A DNA stretch of 64,000 nucleotides, taken from positions 315,295 to 379,294 of the forward strand of contig NIVC01000652.1 of NCBI GenBank assembly GCA_002269645.1, written 5' to 3'. This DNA comes from Macrostomum lignano (lineage: Eukaryota). Below, piece after piece: positions 1 to 64,000 of the stretch. Both the position numbers and the translations under genes were made by a program. The notes under the pieces are model-generated. The model worked only from the letters and a program-made list of their open reading frames with translations. It did no database searches and was not told the DNA's origin. Every line of letters starts with the position of its first letter. Position 1 is the first letter of the stretch.

Positions 1-1801
1 ACAAGCAAGAGATCTAAGATAAAATTGTTGCCACGACTGACTGTTTCGCCCGGGATAACAATGCTGTACCACTCTGCCATGCTTCCCTTTTAGTACTCAC
101 TGTCCCTTTTGAAGTCGACCTGAAGATTTTCGGCTTCCAGGGTTTGTAGGCTCTTCGTCTTGCAAGATTTGCTTCCTGACCCGGTCTACCGAAATCTCGG
201 TCTTGGCCATCAAGCCCTCGCCAGGATGCATCGGTGGCTTCTCTGACTGAATAAGGAATTAAGTTGAGCCAATCGTTTCCACTGAGCTTTGAGTATTTCA
301 ATCGGACCAATCTGCCGGACTCACCTGCCCGCGACTCTCCTTCCTGACCTGCAGCCGGGAGCCTTGCACTGCCTGTTTAAACGGTGAGGCGCGCTTCAAT
401 TGGAGGATAGAGGAATCCGGCACCAGCTGGTTGCGGCGACCAGGGTGGCCAGAAAATAATGACGGTTCTTGCTTGCCTAGCTGTCCAATGGCGCTGTAGT
501 CTCGGGGAGTCTCTCTACTCGGGGAGAAGGGCAATTAGCTGATAAATTACGTGTTTATGGTACATAAGTCGTTATTATACAATTCTAACACATAAAATCA
601 AGACTTACGACATCATAATGTACATCGCTTTTGGACTACGTGTAGAGCTTCTGGACGAAGCTCTTGATTGCTGGTTCATTAATAAACCTGTATAGTTTTT
701 ACAACTGAAAATTGAGGTCGGAGTTTTGGCTCGTAATAGCAAGATTTTTCGAAAACTGAAGATCTGAAATGCGATGTAATGAGAATTAAATTTTATGAAC
801 ATGCAAACAGATGGAAATGCAAAAATGCAACAATAATAAATCTTATTCAAGCCCTATTAACAGTGTTTCGAAATAAAAATTACCTATTGAGCAAAGCAAA
901 TGAGGCTGGGCAAAAGCAAAAGGCCGTCCGTCGTTAGGTCTGTGATCGACATACACGAAACTTTGCGTTATTTAAAAATGATCTTGCTTTTGGATGTTAA
1001 AAATATCGCAGCAGCGAAATACTATCTTTATAGTAGTTGCTTTAATATATATTATGAAATTAAAGCACTGCACCATTCCTTAAAGTCCTATTTGTGAGCG
1101 TTATTATTAGTGCTATATAATTTATACATAGAATTTTGTTAGAATGAAGCACACATTTAAAAAAGGATGTCTTTTCACAGAAATTTTTTGCATGGTCCAT
1201 TAGCTCGTATTTACTCTACTCTACTCAATTCCCAAACCCCAGCCAGCTCACTCGTCACTCTGAGCCTTCCAAACTAGACTACTAGGGTTACGGTCCAGTA
1301 TGCGTTTAGTATACCTAGGTCTAGTCACCAATAACAGTGCATTTAGCTAAACTAGAATTTAGGACACAATTTAATGACTTTAATTTAGCGGTTAAAACCA
1401 CTCGCACCCGCACGGCGCACCAAGGCCTCAGCCACAATGTGTGTCGGAGGATAAGACTTAAGCCATAACCAAAGGCTAGTACAATGACCAGTGCCTATAA
1501 ACCGACTTTATTTTATATTTTCTTGTGTAATTCGATTGATACCATTTTATTAATTTATTATAGCATTTGATTTGATTTGATCGCTATAAATGAATAATAA
1601 CTAGCTTAAACTTACTAACTAGGCAGCTAGGTCTACACTACACTCATAGTCTACATTTAAAAACCCCGAGTTCCCAAAATGCCATAGATAGGATAAGACA
1701 GATATCTAAGATTCTAATAATGTGAGAAATGGGTTTTTCTGATTTTAATAAATTAAAGTTTTTTAGACCATTATTAGTAATACAAATTCAAGTACTTTTT
1801 T

Positions 1802-3098
1802 GGCATTCTTTCGTCTTACAATGCCTGCTATGCATTTCAATGGGACGGCCCCTGTTCGTTTTATGATGGCTGATGCCCTTAGAAAGCATATGGCATAGGC
1901 GTGATAGTGTAGTTTCTGTATAATTTTTGTTTTATGACTATACACGTATTTTGTATTTCGTATACTTGACAGATTGTTGTTCGTTAATGAAAGTCAAGCT
2001 ATATATTCCATTTTGTTTTACGATGCCGCAAGTGTTAGAATTATACACTGGGCATCGTAAGACGAAAGTGAGAAGGGGGTTTCTTCAAGTCCTTAAATTG
2101 GTTTATCGCTTCTTTAGCCATGGCTACAAAGCGCCCACTAGGATCATTCTTATAATCACCCAACCCACCAGGCCTATAAATATACTATCCGTTTTGTTTT
2201 GCGATGCCCCAGATGTTGTAATTATTCATAGGCCCTAAGGCCCATAGTCAGGAAGGTGGCCTTTTTCGTCGAAAATTCCGGCGTGCATAGGCATAGCCAA
2301 AGATATTCGGCGTACATTCGGCGTACATTTGGTCTGCCTTGCAACAGTTGGCGTACATTCAGCATATGCCATGTACGCTGCAAATATGTGGCATGATATG
2401 GGATATAAGGTTGGCATATGAGGCAGTGCTAATTCTCTATTATGTCTACCGTATATTCTTATTCAAATCTCTGCCAAAACTTTACAGTAATTTAAAATGG
2501 TCATTTTAATTTTAACATCTTCAGTTAAACAAATTAAAAAAGACTAAACTTGTTGGTATAGTACAACAACCAAACTTGTCGAATATTCGTTGCAACGGAA
2601 GGTTTTTACTTCATTCAGCGTCCTAATAAGCTGATAAACAATTAACTAATCGGCGTGCATGGGTGCATTACAGTAGGGCCTATATTCGGCGTGCATTACG
2701 GTATATTTGGCGTACATATGGTTACATTTGGCGTACATAGGTAGCCCTGCCCGAATTTCATTCCGGCGTACACATGCCACCTTCCTGACTATGGCCTAAG
2801 GCATTATAAAATGAAATGGATTATAATGGCTCGACAGCTTCAATTGCTAATGAGGGCGGACACAATGTTAAAGCGCGTGAGTTGAGACATTTCCATGGAA
2901 ATATAGTCAGAAGTACAAACCAACTGTGTGACTCAATTTAAGACCTTTGAAACACTGCACTCTTCTGTCATAAAGTATACATTTTTAAAGCCTTCTTGCT
3001 TATTTAACATGGGCATCGTAAGACAAAACAGATACAATTTTGGGCATTGTAAGACGAAACAGATATAATTTTGGGCATCGTAAGACAAAAGAATGCCC
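1802..3098. mobile_element. Degenerate non-autonomous TIR element (host of the nested MITE at 2239-2796)
   Basis: Left end GGCATTCTTTCGTCTTACAATGCC (1802) is an imperfect inverted repeat of GGCATCGTAAGACAAAAGAATGCC(C) ending near 3098. The GGGCATCGTAAGAC motif recurs internally in both orientations (about 2017, 2050, 2195, 3011, 3043, 3072). No unambiguous TSD; both flanks are T-runs. Confidence 0.5.
2239..2796. mobile_element. PIF/Harbinger (Tourist-like) MITE, 558 bp
   Basis: TIRs GGCCCATAGTCAGGAAGGTGGC / GCCACCTTCCTGACTATGGCC. TAA on both flanks (2236-2238 and 2797-2799). Internal GGCGTACAT subrepeats; no coding capacity. Confidence 0.8.
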
Positions 3099-3824
3099 TT
3101 TTTTAATGCAAATGTAGCAAAAAAAATACAAAAAGTAACTTTTTTTATTGTGATTAACATTTCAGACCAGTTATCCATTCATTTCAAAATCTTAACTATG
3201 CCATTAGATCAAATCTATCTAGTGTGCACCAATAGACTAGACTAGTAGACCAACAAGAGAGGGGTTGCAAAACCTGCATGTAAGCTAGGCTATGGTAGGT
3301 CCTCAATGTTAGAAAAAGTAAAGTATTCAAAACTTGTAAACTAAAGAATGCATATCTAAAAACACAAATAAATGCTTGAATTTTGTAGTAACTTGAATAA
3401 AGTTATACTTTTTTACCTTACATTAATGAAAACAATGTATTTTTTATGTTATCATAAAATATTTATATACAAATGAAAATATCATCATAAACAAAACTCA
3501 AAAATTCCCATGTGACATAGTATATAATTCTAATAATAATGATGGCATCTTAAAAAAATTTAGTATGCACTGCTATAAGTAGCACATTAAAACTTTGCTA
3601 GCTCCATGATATATGCTATGCATATAGTACTAAACTACCTAGGACCTTGCTACATAAAAGAATTTTCATTGTAATAATATCTGGGAATATAGTGCTTATT
3701 CAATATTACACTTTAGGATCATACTAGGCCTACTTGAACCAGACATTTCTGGCATAAATTTGTGATACCTAGTTATAGTACATTATTATAGCATAGGCCT
3801 ATATTATATGGAAGTGCTTATCCA

Positions 3825-5729
3825 CATGGTCCTATGCCGATAATTCTAATTTCAGGGGTGGATTTAGGAGGGTTGGGAGGGTGGCTGCCCCCTTTGCCAA
3901 AATAGCTTGACAAAACATATTGCGTCCCTTAAAAAAACCTGGGTTTGTACCTCCTATACTTGATTTTTCACCTCCTTTTTTGCACCTTTATGTTTGACTT
4001 TTTGCCCTTTAAATGCATTTTTTGTGCCCCTAAACTTGATTTTTCGCCCTCTAAAGACATTGTTTGTGCCTTTAAGCTTGATTTTTTGCGCACTATATGT
4101 ATTTTAGCACCCCTAAGCTTGACTTTTTGCCCCATACACACATTTTTGGTGCCCCTTATACTTGTATTGATGCCCCAAACTTGGATTGCCCCCTACCTCA
4201 AAATGAAACTCTAGATCCACCATTGTCTAATTTTATCTACACAAATCCATGTCAATAATTTTCAGCTTATCCTCATGGCAGCTTATTGAAATAGTTGCAA
4301 CCATTCAAGTCTATAGGCCATGTCAATAATTCCAATTTTATCCCATGGATCCATGTCAATAATTTTCAGCTTATCCCCATGGCTAAGATTGTGTAGTTGT
4401 TTGTGTTTAGTTCTATGTACTGACATTAAATCAATATTGTCATTATTATTAGTAATATTATCATTATTATTAAATTTTGAATTTTGAATTTTGCAAGTCT
4501 TATTTGCCTTGATCTTTTGGTCATTTGGTCATTCTAAGCAAAGCTGGCAGCTAAGCAAATATTTAAAATTAACCTTTTAATGACAAAAAGTTTTAATAAA
4601 GTACTCAATACTATTTAGTACTTAGTACATGTAGTTTATTTGGAAGATTTGTAAAACAGTGAAAACAAAAAGATAGTTTTTGAACAGATTCATTTTAAGG
4701 TTCTTTACTTCAATAAGCTGCCATGGGGACATACATGCGCAACAGTTGGCTAAGTCGGCCAATCTGGCCAACTGATTTGGTGGCCAACCAAGGAAGTTGC
4801 AAAAACGCTTACCCAAAAAATACCAAAGTAGTAATACTAAGTAGCTGATGAGGCATTTTGGCTTAATAAGACAGTCATATTACTCCTGCCGGTTACTAAA
4901 CCAAAAGTTGCATTAAATTTGCTTTATGGTTTTTTTACATGTAAGTCGCATTTTTGGCCAAAAACTACATCTCATTTTGTTAAAACTAAGTCACACAGCC
5001 AACCGAATTTTGGAGGTTGCGCATGTATGCATGGGGATCAGTGCTCCCACTCTGGCGCAAATTCGCACCATGACTGAAAATGAGGCAATATGGCACAAAT
5101 GTGCAATTAATAAGGTTTGGCGCAAATCTGAAAATGTGGAAAATTGGCACCTAAATTGTAACCCTTTTCCATGTTTTTGTATGCTTTTTGTATGCTTCTT
5201 ATATAAATTCTCTTAACATACTTTTTATGTACCATTAGAATAACAAAGCCAACCCTGATAGTGTCAGATAGAAACTATTATGTTTTATAATTGCAGTATT
5301 GATTTGGAAAAATTAATGTCTCATGCGCATGCTATTGTTGCCATTTTTACCCATTTTTTGCCAAGTTGTAGTGTTTTATCTCGTCCAAAACTGGATGATT
5401 TATGATTGAGGTCCCTGGATGTTAGGTTTTGAGATTTTTTTAATATCTCAATAGGCATCATACTGCATTAGAGCCTTAGAGATAGAGTGATAATGGCACA
5501 AAAAATATCCATGGAGCAAAAATGAATAGCTTGGCACAAAAAATGAAAGTTGCTGAGTGGGAACACTAGTGGGGATAAGCTAGAAATTATCAACACAGAT
5601 CTATATGGATAAAATTGGAATTATTGACACAGCCTATAGACTTGAATGGTGGCAGCTATTTCAATAAGCTGCCATGGGGATAAGCTATAAATTATTGACA
5701 TGGATCTGTGTGGATTAAATTGGAATTAC
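3825..5729. repeat. Long inverted repeat / foldback-like element with about 155-bp arms
   Basis: 4226-4378 is an imperfect reverse complement of 5571-5729. The arms are built of about 80-bp subrepeats (GTCAATAATT...GCTTATCCCCATGG). The left arm continues upstream of the hAT MITE that interrupts it. Confidence 0.6.
3853..4225. mobile_element. hAT-type MITE, 373 bp
   Basis: Imperfect TIRs CAGGGGTGGATTTAG / CTAGATCCACCATTG with an exact 8-bp TSD TCTAATTT (3845-3852 and 4226-4233). Confidence 0.8.
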
Positions 5730-6424
5730 TCTTTACTCTTTAGAGCTGATACTCTTTATAGTGGGAAGTCAATATATGCCAAGATTTCTTTCATTCTTTC
5801 AAAATAACTACTTTCCATTTAAATTTACTTTTATTTCACAATTTGATTCTGCAACTGCAGGAACATGTATGCCACTTTTTCACTATCCATTTTTATATGC
5901 CAGATAGTATGCCAGATTTAAAAAAAATTGTATGTAAAGTGTACCATGTATGCCAAAAGTCATGATTATATGCTGCATTAATCTGGCATACCACCTTTCT
6001 TCCAGACTATGGTCTAGCTAGGAATTAAGGGGCTAATTGTCACCACACTTTTAAACTGTTGAATCACAATAATGGTGATTAATAGGTTAATAGGTTAATT
6101 CTATTATTATGCTGCACTAGCCATTGAGTATTACCTTGAGATGGTCTAATAGAGTGAGGCTAATATTTCTTGATATACTGTATACCCCAATGCTAATAAC
6201 AATTATAAGATATAATACAAAATATAGCTTGCTGCCACCAAACAAAGGTATGATCAAATGACAAAGCAATCAAAGACAAATTGCTTAGCTTAAGGTTTAC
6301 ATTAATTGAATATAAGTAATTTTTAATGGCCTTATAATAGGTAATTATCAATCAGGTAAAGTGGCTCGCTTGATGAAGAGTAGATAAATAAAGGTAAATA
6401 TCAACATGAAGTATTATTTGAGTT

Positions 6425-6466
6425 GCCGATGCATTTCGTCCATTTGCATTAGGACATCGTCAGGGT
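6425..6466 (-). ncRNA. Minimal type I hammerhead ribozyme (Penelope pLTR, inverted copy)
   Basis: Reverse complement of the motif at 8920-8961. Confidence 0.75.
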
Positions 6467-6651
6467 CTTTTTATTGAGAAACAATTTGAACGAATATTCA
6501 GTATATATAGATAGTTGAGAGTAACAAGAGTAGTTGAATTGAGTTTTTAATTGATGGTTTAAAACTTGTACATAGTAATCAATTTTTGATACAGTATTGG
6601 TTGGGTAAAGTGCATATCAGTTTCAAGCCAGTCCGGTCATTGACAAATCAG

Positions 6652-7625
6652 CTAAAAAATTCTGAGTTGACGGCTAGCCCCACCCATCGCAAGTTGGTTA
6701 TTTAACGTGGGCTGTTTGGTCTTAATGTACAGGGCTTCTAATAGGCAGAGCATGTGATCTCTATTACAAAAATCAATAGCCTTTATCATTTCGTGTGGTT
6801 CAGCCTCACAACAAGAATTGCAGGTTAGCAGGTGTTCGTTAATAGCAGAGTTTTTTAGCCAGTGCTCTCTGACCCTCGTGTATAAGTGTCGTTTAGTTTT
6901 TCCTATGTAGGAGATGCTCTGGTCCTCAGAGCAAACAAATTTATACACGACACCAGCCGCGAGAGGACGTGGAACACTGGATTTCAACTTGCAGACAAAC
7001 TTAGCAATCTTTTCGGTGCGAAACACAACACGGATTTGAGTGTTTAAGTCTTTACGGAGCAGCTTTTCTAACTTCTTTTTAAACTCTATAGAACAAACAC
7101 CAAAGTAAGGCAAAGTGATCAAGGGACATTCAGAGGTGGAATCACGAACTTTCATCCGATTAGGTTCAGTCAGTTTGTCATTGAGAAAAGAGTTGACAAT
7201 TTTCATCACAAAGTTCTTAGGATAGCCATTGTAGCTGAGCAGATTGGTGAGGATTTCAACTTCGTTGTGGAAAAGTCTCCAAGAGCTGCAAGTGGAAAAA
7301 GCCCGGTGAAGAAAGCAACGAATCAATCCGGTTTTCCATTGTCTAGGGCACAAGGCGTCAAACCTAAGCATAAGCCCGGTAAAGCTAGGTTTCCTATACA
7401 CGCTGGTCGAAATAGTTTCATCGGTGGCGTCAACGTCAATGTCTAAGAAAGGAAGTCTCCTGCCTCCCCCCTCCGCCGTGAATTTGATATTCTCATGAGT
7501 AGAATTGATTAACTTAAAAAACTCGTCCTTCTTAGCTTCGTCCTCAAAGATCGCAAACGTGTCATCGACGTAGCGTTTGTAGAAGTGAGGCGCACAAGGG
7601 AGGGCCATCCAGTCCTTCTCCCAGT
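6652..7625 (-). pseudogene. Inverted 5'-truncated copy of the Penelope ORF
   Basis: Translation matches the main ORF from WEKDWMALPC to RQLRIF. The upstream residues of ORF 6652-7686 are read-through across the inversion junction. Confidence 0.9.
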
Positions 7626-7632
7626 TTGAGCA

Positions 7633-8734
7633 TTTTAAGAAGATGCTCAAATTCGCCACCTCCGGCATCTTTCTTTTTCGGGACAAATATTACAGACAGA
7701 TTGATGGGTGTGCCATGGGCAGCCCTCTCGCCCCAACCCTCGCTAATTTATGCATGGCCCACTGGGAGAAGGACTGGATGGCCCTCCCTTGTGCGCCTCA
7801 CTTCTACAAACGCTACGTCGATGACACGTTTGCGATCTTTGAGGACGAAGCTAAGAAGGACGAGTTTTTTAAGTTAATCAATTCTACTCATGAGAATATC
7901 AAATTCACGGCGGAGGGGGGAGGCAGGAGACTTCCTTTCTTAGACATTGACGTTGACGCCACCGATGAAACTATTTCGACCAGCGTGTATAGGAAACCTA
8001 GCTTTACCGGGCTTATGCTTAGGTTTGACGCCTTGTGCCCTAGACAATGGAAAACCGGATTGATTCGTTGCTTTCTTCACCGGGCTTTTTCCACTTGCAG
8101 CTCTTGGAGACTTTTCCACAACGAAGTTGAAATCCTCACCAATCTGCTCAGCTACAATGGCTATCCTAAGAACTTTGTGATGAAAATTGTCAACTCTTTT
8201 CTCAATGACAAACTGACTGAACCTAATCGGATGAAAGTTCGTGATTCCACCTCTGAATGTCCCTTGATCACTTTGCCTTACTTTGGTGTTTGTTCTATAG
8301 AGTTTAAAAAGAAGTTAGAAAAGCTGCTCCGTAAAGACTTAAACACTCAAATCCGTGTTGTGTTTCGCACCGAAAAGATTGCTAAGTTTGTCTGCAAGTT
8401 GAAATCCAGTGTTCCACGTCCTCTCGCGGCTGGTGTCGTGTATAAATTTGTTTGCTCTGAGGACCAGAGCATCTCCTACATAGGAAAAACTAAACGACAC
8501 TTATACACGAGGGTCAGAGAGCACTGGCTAAAAAACTCTGCTATTAACGAACACCTGCTAACCTGCAATTCTTGTTGTGAGGCTGAACCACACGAAATGA
8601 TAAAGGCTATTGATTTTTGTAATAGAGATCACATGCTCTGCCTATTAGAAGCCCTGTACATTAAGACCAAACAGCCCACGTTAAATAACCAACTTGCGAT
8701 GGGTGGGGCTAGCCGTCAACTCAGAATTTTTTAG
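7633..8734 (+). pseudogene. 5'-truncated copy of the Penelope ORF (RT C-terminal half + GIY-YIG) within the tandem pseudo-LTR
   Basis: The ORF-track translation matches the C-terminal 363 aa of 9887-11452. Confidence 0.9.
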
Positions 8735-8919
8735 CTGATTTGTCAATGACCGGACTGGCTTGAAACTGATATGCACTTTACCCAACCAATACTGTATCAA
8801 AAATTGATTACTATGTACAAGTTTTAAACCATCAATTAAAAACTCAATTCAACTACTCTTGTTACTCTCAACTATCTATATATACTGAATATTCGTTCAA
8901 ATTGTTTCTCAATAAAAAG

Positions 8920-8961
8920 ACCCTGACGATGTCCTAATGCAAATGGACGAAATGCATCGGC
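8920..8961 (+). ncRNA. Minimal type I hammerhead ribozyme (Penelope pLTR)
   Basis: ACC-CUGACGA-U-GUCC(UAAUGCAAAU)GGAC-GAAA-UGCA-UC-GGC: conserved core CUGANGA and GAAA, 4-bp stem II, palindromic AUGCAU in place of stem III, predicted cleavage after AUC (8958). Stem I is only about 2 bp as read by eye. Confidence 0.75.
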
Positions 8962-8978
8962 AACTCAAATAATACTTC

Positions 8979-11452
8979 ATGTTGATATTTACCTTTATTT
9001 ATCTACTCTTCATCAAGCGAGCCACTTTACCTGATTTCTATTTTGATATCAACCGTCGCTACCCGGACGTCACTGTTCCATTTCTTCGGAGATTTGAGCG
9101 CTACGCCACTGCCCTTGGCAAGTGCCAGGTGGACAGTTGGTTCCTTCAGCAATGTATTGAACTACAGGTTGCACCCAAGTTTGTCCAGTTCAAGAAACCG
9201 AACACACCTGTTTTTCGTGATCTATCCAACGTTCACAATGCATTGATTCAACAAGAACTTCGAGCTAACCAACGGAAGACTCATCAACTACGGAATCGAG
9301 TCCAAGAACTTAAGTCAAACTTAAGAAATCAGCTGGGTTTGATCTCCTATGCAGTCCTATGGCATCTAGTGAGCAAGTCAACGCAAGAAAAACTTCGAGC
9401 GGACCGCCTGAGACTCGGAAAGAAGCTTCGCAACCTCTGGACCGAGCAGAAGCATCAGACCCATGGAGCCAATACCATCACCAACCTGTCTCGTCACCAA
9501 CTCACGGTCACCGAGCTCAACTGTTTGCAACATGGTCTGCGCAACCCGACGCTACCAAAACGCATCAACAAGCTTAAAATCGCTGCTGAAATTGAATCTG
9601 GCCTGAGTAAGTGTCTAAAAACGGACAATTTGCGAGTTGACGGCGCTGTTCCACCCGATAAGCTTAAACACCGTATCATTGCTGAATTTGAAAAGTTTAT
9701 CTGTAGAGCTCAAGGATACGTTAACAAGAAAAGCAATAGGCTTATGCACCAGACTATGAACGGTCTCAAGAACAATGACAACATCAAGATCGTTGGTTAC
9801 GATAAAGGCTATGGCGTTGCTGTCTTAGACAGTAATGATTATTTCGAGAAACTTGAGAAAGTGATCCAGGACAAACTCAAGTTTCAATGCCTTGGTACGC
9901 CGATAAAGTCACTATGACCCACCCGATTCTGAAAAATGAAAGATCTCTTCAGAATTTTTTGAGAACTTATGTCAAGCCGCATGTGAGCCCTGAGATTTTT
10001 AAGGTGATTGTCCCAAATGGTAGCCAACCTGGACAACTGTATGGTCTGTGCAAAGTTCATAAGGATGGTCATCCTTTAAGACCAATTGTTTCGATGATCA
10101 ACACTTCAGAGTATGAGCTAGCCAAATTCCTTGACAATTTAATTAAACCTGTTATTCCTTCTGAGCACTGTGTGGGATCCAATAAACAGTTTATTGAGAG
10201 CCTCAGCAATACCACGATTAATCAAACTGACAGGCTTTATAGCTTTGATGTTGTTTCACTGTTCACCAACATCCCTCTCGATTTCACCATTGAGCTGGCT
10301 GCTGATCTTGTGTATGAAAAAACCGATCCACCTCCTTTCTCCAAAGCCACTTTTAAGAAGATGCTCAAATTCGCCACCTCCGGCATCTTTCTTTTTCGGG
10401 ACAAATATTACAGACAGATTGATGGGTGTGCCATGGGCAGCCCTCTCGCCCCAACCCTCGCTAATTTATGCATGGCCCACTGGGAGAAGGACTGGATGGC
10501 CCTCCCTTGTGCGCCTCACTTCTACAAACGCTACGTCGATGACACGTTTGCGATCTTTGAGGACGAAGCTAAGAAGGACGAGTTTTTTAAGTTAATCAAT
10601 TCTACTCATGAGAATATCAAATTCACGGCGGAGGGGGGAGGCAGGAGACTTCCTTTCTTAGACATTGACGTTGACGCCACCGATGAAACTATTTCGACCA
10701 GCGTGTATAGGAAACCTAGCTTTACCGGGCTTATGCTTAGGTTTGACGCCTTGTGCCCTAGACAATGGAAAACCGGATTGATTCGTTGCTTTCTTCACCG
10801 GGCTTTTTCCACTTGCAGCTCTTGGAGACTTTTCCACAACGAAGTTGAAATCCTCACCAATCTGCTCAGCTACAATGGCTATCCTAAGAACTTTGTGATG
10901 AAAATTGTCAACTCTTTTCTCAATGACAAACTGACTGAACCTAATCGGATGAAAGTTCGTGATTCCACCTCTGAATGTCCCTTGATCACTTTGCCTTACT
11001 TTGGTGTTTGTTCTATAGAGTTTAAAAAGAAGTTAGAAAAGCTGCTCCGTAAAGACTTAAACACTCAAATCCGTGTTGTGTTTCGCACCGAAAAGATTGC
11101 TAAGTTTGTCTGCAAGTTGAAATCCAGTGTTCCACGTCCTCTCGCGGCTGGTGTCGTGTATAAATTTGTTTGCTCTGAGGACCAGAGCATCTCCTACATA
11201 GGAAAAACTAAACGACACTTATACACGAGGGTCAGAGAGCACTGGCTAAAAAACTCTGCTATTAACGAACACCTGCTAACCTGCAATTCTTGTTGTGAGG
11301 CTGAACCACACGAAATGATAAAGGCTATTGATTTTTGTAATAGAGATCACATGCTCTGCCTATTAGAAGCCCTGTACATTAAGACCAAACAGCCCACGTT
11401 AAATAACCAACTTGCGATGGGTGGGGCTAGCCGTCAACTCAGAATTTTTTAG
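8979..11452 (+). CDS. Penelope-like polyprotein: N-terminal domain, reverse transcriptase and GIY-YIG endonuclease; one frameshift at about 9887-9915
   Basis: ORFs 8979-9917 and 9887-11452 overlap in different frames. RT motifs LYSFDVVSLFTNIP, QIDGCAMGSPLAPTLAN and RYVDD. Endonuclease motif GVVYKF...YIGKTKRHLYTRVREH. Confidence 0.9.
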
Positions 11453-11637
11453 CTGATTTGTCAATGACCGGACTGGCTTGAAACTGATATGCACTTTACC
11501 CAACCAATACTGTATCAAAAATTGATTACTATGTACAAGTTTTAAACCATCAATTAAAAACTCAATTCAACTACTCTTGTTACTCTCAACTATCTATATA
11601 TACTGAATATTCGTTCAAATTGTTTCTCAATAAAAAG

Positions 11638-11679
11638 ACCCTGACGATGTCCTAATGCAAATGGACGAAATGCATCGGC
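11638..11679 (+). ncRNA. Minimal type I hammerhead ribozyme (Penelope 3' pLTR)
   Basis: Identical to 8920-8961; predicted cleavage after 11676. Confidence 0.75.
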
Positions 11680-12254
11680 AACTCAAATAATACTTCATGT
11701 TGATATTTACCTTTATTTAGGTAATTATCAATTTTTAATTGTTAGGAATAGTTAGCTTATGTTACAATTAACAAATATTTAACACCAAACTAAATGACAA
11801 AACAAATATATTAGGTAATCAGCCTCCTAGACCCTTACTAGCATAGTCTTAAAGTATAATAATATTTAATATTTATTTAATATTTTAATATTTAGACTTA
11901 GAAACTTTATCTTATTCTGATATTTCAATGTTTAACACTATCCATGATCATTGATTTCAATTAGCTACATGCTCTATACTAACATAATATATGTTTAGTA
12001 ATCTAACACATAAGGCTAGGCTATGTAAGAGCCAATACAAAACTGGGAAAAGCACAATTGAGAGTTCCAGGCAAGAAAGGAGCATGGAATTTGAATTCAA
12101 TTCATGCAGTATTTAGAGTGAATATTTGAGTGCATTAAAACAAACTTAGTATAGTATTCATAACTTAATGATTGCATATTAGTAGTTGGTGCTTCTAGGA
12201 ATTATGAAGCAAGTTATTAATTAATATTTAAATATTAGTCACAATGTTATAATA

Positions 12255-13606
12255 CTTCGCCTGTCCGGAAAGTCGTGAGAATGTGTCAGTCAAGCAAGAA
12301 AGCAGCAAGCTGATGACATGGCACACATAAAATTTCAATAATAGACTTATATATGTCTATGGTGAAAATTTTTGTTATTCTAGCAGCAAAATTGGGGGCA
12401 GGGGCGAGCTCAGCATAAAGTGCTCAATAACCAATGCAACGCAGTGATCAAGCTTGAAAAATTTAATAGCAAGTTCGTCAAAATGGAAGATTTCCAGGCT
12501 TATGCCTATGCTAGATACTGTCTTGGAATCTCTGCTATTAGTTGTTATGACGAACTACTTAAAGTTTATGGAGATGCCGCACCAGGTCAGTCAACGGTTT
12601 ACAGATGGTACTCAAAGTTCCGTGATGAAGCATTTCCCCTGGCCTCAGCTCCTCGGACTGGCCGGCCACAGTCAACAAGGACAACGGAACTGATCGAAAC
12701 CTGCCGAGCTCTCGTTGAAGAGGATTCAAAAGTTAGTGTCCGAGACCTCGCCGACTTTTTGGAAGTTGGTAAAACAACAGTGCACAAAATTTTGACCGAG
12801 GATTTGCACCTTCGAAACGTTTCTGCCATCTGGGTTCCTCATGCTCTATCCGAGGAGAACAAGACTGCTCGCATCAATTGTGCCAAGCAAATCCGCAGGC
12901 TTTTTTACAACGAGGGGGTGGAAAACTTTTGCGACAAGTATGTGGTGGAAGATGAGACGTGGGTGTACCTGAACAACACTGGCACAAAGCAAAACAACAG
13001 GTGCTGGCTTGGCCAAGGAGATCATTGGCCCCAGGTTGTCAGGCACTCGGTTGGGAATGCAAAGACAATGCTTCTGGTTGCTTTCACTCCAAGCAAGTGC
13101 TTCTCCATTAAATCCACAGCCCCGAAGCAAACTGTTGATGCAGATGGCATAGTTGAATTCATTCGGCACATGGGAGACCGATGGCGTACTCTGAGGTCAA
13201 AGCCAATTCACCTGTCGGATGTTCTTTGGCAGTGGGACAATGCGCGACCTCACGTAGCCCGTTCTGTGCAGCAGTACATGGAGTCCCATGGAGTTCAGCT
13301 GGTGTTTCAGAGTCCCTACAGCCCAGACTTCAATCTGTGCGACCGTTTTTTGTTCAGTTGGATGAAGAATGATTTCTCCAGGTGAGTATTCAGCGACCAC
13401 AATGAAGTTCGAGAAGCTGCGTTGCAGTGGGCAAGAAGCCTTGACGAAGATTGTTTAAAAAGAGAGGTTCAGCAACTCGTTGACCATTGCCAAGCTGTAA
13501 TCAATGCAAGGGGAGATTACATTACCAACTAGTGCTGTTGTCGTGTTTTTTGATAGTTCTGACTGGTTTTTTAAATACATTCTCGCGACTTTCCGGACAG
13601 CCGAAG
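12255..13606 (+). mobile_element. Mariner (Tc1/mariner, D,D34D) transposon, 1352 bp
   Basis: About 30-bp TIRs CTTCGCCTGTCCGGAAAGTCGTGAGAATGT / ACATTCTCGCGACTTTCCGGACAGCCGAAG (2 mismatches). TA on both flanks (12253-54 and 13607-08). Confidence 0.93.
12483..13532 (+). pseudogene. Mariner transposase with a single in-frame TGA at 13383-13385
   Basis: Motifs WVPHAL, VVEDETW, WDNARPH and YSPDFNLCD (34 residues between the 2nd and 3rd catalytic D). The frame resumes after the TGA for 48 codons, ending ...VINARGDYITN* as mariner C-termini do. Confidence 0.88.
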
Positions 13607-15104
13607 TATATCTGAGGGGCCATACCACACTAGTACATTTGATATATTAATGAGTATATTTTGTCTAGCATAAACTACTGAATATAGCATATAATCAAAA
13701 TATTTTTTGAAAATTTCTTGTGCATGTATTAACATAATCCTGACTATGGATTTAATGTAGATTAAAATAAAATATAAATATTGATTCCTGCCATATTGAA
13801 TAAATCTTTGGTTAGTTACTTATTTATCAAAATTAGTCATTTTTTGTCAGAATCAATCTCAAACTAACATAGATACTGACAAACCATTTTAGTATATGGA
13901 TGTATATTTGTATATTAGTTCAAAGCTACAGTTATAAACAAGTTCCTAGAAGCTTTAAAAGTTTGTTGAAAATGTTTATATAATAATAGTAATTTTATAT
14001 TTTCTGTAACCATAATATTGTATTTTCAGCTTCCATCCATATGGACTGCAGATGGGGTGATTGGGGATTTGAATACTAGACTGCCTACAGCTTGTTGTGT
14101 ATGATAGGTAAGAGAATGATGACCTCCAAGGTGTATGGACACTTTGAGATAGAAGTAGAAAGGCTAGGAGTGTACAGACACTCATCCAGCTCTACAGCAA
14201 GAGGTAGATATAGATAAGGAGGCTGTGAGCAAGTAGCTATAGCAGCAGCAAAGGTGAGCACAGGTCTAGAGGCATATAGACACTTTGTAGACCCAAATGA
14301 AGATAGTGGTGAGAAAAGTGTATAATAAAGATAGGAGAAATGAATGAAAGCAAATACTGTCTTATTAGGAGGGGTCACTTGATGTGCTCATATAGGCCTG
14401 GCCTCTATATTTTATTCTGCTCAACTGTTGCTGACTTGCACAAGCACAAAGTACGTAGTAGTAGAGAGAGAGCAGGGCAGGATAGAGCCAGGCATGGGCC
14501 ATGTATGCAAATAAATACTGGTTGAAAACAGGAGGCTAGGTGGGGCTAAGCCACACAAGGCTAGGGGATGGGGGCAAAACTCAAAGAGTTAAAGGGTAAG
14601 AGAGAAAGAAAAAGGAAGGCCAGCCAATCAGGTGCCTCTGTGGTAGAGAGTGCAGGGTTTAGGACAAGGACATTGCAAGGCATAGCTCACAACATATTGC
14701 TTACCTATTTTTCGAAAGAATGTAGCTAATTTGCATTTTTTGTATTTATTAATATTTAAGTTTAATATTTAATTAAACTATCTAAAATTTAGCTTAATTG
14801 GTATTTTGTCAATTTGCCCTCTATTTCTAATTTAGATGTAGTGATTGATGCTTTTTAGCACCAGTGCAACTAGTTGGTGGCCAATATTCATCAACAATGA
14901 TTAGTTTTTCTTCTTTTTCCCCATCAGCATCCAAACCAATATTAGCATCAGAACTGTTTCTTTTTAGAGAAGTACTCATTTTAATGTTTTTGCCTTTCAT
15001 TTCAATGCAATGTTGTTCACCAACTGGTTCCCGTGAAACAAAGTCATTGTCACTATTTTAAGCATCATTGATACCCGCAATTAACCAGCTTAGCAACTCA
15101 CAAG

Positions 15105-15998
15105 CAGTGTTGGGCATAGGTCTGATACTCCAATACTCCGATAGTATTGCGGATACCATTTGAGTATCGGAGTATTGGACCTAGTTACTTTTTTCTCAGT
15201 ATTGGACCTTGGTATTGCCGATACATTTTCTTAAGTACAATAATCCAATACATTTAATCAAACTAATAGTAATAAATTTGACTAAAAAGCCTAGAAAGTA
15301 TTAAAGAAAGTAACAAAAATACAAATAGATGGTAATCTTTTCATCTTGATGTACTAGGTAGGTACAAATTCTAATATAAATATAATGAAAGTTCTCCATG
15401 CTAAGCGCGCTCCACTGGCCAATTCGACCCTCATGATGATAAGGCTGGTACTTCTCTGGGGCAATCAGCATATCCCGCTCGAGCCACTCTGACTTGAATT
15501 CTGAAATGATATTAGCTATTAGGCAAGTAGGTTCCTGTTAAAAATTGTTCATAAATGTAATTTAATGAAAGCCAAGTAACATCTAATTTCTAATTAATGA
15601 GTTGGAGTTTTTACATATCATGTGCATTATTATTTTTGTATCATCTATCATGTAGTCTTTTCATCTTAATGTACTATGTAGGTGAAAATGCTAATATAAA
15701 AATATTGAAAATTTATAACAATATTTTGCCCATTTAATTGGTCAGCCACATCTCACTAGAGTCTTTAGTGTCTAAAAATTAAGTAGCTAAGAGCTTTTTC
15801 TTCATTTTTGGCTTGATAGATGCAGAAAAGTGAGAAAACGCAAAAAAATGATGTATCGGACCAAGTATCGGAATAAAGTATTGCGCAATACTCAAATTTT
15901 GGTATTGGACCAACAAATATCGCCAATACCTTTTAGAGTATCGGTATTGGAGTATCGCTTTCAAACGATACTTTTTTAAAGTATCGGGCCCAACACTG
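15105..15998. mobile_element. hAT-type non-autonomous element, 894 bp
   Basis: TIRs CAGTGTTGGG / CCCAACACTG. 8-bp TSD CTCACAAG / CTCATAAG (7/8). Subterminal CCGATAC/GTATCGG repeats at both ends. Confidence 0.8.
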
Positions 15999-17236
15999 CT
16001 CATAAGTGACCTACCTATTCATTGGCTGCCAGCTTCTGAGCATTCTGCATCACAATCTGCTTGAAGTTGTACATGCCATTATCATTACTAGGCAGTTGTA
16101 GATGACCACAGTGGGTCCTGAGTCTTCTCACCTTGGTTGTGTTCTTTTTGATCATTGCACATTGCCAACAGTCTAGCCATGAACTTCTTCCACTATAGCT
16201 ATCATTTTGGGCCATTAGCTGACCCAAGTTGTTGCAGGTCAGAAAAATGTCAAATTGAGCAGAGCTAATGCTTTCTGTTTTCATTTTAGGCAATAACTTT
16301 TAATTTAAGTTACAAGTATTTAAGACAATTTATTGCTATGCGTATGGTCTAAACATCAAACAGAGACAATAAGTGTTAGAAAAAAACAATGTTTAAAAAT
16401 GTATATTATAGACTAATTAATGTCTGATGACAATAATTCTAGCATTGAATCTTCTTTGTAATAAGTTTTGCTAAGTGTACTAAATTCTAGGTCTAGTAAA
16501 AGTTGCAATTCTAAAAGGTATAAATGAAAGCTAAATATTAAACTAGAGTTGTTATAACTACAAATGCTAATTACTATGGAACTAGTAAAGAATGCTAGAA
16601 CCATAATAAATGTAGCAACATTAGATCTAAAAGCTGAGTAGTCATATTGATTTGCTAGTTATTAGGACTGCATTGTTCTTTCTCTTGACTAGTGATTAGC
16701 AATAATGTCACTCAAGCTGTCTTGCAATCTCTATATTGTATATTCTAGTGATCTTGAATATATCTATGAAAATTGATAATTTTGTATAACTAACATTAAA
16801 ATTAAGAATGTACAACTTAGATATAAAGCAACTCGGATGCCAAATAAAATGATTGGTATAGGAGCTCTTTTTATCAAGCCAAGCCAAATGTGATTGGGTT
16901 GAATAAACCCAAAGAATGAAGCTAATTCTTTGTCATACAATATAAATACAAGCTATAGTTGATGTATTGCATACACTCATGTACTGAGGTTCCCACAGTC
17001 ACAAGTAGCAGTTTGTCAAGATGCCAACTTCAATAGGTGAGGACCTTGAGGTGCTCATTGATGCGAGTAAAAAAATTAATATCATTTTTATCTTAGGTAA
17101 CCATCTTATTAACTTATTGACTACCTTTATTAACAATGCAGTTATTCATGTAAAGTCGCATTGGAGATGGTGCTCACGGCCGTATTGATAGCTGCTAAAA
17201 AATCTTCAATATATTCTGCTCCAAAGGCAGTCAGCA

Positions 17237-19572
17237 ATGCACCACGGTCACAGTCACGATCACGATCACGGCCACAGCCACGGAGGCCACGACCCGTTCG
17301 CCGGCATGACACCCGGCGCCATGGCCGCCGCAGCCGCAGCTGCCGCAGCTCCGATCCCCATGGACTCGGAGGGCAAGGCCTATCCTGTGGACCCGGCCTA
17401 CCGGATGCAGACCCAGCAGCAACAACAGCAGCAGCAGCAGGTACAACAGGACACCAGCAACTGGGACATGGTCAAGGCCTGTCAGTACGGAGTTGTGCCA
17501 AGAGTTCGCGAGCTGCTTAACAGCGGCTTCGATGCCAACACGCTGGACAGTCAGGGCGTTTCGCCGCTGCACTGGGCCGCCATCAACAACAGGCTGGAGA
17601 TCATGCAGATGCTGGTCAACCACGGTGCCATTGTTGACCGTCCCGGTGGCGATCTGCAGGTCTGGATAGTGAAGGAGAGGGGGTCTGGGGCAGCGGGTCG
17701 TGAGAGATATGGGAATTACTCATTCATAATCTGTCTTAGCTATTATAGTCTCAGATACGACTCAACGGCCCAAGAGTCATTACAGAAGTGCTCAGAGTCA
17801 CTTGCGTCGCCCCAGAGTCGGTTCTGAGTCGCAGACAGTAAAAAACGCCTTACGACTTAGGCGACTTGTACCGGCCGTGACATCTCGTATTCCTATTTTA
17901 CCTGTGTTACCTGCAGCGACTCTGAGGTGACGCAAGTGACTCTGGGCTGCTTTCTTGGCCTTGGTGCCGTTTGCATCGGGTAATTTCCGTAGTTGTTCTT
18001 CACGCTTCTTATCTGAAATGCCATTGATGATCGCAGGGCACCCCTCTGCACTGGGCCTGTCGCCAAGGCAACCTGTCTGCCTGCTGCTTGCTGATGCGGA
18101 TGGGCGCCAATCCGCTGCTGACAGACGCTGAGGGCCTCGCCTGCCTGCACCTGGCTGCCCAGTTCGGCTACACGCACATCCTGGCCTACCTGCTGGCCAA
18201 GGGCGCCGACCCCAACCTGCGCGACTGCAAAGGCATGACGGCCCTCATGTGGACGGCGCTGAGGGTGCTGCAGCCCGACGCCACCCGGGTGCTGCTGGCC
18301 TTTGACGCCAACCCGAACGCGTCCGAGCCGAACAGCGGCAACACGCCGGCGCACTTTGCTGCTCTGGGCGGCAACCAGATCGTCCTCGGCTGCCTGGACC
18401 GCGCCGGCGTCGACTGGACGGCCATCAACGCCAACGGCGAGACGCCCGTGCAGATTCTGCAGCAGAAGAAAATGCGCTGGCTGGCCGAACGGCTCAAGGA
18501 GATGATGTCGGACCGGGGGATACTGCGCGACTCGTCGGCTAGCGCTGGCGGCTTCTTCCGGTCGTTGGCCACCAGGGAGAACCGGCGCTGGTGCATGCTG
18601 GCGGTGCCCAGCCTCCTGCTGGCCTGCGCCGGCCTCATCTTCCACGCCGCCATCTCCTACGTGCTGAAGCTGGCGCTACTAGTCGGCCTGGCCGTGTTCT
18701 TCCGCCTGGTGTTCAGCCGGAAGTGCCTGGACCTGCGCTACCCCATGCTGCTGCCGTTCGGGCTGGCCGTGGGCTCCGAGGTGATCCTGACGTCTACCTG
18801 CGTGCTGCTGATGTTCCCCTACAATAGCTATGGGGACATTGTGCTGTTCACCACCGTCATATCCGGCATGTTCTACTTTCATTGGCGCTGCGCTGTGCGG
18901 GACCCCGGCTTCCTGAAGATCGACAAGACCGCCCGCGTGCAGTCCATCGTGCGCACCTGCGAGGATCCATCGGCCAGTTTCGATAACTTCTGCTCCACCT
19001 GCCTCATCCAGAAGCCGCTCCGGTCCAAGCACTGCGACATGTGCGGCCGCTGTGTGGCCCGCATGGACCACCACTGCCCCTGGGTGTACAACTGCGTGGG
19101 CGTGGCCAACCACCGCACCTTCGTTGGCTACCTCACCGGCGTGGTGCTCGGCACCTCCATGTTCCTGAAGATGTTCCTGTCCTACGTGTACCACCCGGAC
19201 AGCTCCTGCAGCCTGGACTGGGACACCGTGGGGCTCAAAGCTCTGTTCACCAGGACTCCAATCTGCTCAACCTGGGCATTCTTCTGCGCTTGCCTCGACT
19301 CGCTGTACCTATTCTGGGTTGCTATGCTGTTGCTAAGCCAGCTGTGGCAGATGCTGTGCGTCAACATGACAACCAACGAGCGATTCAATTCTTTCCGCTA
19401 CGCTCACTTCCAGACCAGCATGCCGAAAGTGCTCAAGAGCCCCTTCAACCAGGGCGTCTTCAAGAATTTCAAGGATTATTTCCTCACGCACAGCAGCGCC
19501 TCGCCCTGGTTCCACGTCTACGATGTCGACGACTTGAAGAGTCCACCGAAGCCCCCAACTCAGTCAGTGTAG
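17237..19572 (+). CDS. ZDHHC17: Ankyrin-repeat DHHC palmitoyltransferase (HIP14/ZDHHC17), about 652 aa, 2 exons
   Basis: Exons 17237-17659 and 18037-19572 (phase 0, GT..AG) join as GGDLQ|GTPLHWA. Ankyrin repeats, hydrophobic TM segments and CSTCLIQKPLRSKHCDMCGRCVARMDHHCPWVYNCVG. The intact DHHC favours ZDHHC17 over ZDHHC13 (DQHC). Confidence 0.93.
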
Positions 19573-19645
19573 GAGACTTGATATCTAGCCCAGCATGCCA
19601 ATGGCGATTTTGCCGACTGAGTCTCGCTGGTGATATCCATTAATG

Positions 19646-19876
19646 TCTACTTGCAGTAGAAATGTGAGAATATTGCACTTATAAAATTAATAATAAAAAT
19701 AGAATTGTATCCACTATTCTACTTGCAGTAGAAATATGAAAATATTGCACTTATAAAATTGATGATAAAAATAGAATTTTACTATTCTACTTGCAGTAGA
19801 AATATAAGAATATTGCGCGTATAAAAAGAATAATAATAATAGAGTTTTATCAACTTTTCTACTTGAAGTAGAAATA
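19646..19876. repeat. About 70-bp tandem repeat (3-4 copies) downstream of ZDHHC17
   Basis: Unit begins TCTACTTGCAGTAGA (itself a hairpin) at 19646, 19718, 19786 and 19858. Confidence 0.85.
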
Positions 19877-20420
19877 CAAGATTTTTTTTAGACCGATTTT
19901 TCTTCATCTGGAGAAAAACCGAAGGAACTGCAATGTCACTTTTTGAATTGAAGAACTTTTGAAGTGATTGGGTATGTTTTTTTATTCACCTGCGGTCGAT
20001 GGGGTCGGGGGTTATTCACCTGTGAAATCAATCTGTTTTCATTGCTCAGCTGAGCTGACGGCTATTGTATAATTTGCTGTAATGTAAACTGCTTTCGTCA
20101 TTTTGTAGCCCATTTGCTTTTTATACTGAAATTCCAAATCTAAGAGACTGTCTTTGCATTGCAAATGCTTTTTACTGTTTATTTGTACGTGTTTGTAACT
20201 CTCCCTAATCCCTTTGCTTAATGCCTACGAGTTCCGCTATGGAACCACTTCGGTGGCTGATCCTTTATCCTTGTACTTTTGTCTTAATTGCGCGTTTAAT
20301 TTGATTGTTACCTTTGGTGATTAATTATTGACTTCCATGGGTAGCCTGACTCTGTGAGCCCTTGAATAAGTTCTTGAAGTTCTTGGATTGGTCTTTTTGT
20401 GGGGAGTTATTGATACTTTA

Positions 20421-22640
20421 GGATCTGTCAGACTGCAGGGGATAATTCTACTAATTGGGATCTGTCAGACTGCAGGGGATAATTCTACTTTGGGATCTCT
20501 CAGACTGCAGGGGATAATTCTACTTTGGGATCTCTCAGACTGCAGGGGATAATTCTACTTTGGGATCTCTCAGACTGCAGGGGATAATAATTCTACTTTG
20601 GGATCTGTCAGACTGCAGGGGATAATAATTCTACTTTGGGATCTGTCAGACTGCAGGGGATAATTCTACTAATTGGGATCTGTCAGACTGCAGGGGATAA
20701 TTCTACTAACTGGGATCTGTCAGACTGTAGGGGATAATTCTACTTTGGGATCTGTCAGACTGCAGGGGATAATTCTACTAATTGGGATTTGTCAGACTGC
20801 AGGGGATAATTCTACTAACTGGGATCTGTCAGACTGCAGGGGATAATCCTACTAATTGGGATCTGTCAGACTGCAGGGGATAATTCTACTAACTGGGATC
20901 TGTCAGACTGCAGGGGATAATCCTACTAATTGGGATCTGTCAGACTGCAGGGGATAATCCTACTAATTGGGATCTGTCAGACTGCAGGGGATAATTCTAC
21001 TAATTGGGATCTGTCAGACTGCAGGGGATAATTCTACTTTGGGATCTGTCAGACTGCAGGGGATAATCCTACTAATTGGGATCTGTCAGACTGCAGGGGA
21101 TAATCCTACTAATTGGGATCTGTCAGACTGCAGGGGATAATCCTACTAACTGGGATCTGTCAGACTGCAGGGGATAATCCTACTAATTGGGATCTGTCAG
21201 ACTGCAGGGGATAATTCTACTAACTGGGATCTGTCAGACTGCAGGGGATAATCCTACTAATTGGGATCTGTCAGACTGCAGGGGATAATCCTACTAATTG
21301 GGATCTGTCAGACTGCAGGGGATAATTCTACTTTGGGATCTGTCAGACTGCAGGGGATAATCCTACTAATTGGGATCTGTCAGACTGCAGGGGATAATCC
21401 TACTAATTGGGATCTGTCAGACTGCAGGGGATAATTCTACTAATTGGGATCTGTCAGACTGCAGGGAATAATCCTACTAATTGGGATCTGTCAGACTGCA
21501 GGGGATAATTCTACTAATTGGGATCTGTCAGACTGCAGGGGATAATTCTACTAATTGGGATCTGTCAGACTGCAGGGGATAATTCTACTAATTGGGATCT
21601 GTCAGACTGCAGGGGATAATTCTACTTTGGGATCTGTCAGACTGCAGGGATAATTCTACTAATTGGGATCTGTCAGACTGCAGGGGATAATTCTACTTTG
21701 GGATCTCTCAGACTGCAGGGGATAATTCTACTTTGGGATCTCTCAGACTGCAGGGGATAATTCTACTTTGGGATCTCTCAGACTGCAGGGGATAATAATT
21801 CTACTTTGGGATCTGTCAGACTGCAGGGGATAATTCTACTAATTGGGATCTGTCGGACTGCAGGGGATAATTCTACTAATTGGGATCTGTCAGACTGCAG
21901 GGGATAATTCTACTAACTGGGATCTGTCAGACTGCAGGGGATAATTCTACTAACTGGGATCTGTCAGACTGCAGGGATAATTCTACTAATTGGGATCTGT
22001 CAGACTGCAGGGGATAATTCTACTTTGGGATCTCTCAGACTGCAGGGGATAATTCTACTTTGGGATCTCTCAGACTGCAGGGGATAATTCTACTTTGGGA
22101 TCTCTCAGACTGCAGGGGATAATAATTCTACTTTGGGATCTGTCAGACTGCAGGGGATAATTCTACTAATTGGGATCTGTCAGACTGCAGGGGATAATCC
22201 TACTAATTGGGATCTGTCAGACTGCAGGGGATAATTCTACTAACTGGGATCTGTCAGACTGCAGGGGATAATCCTACTAATTGGGATCTGTCAGACTGCA
22301 GGGGATAATTCTACTAATTGGGATCTGTCAGACTGCAGGGGATAATTCTACTAATTGGGATCTGTCAGACTGCAGGGGATAATTCTACTAATTGGGATCT
22401 GTCAGACTGCAGGGGATAATTCTACTAATTGGGATCTGTCAGACTGCAGGGGATAATTCTACTAATTGGGATCTGTCAGACTGCAGGGGATAATTCTACT
22501 AATTGGGATCTGTCAGACTGCAGGGGATAATTCTACTAATTGGGATCTGTCGGACTGCAGGGGATAATTCTACTAATTGGGATCTGTCAGACTGCAGGGG
22601 ATAATTCTACTAACTGGGATCTGTCAGACTGCAGGGGATA
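20421..22640. repeat. 35-38-bp minisatellite, about 60 copies
   Basis: Unit GGGATCTGTCAGACTGCAGGGGATAATTCTACTAATT with CTTT and TAAC variants. Confidence 0.95.
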
Positions 22641-23515
22641 TACAATACAATATATAATTTCTCTCAATTCTTTGCACTATCATGTGGGGTGAAGTTGGAA
22701 CAGACTGAGAGCGATTCGAGCCTAGGACCACACGCGACAGACTGTTACTCATGTTACTATATTAGCAGTTATTTCGCATATATTGAAGCCCTGTTTGAGC
22801 GCTGGCAAGCTTATATACGAGTTTAAGGTCTGTAGTCTCATAAGCTCAGCGCCAGACAGAAGGCTGTTCTATTTTTTGCTGCTCCCATGTCGATGAATCT
22901 GAGCTGCAAGGCTCAGATTACATGATTGTTCCATGTTATTTCCATAAATTACCCTATCATATTCTCCGCCAATAAACAGTTTGATGTCCTGCTTCCCGGA
23001 TTCGCTGATTGGTTGGCACATTTTGGCACCAGAGATATGAGAGCTCAGCACCGACTGCACTCGAGGTTAAACAGCCCCAATCAGCTTACTAAACTTTCCA
23101 TTACCTGCGCACATCAGTTTGGGATACTTGCTGCCTTAATCTGTTTATAAACTAAATGTATTGTATACGTCTTGAGATATGATGCTTTTAATTAGGCTTA
23201 ATCCTTTACCTGTAATCCGCTGTTGGCGCACACACTATTGCTGACTCTGGCTCTCTCTCATGATCAGCTGACTGCCGGATTCTGCAAACCGATTGGAAAG
23301 CTGCATCCGCCGCCAGTTGGTTTCCCCAATGCTGCGTCTGCTTATTTTGCTAATTAAATATTTTATTTCATTTCTTTTCCTGCTCTTGCATACGAGTTTA
23401 GCTTTTAGTATCTTGGAATATATTCAGACAGATTGGCACCAACTCTTGCACCTTGCTGGGCTCTGCGTTTTTTATTGTTCTGCAACTTTAGCTAAGTATT
23501 GGACAATATCACTGA

Positions 23516-24494
23516 TGAGATTGTAGTGGTGAAAGGGACAGTATGAGACAAGATGGATTGTAGCGGTGGACAGGACAGTATGAGACAAGAAGGATTGTAG
23601 CAGTGGACAGGACAGTATGAGACAAGAAGGATTGTAGCAGTGGACAGGACAGTATGAGACAAGAAGGATTGTAGCGGTGGACAGGACAGTATGAGACAAA
23701 AAGGATTGTAGCGGTGGACAGGACAGTATGAGACAAGATGGATTGTAGCAGTGGACAGGACAGTATGAGACAAGAAGGATTGTAGCAGTCGACAGGACAG
23801 TATGAGACAAGAAGAATTGTAGCGGTGGACAGGACAGTATGAGACAAGATGGATTGTAGCAGTGGACAGGACAGTATGAGACAAGAAGGATTGTAGCAGT
23901 GGACAGGACAGTATGAGACAAGAAGGATTGTAGCGGTGGACAGGACAGTATGAGACAGGAAGGCATGTAGCGGTGGACAGGAAAGTATGAGACAGGAAGG
24001 CATGTAGCGGTGGACAGGACATTATGGGACAGGAAGGCATGTAGCGGTGGACAGGACAGTATGAGACAGGAAGGCATGTAGCGGTGGACAGGACATTATG
24101 GGACAGGAAGGCATGTAGCGGTGGACAGGACATTATGGGACAGGAAGGCATGTAGCGGTGGACAGGACATTATGAGACAGAAATTGCCGCAGTGGAAAAG
24201 GCAGGGCACAGGACAGTATGGCACAGAAATTGCCGCAGTGGAAAAGGCAGGGCACAGGACAGTATGGGACAGAAATTGCCGCAGTGGAAAAGGCAGGGCA
24301 CAGGACAGTATGAGACAGAAATTGCCGCAGAGGAAAAGGCAGGGCACAGGACAGTATGGCACAGAAATTGCCGCAGTGGAAAAGGCAGGGCACAGGACAG
24401 TATGGCACAGAAATTGCCGCAGTGGAAAAGGCAGGGCACAGGACAGTATGGGACAGAAATTGCCGCAGTGGAAAAGGCAGGGCACAGGACAGTG
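23516..24494. repeat. Compound minisatellite: a 37-bp unit switching to a related 46-bp unit
   Basis: GATTGTAGCAGTGGACAGGACAGTATGAGACAAGAAG to about 24175, then AGAAATTGCCGCAGTGGAAAAGGCAGGGCACAGGACAGTATGGCAC. Confidence 0.93.
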
Positions 24495-24607
24495 AATGCT
24501 CAGTTGCCAAGTAGATTTAAATTAAGCACCGAAATTCAGCGGATTCGAAATCGGGAGTCTCCAAATCTCTGCTCAGTCCGCAGCTCCGCAACAGCCTTTT
24601 CACCTCG

Positions 24608-25778
24608 ATGGAGCACTACAACATTGGCGAGACGGTGCACATCAGCGAGCCACCGGACATTCCCGGCCAGCTGCCGGTGCTGAGTTCGGACAGCGGCGTG
24701 GCCGATTCAGCCGACAGCGGGCGGCGCTTCTGCCTGCTGATGCAGGTGAAGCCCGGCAGCAAGGCTGGCCGTCTGGTCGACTACGCGGTGGCTCAGTTGC
24801 TAGGCAACGCTGACGCGGATGTCAAGTCCAAGCCGAAGCTGCACCCGATCGACCAGGTGCTGTGGACTGGGGACGGAGACGCCTTGGAGAAGGCGATCTC
24901 CTGCTCGGAGATGACCAAGCGAAGGTGCGACAGCCGCGGCCTGCAGCTGCACCAGGCGAACTGCCTGTTCTACCAGAAGATGCGCCAGTTCTACGAGCCG
25001 AAGCTGCCGGGGCTGGACCGGCTGCAGGTCGGTTGCGTCTGTCCGTTGTTCGTTTGTATCGTCCATTTCAAGTCATTTCATGTCATGTCAAGTCATTATT
25101 TCTCCTTTGTTGTCAACTTCAATACCTTTAGATTCGAAAAATGGGCAGTAACTACCCTTTGAGCACGAGTGAGCGATAAATACCCTTTGGACACGAGTGA
25201 GCGATAGATACCCTTTGGACACGAGTGAGCGATAGATACCCTTTGGACACGAGTGAGCGATAGATACCCTTTGGACACGAGTGAGCGATAGATACCCTTT
25301 GGACACGAGTGAGCGATAGATACCCTTTGGACACGAGTGAGCGATAGATACCCTTTGGACACGAGTGAGCGATACATACCCTTTGGACACGAGTGAGCAT
25401 TACTCTTTAAACTCGATTGAGCAATACAACACAAGCATTGGCGAGCAATATCTGATACCCCTGTCCAGTCAACAATGGCAAGTTACACAGCCAGCCACAT
25501 GTTGCTATTCGTCACCACCGCAGGCAGTCCGCGAGGTCCCGGCAATTCGCTGCCTGCTGTCCCGCCTGGAGCTGCCCGCCTCGGCCAGTCCGCTGCCGGC
25601 CGGCTCGGACTTTGCCGCTCACTTCGTGAGCAGCGTGCTGCCAGCTGAGGCCGGCCGGCAGCGCGCCGCGCCGGTCAGCAATCCGGCAAAGCGTCACGTG
25701 ACCAAGGTCAAGGCCAGGAAGGGCGCCAAGCTGCTACTGAGCGCCAAGCGGGAGGCGCCAAGCGGCGAGGAGAAATAA
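24608..25778 (+). CDS. RPP25L: Alba-family RNase P/MRP subunit p25-like protein, about 224 aa, 2 exons
   Basis: Exons 24608-25027 and 25524-25778 (phase 0). Motifs MQVKPGSK, KAISCSEMTKRR, LHQ and YEPKLPGLDRLQ|AVREVPAIRCLLS resemble Rpp25/Alba proteins. Confidence 0.8.
25153..25399. repeat. 28-bp minisatellite (about 9 copies) in the RPP25L intron
   Basis: Unit CCCTTTGGACACGAGTGAGCGATAGATA. Confidence 0.93.
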
Positions 25779-25847
25779 TTGGAAATCATGGATGACTCAC
25801 CGAGCTTGCTTGGGTCTATCTAAATCGCTAAATCGGAGTTATTCACA

Positions 25848-26287
25848 AAGACAGACAGGTAGATGGACAGACAGAGAGACAGGTAGATAGACAGACAGAG
25901 AGACAGGTAGATAGACAGACAGAGAGACAGGTAGATAGACAGACAGAGAGACAGGTAGATAGACAGACAGAGAGACAGAGAGACAGGTAGATGGACAGAC
26001 AGAAAGACAGATAGATAGACAGGTAGAGAGACAGGTAGATAAACAGACAGAGAGACAGGTAGATATACAGAGAGACAGGTAGATAGACAGACAGAGAGAC
26101 AGGTAGATATACAGAGAGACAGGTAGATAGACAGACAGAGAGACAGACAGAGAGACAGGTAGAGAGACAGGTAGATAAACAGACAGAGAGACAGGTAGAT
26201 ATACAGAGAGACAGGTAGATAGACAGACAGAGAGACAGACAGAGAGACAGGTAGATAAACAGACAGAGAGACAGGTAGATAGACAGG

Positions 26288-26376
<89 letters not shown>

Positions 26377-26430
26377 CGACCGACCGACAGGTAGACAGAT
26401 AGGCGGACAGACAGGTAGAGGGACAGACAA
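25848..26430. repeat. Compound (GACA)n / GAGAGACAGGTAGAT microsatellite
   Basis: Direct inspection. Confidence 0.95.
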
Positions 26431-27024
26431 ACAGATATATCGCGCCGAAGGTCCTGGAGGTCTGTCGGTGACATTTGAGCGACAAAAATCAGTTAAAGTT
26501 TTGGAATTTTGCAATTCTCGAGCTGGAATGGCTGACATTCTTGAAGTCTATATTTATAAAGAAATTCAACGAAAGCATCGTTAAACATCTCGATGGTCTT
26601 GCATGCTCAGAGTTTCATGACCAAAGATAATAAAGACTAGAAGATATAAACTATATTTCGTCAAGTGATGTAGATAAAGTTAACGTCATTTTTAAACCCA
26701 ACCCAGTCATGCTATGACCCTTCAACCCTTATTCTCAGCTTATCGTAGTTCAATAACGTACAAACTGCTTCGGAATTGTGTGGCCCAATAGTTTTCTTTC
26801 TTTGCATTTCTTGTCACCTCCAAAATGTTTCAGTGAATGAAGTTTAATTGAAAGCATTTGTCTTGCATATATATACTGTTAATCTTCGATACGCTTGTGT
26901 GCTACAGTTAAATACAGGTGTTATGATTATATAGGAGCCTTGGTGTTATTCCTGAACAACGTCAAAATTGCCTTTATGTCGCTGAACTATTTTTTCGTAG
27001 AGAAGCAATAGTAGACACTAAGGC

Positions 27025-27104
<80 letters not shown>

Positions 27105-27106
27105 TC

Positions 27107-27189
<83 letters not shown>

Positions 27190-27228
27190 TAGACAATCAG
27201 ACAGACAGGCAGATAGACAGACAGACAG
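27025..27228. repeat. (GACA)n microsatellite just upstream of GBE1
   Basis: Direct inspection. Confidence 0.95.
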
Positions 27229-27270
27229 GCAGCCGCTCATGCCCCAGAGTCCTGCAGTTGCAGCCCCGTC

Positions 27271-28765
27271 ATGGAAGCGCCGCCCGAGAATCCGCAGCTC
27301 GAGGAGCTGTTCAAGTTCGATCCCTACCTGCGAGGCTACGAAACCGAGCTGCGCCGGCGCTACAACTGCCTGCGCAGTGAATGGCGTCGAATTGAAGAGG
27401 CCGATGGCATCGAGCGCCTGTCGCACGGCTACCGCGAGTTCGGCGTCCGCGTGGACCCGGACGGCACGGTGCGCTGCCAGGAGTGGGCGCCGAACGCACA
27501 GGCCGTCTACCTGCGCGGCGACTTCAACAACTGGCGCGAGGACCAGTACCCGTTCGAGAAGCAGCCCTTCGGCAAGTGGACGCTGGTCATTCCGCCCAAG
27601 CCGGATGGCAAGCCAGCCATTGAGCACAACTCGGTGATCAAGCTGCTCATCATCGGGCCGCAGGGCCAGCGGCTCGACCGGCTGTCGCCGTGGGCGCCCT
27701 ACGTGACCCGGCCGCCAAAGGGAGCGCCCAGCGGCACCGTCTATGAGCAGCGGCTGTGGAATCCGCCGAAGCCGTACAAGTGAGCTGCGCACAGTTTGGC
27801 CTGCTCAGCTGAGCGGGTTAGGGCATCGTGTACTTTGGCCGCGCTGGAGGATTCAGTCTGCCTTCTGTGCACCTGCAAATCTAAATGCATTTTGACCATG
27901 CCATAGCACTTCTCCCGGAGTTAATATGTGACAGGAAGGCACTTAATCTGTCGTTTTTTGTGCGCACTCATTGTTTATTGAAGTCACGTGGTTGTGTGTC
28001 ACACAACCGGCGAGAGGCATTGCTGCCCATTCCGCCCAAGCAGACCCAAGCCGAGATTCCAGTTTAGCCCCAAATTAATGTGACTGCACTTGGAATCGAA
28101 CCTGGGCCGCTGGCACATAGACCAATAGGTTGGCGCTCACTTGTACCCAAGTTGAATGAATGCACTTAGTAAGAACTCTACCAATTGCCATGCATGGGAC
28201 TTTTGAATGCAAGTACATTGTACACACTAGAGTTTTTGGAGTCATGGCCAAAACATGCTTTTTGTTTGTCTCAATAGCAACCGCACTCTGTTCACCCGCC
28301 GCAGGCTGAACGTGCCCAGACCGCCGGTGCCAGCCAGCCTGCGCATCTACGAGGCCCACGTAGGCATCAGCTCGCCCGAGGAGCGCGTGGCCACCTACGA
28401 CTACTTCAGGGAGAGCGTGCTTCCCAGGGTGCGGGACCTCGGCTACAACTGCATCCAGCTCATGGCCGTGATGGAGCACGCCTACTATGCCAGCTTCGGC
28501 TACCAGATCACCTCTTTCTTCGCCGCCTCCAGCCGCTACGGCACCCCCTGCGAGCTCAAGCAGCTCATCGATGCCGCACACAGCATGGGCATCATCGTGC
28601 TGCTGGACATTGTGCACAGCCACGCCTCCAACAACACCATCGACGGGCTCAACCAGTTCGACGGCAGCAACAACTGCTACTTTCATGACGGGCCGCGCGG
28701 CCGGCACGACCTCTGGGACAGCCGGCTTTTCAACTACACCAGTCTGGAGGTGGGCTGATCCACGT

Positions 28766-28802
<37 letters not shown>

Positions 28803-29084
28803 TGTCTGTGTGTCTGTCTGTGTGTGTGTGTGTCTGTCTGTGTGTCTGTGTGTGTGTCTGTCTGTGTGTGTGTCTGTCTGTGTGTCTGTGTGTCTGTCTG
28901 TGTGTCTGTGTGTGTGTCTGTGTGTGTCTGTCTGTGTGTCTGTGTGTGTCTGTCTGTGTGTGTCTGTCTGTGTATCTGTGTGTGTGTGTCTGTGTGTGTG
29001 TGTCTGTGTGTCTGTGTGTGTCTGTCTGTGTGTATGTGTGTGTCTGTCTGTGTCTGTGTGTGTCTGTCTGTCTGTGTGTGTGTG

Positions 29085-29125
<41 letters not shown>

Positions 29126-29127
29126 GA

Positions 29128-29167
<40 letters not shown>

Positions 29168-29240
29168 GTGTATGTGTGTGTCTGTGTGTGTCTGTCTGTG
29201 TCTGTGTGTGTGTGTCTGTCTGTCTGTGTGTGTGTGTGTG

Positions 29241-29273
<33 letters not shown>

Positions 29274-29275
29274 GA

Positions 29276-29311
<36 letters not shown>

Positions 29312-31013
29312 GTGTATGTGTGTGTCTGTGTGTGTCTGTCTGTGTCTGTGTGTGTGTGTCTGTCTGTCTGTGTGTGTGTGTGTGTGTGTCTGTCTGTCTG
29401 TCTGTCTGTCTGTCTGATTGTCTGTCTGTCTGTCTGTCTGTCTGATTGTCTGTCTGTCTGTCTGTCTGTCTGGCTCTCTGTGTCCTAGTGTCTATTCGTC
29501 TAACAGTTTTCAGTATTTTAATCCTCATTTCGACGTACATGTACGATACGTATGATACAGGTGTACTAGCGCTTTGTGAGAGAGATCAGTTACTGAAAGC
29601 AGTAATGCAAGGTTTGTACATGTGCCAACATTCACAATTGGCAGGTGCTCCGCTTCCTGCTGTCCAACCTGACCTGGTGGATCGAGGAGTACGGCTTCGA
29701 CGGATTCCGCTTCGACGGCTGCATGTCCATGCTGTACCACCACCACGGCCTCAACCACAACTTCTCCGGCCACTACGACGAGTACTTCGGCATGAGCGTG
29801 GACACCGAGTCCCTCACGTACTTGGCCCTGGCCAACTGGCTGCTGCACAAGGCGCACCCCTTTGTCATCACCGTGGCCGAGGAGGTCAGCGGCCTGCCCG
29901 GCCTCTGCCGGCCAGTTGAGCACGGCGGCTACGGCTTCGACTACCGGCTGGCCATGGCCGTGCCCGACCTGTGGATCAAGCTGCTCAAGGGCGTCCCCGA
30001 CCAGGACTGGGACGTGGCCAAGATCTGCTTCGAGCTGGAGAACCGGCGCTACGGCGAGAAGGCCATCGCCTACGCCGAGTCGCACGATCAGGCTCTGGTC
30101 GGTGACAAAACCATCGCCTTCTGGCTGATGGACAAGGAGATGTACACCCACATGTCCACCCTGTCCGATCCGTCCCTCATCATCGACCGGGGCATCGCCC
30201 TGCACAAGATGATCCGCCTGATCACGCACGCTCTTGGCGGTGAGGGCTACCTGAACTTCATTGGCAACGAGTTCGGGCACCCCGAGTGGCTGGACTTCCC
30301 CCGGCTTGGCAACGGCGAGTCTTACTATTATGCCAGGCGGCAGTTCAACCTGGTTGACGACAAACTGCTGCGCTATCAGCATCTCAACAATTTTGATGCG
30401 GCTATGAACCTGGCCGAGGCCCGGTTCGGCTGGCTGCACCGGGGTCCCGGTTACATTACCAGGTGAATGGGCGGCGATTCAGTGAGATGCGTCTAATATG
30501 GAAATTCCGAAAAAGGCCGCATTATAGCACCAAAACAGGCCGCATTAGAGCACCAAAACAGGCCTCATTAGAGCACCAAAGCAGGCCGCATTAGAGCACC
30601 AAAGCAGGCCGCATTAGAGCACCAAAACAGGCCGCATTAGAGCACTTTGAACAGACTAATTTAGGTTAAAAATGCGCCAAAGGTTGCAATTTTGCGCCAA
30701 AACGAACTTTGCGCCCAGGAAGCACAACGGCGATAAGGTGGTGGCCTTCGAGCGGGGCGGCCTGCTGTTCGCCTTCAACTGGCACTGGGCCAGCAGCTTC
30801 ACGGACTATCGGCTGGGCGTGGCCGAGCCCGGACGCTACCGGATTGTGCTCAACACCGACCGGCCGGAGTTCGGCGGACACAACCGAGTGGACGAGAATA
30901 CGCAATTCTTCACCCAGCCTGGCGACTTTGACGGCCGCGGCAACTCGCTGCAGCTGTACCTGCCCTGCCGCTGCGCCGTGGTTCTGGCCAGGGAGGACGG
31001 AGCCGCCGCTTGA
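27271..31013 (+). CDS. GBE1: 1,4-alpha-glucan (glycogen) branching enzyme, GH13, 688 aa, 4 exons
   Basis: Exons 27271-27779, 28305-28749, 29645-30462 and 30719-31013 total 2067 nt and are in frame with GT..AG boundaries. Motifs [28 protein letters not shown] (nucleophile), AEEVSG (acid/base) and AESHDQ. Confidence 0.97.
28764..29472. repeat. (GT)n/(GTCT)n compound microsatellite in GBE1 intron 2
   Basis: Direct inspection. Confidence 0.95.
30515..30645. repeat. 23-bp minisatellite in GBE1 intron 3
   Basis: Unit GGCCGCATTAGAGCACCAAAACA, 5-6 copies. Confidence 0.9.
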
Positions 31014-31556
31014 TGGTCATGGACTATCAGTGTTTGGATTGGACTGGAAAGGTCTTGCAAGGACCGCTAGAAGTAGATAAACTAAACGCATAGTTTCTTA
31101 GAAAATAAGTGTTTTTGAAGGCCTGCTCTGTTTTGTGTGCTAAGGATTTTCAAAGTGAAATAATTTGTTTAAATTGAGATATTGAATACAATTGTGTGAG
31201 GAGGTACACGTCTAAGAAACCAAGTGTGGATGCCTTACTGCATCTGCTGGTTCTTGGAATTCGCAACAGAGGCACTGAAGCCCGATCGTGGCATGCGCCC
31301 GAGTCCCATCGCTCTCGATCATCTTCGTAGTGCATTTTTTCGGCCAAAATAATCGGCATTCAGATTGATTTGCCGTCAATTGTTGAAATACCGGCACCCG
31401 AGCTGCGCTTTTTGTAGTAACCTTTGATTTAATTGGTCCACTAGCCTATCGCCATTGCTATTCACCTTGATTAATTTTGCTTTTTTCACGATCATCAATT
31501 ATCCTCTTTGCAGTCATTGCTTGTTAATCTTGTGAGGTGTTTTCATTATTCCTCTA

Positions 31557-32645
31557 GGTGAGTTATCCCATCTCTGCCACAGTGAGTTATCCCATCTCTG
31601 CCACAGTGAATTATCCCATCTCTGCCACCGTGAGTTATCCCATCTCTGCCACAATGAGTTATCCCATCTCTGCCACACTGAGTTATCCCATCTCTGCCAC
31701 ACTGAGTTATCCCATCTCTGCCTCAGTGAGTTATCCCATCTCTGCCTCAGTGAGTTATCCCATCTCTGCCACACTGAGTTATCCCATCTCTGCCTCAGTG
31801 AGTTATCCCATCTCTGCCTCAGTGAGTTATCCCATCTCTGCCTCAGTGAGTTATCCCATCTCTGCCTCAGTGAGTTATCCCATCTCTGCCTCAGTGAGTT
31901 ATCCCATCTCTGCCACAGTGAGTTATCCCATCTCTGCCACAGTGAGTTATCCCATCTGTGCCACAGTGAGTTATCCTATCTCTGCCACAGTGAATTATCC
32001 CATCTCTGCCACAGTGAGTTATCCCATCTGTGCCACAGTGAGTTATCCCATCTCTGCCACAGTGAGTTATCCCATCTCTGCCACAGTGAGTTATCCCATC
32101 TGTGCCACAGTGAGTTATCCTATCTCTGCCACAGTGAATTATCCCATCTCTGCCACAGTGAGTTATCCCATCTGTGCCACAGTGAATTATCCCATCTCTG
32201 CCTCACTGAGTTATCCCATCTCTGCCTCACTGAGTTATCCCATCTCTGCCTCACTGAGTTATCCCAGCTCTGCCTCACTGAGTTATCCCATCTCTGCCAC
32301 AGTGAGTTATCCCATCTGTGCCACAGTGAGTTATCCCATCTCTGCCACAGTGAGTTATCCCATCTCTGCCACAGTGAGTTATCCCATCTGTGCCACAGTG
32401 AGTTATCCTATCTCTGCCACAGTGAATTATCCCATCTCTGCCACAGTGAGTTATCCCATCTGTGCCACAGTGAATTATCCCATCTCTGCCTCACTGAGTT
32501 ATCCCATCTCTGCCTCACTGAGTTATCCCATCTCTGCCTCACTGAGTTATCCCAGCTCTGCCTCACTGAGTTATCCCATCTCTGCCACAGTGAATTATCC
32601 CATCTCTGCCTCACTGAGTTATCCCATCTCTGCCTCACCGAGCCC
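31557..32645. repeat. 24-bp minisatellite, about 45 copies
   Basis: Unit GTGAGTTATCCCATCTCTGCCACA. Confidence 0.95.
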
Positions 32646-33464
32646 AATAATGACTGGCGATGAATTTTTGTCGTTAACAAATTGTCTTAAAATAACAAAT
32701 ATTTTATCTTTTTGCGCTTAATTTTTCCCATATTTTGCTTGAAGAGCAACAGCACCGCATCCCTTGCCCAGCATCACTAACGTCAGCCAGGAAATCCCGG
32801 TACTCCGCCATCATCACTTCTAGCTAGTTATTAGACGTTTTGCTATTTTTGAGCATTCTCATTTCAATCTTTCTGAGCATGTTGTTTCGTCTTTGAGCAG
32901 TCGCTTCTGTAATCGATTTTCTGTTCTAAAAATAGATTTCTGTTAGTCTGCAATCATTATGGCGCCACGATTCCCACTTTGATATGCTGTGTTTTCTTAG
33001 CGATTCGGTAGCTTAGCAGCGGTTGGACAAATTTTTGTTTTCAAATTTGACTGTTTGTCTTCCCTTTGACCTTTTTTGTTATAAGCCAGCAGATCGACCC
33101 GGTCTCTGGCTTTTTCAACGCTAATTTTAGTTGCCAGTTGCGATGGGAAAGGCGGGATTGGAATTGATTTTTTGTGCTTTAGAAACCGCGCGAGTCAAGT
33201 AGTGATTTAGTTTAACTAGCTATCGTATCTTTATTCGATACGAATTTTCAATTAGCTATAGATAAATATATATTTAACAACTGTCATCATATCTTTCGTT
33301 ATTAATAACTAATTCAATCGAATTGGACTTTATTTTAACTTTTCGAACTCCTAGCAAAATGGGGTCGCCAATTGTCCATTGAGAATCGTCTTTTATCCCT
33401 TGAAACTTTTGGCGTGAAAAATCGCTCATTTATTATCCCATGATAATCAACCCGTACGAGTATT

Positions 33465-34000
33465 CCATGAGAACCACCCTCTATCCCTATCCCATCAGGA
33501 TCACCCGTTATCCCATGAGAATCACCCGTTATCCCATGAGGAGCACCCCTTATCCCTTATCCCATAAGGATCACCCCTTATCCCTTATCCCATGAGAGTC
33601 ACGAATTACCCCATGAGCAACCCCCCTTACCCCATGAGCAACCCCCCTTACCCCATGAGCAACCCCCCTTATCCCATGAGAATCACCTGTTATCCCATGA
33701 GGAGCACCCCTTGTCCCATGAGAATCACCCCTTATACCATGAGAATCACCCCTTATACCATGAGGATCACCCATTATCCCATGAGAATCACCCCTTGTCC
33801 CATGAGAATCACCCCTTGTCCCATGAGAATCACCCCTTATACCATGAGAATCACCCTTATCCCTTATCCCATGAGAGTCACGAATTACCCCATGAGCAAC
33901 CTCCCTTACCCCATGAGCAACCCCCCCCCCTTACCCCATGAGCAACCCCCCCTTATCCCATGAGAATCACCCCTTGTCCCATGAGAATCACCCTTATCCC
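33465..34000. repeat. About 21-bp degenerate minisatellite upstream of MFSD9
   Basis: Unit CCCATGAGAATCACCCCTTAT and variants. Confidence 0.9.
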
Positions 34001-34051
34001 TTGACGATTGCCCGTAACGTTCGCCATTCGCCCACCGCCCCTCAACTTCAG

Positions 34052-34468
34052 GCCGGCTTATTTGTCGCTGAGCTGGCGCAATCTGACAGGCGGCAGTTTC
34101 TGCTGTGCCTGGCAGGCTTTGCGGTGAGTTCACTGCTCAAGTGCGCTGTAGCGTGGCTCATCGGCCTTATCTTACCTTTCATTTACTCATAATTTGCTCA
34201 GGACCTGTTCTGCGTCAGCATGGTCATCACCTGCCTGCCCATTCACCTGAAACAAATCGGCATGGCTCCGTTCTATATGGGATTGTTCCGTAAGCCAGTA
34301 AACTACTCGAATATTTTACTACTATCAGTAGTATTCGTGTTGCTTCAGTCTTAGTGAGACATTACTGGGAAATTTTGATTTTCCAGAGTCCGAGTACGGA
34401 GCTGTGCAGATTTTTTCAAGCTCGATTTGTGTGAGTTTTTTGTTGTGTACTGTCTGTCTGTCTGTCTA

Positions 34469-34505
<37 letters not shown>

Positions 34506-34542
34506 GCCTGTCTGTCTGTCTGTCTGACTGTCTGTCTGTCTG

Positions 34543-34629
<87 letters not shown>

Positions 34630-34632
34630 GAC

Positions 34633-34663
<31 letters not shown>

Positions 34664-34708
34664 GCCTGTCTGTCTGTCTGTCTGTCTGACTGTCTGTCTG
34701 TCTGTCTG

Positions 34709-34749
<41 letters not shown>

Positions 34750-34752
34750 GAC

Positions 34753-34783
<31 letters not shown>

Positions 34784-34812
34784 GTCTGTCTGACTGTCTG
34801 TCTGTCTGTCTG

Positions 34813-34849
<37 letters not shown>

Positions 34850-34852
34850 GAC

Positions 34853-34903
<51 letters not shown>

Positions 34904-36148
34904 GCCTGTCTGTCTGTCTGTCTGTCTGTGCCTGTCTGTCTGTCTGTCTGTGTCTGCTGGTTTCTCTTGAGTCTGTCAGTCTTGGTCTCAGTTTCCCATT
35001 CCCAGCCCAGCTCAGTTAGGCTTCCCAATTCGCGCCCTCCCTCCTCCCAGGGCCGCCTGGTTCGCCGGTTCGGCGCCCGCAACGCCCACAGCCTTTGCTG
35101 CGTGGCCTCCGCCGCGGGCTACCTGGCGTTGGGCCTCGGGCCGCCCGACTTCCCCAGCCTAGCCAGCCTCCGCCTCATCACGGCTCTGTTCAAGCACACC
35201 CAGACTCTGCAGCGGACGCAGCTCGCCTCGTCGCCTGACGTCAGCGAAAGTCGCTGGATCCGCCTGCTCGGCTCGCACTCGACGCTGTCCTCCCTCGGCT
35301 TCATCGTCGGGCCCATGGTCGGCGGGGTCGCCTTCGACTTTGGCGGCTTCCGCCTGGTGACCGGCCTCGCCTGCGTCGGCTTTTTGGCTGTCGGCATCGC
35401 GACCGCGGTGTCGGCAGCAGCGCCAGCTGCCGAGGTGGCGCCGAAGTCATCCGGTCGGAGTTCTAGGCCGACTCCGACCTCCTCGGCGCTGTCCGCTGCG
35501 CTGGCCGTGGCCGACCTGCTGGCGCTGCAGCTGCCGATGTCGCTGGCCGCTCAGCTGTTCCGGCACAACTTCGCCCTGGCGCTGAACTCGCGCTTCTCTG
35601 CCTCGTCCGCCGGCGCGGGCCTCGCCACCTCGCTGGGCGCCGTCTCCGGCCTGCTGTCCGGCCTGGCCGTCGGGCCGCTGCAGTCGGCCACTGGCCTCGG
35701 CCCCGACCGCCTGGTGCTGCTGGCAGCCGCCGGCCAGGCCGCCTGCCTCTCACTGGCCGCCTCGGGTCTCGTCACCAGCCTGGCGCAGTTCGCCGCCGCC
35801 CAGGCCCCGCTGAGCTTCTTCAACGGCCTGGCCAGGGACGCCTACCCGACCCTGCTGCGCTGCCGGCTTGTCAGCTCGTCCTTCGCCTGTCCCGAGGCCG
35901 CCCTGACCGACGCGATGGCCGCCTCGCAGTCGGTGAACTCCCTGGCCCGCCTGCTCGCTCCGCTGCTCGGCGGCTGCGTCGAAGCCGCGCTGCCCGGCCA
36001 CGAAGCTCCGAGCCAGCCAGCTGCAGCGCTGATCTCCGTCTGCCTGGCCTGCCCGCTGGCCGCCGCAGCTCCCGCGGTTAACTGGCTGCAGAGCCGGCGA
36101 GGACGGCTGGCCGCTGGCTGTCCGGATGCGGATCGGAAGTCGCGCTGA
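34052..36148 (+). CDS. MFSD9: Major facilitator superfamily transporter (MFSD9-like); start codon not present locally
   Basis: Exons 34052-34123, 34202-34289, 34387-34430 and 35051-36148 splice in frame: [12 protein letters not shown]|DLFCVSMV...GLF|[15 protein letters not shown]|[10 protein letters not shown]...LFKHT...[11 protein letters not shown]. This parallels the MFSD9 pattern GFLDLFGVSM / SYGILQLFSS / IFKHT / GFILGPVVGG as recalled. Confidence 0.8.
34450..34955. repeat. (CTGT)n microsatellite in MFSD9 intron 3
   Basis: Direct inspection. Confidence 0.95.
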
Positions 36149-36616
36149 CGAATCTTCACCCCAGTTTTTATCTGAAATTTTAAGCTATAAAATTTGCTAC
36201 CTGCCTACTGCATTGCAGGCGCAAGTAGTCTGTATAGATTTTTTAATCGTAATTTTCTGTTAGCATAATTTTAATTAACCACCAGGAACGGCAGGAAGGG
36301 ATGCGATCCAACTTTGAGTTCCTGATTTTCAGTAGTTCCCAGTATGAGCATTATTCCATGTGCCAAGCGCCTTGCCCGCACTTCCAGCTGTCTTTCCTGA
36401 TCTGATTTTGCACAGAATCGCACAAAATCTACAAAATCACAATGTTCCGTTGTTTATCTTTCGTTGTGACAAAAATATAAACAAACATACTCAGAAATGT
36501 TTTTTACTTCTTGTTTTTTATTACTTTGCTGCCCACCTTCTTTCCTGGCAAGGTACAGTACGGTCTCTTGAGCGTAGATGCCAATGTGTAGTAAAAATAA
36601 TATTCCACTACAAATA

Positions 36617-36669
36617 GTACTACTACTACTGCTACTACTGCTACTAATACTACTACTACTGATACAACA

Positions 36670-36726
<57 letters not shown>

Positions 36727-36730
36727 GCTA
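36617..36730. repeat. (TAC)n microsatellite between MFSD9 and DHPS
   Basis: Direct inspection. Confidence 0.95.
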
Positions 36731-36865
36731 TATTCACTGTAATACTGTTAAATGATGCTAAAACATTCTAAAGAATTTTGCCTAGCAATTTTTTTTCTGG
36801 AACCCAAGACAGTTGCATACTTGATAAAGAAGTACATTCTCAAGCACTCCCCGGACACTTCAGCC

Positions 36866-39800
36866 ATGTCTCAGCAGCCGCCGCAGATCAGCCAGCAGGC
36901 TGTGCTGATGCAGTCCGGCCAGCTGCCAGAAGACGTGGACACGCCGGTCAAGGGTCACGACTTCAATGCGCCTGACGGGCTGTCACTGGAAGCACTGATG
37001 AAATCATTTGCCACCACAGGCTTTCAGGTAAGTCTTCATGTTTACCTTTTCTGCTTATTTACCCTGTAGGTGCTGCAGTTCAGTAGTTAGATGCTGCAGA
37101 TCAGTAGTTAGATGCTGCAGATCAATAGTTAGATGCTGCAGTTCAGTAGTTAGATGCTGCAGATCAGTAGTTAGATGCTGCAGTTCAGTAGTTAGATGCT
37201 CCAGATCAGTAGTTAGATGCTGCAGTTCAGTAGTTAGATGCTGCAGATCAGTAGTTAGATGCTGCAGATCAGTAGTTAGATGCTGCAGATCTGTAAGAAC
37301 TGTAGATCAATTAGATTCGATAAAACAGTATAGAAGGAAACTTTAGATAGATCGTCAGTTGGATACTGTAGAAGATAAAGTAGATCAGCATTTAGATGCT
37401 GTATATATCTTCAGTTGCATATTGTAGATAGATCGGCAGTTAGATACCGTAGATCGGCAGTTAGATACAGTAGATCGGCAGTTAGATACTGTAGATCGGC
37501 AGTTAGATACTGTAGATAGATCGGCAGTTAGATACTGTAGATTGGCAGTTAGATACTGTAGATAGATCGGCAGTTAGATACTGTAGATTGGCAGTTAGAT
37601 ACTGTAAATAGATCGGCAGGTAGATACTGTAGATCGGCAGGTAGATACTGTAGATCGGCAGTTAGATACTGTAGATCGGCAGTTAGATACTGTAGATTGG
37701 CAGTTAGATACTGTAAATAGATCGGCAGGTAGATACTGTAGATCGGCAGGTAGATACTGTAGATCGGCAGTTAGATACTGTAGATCGGCAGTTAGATACT
37801 GTAGATAGATCGGCAGTTAGATACCGTAGATCGGCAGGTAGATACTGTAGATCGGCAGTTAGATACTGTAGATAGATCGGCAGTTAGATACTGTAAATAG
37901 ATCGGCAGGTAGATACTGTAGATCAGCAGGTAGATACTGTAGATCGGCAGGTAGATACTGTAGATCGGCAGTTAGATACTGTAGATAGATCGGCAGTTAG
38001 ATACCGTAGATCGGCAGGTAGATACTGTAGATCGGCAGGTAGATACTGTAGATCGGCAGTTAGATACTGTAGTTTGGCAGTTAGATACTGTAAATAGATC
38101 GGCAGGTAGATACTGTAGATCAGCAGGTAGATACTGTAGATCGGCAGGTAGATACTGTAGATCGGCAGGTAGATACTGTAGATAGATCGGCAGTTAGATA
38201 CTGTAGAGTGGCAGTTAGATACTGTAGATAGATCGGCAGTTAGATACTGTAGATAGATCGGCAGTTAGATACTGTAGATTGGCAGTTAGATACTGTAAAT
38301 AGATCGGCAGGTAGATACTGTAGATCGGCAGGTAGATACGGTTGATTCACCCCGCAGGGCACCAACCTGTCGCTGGCCATAGACGAAATCAACCGAATGC
38401 TCGACTGCAAGTTCGCCAAGCCGGAGGAAGCCGCGGGTGCCGCAACCGCCAATGGAGACTTGGAGGTGTCCAACCCGAATCCATACGGCCGGGCCCGCAC
38501 GAACTGCACCATATTCTTGGCCTTCACGTCCAACATGATCTCCAGCGGCGTGCGCGAGTCAATTCGCTACCTGGTCGAGCACAACCTGGTTGACGTGCTC
38601 GTCACCACCGGCGGCGCCGTGGAGGAGGACCTCATCAAGTGCATGCACCCAACCTACATCGGCGACTTCCATCGCTGGCCGGGCGCGCAGCTGCGTCAGG
38701 CCGGCATCAACCGGATCGGCAACCTGCTGGTGCCGAACAAGAACTACTGCGCGTTCGAGTCGTGGCTGGTGCCCATCCTTGACGCCATGCTGGCTGAGCA
38801 GAATGAGCAGAAAATCAACTGGACTCCATCTAAGCTCATTCACCGCCTAGGCAGGTGGGGCTCTTCTTAACTGAGACTTGCGTGCGTTCCTGTCCTGAGT
38901 CCTCCATGCATTCCTGTCCTGAGTCCTTATGCATTCCTGTCCTGAGTCCTCCATGCATTCCTGTCCTGAGTCCGTTATGCATTCCTGTCCTGAGTCCGTT
39001 ATGCATTCCTGTCCTGAGTCCGTTATGCATTCCTGTCCTGAGTCCTTTATGCATTCCTGTCCTGAGTCCTCCATGCATTCCTGTCCTGAGTCCTCCATGC
39101 ATTCCTGTCCTGAGTCCGTTATGCATTCCTGTCCTGAGTCCGTTATGCATTCCTGTCCTGAGTCCGTTATGCATTCCTGTCCTGAGTCCTTTATGCATTC
39201 CTGTCCTGAGTCCTTTATGCATTCCTGTCCTGAGTCCTCCATGCATTCCTGTCCTGAGTCCTTCATGCATTCCTGTCCTGAGTCCTTTATGCATTCCTGT
39301 CCTGAGTCCTCCATGCATTCCTGTCCTGAGTCCTTCATGCATTCCTGTCCTGAGTCCTCCATGCATTCCTGTCCTGGGTCCTTTATGCATTCCTGTCCTG
39401 AGTCCTTTATGCATTCCTGTCCTGAGTCCTCCATGCATTCCTGTCCTGAGTCCGTTATGCATTCCTGTCCTGAGTCCGTTATGCATTCCTGTCCTGAGTC
39501 CGTTATGCATTCCTGTCCTGAGTCCTTTATGCATTCCTGTCCTGAGTCCTTTATGCATTCCTGTCCTGAGTCCGTTATGCATTCCTGTCCTGAGTCCTTT
39601 ATGCATTCCTGTCCTGAGTCCTTTATGCATTCCTGTCCTGAGTCCTCCATACATTCCTGTCCTGAGTCCTTTATGCATTCCTGTCCTGAGTCCTTTATGC
39701 ATTCCTGTCCTGAGTCCTCCATGCATTCCTGTCCTGAGTCCGTTATGCATTCCTGTCCTGAGTCCTTTATGCATTCCTGTCCTGAGTCCTCCATGCATTC

Positions 39801-41277
39801 CTGTCCTGAGTCCTCCATGCATTCCTGTCCTGAGTCCGTTATGCATTCCTGTCCTGAGTCCTTTATGTATTCCTGTCCTGAGTCCTTTATGCATTCCTGT
39901 GCTGAGTCCTTTATGCATTCCTGTCCTCTGATCTCTATTTATTTCTACCCCATGCGTGAGAATATTGATTGTCTCATGGGTGAGACTTTTGAGTGTGGGT
40001 GAGAATATTGTGTCTTATGGGTGAGCCTATTGATTGTCTCATGGGTGAGACTTTTGAGTGTGGGTGAGAATATTGTGTCTTATGGGTGAGCCTATTGATT
40101 GTCTCATGGGTGAGACTATTGAGTGGCTCATGGGTCAGACTATTGAGTGTCTCATGGGTGAGACTATTGATTGTCTTATGGGTGAGACTATTGAGTGTCT
40201 CATGGGTGAGACTAGTGAGCGACTCATGGGTGAGACTATTGAGTGTCTCATGGGTGAGACTTTTGAGTGTGGGTGAGAATATTGTGTCTTATGGGTGAGA
40301 CTATTGATTGTCTTATGGGTGAGACTATTGAGTGGCTCATGGGTCAGACTATTGAGTGTCTCATGGGTGAGACTATTGATTGTCTTATGGATGAGACTAT
40401 TGAGTGTCTCATGGGTGAGACTAATGAGTGACTCATGGGTGAGACTAATGAGTGACTCATGGGTGAGACTATTGAGTGACTCATGGGTGAGACTATTGAG
40501 TGACTCATGGGTGAGACTATTGAGTGACTCATGGGTGAGACTATTGAGTGACTCATGGGTGAGACTATTGAGTGACTCATGGGTGAGACTATTGAGTGAC
40601 TCATGGGTGAGACTATTAATTGACTCATGGGTGAGACTATTGAGTGTCTCATGGGTGAGACTAATGAGTGACTCATGGGTGAGACTAATGAGTGACTCAT
40701 GGGTGAGACTATTGAGTGACTCATGGGTGAGACTATTAATTGACTCATGGTGATTAGTGCTATCGAACTACTGTTTAAGTAGCCAAAACGCAAAATGTCA
40801 ATATATTCTTCCAGAGAGATCAACAACCCCGAGTCGGTGCTCTACTGGTGCCACCGAAACGGCATCCCTGTGTTCTGCCCTTCCATCACAGACGGCGCGT
40901 GCGGTGACGTGCTGTACTTTCACAGCTACCGCTGTCCCGGCCTCGTCCTGGACGCCATCGAGGACATCCGGCTGGTGAACAGCCAGGCGGTGTTCGCCCG
41001 CAACACCGGCATGATAGTTCTGGGCGGCGGGGTCGTGAAGCACCACACCTGCAATGCCAACCTCATGCGCAACGGGGCCAACTTTGCCGTGTTCGTCAAC
41101 ACCGGCCAGGAGTTCGATGGCAGCGACTCCGGCGCCAGGCCCGACGAGGCCGTCAGCTGGGGCAAAATCCGGCTGGACGCGCGGCCTGTGAAGGTCTACT
41201 CGGACGCCACGCTGGCCTTCCCGCTCATCGTGGCGCAGACCTTCGCTAAGCGGCTGGCTGGCAGGGCAGACAAATGA
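36866..41277 (+). CDS. DHPS: Deoxyhypusine synthase, 373 aa, 3 exons
   Basis: Exons 36866-37027, 38358-38854 and 40815-41277 (1122 nt, in frame). Motifs TTGFQ|[37 protein letters not shown]|[38 protein letters not shown] (catalytic Lys). Confidence 0.97.
37071..38340. repeat. 21/25-bp minisatellites in DHPS intron 1
   Basis: GATGCTGCAGATCAGTAGTTA-type units grading into GTAGATCGGCAGTTAGATACT-type units. Confidence 0.93.
38888..39927. repeat. 24-bp minisatellite in DHPS intron 2 (5' part)
   Basis: Unit ATGCATTCCTGTCCTGAGTCCTTT/CTCC/CGTT. Confidence 0.95.
39950..40752. repeat. 24-bp hairpin-unit minisatellite in DHPS intron 2 (3' part)
   Basis: Unit GGTGAGACTATTGAGTGTCTCATG. Confidence 0.95.
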
Positions 41278-41440
41278 CCTCTTAGAACTGCTCACTGACC
41301 TGGCTTTCATGTAGCTGGCCTTCTGGCTGGGTCGCTGCACAGTGCCGAGTGACCTTTGTTTATATCGGAGAGATTTGCGCGAAGCATTTTGCAACTTCAG
41401 AGGCTTGATGTGTCAGTCATTCAGTATCCCAAAACCTCGA

Positions 41441-42030
41441 TGATGGGATATTGAATAGGGATTGATACCTGGATGATGGGTATTGAATAGGGATTGATAC
41501 CTGGATGATGGGATCTGTAATTAGGGATTTAACACCTGGATGATGGGATCTGTAATTAGGGATTTAACACCTGGATGATGGGATCTGTAATTAGGGATAT
41601 AACACCTGAATGATGGGATCTGTAATTAGGGATTTAAGACCTGGATGATGGGATCTGTAATTAGGGATTTAACACCTGGATGATGGGATCTGTAATTAGG
41701 GATATAACACCTGGATGATGGGATCTGTAATTAGGGATTTAACACCTGGATGATGGGATATTCAATTAGGGATTAAGACCTGGAGTATAGGATATTTAAT
41801 TAAGGTGTTTAACACCTGGATTATGAGATCTGTAATTACTGATTTAGCACCCATATGATAGGATAGTCAACTAGGGATTAACACCTGGACTATGGGATAT
41901 TCAATTAGAGATTTAGACCTGGACCATTTTTAGTATATGGATGATGGGATATTCCATTAGGGATTAACACCTGGATAATGGGATCTCGATATATGGATTA
42001 AAGAACTGGATGATGTTATCTCTAATTAGG
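41441..42030. repeat. About 35-bp degenerate minisatellite between DHPS and SNAP29
   Basis: Unit ACACCTGGATGATGGGATCTGTAATTAGGGATTTA, decaying towards the 3' end. Confidence 0.9.
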
Positions 42031-42097
42031 AAGTTAAGTTTAGACATTGTTAAAATTTTGGCATTCCGATCCAATTGAAGAAAAAGAAAAGTGCTTC

Positions 42098-42182
42098 CTG
42101 CTCAGAGGGCCGAGCATCTCGGCTGCAACGCCTCCGACTCCCGTGTAAAGGTTACCCGGGTTCGAGTCCGCACACGGCCTTA
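42098..42182 (+). mobile_element. Possible tRNA-derived SINE head (Pol III A/B boxes)
   Basis: B-box GGTTCGAGTCC at 42159-42169, preceded by A-box-like TGCTCAGAGGGCCGAGC. No convincing cloverleaf. Confidence 0.35.
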
Positions 42183-42832
42183 TTAAGTTGGCGTTCGTTC
42201 TCTTGGAAATAAGTAGTCGGCAGGGGGCGCTGTACACTCTGTGTGAGCTTGAGCCTGTGTAGATGCCCGTGTGGGGCACGCCTGCCTCCTGGCTGTCTCA
42301 TGGGCAAGCCGAGGCTCCCACGGTCACGCGTATCCGCGAGTCAGTGCTTTGATTGCAGAAAACTCCTGTTATGCGCCAGCTACAGGCGAGAGCCTTGGCG
42401 TGCATTTCCACCCTGTTTGACCCCCTTTGTCTCCTTAGCAAGTTTTGTTTTATTTAAATTGCAATCGCAGCAGCTTCTGGGCTTCTCGTAATTAAAGCTT
42501 CATCAAGTCAGTTTGGAGTCTGACTAATATTGAGATGATTCATATTTTTGAAAGCTGCGTAGACTTATTAGAATTTTTTATATGGGGTTGTTAGTCATGC
42601 AGGGTAGGGAAAGGCTTAGTCACTGAGCACGTCTGTGCTATTATTAGAATCAGAATAGACCAGTATTTCGTATAGAGGTTGTTTGCAGAGATATTCTGGA
42701 GACAGAGGGCAATGTACACTAGCGGGGGCTACCGCAGTTCTGGTGTGAGCCTACTTTTAAAGCAGAGATATTTGCTGGCAGAGCCCCCATAGTTTTCTCT
42801 CCTGCCGCCATTTGCAGCGACAAGCTGTAGGA

Positions 42833-45800
42833 ATGTCTGACAGCAGAAACCCGTTCTACACAGAGGATAAAAATCCCTTTAGTCTTGGCGGCGGCGGCGG
42901 CCGGAACCCGTTCGAGACTGGGCAGGACCGGCAGGCTGGCAGCTTCGGCTCCTACAATCCTGGCGGCGGCTACGGCTATGAAGGCCGGTCGACTGTGCAG
43001 CAGCAGGTGCAGGTGAGCGGCTGCTGTCACCGCGGAGGATGGGGTGGGGGGAGTCTGGGGCAGATGGGGTGGAGGGAGTCTGGGGCAGATGGGTGGAGGG
43101 AGTCTGGGGCAGATGGGGTGGAGGGAGTCTGGGGCAGATGGGGTAGAGGGAGACTGGGGCAGATGGGGTGAAGGGAGACTGGGCAGATGGGGTGGAGGGA
43201 GACTGGGGCAGATGGGGTGGAGGGAGACTGGGGCAGATGGGGTGGAGGGAGACTGGGGCAGATGGGGTGGAGGGAGACTGGGGCAGATGGGGTGGAGGGA
43301 GTCTGGGGCAGATGGGGTGGAGGGAGTCTGGGGCAGATGGGGTGGAGGGAGACTGGGGCAGATGGGGTGAAGGGAGACTGGGCAGATGGGGTGGAGGGAG
43401 ACTGGGGCAGATGGGGTGAAGGGAGACTGGGCAGATGGGGTGGAGGGAGACTGGGGCAGATGGGGTGGAGGGAGACTGGGGCAGATGGGGTGGAGGGAGA
43501 CTGGGGCAGATGGGGTGGAGGGAGTCTGGGGCAGATAGGGTGGAGGGAGTCTGGGGCAGATGGGGTGGAGGGAGTCTGGGGCAGATGGGGCGGAGGGAGT
43601 CTGGAAGTAGATAAGACTAGGAGAGGGACAGGCAAGGGACAAAAATAAGAGTTGAGACGAGTTTTAAATCGACAGAGAATAAGACGACCGGAGCGAAGGG
43701 AGGAAAAGACTGGGGGAGGCTTCTGTGATTGGGGAATGTATCAGTATGGGAGACTAGGAGAAGTTAAACACTGCAGACTCAAATTACATGTGCTTGTGCA
43801 CCTTTGATGCCGGCTTGCAGGCCTCGCAGAGCCGGCAGCTGGAGACGCAACGGCGGGCTCTTCAGTCAATGTACAGCAGCGAGAGCATGGGCGTGGACAC
43901 CGCCCAAGAGCTGGTCAGGCAGGGCGAGGTGCTGAACCGAACAGAGGAGAAGCTGGACCACATCGAGGCCGTCCAGAAGGAATCGCAGGGCCACATCAAT
44001 AGCCTGAGCTCGATGTTCGGCGGCGTCAAGAACTGGTTCCGCGGCGACTCGGCCAAGAAGCGCCAGCAGCCAGCGCAGCAGTACGAGCCCGCCGGCGCCA
44101 GCCTGGACAAGGCCATGGCCGTCAGCTCCACCGCCGAGGCCAGGAGAGTCGCTGCCCAGGTGAATTTTGGGGACTTTGAGATTTTGGGTTTCCTGTGTCT
44201 CTAATTGAAATTTATTAGTGTCCCAGGTGAGATTTGGGTTTCTGGCGAGACTGCTGAGTGTCTATGGGGGTGAGAATGCTGAGTGTCCCTGTGGTGAGAC
44301 TGCTGAGTGTCTATGGGGGTGAGAATGCTGAGTGTCCCTGTGGTGAGACTGCTGAGTGTCTCAATGGTGAGACTGCTGAGTGTCTCAATGGGGAGACTGC
44401 TGAGTGTCTCAATGGGGAGACTGCTGAGTGTCTCAATGGGGAGACTGCTGAGTGTCTCAATGGTGAGACTGCTGAGTGTCTCAATGGGGAGACTGCCGAG
44501 TGTCTCAATGGTGAGACTGCTGAGTGTCTCAATGGGGAGACTGCTGAGTGTCTCAATGGTGAGACTGCTGAGTGTCTCAATGGGGAGACTGCCGAGTGTC
44601 TCAATGGTGAGACTGCTGAGTGTCTCAATGGGGAGACTGCTGAGTGTCTCAATGATAAGACTGCTGAGTGTCTCAATGGGGAGACTGCTGAGTGTCTCAA
44701 TGGGGAGACTGCTGAGTGTCTCAATGGGGAGACTGCTGAGTGTCTCAATGGGGAGACTGCTGAGTGTCTCAATGGGGAGACTGCTGAGTGTCTCAATGGG
44801 GAGACTGCTGAGTGTCTCAATGGTGAGACTGCTGAGTGTCTCAATGGGGAGACTGCTGAGTGTCTCAATGATAAGACTGCTGAGTGTCTCATTGGGGAGA
44901 CTGCTGAGTGTCTCAATGGGAGACTGCTGAGTGTCTCAATGATAAGACTGCTGAGTGTCTCAATGGGGAGACTGCCGAGTGTCTCAATGGTGAGACTGCT
45001 GAGTGTCTCAATGGTGAGACTGCTGAGTGTCTCAATGGGGAGACTGCTGAGTGTCTCAATGGTGAGACTGCTGAGTGTCTCAATGGGGAGACTGCTGAGT
45101 GTCTCAATGGGGAGACTGCTGAGTGTCTCAATGATAAGACTGCTGAGTGTCTCAATGGGGAGACTGCGAGTGTCTCAATGGGAGACTGCTGAGTGTCTCA
45201 ATGGTGAGACTGCTGAGTGTCTCAATGGGGAGACTGCTGAGTGTCTCAATGATAAGACTGCTGAGTGTCTCAATGGGGAGACTGCCGACTGTCTCAATGG
45301 GGAGACTGCTGAGTGTCTCAATGGGGAGACTGCTGAGTGTCTCAATGGGGAGACTGCTGAGTGTCTCAATGGGGAGACTGCTGAGTGTCTCAATGGGGAG
45401 ACTGCCGACTGTCTCAATGGGGAGACTGCTGAGTGTCTCAATGGGGAGACTGCCGAGTGTCTCAATGGGGAGACTGCTGAGTGTCTCAATGGTGAGACTG
45501 CTGAGTGTCTCAATGGGGAGACTGCTGAGAGTCTCAATGGTGAGACTGCTGAGTGTCTCAATGATAAGACTGCTGAGTGTCTCAATGGGGAGACTGCCGA
45601 GTGTCTCAATGGGGAGACTGCTGAGTGTCTCAATGATAAGACTGCTGAGTGTCTCAATGGGGAGACTGCCGACTGTCTCAATGGTGAGAATGCTGAGTGT
45701 CTCCAGTCTCACAGCAGCTGTTCCATTCCACGTTCGCCGCCAGGAGCCCGCGGCATCCTTTGGCGCCGCAGCCACGGGGGCCGCCGGCTACCAGCAGCAG

Positions 45801-46049
45801 CAGCAGCGGCAGCAGCCGCAGACCTCCTACGACAGGGCGTTCAGCGAAAACCTGGGCGAGATGGAGCATGGCATGGGCCGGCTGAAGCAGCTGGCCATGG
45901 GGCTGGGCGGCGAGATCGACAGGCAGAACTCGCAGCTGGAGCGAATGTCGGTGAAGACAGACAAGACGAACGCCAAGATGGACGAGCAGAACACGCAGAT
46001 GAACCGCATTCTCTATGGCAGCAAGGCGCCGCCGGCGGCTAAGAAGTGA
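42833..46049 (+). CDS. SNAP29: Qbc-SNARE SNAP29, about 274 aa, 3 exons
   Basis: Exons 42833-43012, 43821-44159 and 45744-46049 (all phase 0). N-terminal NPF motifs, Qb SNARE motif (AQELVRQGEVLNRTEEKLDHI) and Qc SNARE motif (LKQLAMGLGGEIDRQNSQLERM). No palmitoylated Cys cluster, unlike SNAP25/23. Confidence 0.9.
43036..43604. repeat. G-rich about 25-bp minisatellite in SNAP29 intron 1
   Basis: Unit GGGGCAGATGGGGTGGAGGGAGTCT / ...GAGACT. Confidence 0.95.
44245..45706. repeat. 24-bp hairpin-unit minisatellite in SNAP29 intron 2
   Basis: Unit GG(T/G)GAGACTGCTGAGTGTCTCAAT, about 60 copies. Confidence 0.95.
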
Positions 46050-47002
46050 GCCCGGCCCGATGCTGCCCGAGAATTCCCGCACGAGTATGACGCAATTCCT
46101 TGTCGCTGTGTCTTATTAGCAGTCGCGGGTATAAGCTGTGCAGGCAACTCTGACCTGTGTGCCCCAAACCTGCTTACTCAGAACTTGCGTTCGATTATTG
46201 ATTTTTTGGATTGGATTGGATTCTCTCTATAAAAAACAAATTAATCAAATTCTGCCTGCTCTCTTCACTTTATTTCTTTCATGTAAAAGTAATTTATGAT
46301 TACATATGCGTCTGTATTTAAAAAGCTAAACTTCACATTAGTTGATTGAATAGATGATTTATATGCTTACTCGGGACTCGTGTTGAATGGTTTTTTACCT
46401 CACTAACACTCCAGACGTCAATGGGATGCTTTCACCCGGATATCTTAAATTAATAAAACTCCGGAACCGAAATATCATTTCTGATTCAAATTATTTGAAA
46501 GACCAAGCAAAATTGGCATTGAAACCGTCTCAATTGAGCCTCCTGATACACGGCTTTTGCATTTATCCAGTTAGCCAGAAGGCAACGAGGGAGAGAGATA
46601 AGAAGAACGAGACTGAACTGGCCAGACCACAGATAATAGAATTAGATGGGCCACTCAGCACATTTGCGTGTAATCTACTTTCAGTTCAGTAGTAAGTTAA
46701 ACAAGCATTTTGATGTATTTTAAAGCCAAGGCTCAATTTATTGGCTCTTACCCACCAGCTTCAACCTTCCAACCGCGCCTTTCCACACCACACTACCCCT
46801 CGCCCGCCCCCCCCACCAATTTTATTTCCGTTCTCGGAATTCCAGCCTAAAGCTGCCATGTACATTCCAGTGGCCCATGTACATTATGGGTGAACCAATT
46901 AGCAAGTTGTTTACGTCTTCTGTGGGCTTCTAAACTTATCAGTCATTTTAAACTGCCTTTTTATAAAATTTTTATAAAGTGTCTATATTATTCTTTGCTA
47001 CT

Positions 47003-49971
47003 CACGCCTATGCAGAAGCTGAAAAATGGGGAAAGAAAATTCCCTAAGAAACTAATGCTTTTCCCAGCCCCAAGGACCTATGCAGATTTCAAAAACAGTG
47101 TCAGACAAATCTAATCGCCTTGTCAAAAATGGTAATATGAATTTTTATATTATATGCAAATTACATGTAAGATGATAGATATTTAAGGCGAAACCCATCG
47201 ATAATATTAATGTTAATATAAGTTCGTAGTTTTAATATTATTTTTAATCATTAAAGGAACGTGCAAATGTATTAGTATTAATATTATAAAATGAGAACCA
47301 TGCACTTATTATTGCTAATGTCCGTATGGAATAAAGTGCGCATGGATATTAAGTACACAAGCTAAATCCTAGAAATCTTGGCAGGCATGAAAATGCTTGA
47401 CATCAAATATGGCTGGAATTGTAGCTAACAACTGCGCGCAGCAGGCATTCTGCATACTGCAAATGCCCCAGAGGCCTGCAAAACCGCTGCCACGTCGAAC
47501 GAAAGTCGCTGTGTGCAGACTCGACTGCCTGCTCACTGAAGGTCCCAAGGCCTGAGTTGAATCGCTCGCAGAACTCCGGAACATGGTGGAAAAGGGCGTG
47601 CATCTTAGGTGTCGGCACCAGCTTCAGTTCAGCGCAGCAGGATTCCAGCTGGGCAATCTTCTGGCAAAAGTCGCTCATCAGCTGTTGCCCAAAGCATGCT
47701 TGGCGAACAGCATCGAATGCCATGAGAGCAGACGCATAGCCCTGGAGCCTTGATGGCAGGTTGCTCTTGAGCTCTTGAGCTTTAAGCAGCAATCTGACAC
47801 ACGCAGGGCCTTCCAGACACCCGCCGTGGTACTGCTCGCGACAGATTCCAGCTGAATGCGCCCACTTGTATGCCTTGTCGTCGCCTCAAGCTGAGTTCAG
47901 CTGATCGAGCAGTTTGTTGGTCACACCAAGCATGATGTGCAGCTCTGGTGGTGGCACGAGGTCCAGCATTGGCGTAGAATCAGCCCCAGGGAGAAGAGGC
48001 TGTCTGACACAGCTTGCGTAGTTTCTTGCCAGTCGCTGGCAGCTACCAGCAGCCTCGAATGCCGTGGCCATCCGACGAATGGATCCAAGGGTTCTTATGG
48101 AACCGGCAACTTGCCACGGCGCCTGCCCCTCACAGTAGAGACAAGGATGAGCTGCGGCATGACTTTGAAGGCCACACAGGATGTTGGCTAGCTTGAAGTC
48201 GCAAGCGACTGTGAACTTAATCGATGTCAAGTCTAGCTCATCTAGAAGTGCTCGCACATTTGCATAGTTCTCCTGGACATCCTCAGCAATCGCGATGATA
48301 AACAGTTTTTTTACGCCAAAGTTGCTTATTCGCGACTCCCTGCTCAGCTTCTTAGGTGTGGACTCTGCCTGTGGTTCGGTAGGCAGTACTGGGGCGACAC
48401 TAAGGCAGATTTTTAGCGAGCCACCACCTCCGTCCATCCCCAGCTTCAATCTCACATCGAACTCACTAAATCCTCGCTTTGAGCAAATGAAGCTCAGCAG
48501 TCCCTGCAGATCGGGGCATATGACGGAACATCTTGTGGTATCAGTAAAGCTGCCACCTGAGGACTTTTGAGTGAATTTGAGCTGCCGCATCTCAAAAAAA
48601 CTCTCCGCGATGCTGCCTGCGGCTGCCAGAGCTGCCCGCAGTCCGGGTTGCACGGCCTTACGACTGCCCTCCGCCTGCCTGATAATTGTGGCTGCCATGT
48701 TTGTCTGCCGGTCACTCAGATTGAGAGATGTCTTTAACGTTACTAGTGTCTCGGTCCTCAGCGCTCTCTGCTCATTTGAATCACTTGCATGCCTCAGCTG
48801 CATTGGTGGGCCACCGGTGGCGCTGGAAATAGAAGCCGTTGATCCATGTCCTGATGCTGCTGCTGCTCTTAGCTTTTCACGCATCACGTCATGAGCGATG
48901 TGCTCTTTTGATGTAGGGCTGAGCGTGCGCAGGTACTGCAACTTGCTGGAGACGCTGCACTCGTGCCTTAGGCCTTTGCCCACAAGTGAGTGGCACCTAG
49001 TGCAGCGCTTCTCCGAGTCTCTGTCCTGGCTTCGAGTTGTTTCTGCAGGTCGTCCTTGGGGCAATTTATGGTTGGCCCGGCTGCTGTCAGACATGTATGG
49101 GTGCCAGACCGCCACCCGCTTGTTTGATGGGCTGGAAACTACCTGGCAGATACAGCAGGAGCAGTGCGGATGCTCACGTGTGAGTTGTGGCAAAACCTCC
49201 AAATCTGCAACAATTTGAAGGTATGGCAGTCGAGCAGGCAGTTCTTGCGGTACAGGTGACGTCTGTGACTGCAATTTCTTGATGCAGCAGCTGCACATGC
49301 CTCCTGGCAGAGTATTACGGATGTAGGCATGACAGAATTCTGACAGGATAAATTGCTCGATGAGTTCTGCCTGAGCAGCTGAAATAACGCGATCGGCTTT
49401 GCGGAAGCAGAGGATGCAGCACCAGATACGATTCTCTTCATGTGTGCGTCGAAAGTTTGGCATCGCGAGGCCAGAGAACTGATTTGAGTACTGAGGGTAA
49501 TTGTTTCAATTGACTGCAACTTTATTTTCAAAGGAAGTCTGCGTGTTAGCAAACTTGTGATAAGAGGCATGTTCTACTTTATGAATGTACATAGTCTGTT
49601 CATTGTTTCTCAATCCCTTAATCACAATAGATCTCAATAAATATGTACATTTGAGTTGTCTGCCAAAATTTCTATCTAATAATGTACAGCATTATATAAC
49701 GCCCTTAAATTTATGCTCTAAACTTTGCAATTGATGCCTGCTCTTGTTACGCAATTGTTTTCAGTACTTGCAATGGCGCAACTGACGAATCTAATACTGA
49801 ACATGCAGCTGAGAACACATAATTTCAATTTTCCATTCTATTATTTTTGGACAAGGCGATTAGATTTGTCTGACACTGTTTTTGGAATCTGCATGGGTCC
49901 TTGGGGCTGGGAAAAGCATTAGTTTCTTAGGGAATTTTCTTTCCCCATTTTTCAGCTTCTGCATAGGCGTG
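47003..49971 (-). mobile_element. Chapaev-type DNA transposon, 2969 bp, full length
   Basis: About 122-bp TIRs (47003-47124 and 49850-49971; about 2 mismatches) with 5'-CAC...GTG-3' termini. Exact 4-bp TSD TACT (46999-47002 and 49972-49975); a 5-bp TSD does not fit. Confidence 0.88.
47403..49463 (-). pseudogene. RAG1/Transib-like DDE transposase (about 686 aa) with one in-frame TGA at 47886-47888
   Basis: ORFs 47886-49463 and 47403-47792 are in the same frame: LDQLNSA*GDDKAYKWAHSAGICREQYHGGCLEGPACVRLLLKAQE. N-terminal H-x7-CxxC...CxxC...H-x4-CxxC, GRP, MDGGG (D), CDFK (D), CLYC, PELHIMLG, HALFHHVPE and SEQAVES (E). Confidence 0.85.
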
Positions 49972-50349
49972 TACTGAACTGAAAGTAGAAAGCTGTTTTG
50001 CTAAGTATATATGCCTGAGTGGCCCATCTAGTTATTGTATCTGTGGCCTAGACAGGGAGAGAAAACAGAGTAAACAGAGACAACGAAGGCATGCACACGG
50101 AAGGCCTGTGACGGAATTGTAGAGTAAAGTAAGCCAGCCTGCATCAAACCAATTTTAACAATACGCATGTGCTATTGTGAGAGACGTCAGTGAAACCTTG
50201 GAGGTAATCCACCTATACTAAAAATATAATTAAAACTTCATAAACTGGACAATCGATAACAAGAAGTGGCAAACGGACTCGAGATCCACCGGCCACACCC
50301 ATGTTCGCATGAAAAAATGGCAGGTGTTAGCAGACGTGACGAGCGCATT

Positions 50350-51308
50350 GGGGCCTAAAGTGTCCAACACGCCGGTTTTTCTGCCTTTGAGGCTCTCCAG
50401 CATGCATGAATTCTACGCGTGCGGAATTGTTCAGAAGCTTTGCAAATAATTTTCATGATTTTCTGATGGGGCCTGAAGTGTCCAACACGCCGATTTCTTG
50501 TGCCTTGGGGCTCTCGACCATGAATGAATTATTCTACGCGTGCAGTGTTCAGAAGCTTTGCAAATAATTTTCATGATTTTCTGATGGGGCCTGAAGTGTC
50601 CAACACGCCGATTTCTTGTGCCTTGGGGCTCTCGACCATGAATGAATTATTCTACGCGTGCGGAATTGTTCAGAAGCTTTGCAAATAATTTTAATGATTT
50701 TCTGATGGGGCCTGAAGTGTCCAACACGCCGATTTCTTGTGCCTTGGGCTCTCGACCATGAATGAATTATTCTACGCGTGCGGAATTGTTCAGAAGCTTT
50801 GCAAATAATTTTCATGATTTTCTGATGGGGCCTGAAGTGTCCAACACGCCGATTTCTTGTGCCTTGGGGCTCTCGACCATGAATGAATTATTCTACGCGT
50901 GCAGAAGTGTTCAGAAGCTTTGCAAATAATTTTCATGATTTTCTGATGGGGCCTGAAGTGTCCAACACGCCGATTTCTTGTGCCTTGGGGCTCTCGACCA
51001 TGAATGAATTATTCTACGCGTGCAGAAGTGTTCAGAAGCTTTGCAAATAATTTTCATGATTTTCTGATGGGGCCTGAAGTGTCCAACACGCCGATTTCTT
51101 GTGCCTTGGGCTCTCGACCATGAATGAATTATTCTACGCGTGCAGAAGTGTTCAGAAGCTTTGCAAATAATTTTCATGATTTTCTGATGGGGCCTGAAGT
51201 GTCCAACACGCCGATTTCTTGTGCCTTGGGGCTCTCGACCATGAATGAATTATTCTACGCGTGCAGAAGTGTTCAGAAGCTTTGCAAATAATTTTCATGA
51301 TTTTCTGA
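50350..51308. repeat. About 120-bp tandem satellite, 8 copies
   Basis: Unit starts GGGCCTGAAGTGTCCAACACGCCG at about 50351, 50469, 50587, 50708, 50828, 50949, 51070 and 51190. Confidence 0.93.
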
Positions 51309-51580
51309 GGATCTACATGTCGTGGGATTTGCTCGTGTGCAAACGTACTGTCGGGATCCTCGATGAACTGTTTCACCACTAAACGCTTTCACATTAAATG
51401 TCCCCACGAATGTGCAAGCTATAAACCAAATCTGTAAGTTGTATGACCTTGGTGGTCGTTAGCAGCACAGTATAAAATGCGAGTGACTCACTCGAAAGGC
51501 AAAATCTAAATTTTGATTATACATTCAAGTCTTGTGTATTTTATTAATCCAGCGCATACTCAGTTTCGCACGGCGTTTGC

Positions 51581-51945
51581 CTACTCTTTATAGAAAAACG
51601 CCAACTCAATAATGATGACCTTGTGATATGGCTTCGGCGTGACCTCCATTGCTTGCGCATTCGCGCATTCAAAGTTATTGTACCGCCTGAACGTTGGGAA
51701 GTGTTTCTCCTTGCCGGATGGCAGGCATCGGAAATTCAAGTTCTCTGCGCTGCTTCTGGCGTTTGACTTTGCCATTAAAAGAAACTTTTTATATCAACTG
51801 TCTTCGAAAACGTGTAAAACAGAAAGTCACGCCCGGGACCATCAGCGTAAGCGACTCCGTACGACCACACATTCAAGTCTATAGAATACCTGCACGTTTT
51901 CGATATGCCGTCTTTAGAAGAGCACTCGATATTAACTCGATCTAA
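51581..51945 (-). CDS. Possible terminal exon of the Cys-rich gene (needs one frameshift)
   Basis: After an AG near 51943 the frame reads DRVNIECSSKDGISKTCRYSIDLNVWSYG...IKSFF. It shifts in a T-run into MAKSNAR...KVIIIELAFFYKE*. The link via a 43-bp intron (52206-52164) and a short exon is unresolved. Confidence 0.35.
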
Positions 51946-52206
51946 ATGTCGGTGGGAAAGTGGATATAATTTTTATTCACGTTTTTATAAGTTCCAATAT
52001 AAGTAAATTATGAGTACCGTCCCGAACAGATGTCTAAAAATAGCTCCAAAGCTGGTATCCCGTCCTACTGGCACAGGGACTGCCTCAGGCCACAACTTGT
52101 GACGCTCGATTAGCAATAAACTCCTGTCAGGTCAAGTCGTTGACAATGTCCCCAAAAAGCTAACTACAAAAAATAAAACGGAAAATAAATTATAAAATCA
52201 GCTCAC

Positions 52207-55200
52207 CATAACATTTATATTTTGTGAGTGTCGGGGTGAACTCGGGGCACTCGTCGCATATGCTCATACCAGATCGATATGACAAATTGTTCTCCAAGTT
52301 GCACTGTATGCATTCGGTAGCCCGCTGAATACTGGATCGCGTGCCAGGGGGGCAGGGCGTGCAGGTGCTACTACCAGTTTTGTTCGTGAAGTAGCCAGGG
52401 AAACAATCAAAGCATTTGTCTGAACCAGGGCTTGGCGCGTATTGCCCTACCCGGCAAAGACTGCAACGCGTAGAGCCAGGCTCCTCAGCCACGCTGCCAG
52501 GGGGCACATCGTGCAGCTAGAGGTGCCCTCCCGATCTGCAAAATGCCCCCCGAACATTGAATGCAGTGCCTTGATCCAGCAGGCGAAAAATGACCCTTGG
52601 GGCACAAGCGGCAGGACAAAGCACCCGAACGGCTCCAGCTGCCTGCATTGCATAACTCGCACAAAGAGGCACCGCTATGGCCGCTGTATCTGCCAGGCGA
52701 CAAGGTTTGCACTCACTTGAGCCGTTAGAATTAGCAAAAGTTCCAGAGAACATCGCCTGCAAGAAGAAGATCCAGCAGACGAGGAAAATGATCCAGGGAT
52801 GCAGGCAGTACACGCACTTGAACCAAGTCCACTCCAGGTGCCTACGGGACAAGGATTATAGGAGGTCGAACCGACTCCATTTATAAAATAGCCAGCAGGA
52901 CTAGGGGTGCATTCTATTGAATTCAAAGTCGAAGAAAAATATCCAGCAGGACACTTGGTGCATTCCTTGGACCCTTCTTGTTGGCGAAGCTACCCGTGGA
53001 CACTTAGTGCAGGCGCTTAACCCGGCTCGGTCAGCAATGCTTCCTGCCGGGCACTGGGTGCATGCCGAAGAGCCGACAGTTAGATTGTTCCAGGCTCGCA
53101 GTTCGTACACGCGGCCGCGCCTTTACCGCTCCACGTGCCTGCAGGACACGGTTTAGCGCTTGTCGAGCCAGTCTTGTCGACGAATGATCCCGGTGGACTC
53201 GGTGTACACTTGCTAGATCCGGCGATCGCAAACGTTCCCGCCTTGCACTTGGTCGGCTCGGAGGCGCCGTTGGTACACACGCTTCCAGCAGGACACTTGG
53301 TGCATTCCTTGGACCCCTTCTTGTTGGCGAAGCTACCCGGTGGACACTTAGTGCAGGCGCTTAACCCGGCTCGGTCAGCAATGCTTCCTGCCGGGCACTG
53401 GGTGCATGCCGAAGAGCCGACAGTTGAGATTGTTCCAGGCTCGCAGTTCGTACACGCGGCCGCGCCTTTACCGCTCCACGTGCCTGCAGGACACGGTTTA
53501 GCGCTTGTCGAGCCAGTCTTGTCGACGAATGATCCCGGTGGACTCGGTGTACACTTGCTAGATCCGGCGATCGCAAACGTTCCCGCCTTGCACTTGGTCG
53601 GCTCGGAGGCGCCGTTGGTACACACGCTTCCAGCAGGACACTTGGTGCATTCCTTGGACCCCTTCTTGTTGGCGAAGCTACCCGGTGGACACTTAGTGCA
53701 GGCGCTTAACCCGGCTCGGTCAGCAATGCTTCCTGCCGGGCACTGGGTGCATGCCGAAGAGCCGACAGTTGAGATTGTTCCAGGCTCGCAGTTCGTACAC
53801 GCGGCCGCGCCTTTACCGCTCCACGTGCCTGCAGGACACGGTTTAGCGCTTGTCGAGCCAGTCTTGTCGACGAATGATCCCGGTGGACTCGGTGTACACT
53901 TGCTAGATCCGGCGATCGCAAACGTTCCCGCCTTGCACTTGGTCGGCTCGGAGGCGCCGTTGGTACACACGCTTCCAGCAGGACACTTGGTGCATTCCTT
54001 GGACCCCTTCTTGTTGGCGAAGCTACCCGGTGGACACTTAGTGCAGGCGCTTAACCCGGCTCGTCAGCAATGCTTCCTGCCGGGCACTGGGTGCATGCCG
54101 AAGAGCCGACAGTTGAGATTGTTCCAGGCTCGCAGTTCGTACACGCGGCCGCGCCTTTACCGCTCCACGTGCCTGCAGGACACGGTTTAGCGCTTGTCGA
54201 GCCAGTCTTGTCGACGAATGATCCCGGTGGACTCGGTGTACACTTGCTAGATCCGGCGATCGCAAACGTTCCCGCCTTGCACTTGGTCGGCTCGGAGGCG
54301 CCGTTGGTACACACGCTTCCAGCAGGACACTTGGTGCATTCCTTGGACCCCTTCTTGTTGGCGAAGCTACCCGGTGGACACTTAGTGCAGGCGCTTAACC
54401 CGGCTCGGTCAGCAATGCTTCCTGCCGGGCACTGGGTGCATGCCGAAGAGCCGACAGTTGAGATTGTTCCAGGCTCGCAGTTCGTACACGCGGCCGCGCC
54501 TTTACCGCTCCACGTGCCTGCAGGACACGGTTTAGCGCTTGTCGAGCCAGTCTTGTCGACGAATGATCCCGGTGGACTCGGTGTACACTTGCTAGATCCG
54601 GCGATCGCAAACGTTCCCGCCTTGCACTTGGTCGGCTCGGAGGCGCCGTTGGTACACACGCTTCCAGCAGGACACTTGGTGCATTCCTTGGACCCCTTCT
54701 TGTTGGCGAAGCTACCCGGTGGACACTTAGTGCAGGCGCTTAACCCGGCTCGGTCAGCAATGCTTCCTGCCGGGCACTGGGTGCATGCCGAAGAGCCGAC
54801 AGTTGAGATTGTTCCAGGCTCGCAGTTCGTACACGCGGCCGCGCCTTTACCGCTCCACGTGCCTGCAGGACACGGTTTAGCGCTTGTCGAGCCAGTCTTG
54901 TCGACGAATGATCCCGGTGGACTCGGTGTACACTTGCTAGATCCGGCGATCGCAAACGTTCCCGCCTTGCACTTGGTCGGCTCGGAGGCGCCGTTGGTAC
55001 ACACGCTTCCAGCAGGACACTTGGTGCATTCCTTGGACCCCTTCTTGTTGGCGAAGCTACCCGGTGGACACTTAGTGCAGGCGCTTAACCCGGCTCGGTC
55101 AGCAATGCTTCCTGCCGGGCACTGGGTGCATGCCGAAGAGCCGACAGTTGAGATTGTTCCAGGCTCGCAGTTCGTACACGCGGCCGCGCCTTTACCGCTC

Positions 55201-58200
55201 CACGTGCCTGCAGGACACGGTTTAGCGCTTGTCGAGCCAGTCTTGTCGACGAATGATCCCGGTGGACTCGGTGTACACTTGCTAGATCCGGCGATCGCAA
55301 ACGTTCCCGCCTTGCACTTGGTCGGCTCGGAGGCGCCGTTGGTACACACGCTTCCAGCAGGACACTTGGTGCATTCCTTGGACCCCTTCTTGTTGGCGAA
55401 GCTACCCGGTGGACACTTAGTGCAGGCGCTTAACCCGGCTCGGTCAGCAATGCTTCCTGCCGGGCACTGGGTGCATGCCGAAGAGCCGACAGTTGAGATT
55501 GTTCCAGGCTCGCAGTTCGTACACGCGGCCGCGCCTTTACCGCTCCACGTGCCTGCAGGACACGGTTTAGCGCTTGTCGAGCCAGTCTTGTCGACGAATG
55601 ATCCCGGTGGACTCGGTGTACACTTGCTAGATCCGGCGATCGCAAACGTTCCCGCCTTGCACTTGGTCGGCTCGGAGGCGCCGTTGGTACACACGCTTCC
55701 AGCAGGACACTTGGTGCATTCCTTGGACCCCTTCTTGTTGGCGAAGCTACCCGGTGGACACTTAGTGCAGGCGCTTAACCCGGCTCGGTCAGCAATGCTT
55801 CCTGCCGGGCACTGGGTGCATGCCGAAGAGCCGACAGTTGAGATTGTTCCAGGCTCGCAGTTCGTACACGCGGCCGCGCCTTTACCGCTCCACGTGCCTG
55901 CAGGACACGGTTTAGCGCTTGTCGAGCCAGTCTTGTCGACGAATGATCCCGGTGGACTCGGTGTACACTTGCTAGATCCGGCGATCGCAAACGTTCCCGC
56001 CTTGCACTTGGTCGGCTCGGAGGCGCCGTGGTACACACGCTTCCAGCAGGACACTTGGTGCATTCCTTGGACCCCTTCTTGTTGGCGAAGCTACCCGGTG
56101 GACACTTAGTGCAGGCGCTTAACCCGGCTCGGTCAGCAATGCTTCCTGCCGGGCACTGGGTGCATGCCGAAGAGCCGACAGTTGAGATTGTTCCAGGCTC
56201 GCAGTTCGTACACGCGGCCGCGCCTTTACCGCTCCACGTGCCTGCAGGACACGGTTTAGCGCTTGTCGAGCCAGTCTTGTCGACGAATGATCCCGGTGGA
56301 CTCGGTGTACACTTGCTAGATCCGGCGATCGCAAACGTTCCCGCCTTGCACTTGGTCGGCTCGGAGGCGCCGTTGGTACACACGCTTCCAGCAGGACACT
56401 TGGTGCATTCCTTGGACCCCTTCTTGTTGGCGAAGCTACCCGGTGGACACTTAGTGCAGGCGCTTAACCCGGCTCGGTCAGCAATGCTTCCTGCCGGGCA
56501 CTGGGTGCATGCCGAAGAGCCGACAGTTGAGATTGTTCCAGGCTCGCAGTTCGTACACGCGGCCGCGCCTTTACCGCTCCACGTGCCTGCAGGACACGGT
56601 TTAGCGCTTGTCGAGCCAGTCTTGTCGACGAATGATCCCGGTGGACTCGGTGTACACTTGCTAGATCCGGCGATCGCAAACGTTCCCGCCTTGCACTTGG
56701 TCGGCTCGGAGGCGCCGTTGGTACACACGCTTCCAGCAGGACACTTGGTGCATTCCTTGGACCCCTTCTTGTTGGCGAAGCTACCCGGTGGACACTTAGT
56801 GCAGGCGCTTAACCCGGCTCGGTCAGCAATGCTTCCTGCCGGGCACTGGGTGCATGCCGAAGAGCCGACAGTTGAGATTGTTCCAGGCTCGCAGTTCGTA
56901 CACGCGGCCGCGCCTTTACCGCTCCACGTGCCTGCAGGACACGGTTTAGCGCTTGTCGAGCCAGTCTTGTCGACGAATGATCCCGGTGGACTCGGTGTAC
57001 ACTTGCTAGATCCGGCGATCGCAAACGTTCCCGCCTTGCACTTGGTCGGCTCGGAGGCGCCGTTGGTACACACGCTTCCAGCAGGACACTTGGTGCATTC
57101 CTTGGACCCCTTCTTGTTGGCGAAGCTACCCGGTGGACACTTAGTGCAGGCGCTTAACCCGGCTCGGTCAGCAATGCTTCCTGCCGGGCACTGGGTGCAT
57201 GCCGAAGAGCCGACAGTTGAGATTGTTCCAGGCTCGCAGTTCGTACACGCGGCCGCGCCTTTACCGCTCCACGTGCCTGCAGGACACGGTTTAGCGCTTG
57301 TCGAGCCAGTCTTGTCGACGAATGATCCCGGTGGACTCGGTGTACACTTGCTAGATCCGGCGATCGCAAACGTTCCCGCCTTGCACTTGGTCGGCTCGGA
57401 GGCGCCGTTGGTACACACGCTTCCAGCAGGACACTTGGTGCATTCCTTGGACCCCTTCTTGTTGGCGAAGCTACCCGGTGGACACTTAGTGCAGGCGCTT
57501 AACCCGGCTCGGTCAGCAATGCTTCCTGCCGGGCACTGGGTGCATGCCGAAGAGCCGACAGTTGAGATTGTTCCAGGCTCGCAGTTCGTACACGCGGCCG
57601 CGCCTTTACCGCTCCACGTGCCTGCAGGACACGGTTTAGCGCTTGTCGAGCCAGTCTTGTCGACGAATGATCCCGGTGGACTCGGTGTACACTTGCTAGA
57701 TCCGGCGATCGCAAACGTTCCCGCCTTGCACTTGGTCGGCTCGGAGGCGCCGTTGGTACACACGCTTCCAGCAGGACACTTGGTGCATTCCTTGGACCCC
57801 TTCTTGTTGGCGAAGCTACCCGGTGGACACTTAGTGCAGGCGCTTAACCGGCTCGGTCAGCAATGCTTCCTGCCGGGCACTGGGTGCATGCCGAAGAGCC
57901 GACAGTTGAGATTGTTCCAGGCTCGCAGTTCGTACACGCGGCCGCGCCTTTACCGCTCCACGTGCCTGCAGGACACGGTTTAGCGCTTGTCGAGCCAGTC
58001 TTGTCGACGAATGATCCCGGTGGACTCGGTGTACACTTGCTAGATCCGGCGATCGCAAACGTTCCCGCCTTGCACTTGGTCGGCTCGGAGGCGCCGTTGG
58101 TACACACGCTTCCAGCAGGACACTTGGTGCATTCCTTGGACCCCTTCTTGTTGGCGAAGCTACCCGGTGGACACTTAGTGCAGGCGCTTAACCCGGCTCG

Positions 58201-61200
58201 GTCAGCAATGCTTCCTGCCGGGCACTGGGTGCATGCCGAAGAGCCGACAGTTGAGATTGTTCCAGGCTCGCAGTTCGTACACGCGGCCGCGCCTTTACCG
58301 CTCCACGTGCCTGCAGGACACGGTTTAGCGCTTGTCGAGCCAGTCTTGTCGACGAATGATCCCGGTGGACTCGGTGTACACTTGCTAGATCCGGCGATCG
58401 CAAACGTTCCCGCCTTGCACTTGGTCGGCTCGGAGGCGCCGTTGGTACACACGCTTCCAGCAGGACACTTGGTGCATTCCTTGGACCCCTTCTTGTTGGC
58501 GAAGCTACCCGGTGGACACTTAGTGCAGGCGCTTAACCCGGCTCGGTCAGCAATGCTTCCTGCCGGGCACTGGGTGCATGCCGAAGAGCCGACAGTTGAG
58601 ATTGTTCCAGGCTCGCAGTTCGTACACGCGGCCGCGCCTTTACCGCTCCACGTGCCTGCAGGACACGGTTTAGCGCTTGTCGAGCCAGTCTTGTCGACGA
58701 ATGATCCCGGTGGACTCGGTGTACACTTGCTAGATCCGGCGATCGCAAACGTTCCCGCCTTGCACTTGGTCGGCTCGGAGGCGCCGTTGGTACACACGCT
58801 TCCAGCAGGACACTTGGTGCATTCCTTGGACCCCTTCTTGTTGGCGAAGCTACCCGGTGGACACTTAGTGCAGGCGCTTAACCCGGCTCGGTCAGCAATG
58901 CTTCCTGCCGGGCACTGGGTGCATGCCGAAGAGCCGACAGTTGAGATTGTTCCAGGCTCGCAGTTCGTACACGCGGCCGCGCCTTTACCGCTCCACGTGC
59001 CTGCAGGACACGGTTTAGCGCTTGTCGAGCCAGTCTTGTCGACGAATGATCCCGGTGGACTCGGTGTACACTTGCTAGATCCGGCGATCGCAAACGTTCC
59101 CGCCTTGCACTTGGTCGGCTCGGAGGCGCCGTTGGTACACACGCTTCCAGCAGGACACTTGGTGCATTCCTTGGACCCCTTCTTGTTGGCGAAGCTACCC
59201 GGTGGACACTTAGTGCAGGCGCTTAACCCGGCTCGGTCAGCAATGCTTCCTGCCGGGCACTGGGTGCATGCCGAAGAGCCGACAGTTGAGATTGTTCCAG
59301 GCTCGCAGTTCGTACACGCGGCCGCGCCTTTACCGCTCCACGTGCCTGCAGGACACGGTTTAGCGCTTGTCGAGCCAGTCTTGTCGACGAATGATCCCGG
59401 TGGACTCGGTGTACACTTGCTAGATCCGGCGATCGCAAACGTTCCCGCCTTGCACTTGGTCGGCTCGGAGGCGCCGTTGGTACACACGCTTCCAGCAGGA
59501 CACTTGGTGCATTCCTTGGACCCCTTCTTGTTGGCGAAGCTACCCGGTGGACACTTAGTGCAGGCGCTTAACCCGGCTCGGTCAGCAATGCTTCCTGCCG
59601 GGCACTGGGTGCATGCCGAAGAGCCGACAGTTGAGATTGTTCCAGGCTCGCAGTTCGTACACGCGGCCGCGCCTTTACCGCTCCACGTGCCTGCAGGACA
59701 CGGTTTAGCGCTTGTCGAGCCAGTCTTGTCGACGAATGATCCCGGTGGACTCGGTGTACACTTGCTAGATCCGGCGATCGCAAACGTTCCCGCCTTGCAC
59801 TTGGTCGGCTCGGAGGCGCCGTTGGTACACACGCTTCCAGCAGGACACTTGGTGCATTCCTTGGACCCCTTCTTGTTGGCGAAGCTACCCGGTGGACACT
59901 TAGTGCAGGCGCTTAACCCGGCTCGGTCAGCAATGCTTCCTGCCGGGCACTGGGTGCATGCCGAAGAGCCGACAGTTGAGATTGTTCCAGGCTCGCAGTT
60001 CGTACACGCGGCCGCGCCTTTACCGCTCCACGTGCCTGCAGGACACGGTTTAGCGCTTGTCGAGCCAGTCTTGTCGACGAATGATCCCGGTGGACTCGGT
60101 GTACACTTGCTAGATCCGGCGATCGCAAACGTTCCCGCCTTGCACTTGGTCGGCTCGGAGGCGCCGTTGGTACACACGCTTCCAGCAGGACACTTGGTGC
60201 ATTCCTTGGACCCCTTCTTGTTGGCGAAGCTACCCGGTGGACACTTAGTGCAGGCGCTTAACCCGGCTCGGTCAGCAATGCTTCCTGCCGGGCACTGGGT
60301 GCATGCCGAAGAGCCGACAGTTGAGATTGTTCCAGGCTCGCAGTTCGTACACGCGGCCGCGCCTTTACCGCTCCACGTGCCTGCAGGACACGGTTTAGCG
60401 CTTGTCGAGCCAGTCTTGTCGACGAATGATCCCGGTGGACTCGGTGTACACTTGCTAGATCCGGCGATCGCAAACGTTCCCGCCTTGCACTTGGTCGGCT
60501 CGGAGGCGCCGTTGGTACACACGCTTCCAGCAGGACACTTGGTGCATTCCTTGGACCCCTTCTTGTTGGCGAAGCTACCCGGTGGACACTTAGTGCAGGC
60601 GCTTAACCCGGCTCGGTCAGCAATGCTTCCTGCCGGGCACTGGGTGCATGCCGAAGAGCCGACAGTTGAGATTGTTCCAGGCTCGCAGTTCGTACACGCG
60701 GCCGCGCCTTTACCGCTCCACGTGCCTGCAGGACACGGTTTAGCGCTTGTCGAGCCAGTCTTGTCGACGAATGATCCCGGTGGACTCGGTGTACACTTGC
60801 TAGATCCGGCGATCGCAAACGTTCCCGCCTTGCACTTGGTCGGCTCGGAGGCGCCGTTGGTACACACGCTTCCAGCAGGACACTTGGTGCATTCCTTGGA
60901 CCCCTTCTTGTTGGCGAAGCTACCCGGTGGACACTTAGTGCAGGCGCTTAACCCGGCTCGGTCAGCAATGCTTCCTGCCGGGCACTGGGTGCATGCCGAA
61001 GAGCCGACAGTTGAGATTGTTCCAGGCTCGCAGTTCGTACACGCGGCCGCGCCTTTACCGCTCCACGTGCCTGCAGGACACGGTTTAGCGCTTGTCGAGC
61101 CAGTCTTGTCGACGAATGATCCCGGTGGACTCGGTGTACACTTGCTAGATCCGGCGATCGCAAACGTTCCCGCCTTGCACTTGGTCGGCTCGGAGGCGCC

Positions 61201-64000
61201 GTTGGTACACACGCTTCCAGCAGGACACTTGGTGCATTCCTTGGACCCCTTCTTGTTGGCGAAGCTACCCGGTGGACACTTAGTGCAGGCGCTTAACCCG
61301 GCTCGGTCAGCAATGCTTCCTGCCGGGCACTGGGTGCATGCCGAAGAGCCGACAGTTGAGATTGTTCCAGGCTCGCAGTTCGTACACGCGGCCGCGCCTT
61401 TACCGCTCCACGTGCCTGCAGGACACGGTTTAGCGCTTGTCGAGCCAGTCTTGTCGACGAATGATCCCGGTGGACTCGGTGTACACTTGCTAGATCCGGC
61501 GATCGCAAACGTTCCCGCCTTGCACTTGGTCGGCTCGGAGGCGCCGTTGGTACACACGCTTCCAGCAGGACACTTGGTGCATTCCTTGGACCCCTTCTTG
61601 TTGGCGAAGCTACCCGGTGGACACTTAGTGCAGGCGCTTAACCCGGCTCGGTCAGCAATGCTTCCTGCCGGGCACTGGGTGCATGCCGAAGAGCCGACAG
61701 TTGAGATTGTTCCAGGCTCGCAGTTCGTACACGCGGCCGCGCCTTTACCGCTCCACGTGCCTGCAGGACACGGTTTAGCGCTTGTCGAGCCAGTCTTGTC
61801 GACGAATGATCCCGGTGGACTCGGTGTACACTTGCTAGATCCGGCGATCGCAAACGTTCCCGCCTTGCACTTGGTCGGCTCGGAGGCGCCGTTGGTACAC
61901 ACGCTTCCAGCAGGACACTTGGTGCATTCCTTGGACCCCTTCTTGTTGGCGAAGCTACCCGGTGGACACTTAGTGCAGGCGCTTAACCCGGCTCGGTCAG
62001 CAATGCTTCCTGCCGGGCACTGGGTGCATGCCGAAGAGCCGACAGTTGAGATTGTTCCAGGCTCGCAGTTCGTACACGCGGCCGCGCCTTTACCGCTCCA
62101 CGTGCCTGCAGGACACGGTTTAGCGCTTGTCGAGCCAGTCTTGTCGACGAATGATCCCGGTGGACTCGGTGTACACTTGCTAGATCCGGCGATCGCAAAC
62201 GTTCCCGCCTTGCACTTGGTCGGCTCGGAGGCGCCGTTGGTACACACGCTTCCAGCAGGACACTTGGTGCATTCCTTGGACCCCTTCTTGTTGGCGAAGC
62301 TACCCGGTGGACACTTAGTGCAGGCGCTTAACCCGGCTCGGTCAGCAATGCTTCCTGCCGGGCACTGGGTGCATGCCGAAGAGCCGACAGTTGAGATTGT
62401 TCCAGGCTCGCAGTTCGTACACGCGGCCGCGCCTTTACCGCTCCACACGTGCCTGCAGGACACGGTTTAGCGCTTGTCGAGCCAGTCTTGTCGACGAATG
62501 ATCCCGGTGGACTCGGTGTACACTTGCTAGATCCGGCGATCGCAAACGTTCCCGCCTTGCACTTGGTCGGCTCGGAGGCGCCGTTGGTACACACGCTTCC
62601 AGCAGGACACTTGGTGCATTCCTTGGACCCCTTCTTGTTGGCGAAGCTACCGGTGGACACTTAGTGCAGGCGCTTAACCCGGCTCGGTCAGCAATGCTTC
62701 CTGCCGGGCACTGGGTGCATGCCGAAGAGCCGACAGTTGAGATTGTTCCAGGCTCGCAGTTCGTACACGCGGCCGCGCCTTTACCGCTCCACGTGCCTGC
62801 AGGACACGGTTTAGCGCTTGTCGAGCCAGTCTTGTCGACGAATGATCCCGGTGGACTCGGTGTACACTTGCTAGATCCGGCGATCGCAAACGTTCCCGCC
62901 TTGCACTTGGTCGGCTCGGAGGCGCCGTTGGTACACACGCTTCCAGCAGGACACTTGGTGCATTCCTTGGACCCCTTCTTGTTGGCGAAGCTACCCGGTG
63001 GACACTTAGTGCAGGCGCTTAACCCGGTCGGTCAGCAATGCTTCCTGCCGGGCACTGGGTGCATGCCGAAGAGCCGACAGTTGAGATTGTTCCAGGCTCG
63101 CAGTTCGTACACGCGGCCGCGCCTTTACCGCTCCACGTGCCTGCAGGACACGGTTTAGCGCTTGTCGAGCCAGTCTTGTCGACGAATGATCCCGGTGGAC
63201 TCGGTGTACACTTGCTAGATCCGGCGATCGCAAACGTTCCCGCCTTGCACTTGGTCGGCTCGGAGGCGCCGTTGGTACACACGCTTCCAGCAGGACACTT
63301 GGTGCATTCCTTGGACCCCTTCTTGTTGGCGAAGCTACCCGGTGGACACTTAGTGCAGGCGCTTAACCCGGCTCGGTCAGCAATGCTTCCTGCCGGGCAC
63401 TGGGTGCATGCCGAAGAGCCGACAGTTGAGATTGTTCCAGGCTCGCAGTTCGTACACGCGGCCGCGCCTTTACCGCTCCACGTGCCTGCAGGACACGGTT
63501 TAGCGCTTGTCGAGCCAGTCTTGTCGACGAATGATCCCGGTGGACTCGGTGTACACTTGCTAGATCCGGCGATCGCAAACGTTCCCGCCTTGCACTTGGT
63601 CGGCTCGGAGGCGCCGTTGGTACACACGCTTCCAGCAGGACACTTGGTGCATTCCTTGGACCCCTTCTTGTTGGCGAAGCTACCCGGTGGACACTTAGTG
63701 CAGGCGCTTAACCCGGCTCGGTCAGCAATGCTTCCTGCGGGCACTGGGTGCATGCCGTTATGCCACTCGTGCTGTAAGAGCTGAATGTTCCTGGGTTGCA
63801 GACAATGCAGTTTTGATTTCCTTCTTGGTATTTGTAGCTTCCAGCAGGGCATGGCACGCAGAGGTTACTTGTTGTCACGCTTTTTTTGATGGCCTACGGG
63901 ACACCTTGGTATACAGTCATATCTTTGGCTACCTTTTTTATCATCAAAGTTGGTGATTTGATTTTGACGTTGCGACACTCTTTGCAGGCCATACTGTCGT
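52207..64000 (-). CDS. Giant exon of a cysteine-rich repeat protein (CxxC-x-P/A-G repeats, ephrin-receptor-like/GCC2-GCC3 type); starts outside the window; scattered 1-2-bp indels
   Basis: Minus-strand frames encode continuous C-x2-C-x-(P/A)G modules through the array and through unique flanking sequence on both sides (NLCVPCPAGSYKYQEG at about 63800-63860; CSLCRVGQY...CDECPEF at 52210-52500). The exon ends at a TATG|GTGAGC donor at 52206. Confidence 0.8.
52943..63755 (-). repeat. 345-bp coding tandem repeat, about 31 copies (115 aa each)
   Basis: ORF-track period of 345 bp; 12 Cys and 7 internal sub-modules per unit. Confidence 0.97.

Follow-up and report, generated by a model that had tools for sequence, protein, structure and literature searches.

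Where does translation of the MFSD9-like gene of the flatworm Macrostomum lignano begin? MFSD9 (major facilitator superfamily domain-containing 9) is an orphan metazoan transporter of the MFS class. The gene considered here lies on contig NIVC01000652.1, on the forward strand of the window, by which we mean the whole 64,000-nucleotide stretch of DNA that was analysed. The question arises at its 5' end, where the first conserved exon follows directly on a splice acceptor and carries no methionine codon of its own. The first-pass annotation of this DNA had proposed that the initiator codon is instead supplied in trans, by the AUG at the end of the spliced leader (SL). We examined the gene, its acceptor, its paralogous copies and its annotated 5' ends, and weighed this proposal against four other explanations.

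Structure and identity of the gene

The features of the locus are collected in Table 1. Spliced across four exons, the gene model encodes an open reading frame (ORF) of 433 amino acids, or 434 if the SL contributes a methionine, and this ORF is 100% identical to GenBank entry PAA79120.1 ('BOX15_Mlig033358g11, partial', Macrostomum lignano). The N-terminal tail comes from exon 1, as does the first half of transmembrane helix 1 (TM1). The Pfam profile MFS_1 (PF07690) is matched over its full length by residues 18-372 of the protein (E = 8e-15); its match sets in within exon 1 and supports this exon as coding. An exhaustive phmmer search returned, as top non-self matches, proteins named MFSD9 or MFSD9-like from Branchiostoma, mammals, Ptychodera, a barnacle, a crinoid and a sponge; across Metazoa, these best matches have 31-37% identity, with E values down to 1e-32. 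Because the best non-self relatives carry this name, the label MFSD9 is a reasonable one for the M. lignano gene, orthology being judged from the forward search; the earlier identification of the gene therefore holds.

Like MFSD9 proteins, the M. lignano protein has MFS_1 across its length, and it has the TM1 pattern LxGFxDLFxVSM in common with them; unlike them, it has a degenerate form (LVRRFGAR) of the motif-A sequence WSDxxGRR. Motif A, canonically G-x-x-x-D-x-x-G-R-R between TM2 and TM3, marks the MFS superfamily and not MFSD9 in particular. The M. lignano protein departs from this canonical form: at residues about 69-80 (window 35051-35080), the Asp and one Arg are replaced relative to the GxWSDxxGRR of the orthologues. 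These replacements hint that gating or function of the M. lignano transporter may be altered.

Table 1. Features of the locus. Positions are those of the window; a slash marks a splice junction; offsets are in nucleotides from the acceptor.
Feature	Position	Strand	Remarks
Five consecutive same-strand genes	24577-46049	+	Alba-like, GBE1, MFSD9, DHPS, unnamed 279-aa gene
Alba-like gene, annotated start			+1 from CAG acceptor
GBE1, annotated start			+1 in one copy, 0 in another
21-bp minisatellite	33488-34004	+	~23.5 units, consensus TATCCCATGAGAATCACCCCT; in presumed outron
ATG 33938	33938-33940	+	Sole upstream ATG in frame with exon 1; repeat-derived
Pyrimidine tract and acceptor CTTCAG (34046-34051)	33985-34051	+	Presumed SL trans-splice acceptor
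MFSD9 exon 1	34052-34123	+	72 nt, 24 codons, phase 0, ends at donor /gtgagt
MFSD9 exon 2	34202-34289	+	Holds first genomic in-frame ATG, 34220
MFSD9 exon 3	34387-34430	+	Junctions backed by 100% match to PAA79120.1
MFSD9 intron 3	34431-35050	+	Mostly CTGT microsatellite (502 bp)
MFSD9 exon 4	35051-36148	+	Closes with stop codon TGA
DHPS acceptor and start, CTTCAG/CC ATG	36858-36868	+	Deoxyhypusine synthase, next gene downstream
Fifth gene, annotated start			0 in one copy, +9 in another, same TTGCAG acceptor

No genomic start codon ahead of TM1

The acceptor before exon 1 reads ...cctcaacttcag/GCCGGCTTA, with its AG at 34050-34051, and exon 1, which begins in phase 0, contains no ATG. The first in-frame ATG in the genome, at 34220 (MVITC...), falls in the middle of TM1 and would be Met32 of an SL-initiated protein. 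Upstream of it lie G23, F24 and D26, which the alignment shows to be invariant or nearly so in MFSD9 orthologues, so translation must start within or before exon 1. The M. lignano MFSD9 gene thus has no genomic start codon before its conserved TM1, and the acceptor, the phase and the missing methionine are all as the first-pass annotation described them.

Upstream of exon 1 the reading frame stays open back to 33917, and the sole in-frame ATG in that interval is at 33938, within a minisatellite. We scanned positions 31014-34040, an interval bounded by the stop codon of the upstream gene (31013) and by 34040, for an upstream ATG exon with a phase-0 GT[AG]AG donor. The scan gave only units of a 24-bp minisatellite, all of them beginning at one and the same ATG, 31654. 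We rejected these candidates as mere repeat units, and the earlier statement that no convincing upstream coding exon is to be found is borne out over this interval. By chance, phase 0 would be expected in one case in three, and ~5% of points would have a [TC]TNCAG motif no more than 25 nt away; no single feature of the site is rare, and it is their combination with the annotation evidence that is coherent.

The acceptor and the spliced leader

M. lignano has a single SL of 35 nt, CGGTCTCTTACTGCGAAGACTCAATTTATTGCATG, which ends in ...TTATTGCATG, that is, in ATG, and its trans-splice acceptors are enriched for the motif [T/C]TNCAG (PMC8629364). Trans-splicing affects roughly 30-39% of the genes of this species. 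The MFSD9 acceptor, CTTCAG, fits the published motif and is preceded by a 66-nt stretch that is ~70% pyrimidine and free of AG. The SL holds only one ATG, its last three bases, and this AUG is in frame with exon 1 (ATG/GCC GGC TTA...), from which the frame runs on into TM1 with no stop. The expectation, first drawn from flatworms in general, that the SL would end in an AUG usable as an initiator thus applies to the leader of this species.

With the SL methionine in place, M. lignano MFSD9 begins at the alignment column where the MFSD9-like proteins of Branchiostoma and the crinoid begin. In the remaining invertebrate sequences of the alignment, TM1 is preceded by 8-16 residues; the exception is the sponge Oscarella lobularis, which has a longer tail. 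The SL-joined N-terminus had been called sensible in size, and its length does match that of the invertebrate orthologues. The context of the SL AUG, with U at -3, is suboptimal and counts against initiation there. The 64-kb window was searched for Rfam RNAs and for a gene encoding SL RNA, and none was found.

Paralogous copies and the upstream minisatellite

The locus is present in three copies in M. lignano, one in the window and two elsewhere (L001 and L002), with the order GBE1 - MFSD9 - DHPS in all of them. All three MFSD9 copies have intact ORFs with a pN/pS of ~0.2 and, judging from these sequences, are under purifying selection. The copies do not differ in the acceptor, in exon 1 or in the stretch 33985-34051, but this conservation says little because the copies are 95-100% identical around the site, with 0-2 differences per 100 nt nearby. 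The sole informative contrast near the acceptor is the 21-bp minisatellite, which differs among the copies in unit number and in phase; the regions compared were 5737-5991 of L002 and 33917-34051 of the window.

The minisatellite contains ~20 ATGs, all but one of which are out of frame or soon terminated. The context of the remaining one, ATG 33938, is weak (ccccATGa), and a start there would extend the protein by 38 residues of repeat origin. It is found in L001 and not in L002, where 85 in-frame codons are open upstream with no Met among them. Since L002 is intact and constrained without this ATG, that copy appears to be functional without it, and we therefore regard ATG 33938 as an accident of repeat phase. 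The first-pass annotation had noted both the in-frame ATG of the minisatellite and the repeat-derived N-terminus that it would give; both observations were verified, and to them can now be added that the codon is not conserved among the paralogues.

The three copies are not related in a simple way along their length. The minisatellite upstream of the L001 gene resembles that of the window, and L001 shares protein substitutions (IDMAP, RRIRLL and FLTVGI) with L002. This mosaic suggests that recombination or gene conversion may have taken place between the duplicated copies.

Annotated 5' ends

The Mlig_3_7 annotation was made from RNA-seq; peaks of SL-trimmed reads set the points where transcripts were cut, and TransDecoder was used to call ORFs. 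In GenBank, each of the three MFSD9 copies has a 5'-partial model from this annotation; the models set in 9, 9 and 12 nt past the acceptor, with FVAELAQ (+9 nt) or VAELAQ (+12 nt). None of the three has an upstream exon or reaches the minisatellite. In UniProt and WormBase, three independent models (A0A1I8I1F4, A0A1I8FQD5 and A0A1I8FEC2) start with QLQAGLF and no Met at window position 34043, exactly 9 nt upstream of the acceptor. These starts would also fit dispersed transcription start sites (TSSs), and together with the +9/+12 ends they leave room for such sites in the acceptor region.

The neighbouring same-strand genes provide a measure of how such offsets should be read. In the annotation, each of them opens with the first in-frame codon past its own CAG acceptor, at a distance of 0-9 nt; DHPS has its ATG 2 nt past CTTCAG. 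In some cases the distance differs between copies of the same gene (Table 1), which indicates that shifts of up to ~10 nt are annotation noise at real acceptor boundaries. The 5' ends of MFSD9 behave like those of its neighbours. We rejected the 'partial' flag as evidence in its own right of a missing ATG, since neighbours that have an ATG are also 5'-partial: GBE1 and the fifth gene are annotated from the acceptor, each with its own ATG a few codons in. Among the five genes of the run, MFSD9 is the only one without an ATG of its own.

When we searched protein libraries of 5.8 billion and 1.8 billion entries for MAGLF... or the SL-derived N-terminus, only genome-based M. lignano models were found. 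For the gene ID Mlig033358, no mention was found in the literature or in searchable supplements.

Probable initiation at the SL AUG and its alternatives

We propose that the MFSD9 pre-mRNA is trans-spliced at CTTCAG/G (exon start 34052, at about 349346 on the contig) to the 35-nt SL. The predicted mRNA junction would be SL-ATG/GCCGGCTTATTTGTC, or in longer form TTTATTGCATG/GCCGGCTTATTTGTCGCTGAG. Trans-splicing would discard an outron full of minisatellite upstream AUGs (uATGs in the DNA) and would place the 3'-terminal AUG of the SL ahead of every other AUG in the mRNA, at a distance of 32 nt from the cap and in the reading frame of exon 1. Initiation by scanning ribosomes would then occur at this AUG and yield the 434-aa protein. 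We infer SL addition at 34052 and actual use of the SL AUG from the 5'-partial RNA-seq-based models, the acceptor motif and the reading frame. On this evidence, the start codon of M. lignano MFSD9 is probably the AUG of the trans-spliced SL and, in a claim that we make with slightly less assurance, all three copies appear to depend obligately on SL trans-splicing for their initiator codon. The original proposal of SL-AUG initiation is thus strengthened by the fit of the motif, by the frame of the AUG and by the lack of conservation of ATG 33938; its remaining element, trans-splicing at this very site, is drawn from the 5'-partial models.

Two of the alternatives concern how the 5' end of the mRNA is formed. 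If there were no trans-splicing, dispersed TSSs at ~34040-34065 would yield mRNAs that are translated from AUG 34220 or from a near-cognate in-frame CUG at 34073. Such an arrangement would account for the scatter of annotated 5' ends, which runs from -9 (UniProt) to +9/+12 (GenBank) with none exactly at the acceptor, and for two UniProt models that begin at MVITC. We nevertheless consider it unlikely: a protein begun at 34220 would lack the first half of TM1, and with it the conserved G-F-x-D; precisely where the dispersed TSSs would have to lie, there is an acceptor that matches the motif and has an AG-free pyrimidine tract; a neighbouring gene likewise has an offset of +9 from its acceptor in one copy but of 0 in the other; and trans-splicing affects the share of M. 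lignano genes given above. An ATG could also come from a short upstream exon outside the annotated model, cis-spliced to the acceptor at 34052. Flatworm acceptors often serve both cis- and trans-splicing, and because MFSD9 N-termini are unconserved, a tiny first exon would be invisible to homology. However, such an exon appears in none of the three RNA-seq-guided models, and in the interval from the upstream gene to the acceptor, the only phase-0 candidates of the form ATG...GT[AG]AG are units of the 24-bp minisatellite, which makes this source of the ATG, in our judgement, quite improbable.

The other two alternatives concern whether ATG 33938 is used and whether the gene is translated at all. 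Unspliced read-through transcripts could begin in the minisatellite and be translated from ATG 33938, with a 38-residue repeat-derived extension, a start permitted by the open frame that joins this codon to exon 1 in the window copy and in L001. L002 is intact and constrained in all other respects, yet has no such codon in frame; no annotated transcript reaches so far upstream, a TSS beyond 33938 would bring in ~20 uATGs, and the protein would have 54 residues before TM1 compared with 8-16 in most of the invertebrate orthologues aligned. A start at 33938 is accordingly very unlikely. We give even less credence to the idea that the MFSD9 copies are decaying, untranslated pseudogenes in which the lack of an ATG is meaningless. 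In this protein another residue stands in place of the motif-A Asp of MFS transporters, and every database model of M. lignano MFSD9 is flagged as partial or fragment, as might be expected of decay; yet each of the three copies retains an ORF of 430-433 codons with canonical splice sites and the low pN/pS ratio reported above, and the copies are covered by RNA-seq-based models.

Gene neighbourhood

Across the run of five genes to which MFSD9 belongs, annotated CDS starts lie 0-12 nt past CAG acceptors, and the gene order is kept in the paralogous loci. The run looks like a set of SL trans-spliced genes that are possibly operonic. The acceptor and start of DHPS lie 715 nt past the MFSD9 stop codon, which suggests an operon-like arrangement of these two genes. 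On the other side, the spacer between GBE1 (glycogen branching enzyme) and MFSD9 measures 3038 nt, or ~1.4 kb after removal of tandem repeats. In M. lignano, SL operons have been defined as trans-spliced genes on the same strand with a repeat-adjusted spacer of <1 kb (Ustyantsev and Berezikov 2021). One UniProt model, A0A1I8F5Y1, fuses MFSD9 and DHPS.

The consequences of SL addition would differ among the neighbours. At the DHPS acceptor it would give AUGCCAUG, in which the SL AUG is out of frame and opens a 15-codon overlapping uORF, so that translation of DHPS would need leaky scanning. The Alba-like gene and GBE1 would likewise receive an out-of-frame SL AUG; the fifth gene would receive one in frame, 6 codons before its own ATG.

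Tandem repeats are prominent throughout the window. The 24-bp minisatellite at 31558-32634 consists of 45 units, each with a consensus donor GTGAGT and ending in CACAG, which gives this spacer dozens of cryptic donor/acceptor pairs. Introns and spacers contain many further minisatellites, for example the arrays at 37067-38346 and 38883-40750. On the minus strand, a 345-bp tandem array at 52942-63757 (31.4 copies, 99% identity) encodes Cys-rich Ephrin_rec_like/TNFR-like repeats (PF07699, E = 1e-40), each unit corresponding to 115 aa. The array represents either a repeat protein that expanded very recently or a collapse or expansion in the assembly.

Relation to known systems

The use of the terminal AUG of a flatworm SL as initiator methionine was described by Cheng, Cohen, Ndegwa and Davis (2006, J Biol Chem 281:733), as cited in PMC9851317. 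According to the same account of that study, 28% of the trans-spliced mRNAs of Schistosoma mansoni have the SL AUG in frame, and more than 40 cDNAs depend on it; PMC9851317 names ORFs that begin in this way 'slORFs'. For Macrostomum, a passage in Wiberg et al. treats the SL ATG as a likely start codon. Given the work of Cheng et al. 2006 and the Macrostomum precedent, the mechanism has been known since 2006, and MFSD9 is a likely new example of it and not a new phenomenon.

What the case would add lies elsewhere. If true, it would provide a concrete instance of SL-AUG initiation in a free-living flatworm of the early-branching Macrostomorpha. It would mean that initiation at the SL AUG is of ancient origin in Platyhelminthes, and would imply that many 'partial' M. 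lignano CDSs are actually complete. Confirmation would explain both the three 'partial' CDSs in GenBank and the UniProt models that are fragments or start inside TM1. It would also extend a mechanism of parasitic flatworms to a free-living regeneration model and would mean that the expression of one transporter gene is strictly tied to trans-splicing. The case reveals no new mechanism; its use is mainly in annotation correction, for which it would supply a repair rule for Macrostomum: where a CDS opens at a phase-0 acceptor, the SL methionine is to be prepended.

As in the mRNAs of Cheng et al. 2006, the SL ends in AUG, the acceptor lies in phase 0 at the start of the CDS, and the gene has no AUG of its own before the conserved protein; the lack of an encoded start codon also distinguishes it from MFSD9 as otherwise known. 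The cases of the Cheng et al. 2006 type come from parasitic flatworms (Schistosoma and Echinococcus) and rest on cDNA and reporter evidence, whereas MFSD9 would be a case from a free-living macrostomorph, known from genomic anatomy and annotation boundaries alone. With the trans-spliced genes and the operons described from M. lignano (Wudarski 2017; Ustyantsev and Berezikov 2021), MFSD9 shares the [T/C]TNCAG acceptor, the repeat-rich spacers and a place among five consecutive genes on one strand that have CAG acceptors adjoining their annotated 5' ends. Those two studies did not analyse use of the SL AUG, which is the point at issue in MFSD9, and, with a repeat-subtracted spacer of ~1.4 kb upstream, MFSD9 is at most a candidate member of an operon in the sense of Ustyantsev and Berezikov 2021. 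Together, these comparisons indicate that M. lignano MFSD9 is likely a further example of SL-AUG initiation.

What the first reader, a model, noticed from the sequence alone, without database searches (positions are those of the whole stretch)
52207..64000. Giant single-exon Cys-rich protein of at least 3,900 aa, probably an extracellular rod
Seen: more than 11.7 kb of uninterrupted coding-like sequence made of C-x2-C-x-(P/A)G modules, with divergent modules flanking about 31 identical 115-aa blocks. Known: such modules occur in SCUBE/SVEP1/ELAPOR/Eph ectodomains and, as long arrays, in protist surface antigens. Inference: an undescribed lineage-specific secreted or surface protein (adhesive, mucus, cocoon or reproductive secretion are candidates). 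It is Lys/Ser/Thr/Gly/Ala-rich and heavily disulfide-bonded. The 5' end lies beyond the window.
Basis: partly seen in the sequence, partly recalled or inferred. Interest (0 to 1): 0.7.

Follow-up and report, generated by a model that had tools for sequence, protein, structure and literature searches.

The report
Giant cysteine-rich rod gene, flatworm
This is a real but poorly annotated gene of the flatworm Macrostomum lignano that encodes a protein of at least about 4,050 residues, built mostly from 31 identical 115-residue cysteine-rich blocks and predicted to form a long disulfide-laddered rod; the breaks in its reading frame are assembly errors, and its function is untested.

Summary
The repeat is real. 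A 345-bp unit occurs 31.4 times (window 52942-63757, minus strand), and the 31 full copies have no substitutions. The reading frame is not uninterrupted in this assembly: 17 small indels break it, and the longest open stretch is 1,540 aa. The same locus in the Mlig_3_7 assembly of Macrostomum lignano (99.7% identical; 1 mismatch, 37 one-base indels) lacks 8 of the 10 breaks that can be compared and reads open for 1,184 aa. The breaks are therefore homopolymer consensus errors, not pseudogene decay. The gene has at least two exons: a giant exon (from beyond 64000 to 52207), a 265-nt intron, and a last exon (51941-51581) encoding a 120-aa lineage-specific domain. The unit holds seven ~16-aa Ephrin_rec_like modules (Pfam 5e-26). 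AlphaFold gives pLDDT 96, and the closest solved fold is the cysteine-rich rod of the Chlamydomonas mastigoneme protein MST1 (TM 0.8). The product encoded in the window is about 4,050 aa, 10% Cys, with net charge about +230. It is a paralogue of two short M. lignano genes, with the array inserted between their conserved ends. It is most likely a secreted structural rod. Secretion, tissue and function are untested. New member of a known kind; moderate interest.

The parts
63758..64000 (-). 5' part of the giant exon inside the window. It holds about 5 divergent Cys-rich modules (CKEC..., CIPRCPVGHQ, CVPCPAGSY, CIVCNPGTF, CTQCPAGS). The exon continues beyond the window end.
   Evidence: The stitched translation is colinear with residues 283-341 of paralogue P0014 (BLASTP 3e-36). 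There are three frame breaks, in an A6 run, an A7 run and a GG. No splice acceptor is needed, because homology runs up to base 64000.
52942..63757 (-). Tandem array of a 345-bp unit x 31.35 copies, giving 31 identical 115-aa blocks. Each block holds 7 modules of about 16 aa and 12 Cys.
   Evidence: TRF. Copy-by-copy alignment shows 0 substitutions and 7 small indels. Pfam Ephrin_rec_like 5e-26. AlphaFold pLDDT 96.2. Foldseek against MST1 gives TM 0.78-0.81.
52207..52941 (-). 3' part of the giant exon. It comprises the old diverged copy of the unit (copy 32 starts at 53029) plus further divergent modules, about 16 in all, ending ...CDECPEFTPTLTKYKCY.
   Evidence: It reads in frame in the Mlig_3_7 copy of the locus apart from two residual run-length errors. 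Unit versus copy 32 gives pN 0.31 and pS 0.80.
51942..52206 (-). Intron of 265 nt, GT...AG, phase 1.
   Evidence: The donor is TATG|GTGAGC and the acceptor is TTTAG|AT. The junction KYKCY|DRVN is used in gene models P0001 and P0121. The intron sits at the same position in paralogues P0014 and P0127.
51581..51941 (-). Last exon: a 120-aa non-repeat C-terminal domain (DRVNIECSSKDG...ELAFFYKE) followed by a TAG stop at 51583-51581.
   Evidence: tblastn of P0001. It is intact in L002. There is one frame break at 51785 in the window only. No Pfam hit and no credible homologue in 1.84 billion representatives. AlphaFold pLDDT is below 50.
51540..51545 (-). AATAAA polyadenylation signal, 36 nt after the stop codon.
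   Evidence: Read directly from the sequence. Its use as a signal is inferred.

Best explanation
The region is the main exon, plus a short terminal exon, of an intact protein-coding gene of the flatworm Macrostomum lignano. The gene belongs to a small lineage-specific family with this layout: an N-terminal domain of about 280 aa with no Pfam match, then a run of Ephrin_rec_like (TNFR/ELAPOR-type) cysteine-rich modules, then a conserved phase-1 intron, then a C-terminal domain of about 120 aa.

In this member, a 115-aa block of seven modules has been amplified to 31 nucleotide-identical copies, presumably by unequal crossing-over or gene conversion (inferred). The window-encoded part of the product is therefore about 4,050 aa and about 394 kDa. 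The 17 frame breaks in the window are single-base consensus errors of a PacBio-based assembly, not mutations.

Each module is a small disulfide-pinned beta-hairpin, and the modules stack end to end into a thin rod like the cysteine-rich part of the algal mastigoneme protein MST1. With about 240 modules, and the roughly 11 A disulfide spacing reported for MST1, the rod would be on the order of 0.2-0.3 micrometres long (inference). It is strongly cationic (about +6.6 per unit, about +230 overall) and Ser/Thr-rich.

The most likely role is a secreted or extracellular structural or cohesive scaffold that binds polyanionic partners such as mucus, glycocalyx or other secretory products, with rod length set by repeat number.

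Shown: the anatomy, the family membership, that the frame is intact in a second assembly, the predicted fold, and long-term purifying selection on the module pattern. Inferred: secretion, length, charge-based binding, and the tissue and process.
For: Organism and locus: L002 (GCA_002269645.1, NIVC01003578.1:1-13216) matches window 42820-56034 at 99.71%, with 1 mismatch and 37 one-base indels.

Frame breaks are errors.
- At 8 of the 10 comparable break sites (51785, 52698, 52745, 52971, 52995, 53081, 54062, 56029), L002 carries the extra base. It reads open for 1,184 aa plus an intact last exon.
- At about 52545, each assembly has a different one-base fault. Together they give the canonical module CSGGTFADREG.
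- The C-run at about 52500 is in frame in the homeologous models P0001 and P0121.
- The 31 copies carry zero substitutions against 7 indels, which is not a mutational spectrum.
- Both public assemblies derive from the same PacBio reads, and ML2 is reported to have more broken ORFs than Mlig_3_7 (PMC5730564).

Coding history: the unit and its diverged copy 32 keep every aligned Cys and Gly, with pN 0.31 against saturated pS 0.80.

Transcription: the GenBank annotation of Mlig_3_7 is built only from RNA-seq-derived transcripts, and it places a 268-aa 5'-partial CDS on this exon (L002 9660-10466).

Family.
- Pfam Ephrin_rec_like 5e-26, TNFR_ELAPOR1_6th 2e-14.
- Both ends are colinear with paralogue P0014.
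- The intron position is conserved in P0014 and P0127.
- The C-terminal region is weakly similar to that of P0127 (1e-11).

Fold.
- AlphaFold on two units gives pLDDT 96.2 and pTM 0.81, with hairpins only.
- Foldseek best hits are MST1 (8wa2, 9b4h) with TMq 0.78-0.81 and rmsd 3.2-3.8 A over the whole model, then ELAPOR1.
- phmmer against PDB gives MST1 5e-34.
- The MST1 region is a disulfide ladder with about 11 A spacing (PMC10602792).

Composition and charge.
Against: - No N-terminus is available, so no signal peptide has been seen. The N-termini of paralogue P0014 and of an environmental homologue, P0126, show no obvious signal peptide, although both may be 5'-incomplete.
- The two assemblies are not independent at the read level, so a shared error and a real frameshift at the C5 run (about 52500) cannot be told apart. 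If that break is real, this copy would lose its last ~95 aa of modules and the C-terminal domain.
- The breaks in the 5' flank and in array copies 2-18 could not be checked, because only 13 kb of the second contig could be fetched.
- Transcript evidence covers only the 3' end of the exon, and I infer it from the origin of the annotation. I did not see reads.
- An open frame within the array is not evidence of selection, because there has been no time for decay.
- The exact copy number and the perfect identity could be partly flattened by consensus calling.
- No paper in the searchable library links M. lignano to this domain, so there is no expression, localisation or proteomic support.
Confidence: 0.65

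Rival explanations
1. Dead gene turned satellite. The frameshifts are real, the exon no longer encodes a protein, and the 345-bp unit is simply a recently amplified minisatellite in a genome that is very rich in them.
For: There are 17 frame breaks in the window. One break (the C5 run at about 52500) and a run-length fault at about 52545 persist in the second assembly. The window is full of other tandem arrays. Identical copies give no evidence of selection.
Against: Eight of the 10 comparable breaks are absent from Mlig_3_7, which reads open for 1,184 aa. There are no substitutions and no in-frame stop codons anywhere in about 12 kb once the indels are set aside. The only variants are homopolymer indels. 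The flanks and the last exon are 97-100% identical at protein level to two homeologous gene models that read in frame. A transcript-based CDS lies on the exon.
Confidence: 0.07
2. A real gene, but a membrane-anchored surface receptor or coat protein like ELAPOR, Eph receptors or protist variant surface proteins, rather than a secreted structural rod.
For: The same module type builds the ectodomains of ELAPOR1 and Eph receptors and of Giardia VSPs. The missing N-terminus could carry a signal anchor.
Against: No hydrophobic stretch long enough to span a membrane occurs in the last exon or anywhere in the window-encoded part (direct reading). The Pfam VSP match is far below threshold (E 0.19). 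There is no kinase, MRH, 7TM or death domain. A ligand-binding receptor is not expected to carry 31 identical blocks.
Confidence: 0.12
3. The gene is real, but the array as drawn is an assembly construct. The true copy number, and some sequence variation between copies, differ from the 31 identical units shown.
For: Both assemblies use the same PacBio CLR reads. Consensus and short-read polishing cannot separate identical copies. Indel density differs about 11-fold between array and flanks, and the errors cluster locally.
Against: The array (10.8 kb) is within PacBio read length. Two different assemblers gave identical units over the 9 copies that could be compared. This rival changes the size of the protein, not its nature.
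Confidence: 0.3

Closest known systems
Chlamydomonas reinhardtii mastigoneme protein MST1, cysteine-rich tandem region (PDB 8tx1, 8wa2, 9b4h)
   Same: Best match among solved structures by sequence (phmmer 5e-34) and by fold (TMq 0.78-0.81 over the whole 230-residue model). It has the same C-x2-C-P-x-G-[ST]-[FYW] modules stacked into an extracellular rod with a ladder of disulfides about 11 A apart (PMC10602792).
   Different: MST1 has nine Ig-like domains and a glycosylated polyproline-II helix and polymerises into a ciliary hair. None of these is seen here. Identity is only about 27%. MST1 has no array of identical blocks. The similarity is at module level and does not indicate orthology.
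Macrostomum lignano paralogues BOX15_Mlig012635g1 (P0014, 654 aa) and BOX15_Mlig025896g1 (P0127, 424 aa, partial)
   Same: Same order of parts: furin-like Cys-rich lead-in, module run, terminal CxxC...KC[HY] module, phase-1 intron at the same place, short last exon.
   Different: They carry about 18 modules and no tandem array. Identity is 32-38%. The C-terminal domain of P0014 is much shorter.
UniProt A0A1I8JM00 / A0A1I8H4D0 (ML2 gene models, 337 aa, 'Ephrin_rec_like domain-containing protein')
   Same: They cover the last unit, the 3' flank and the last exon, at 97-100% identity to the window. They are homeologous or duplicate copies of this gene.
   Different: They are 5'-truncated fragments that start inside the array. 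They also splice out 282 nt of module-coding sequence (window 52817-52536), probably to dodge frameshifts. They differ from the window at 2-3 residues (EFAPT versus EFTPT, DRVNT versus DRVNI).
ELAPOR1/2 (KIAA1324) ectodomain; Eph receptor cysteine-rich domain; SCUBE and SVEP1 GCC2/GCC3 repeats
   Same: Same Pfam module families (PF07699, PF23091). ELAPOR1 is the second-best PDB match (1e-8 by sequence, 1e-5 by fold).
   Different: Those proteins have a few modules embedded among MRH, EGF, CUB, sushi, FN3 or kinase domains and a transmembrane helix. None of these is found in the window-encoded part.
M. lignano adhesion proteins Mlig-ap1 and Mlig-ap2 (PMC6410801)
   Same: Giant (5,407 and 14,794 aa) secreted proteins from the same species, Cys-rich, with long arrays of large repeats. 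Mlig-ap1 is strongly cationic and binds anionic sugars.
   Different: Different domains (vWD, C8, TIL, EGF, C-lectin, TSP1, LDLa) and different repeat units (255 and 221 aa; KR-rich regions). They are not this gene.
Giardia VSPs and ciliate surface antigens
   Same: Long runs of CxxC modules.
   Different: The Pfam VSP match is below threshold (E 0.19 against a 31.4-bit cut-off). There is no C-terminal transmembrane helix or CRGKA tail (direct reading).

Membership tests
Ephrin_rec_like (PF07699, formerly GCC2_GCC3) repeat proteins | Profile match above the curated gathering score | tested here: met
   90.7 bits against a cut-off of 23.1, E 5e-26, 7 stretches in two units. The same holds for P0001 and P0014.
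Ephrin_rec_like (PF07699, formerly GCC2_GCC3) repeat proteins | Periodic C-x2-C-P-x-G-[ST]-[FYW] modules of about 16 aa with conserved Cys and Gly columns | tested here: met
   In the alignment with 59 homologues, the Cys and Gly columns are invariant or at least 90% conserved. The unit lacks three consensus Cys (P40, S59, A73) and has one extra (C33), leaving 12, an even number.
Ephrin_rec_like (PF07699, formerly GCC2_GCC3) repeat proteins | Fold: stacked disulfide-pinned beta-hairpins forming an elongated rod | tested here: met
   AlphaFold pLDDT 96.2 with hairpins only. Foldseek TM 0.8 to MST1. This is a prediction, not an experiment.
Mastigoneme protein MST1 | N-terminal Ig-like domains and a hydroxyproline-rich polyproline-II helix; polymerises on cilia | tested here: not met
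   There is no Ig, sushi or Pro-rich segment in the window-encoded 4,050 aa or in paralogue P0014. The N-terminus of this gene was not available.
ELAPOR1/2 | MRH-like N-terminal domain, single transmembrane helix and cytoplasmic tail | tested here: not met
   There is no transmembrane-length hydrophobic stretch after the modules; the protein ends ...KVIIIELAFFYKE. There is no MRH Pfam hit in P0014. Only the module HMM PF23091 matches.
TNF receptor superfamily | 3-6 CRDs followed by a transmembrane helix and a signalling tail | tested here: not met
   TNFR_c6 scores 34.8 bits, above its 29.4 cut-off, but lies under the stronger Ephrin_rec_like match. There is no TM helix or death domain. Foldseek TM to TNFRs is only 0.15-0.29.
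Giardia VSP / protist variant surface antigens | VSP profile match, C-terminal TM helix and conserved tail | tested here: not met
   PF03302 scores 11 bits against a 31.4 cut-off. There is no TM helix.
Mlig-ap1 / Mlig-ap2 temporary-adhesion proteins | vWD/C8/TIL, EGF-Ca, C-lectin, TSP1 and LDLa domains; 255/221-aa repeats or KR-rich regions | tested here: not met
   None of these domains is in the Pfam scans. The repeat length here is 115 aa. The description comes from PMC6410801.
Secreted / extracellular protein | N-terminal signal peptide | not testable with these tools
   The 5' end lies beyond base 64000. The N-termini of paralogues are uninformative and possibly incomplete.
Expressed gene | Transcript and peptide evidence | tested here: inconclusive
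   A transcript-derived partial CDS lies on the 3' end of the exon in Mlig_3_7. No reads, cDNA or peptides could be inspected.

The most novel reading that the evidence does not exclude
An animal has built, from protist-style Ephrin_rec_like modules, a polycationic disulfide-ladder rod about 0.25 micrometres long. This rod would be the load-bearing or cohesive fibre of a flatworm-specific secretion (rhabdites or mucus, cement or shell glands, or the glycocalyx of the ciliated epidermis). It would be functionally parallel to algal mastigoneme filaments, with a length tuned by a fast-evolving 31-copy coding repeat that varies between homeologues and strains.
Probability: 0.15. Interest if true: 0.6.

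Novelty: new member of a known kind. Interest (0 to 1): 0.33.

Why it matters
For M. lignano, a model for regeneration, bioadhesion and sexual selection, this adds a roughly 400-kDa, probably secreted protein. It is present in current annotations only as fragments of 268-337 aa, so it is invisible to expression, RNAi and proteomic screens that rely on those models.

It is also a clean worked example of how homopolymer errors in PacBio-era assemblies make giant repeat-rich genes look like pseudogenes, and of how a second assembly of the same locus resolves the question.

Biologically, it shows a domain type best known from receptors and protist coats being used for a very long, highly charged rod. 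If localisation places it in rhabdites, adhesive or cement secretions, it would be a new structural component and a candidate biomaterial. If the array length differs between the three or more homeologous copies, it could help in studying concerted evolution after the recent genome duplication in this species.

Tried and rejected
1. Identity with the known giant adhesive proteins Mlig-ap1 and Mlig-ap2: rejected on domain content and repeat length.

2. Pseudogene or satellite: rejected as the main reading after the comparison with L002.

3. The internal 'intron' used by the ML2 models (window 52817-52536): judged an annotation device for dodging frameshifts. It encodes canonical modules, and the transcript-based Mlig_3_7 CDS reads straight through it.

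4. Plus-strand reading: the mirror ORF of 1,540 aa (57848-62467) is spurious. Only the minus-strand frame matches Pfam.

5. Function of the C-terminal domain:
- Pfam gave nothing.
- The word-indexed search found only its own cluster.
- The full HMMER search of 1.84 billion representatives gave three weak hits (E >= 1.5e-5) whose only Pfam matches are unrelated families, none with a significant aligned stretch.
- The AlphaFold model was unusable, with pLDDT below 50.

6. N-terminal domain of the family: no Pfam hit. The only homologues are one environmental contig (P0126, ERZ17086556) and a paralogue. My recollection that it resembles farnesoic-acid-methyltransferase-type domains was not supported by any test.

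7. Fetching more of the second assembly:
- P0001 and the neighbouring 525-aa ORF are not on record.
- As a result, the 5' flank, copies 1-22 of the array and the N-terminus could not be checked.

8. Literature:
- No paper in the library mentions M. lignano together with ephrin or GCC2.
- A broader search for Ephrin_rec_like repeat proteins and one for Cys-rich gland or rhabdite proteins gave nothing specific.
- The held supplements of PMC5730564 contain no hit.

9. A chimeric query (C-terminal domain + linker + neighbouring SNARE fragment) was used to save a capped search. It found the neighbouring gene that gave access to L002.

Full report
OBSERVATION

Tandem Repeats Finder reports a 345-bp unit repeated 31.4 times at window 52942-63757, with 99% matches and score 21551. 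The coding sense is the minus strand. There the unit reads RAGLSACTKCPPGSFANKKGSKECTKCPAGSVCTNGASEPTKCKAGTFAIAGSSKCTPSPPGSFVDKTGSTSAKPCPAGTWSGKGAAACTNCEPGTISTVGSSACTQCPAGSIAD.

Aligning every copy to the consensus shows that copies 1-31 carry no substitution at all. The only differences are six one-base deletions in short base runs and one GT insertion.

The claim of an uninterrupted frame fails as the sequence stands. No frame is open across the region, and the longest open stretch is 1,540 aa at 57847-62466. Following the Cys-rich frame through the flanks gives 17 frame-breaking indels:
- 3 in the 5' flank (two in A6/A7 runs, one in GG);
- 7 in the array;
- 6 in the 3' flank;
- 1 in a downstream exon.

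ORGANISM AND GENE

A search with one unit plus the conceptually joined 3' flank found a 337-aa Macrostomum lignano protein at the top (UniProt A0A1I8JM00; P0001). It has a near-identical sister, A0A1I8H4D0. After ...KYKCY these models continue with DRVN(T/I)ECSSKDG...ELAFFYKE. That sequence maps to window 51941-51584 across a 265-nt GT...AG phase-1 intron, and is followed by TAG (51583-51581) and AATAAA (51545-51540).

So the gene has at least two exons. At the other end, the first codons of the window are colinear with residues 283-341 of a 654-aa M. lignano paralogue, BOX15_Mlig012635g1 (P0014). The last modules are colinear with its residues 545-636. The exon therefore runs beyond base 64000. 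About 280 further N-terminal residues are expected, and the array sits between ends that are conserved in the family. The intron lies at the same position in P0014 and in a second paralogue, BOX15_Mlig025896g1 (P0127), whose last exon also encodes a domain of about 116 aa.

ARE THE FRAMESHIFTS REAL?

A neighbouring gene gave access to the same locus in the Mlig_3_7 assembly. That gene is BOX15_Mlig022200g1, a SNAP-25/29-type SNARE protein. The locus is L002, NIVC01003578.1:1-13216.

L002 matches window 42820-56034 at 99.71%, and the differences are 1 mismatch and 37 one-base indels. At eight of the ten comparable break sites (51785, 52698, 52745, 52971, 52995, 53081, 54062, 56029), Mlig_3_7 has one more base. 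It then reads open for 1,184 aa through nine units and most of the flank, and its last exon is intact.

At about 52545 the two assemblies carry different one-base faults. Combining them gives the canonical module CSGGTFADREG. The remaining break, a C5 run at about 52500, is shared by both assemblies of this locus but is in frame in the homeologous models.

Both assemblies were built from the same PacBio reads. Mlig_3_7 was additionally polished with Illumina and RNA-seq data, and is reported to have more intact ORFs than ML2 (PMC5730564). A spectrum of 17 indels, no substitutions and no stop codons is a sequencing signature, not a mutational one. I conclude that the gene is most probably intact.

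Two caveats remain. The break at about 52500 could be real in this copy. The seven breaks above 56034 could not be compared.

IS IT A CODING SEQUENCE WITH A HISTORY?

The identical copies say nothing about selection. The diverged neighbouring copy (copy 32) does. Over 65 aligned codons, the proportion of nonsynonymous differences is 0.31 while synonymous differences are saturated at 0.80, and every aligned Cys and Gly is kept. The unit is therefore old as a protein module, and its amplification or homogenisation is recent. GC3 is 0.63 in the unit against 0.42 in the flank, which would fit frequent conversion but was not tested.

The GenBank annotation of Mlig_3_7 is derived solely from RNA-seq-based transcripts. 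It places a 268-aa 5'-partial CDS on this exon (L002 9660-10466). That CDS reads straight through the segment that the ML2 models splice out, and ends at the residual false stop. I take this as evidence that at least the 3' end is transcribed.

WHAT THE PROTEIN IS

Two units match these Pfam families:
- Ephrin_rec_like, 90.7 bits, E 5e-26;
- NCD3G;
- TNFR_ELAPOR1_6th;
- TNFR_c6.

Each unit holds seven modules of about 16 aa of the type C-x2-C-P-x-G-[ST]-[FYW] and has 12 Cys. Relative to the family consensus, three Cys are missing and one is extra.

AlphaFold with a 60-sequence alignment gives pLDDT 96.2 and pTM 0.81, with nothing but short hairpins. By sequence and by fold, the closest solved structure is the cysteine-rich tandem of the Chlamydomonas mastigoneme protein MST1 (phmmer 5e-34; Foldseek TM 0.78-0.81, rmsd 3.2-3.8 A over the whole model). 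ELAPOR1 follows, and TNFR and Eph ectodomains are only weak matches. In MST1 this region is a spiral ladder of disulfides about 11 A apart (PMC10602792).

With about 240 modules, the protein would be a rod of roughly 0.2-0.3 micrometres; this is an inference. The window-encoded product has these properties:
- about 4,050 aa and about 394 kDa;
- 417 Cys;
- pI about 9 and net charge about +230;
- 25% Ser+Thr;
- no N-glycosylation sequon in the unit.

The C-terminal 120-aa domain has no Pfam match, no credible homologue among 1.84 billion representative proteins, only weak similarity to the C-terminus of P0127, and no confident model. There is no transmembrane-length hydrophobic segment after the modules.

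HOW IT MOST LIKELY WORKS

A disulfide-laddered module stack of this type is known only from extracellular or luminal proteins. I therefore read the product as a secreted or extracellular rod whose length is set by repeat number. Its high positive charge would bind polyanionic partners such as mucus, glycocalyx or other secretions. This resembles the charge-based cohesion shown for Mlig-ap1 in the same species (PMC6410801), although it is not that protein.

Secretion, tissue and partners are inferred. No signal peptide could be examined, and the N-termini of the paralogue and of an environmental homologue are uninformative.

RIVALS

- A pseudogene turned satellite now looks unlikely (0.07).
- A membrane-anchored receptor or coat protein is possible only through an unseen N-terminal anchor (0.12).
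- Independently of these, the exact copy number and the perfect identity of the copies may be partly products of consensus calling (0.3 that they differ materially).

COMPARISON AND NOVELTY

The gene meets the defining features of the Ephrin_rec_like repeat family (profile, motif periodicity, predicted fold). It fails those of MST1, ELAPOR, TNFR, VSP and Mlig-ap1/2. It is a greatly expanded member of a small M. lignano family, and is known so far only as fragments labelled 'Ephrin_rec_like domain-containing protein' or 'hypothetical protein'. No paper in the searchable library connects this species with the domain.

I rate it a new member of a known kind and of moderate interest. It is useful for flatworm secretion biology and as a caution about frameshifted giant repeat genes in long-read assemblies.

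Noticed in passing
window 50349-51308: A 121-bp tandem repeat x8 (96% identity) begins about 230 bp downstream of the giant gene's AATAAA signal. It holds several of the assembly-to-assembly indel differences.
   Followed up: no
window 43815-46049 (+): The gene BOX15_Mlig022200g1 (P0122, 214 aa, partial) has a C-terminal SNARE motif of the SNAP-25/SNAP-29 type (PDB phmmer 3e-7) but no Pfam hit. A 24-bp minisatellite (44243-45703, 61 copies) lies inside the gene span, between its exons, and creates spurious ORFs of up to 594 aa.
   Followed up: partly
window 47403-49463 (-): Two adjacent ORFs (525 aa and 129 aa) with a Cys/His-rich N-terminus have no Pfam match and no record in the gene index. 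They are probably a transposon-derived gene.
   Followed up: partly
window 17237-19572 (+): An ankyrin-repeat DHHC palmitoyltransferase (ZDHHC13/17-like) has two exons and no frameshift over about 2 kb of coding sequence. I used it as an internal yardstick for the local error rate.
   Followed up: partly
window 6655-13382: Several Penelope-like retroelement fragments (reverse transcriptase plus GIY-YIG) lie on both strands, and a Tc1/mariner transposase ORF lies at 12384-13382.
   Followed up: no
window 20421-45703: This is a dense field of at least 15 micro- and minisatellite arrays (periods 4-46 bp, up to 180 copies) with strong strand skews. It fits the reported 15% tandem-repeat content of this genome.
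   Followed up: no
window 42820-56034 versus L002: Differences between the two assemblies are clustered and change direction. The window is longer in the 43-45.6 kb minisatellites, and Mlig_3_7 is longer from 46.4 kb onward. Within the gene, indels are about 11 times denser in the unique flanks than in the array. This is unexplained; polishing may have failed locally.
   Followed up: partly
window 52536-52817 (-): The two ML2 gene models remove this 282-nt segment as a GT...AG intron, although it encodes six canonical modules. The transcript-based Mlig_3_7 model reads through it.
   Followed up: yes
window 57848-62467 (+): The antisense strand of the array carries a mirror ORF of 1,540 aa. This is a by-product of a GC-rich unit that lacks stop codons in that frame, not a gene.
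   Followed up: yes
window 52942-63757 versus 52207-52941: Third-codon-position GC is 0.63 in the amplified unit and 0.42 in the adjacent divergent modules. This could reflect GC-biased conversion in the array.
   Followed up: no
L001 3510-4574: A MACPF-domain gene lies 5.4 kb upstream of the paralogue BOX15_Mlig012635g1. Retroelement-like sequence lies directly upstream of that paralogue's annotated start.
   Followed up: no
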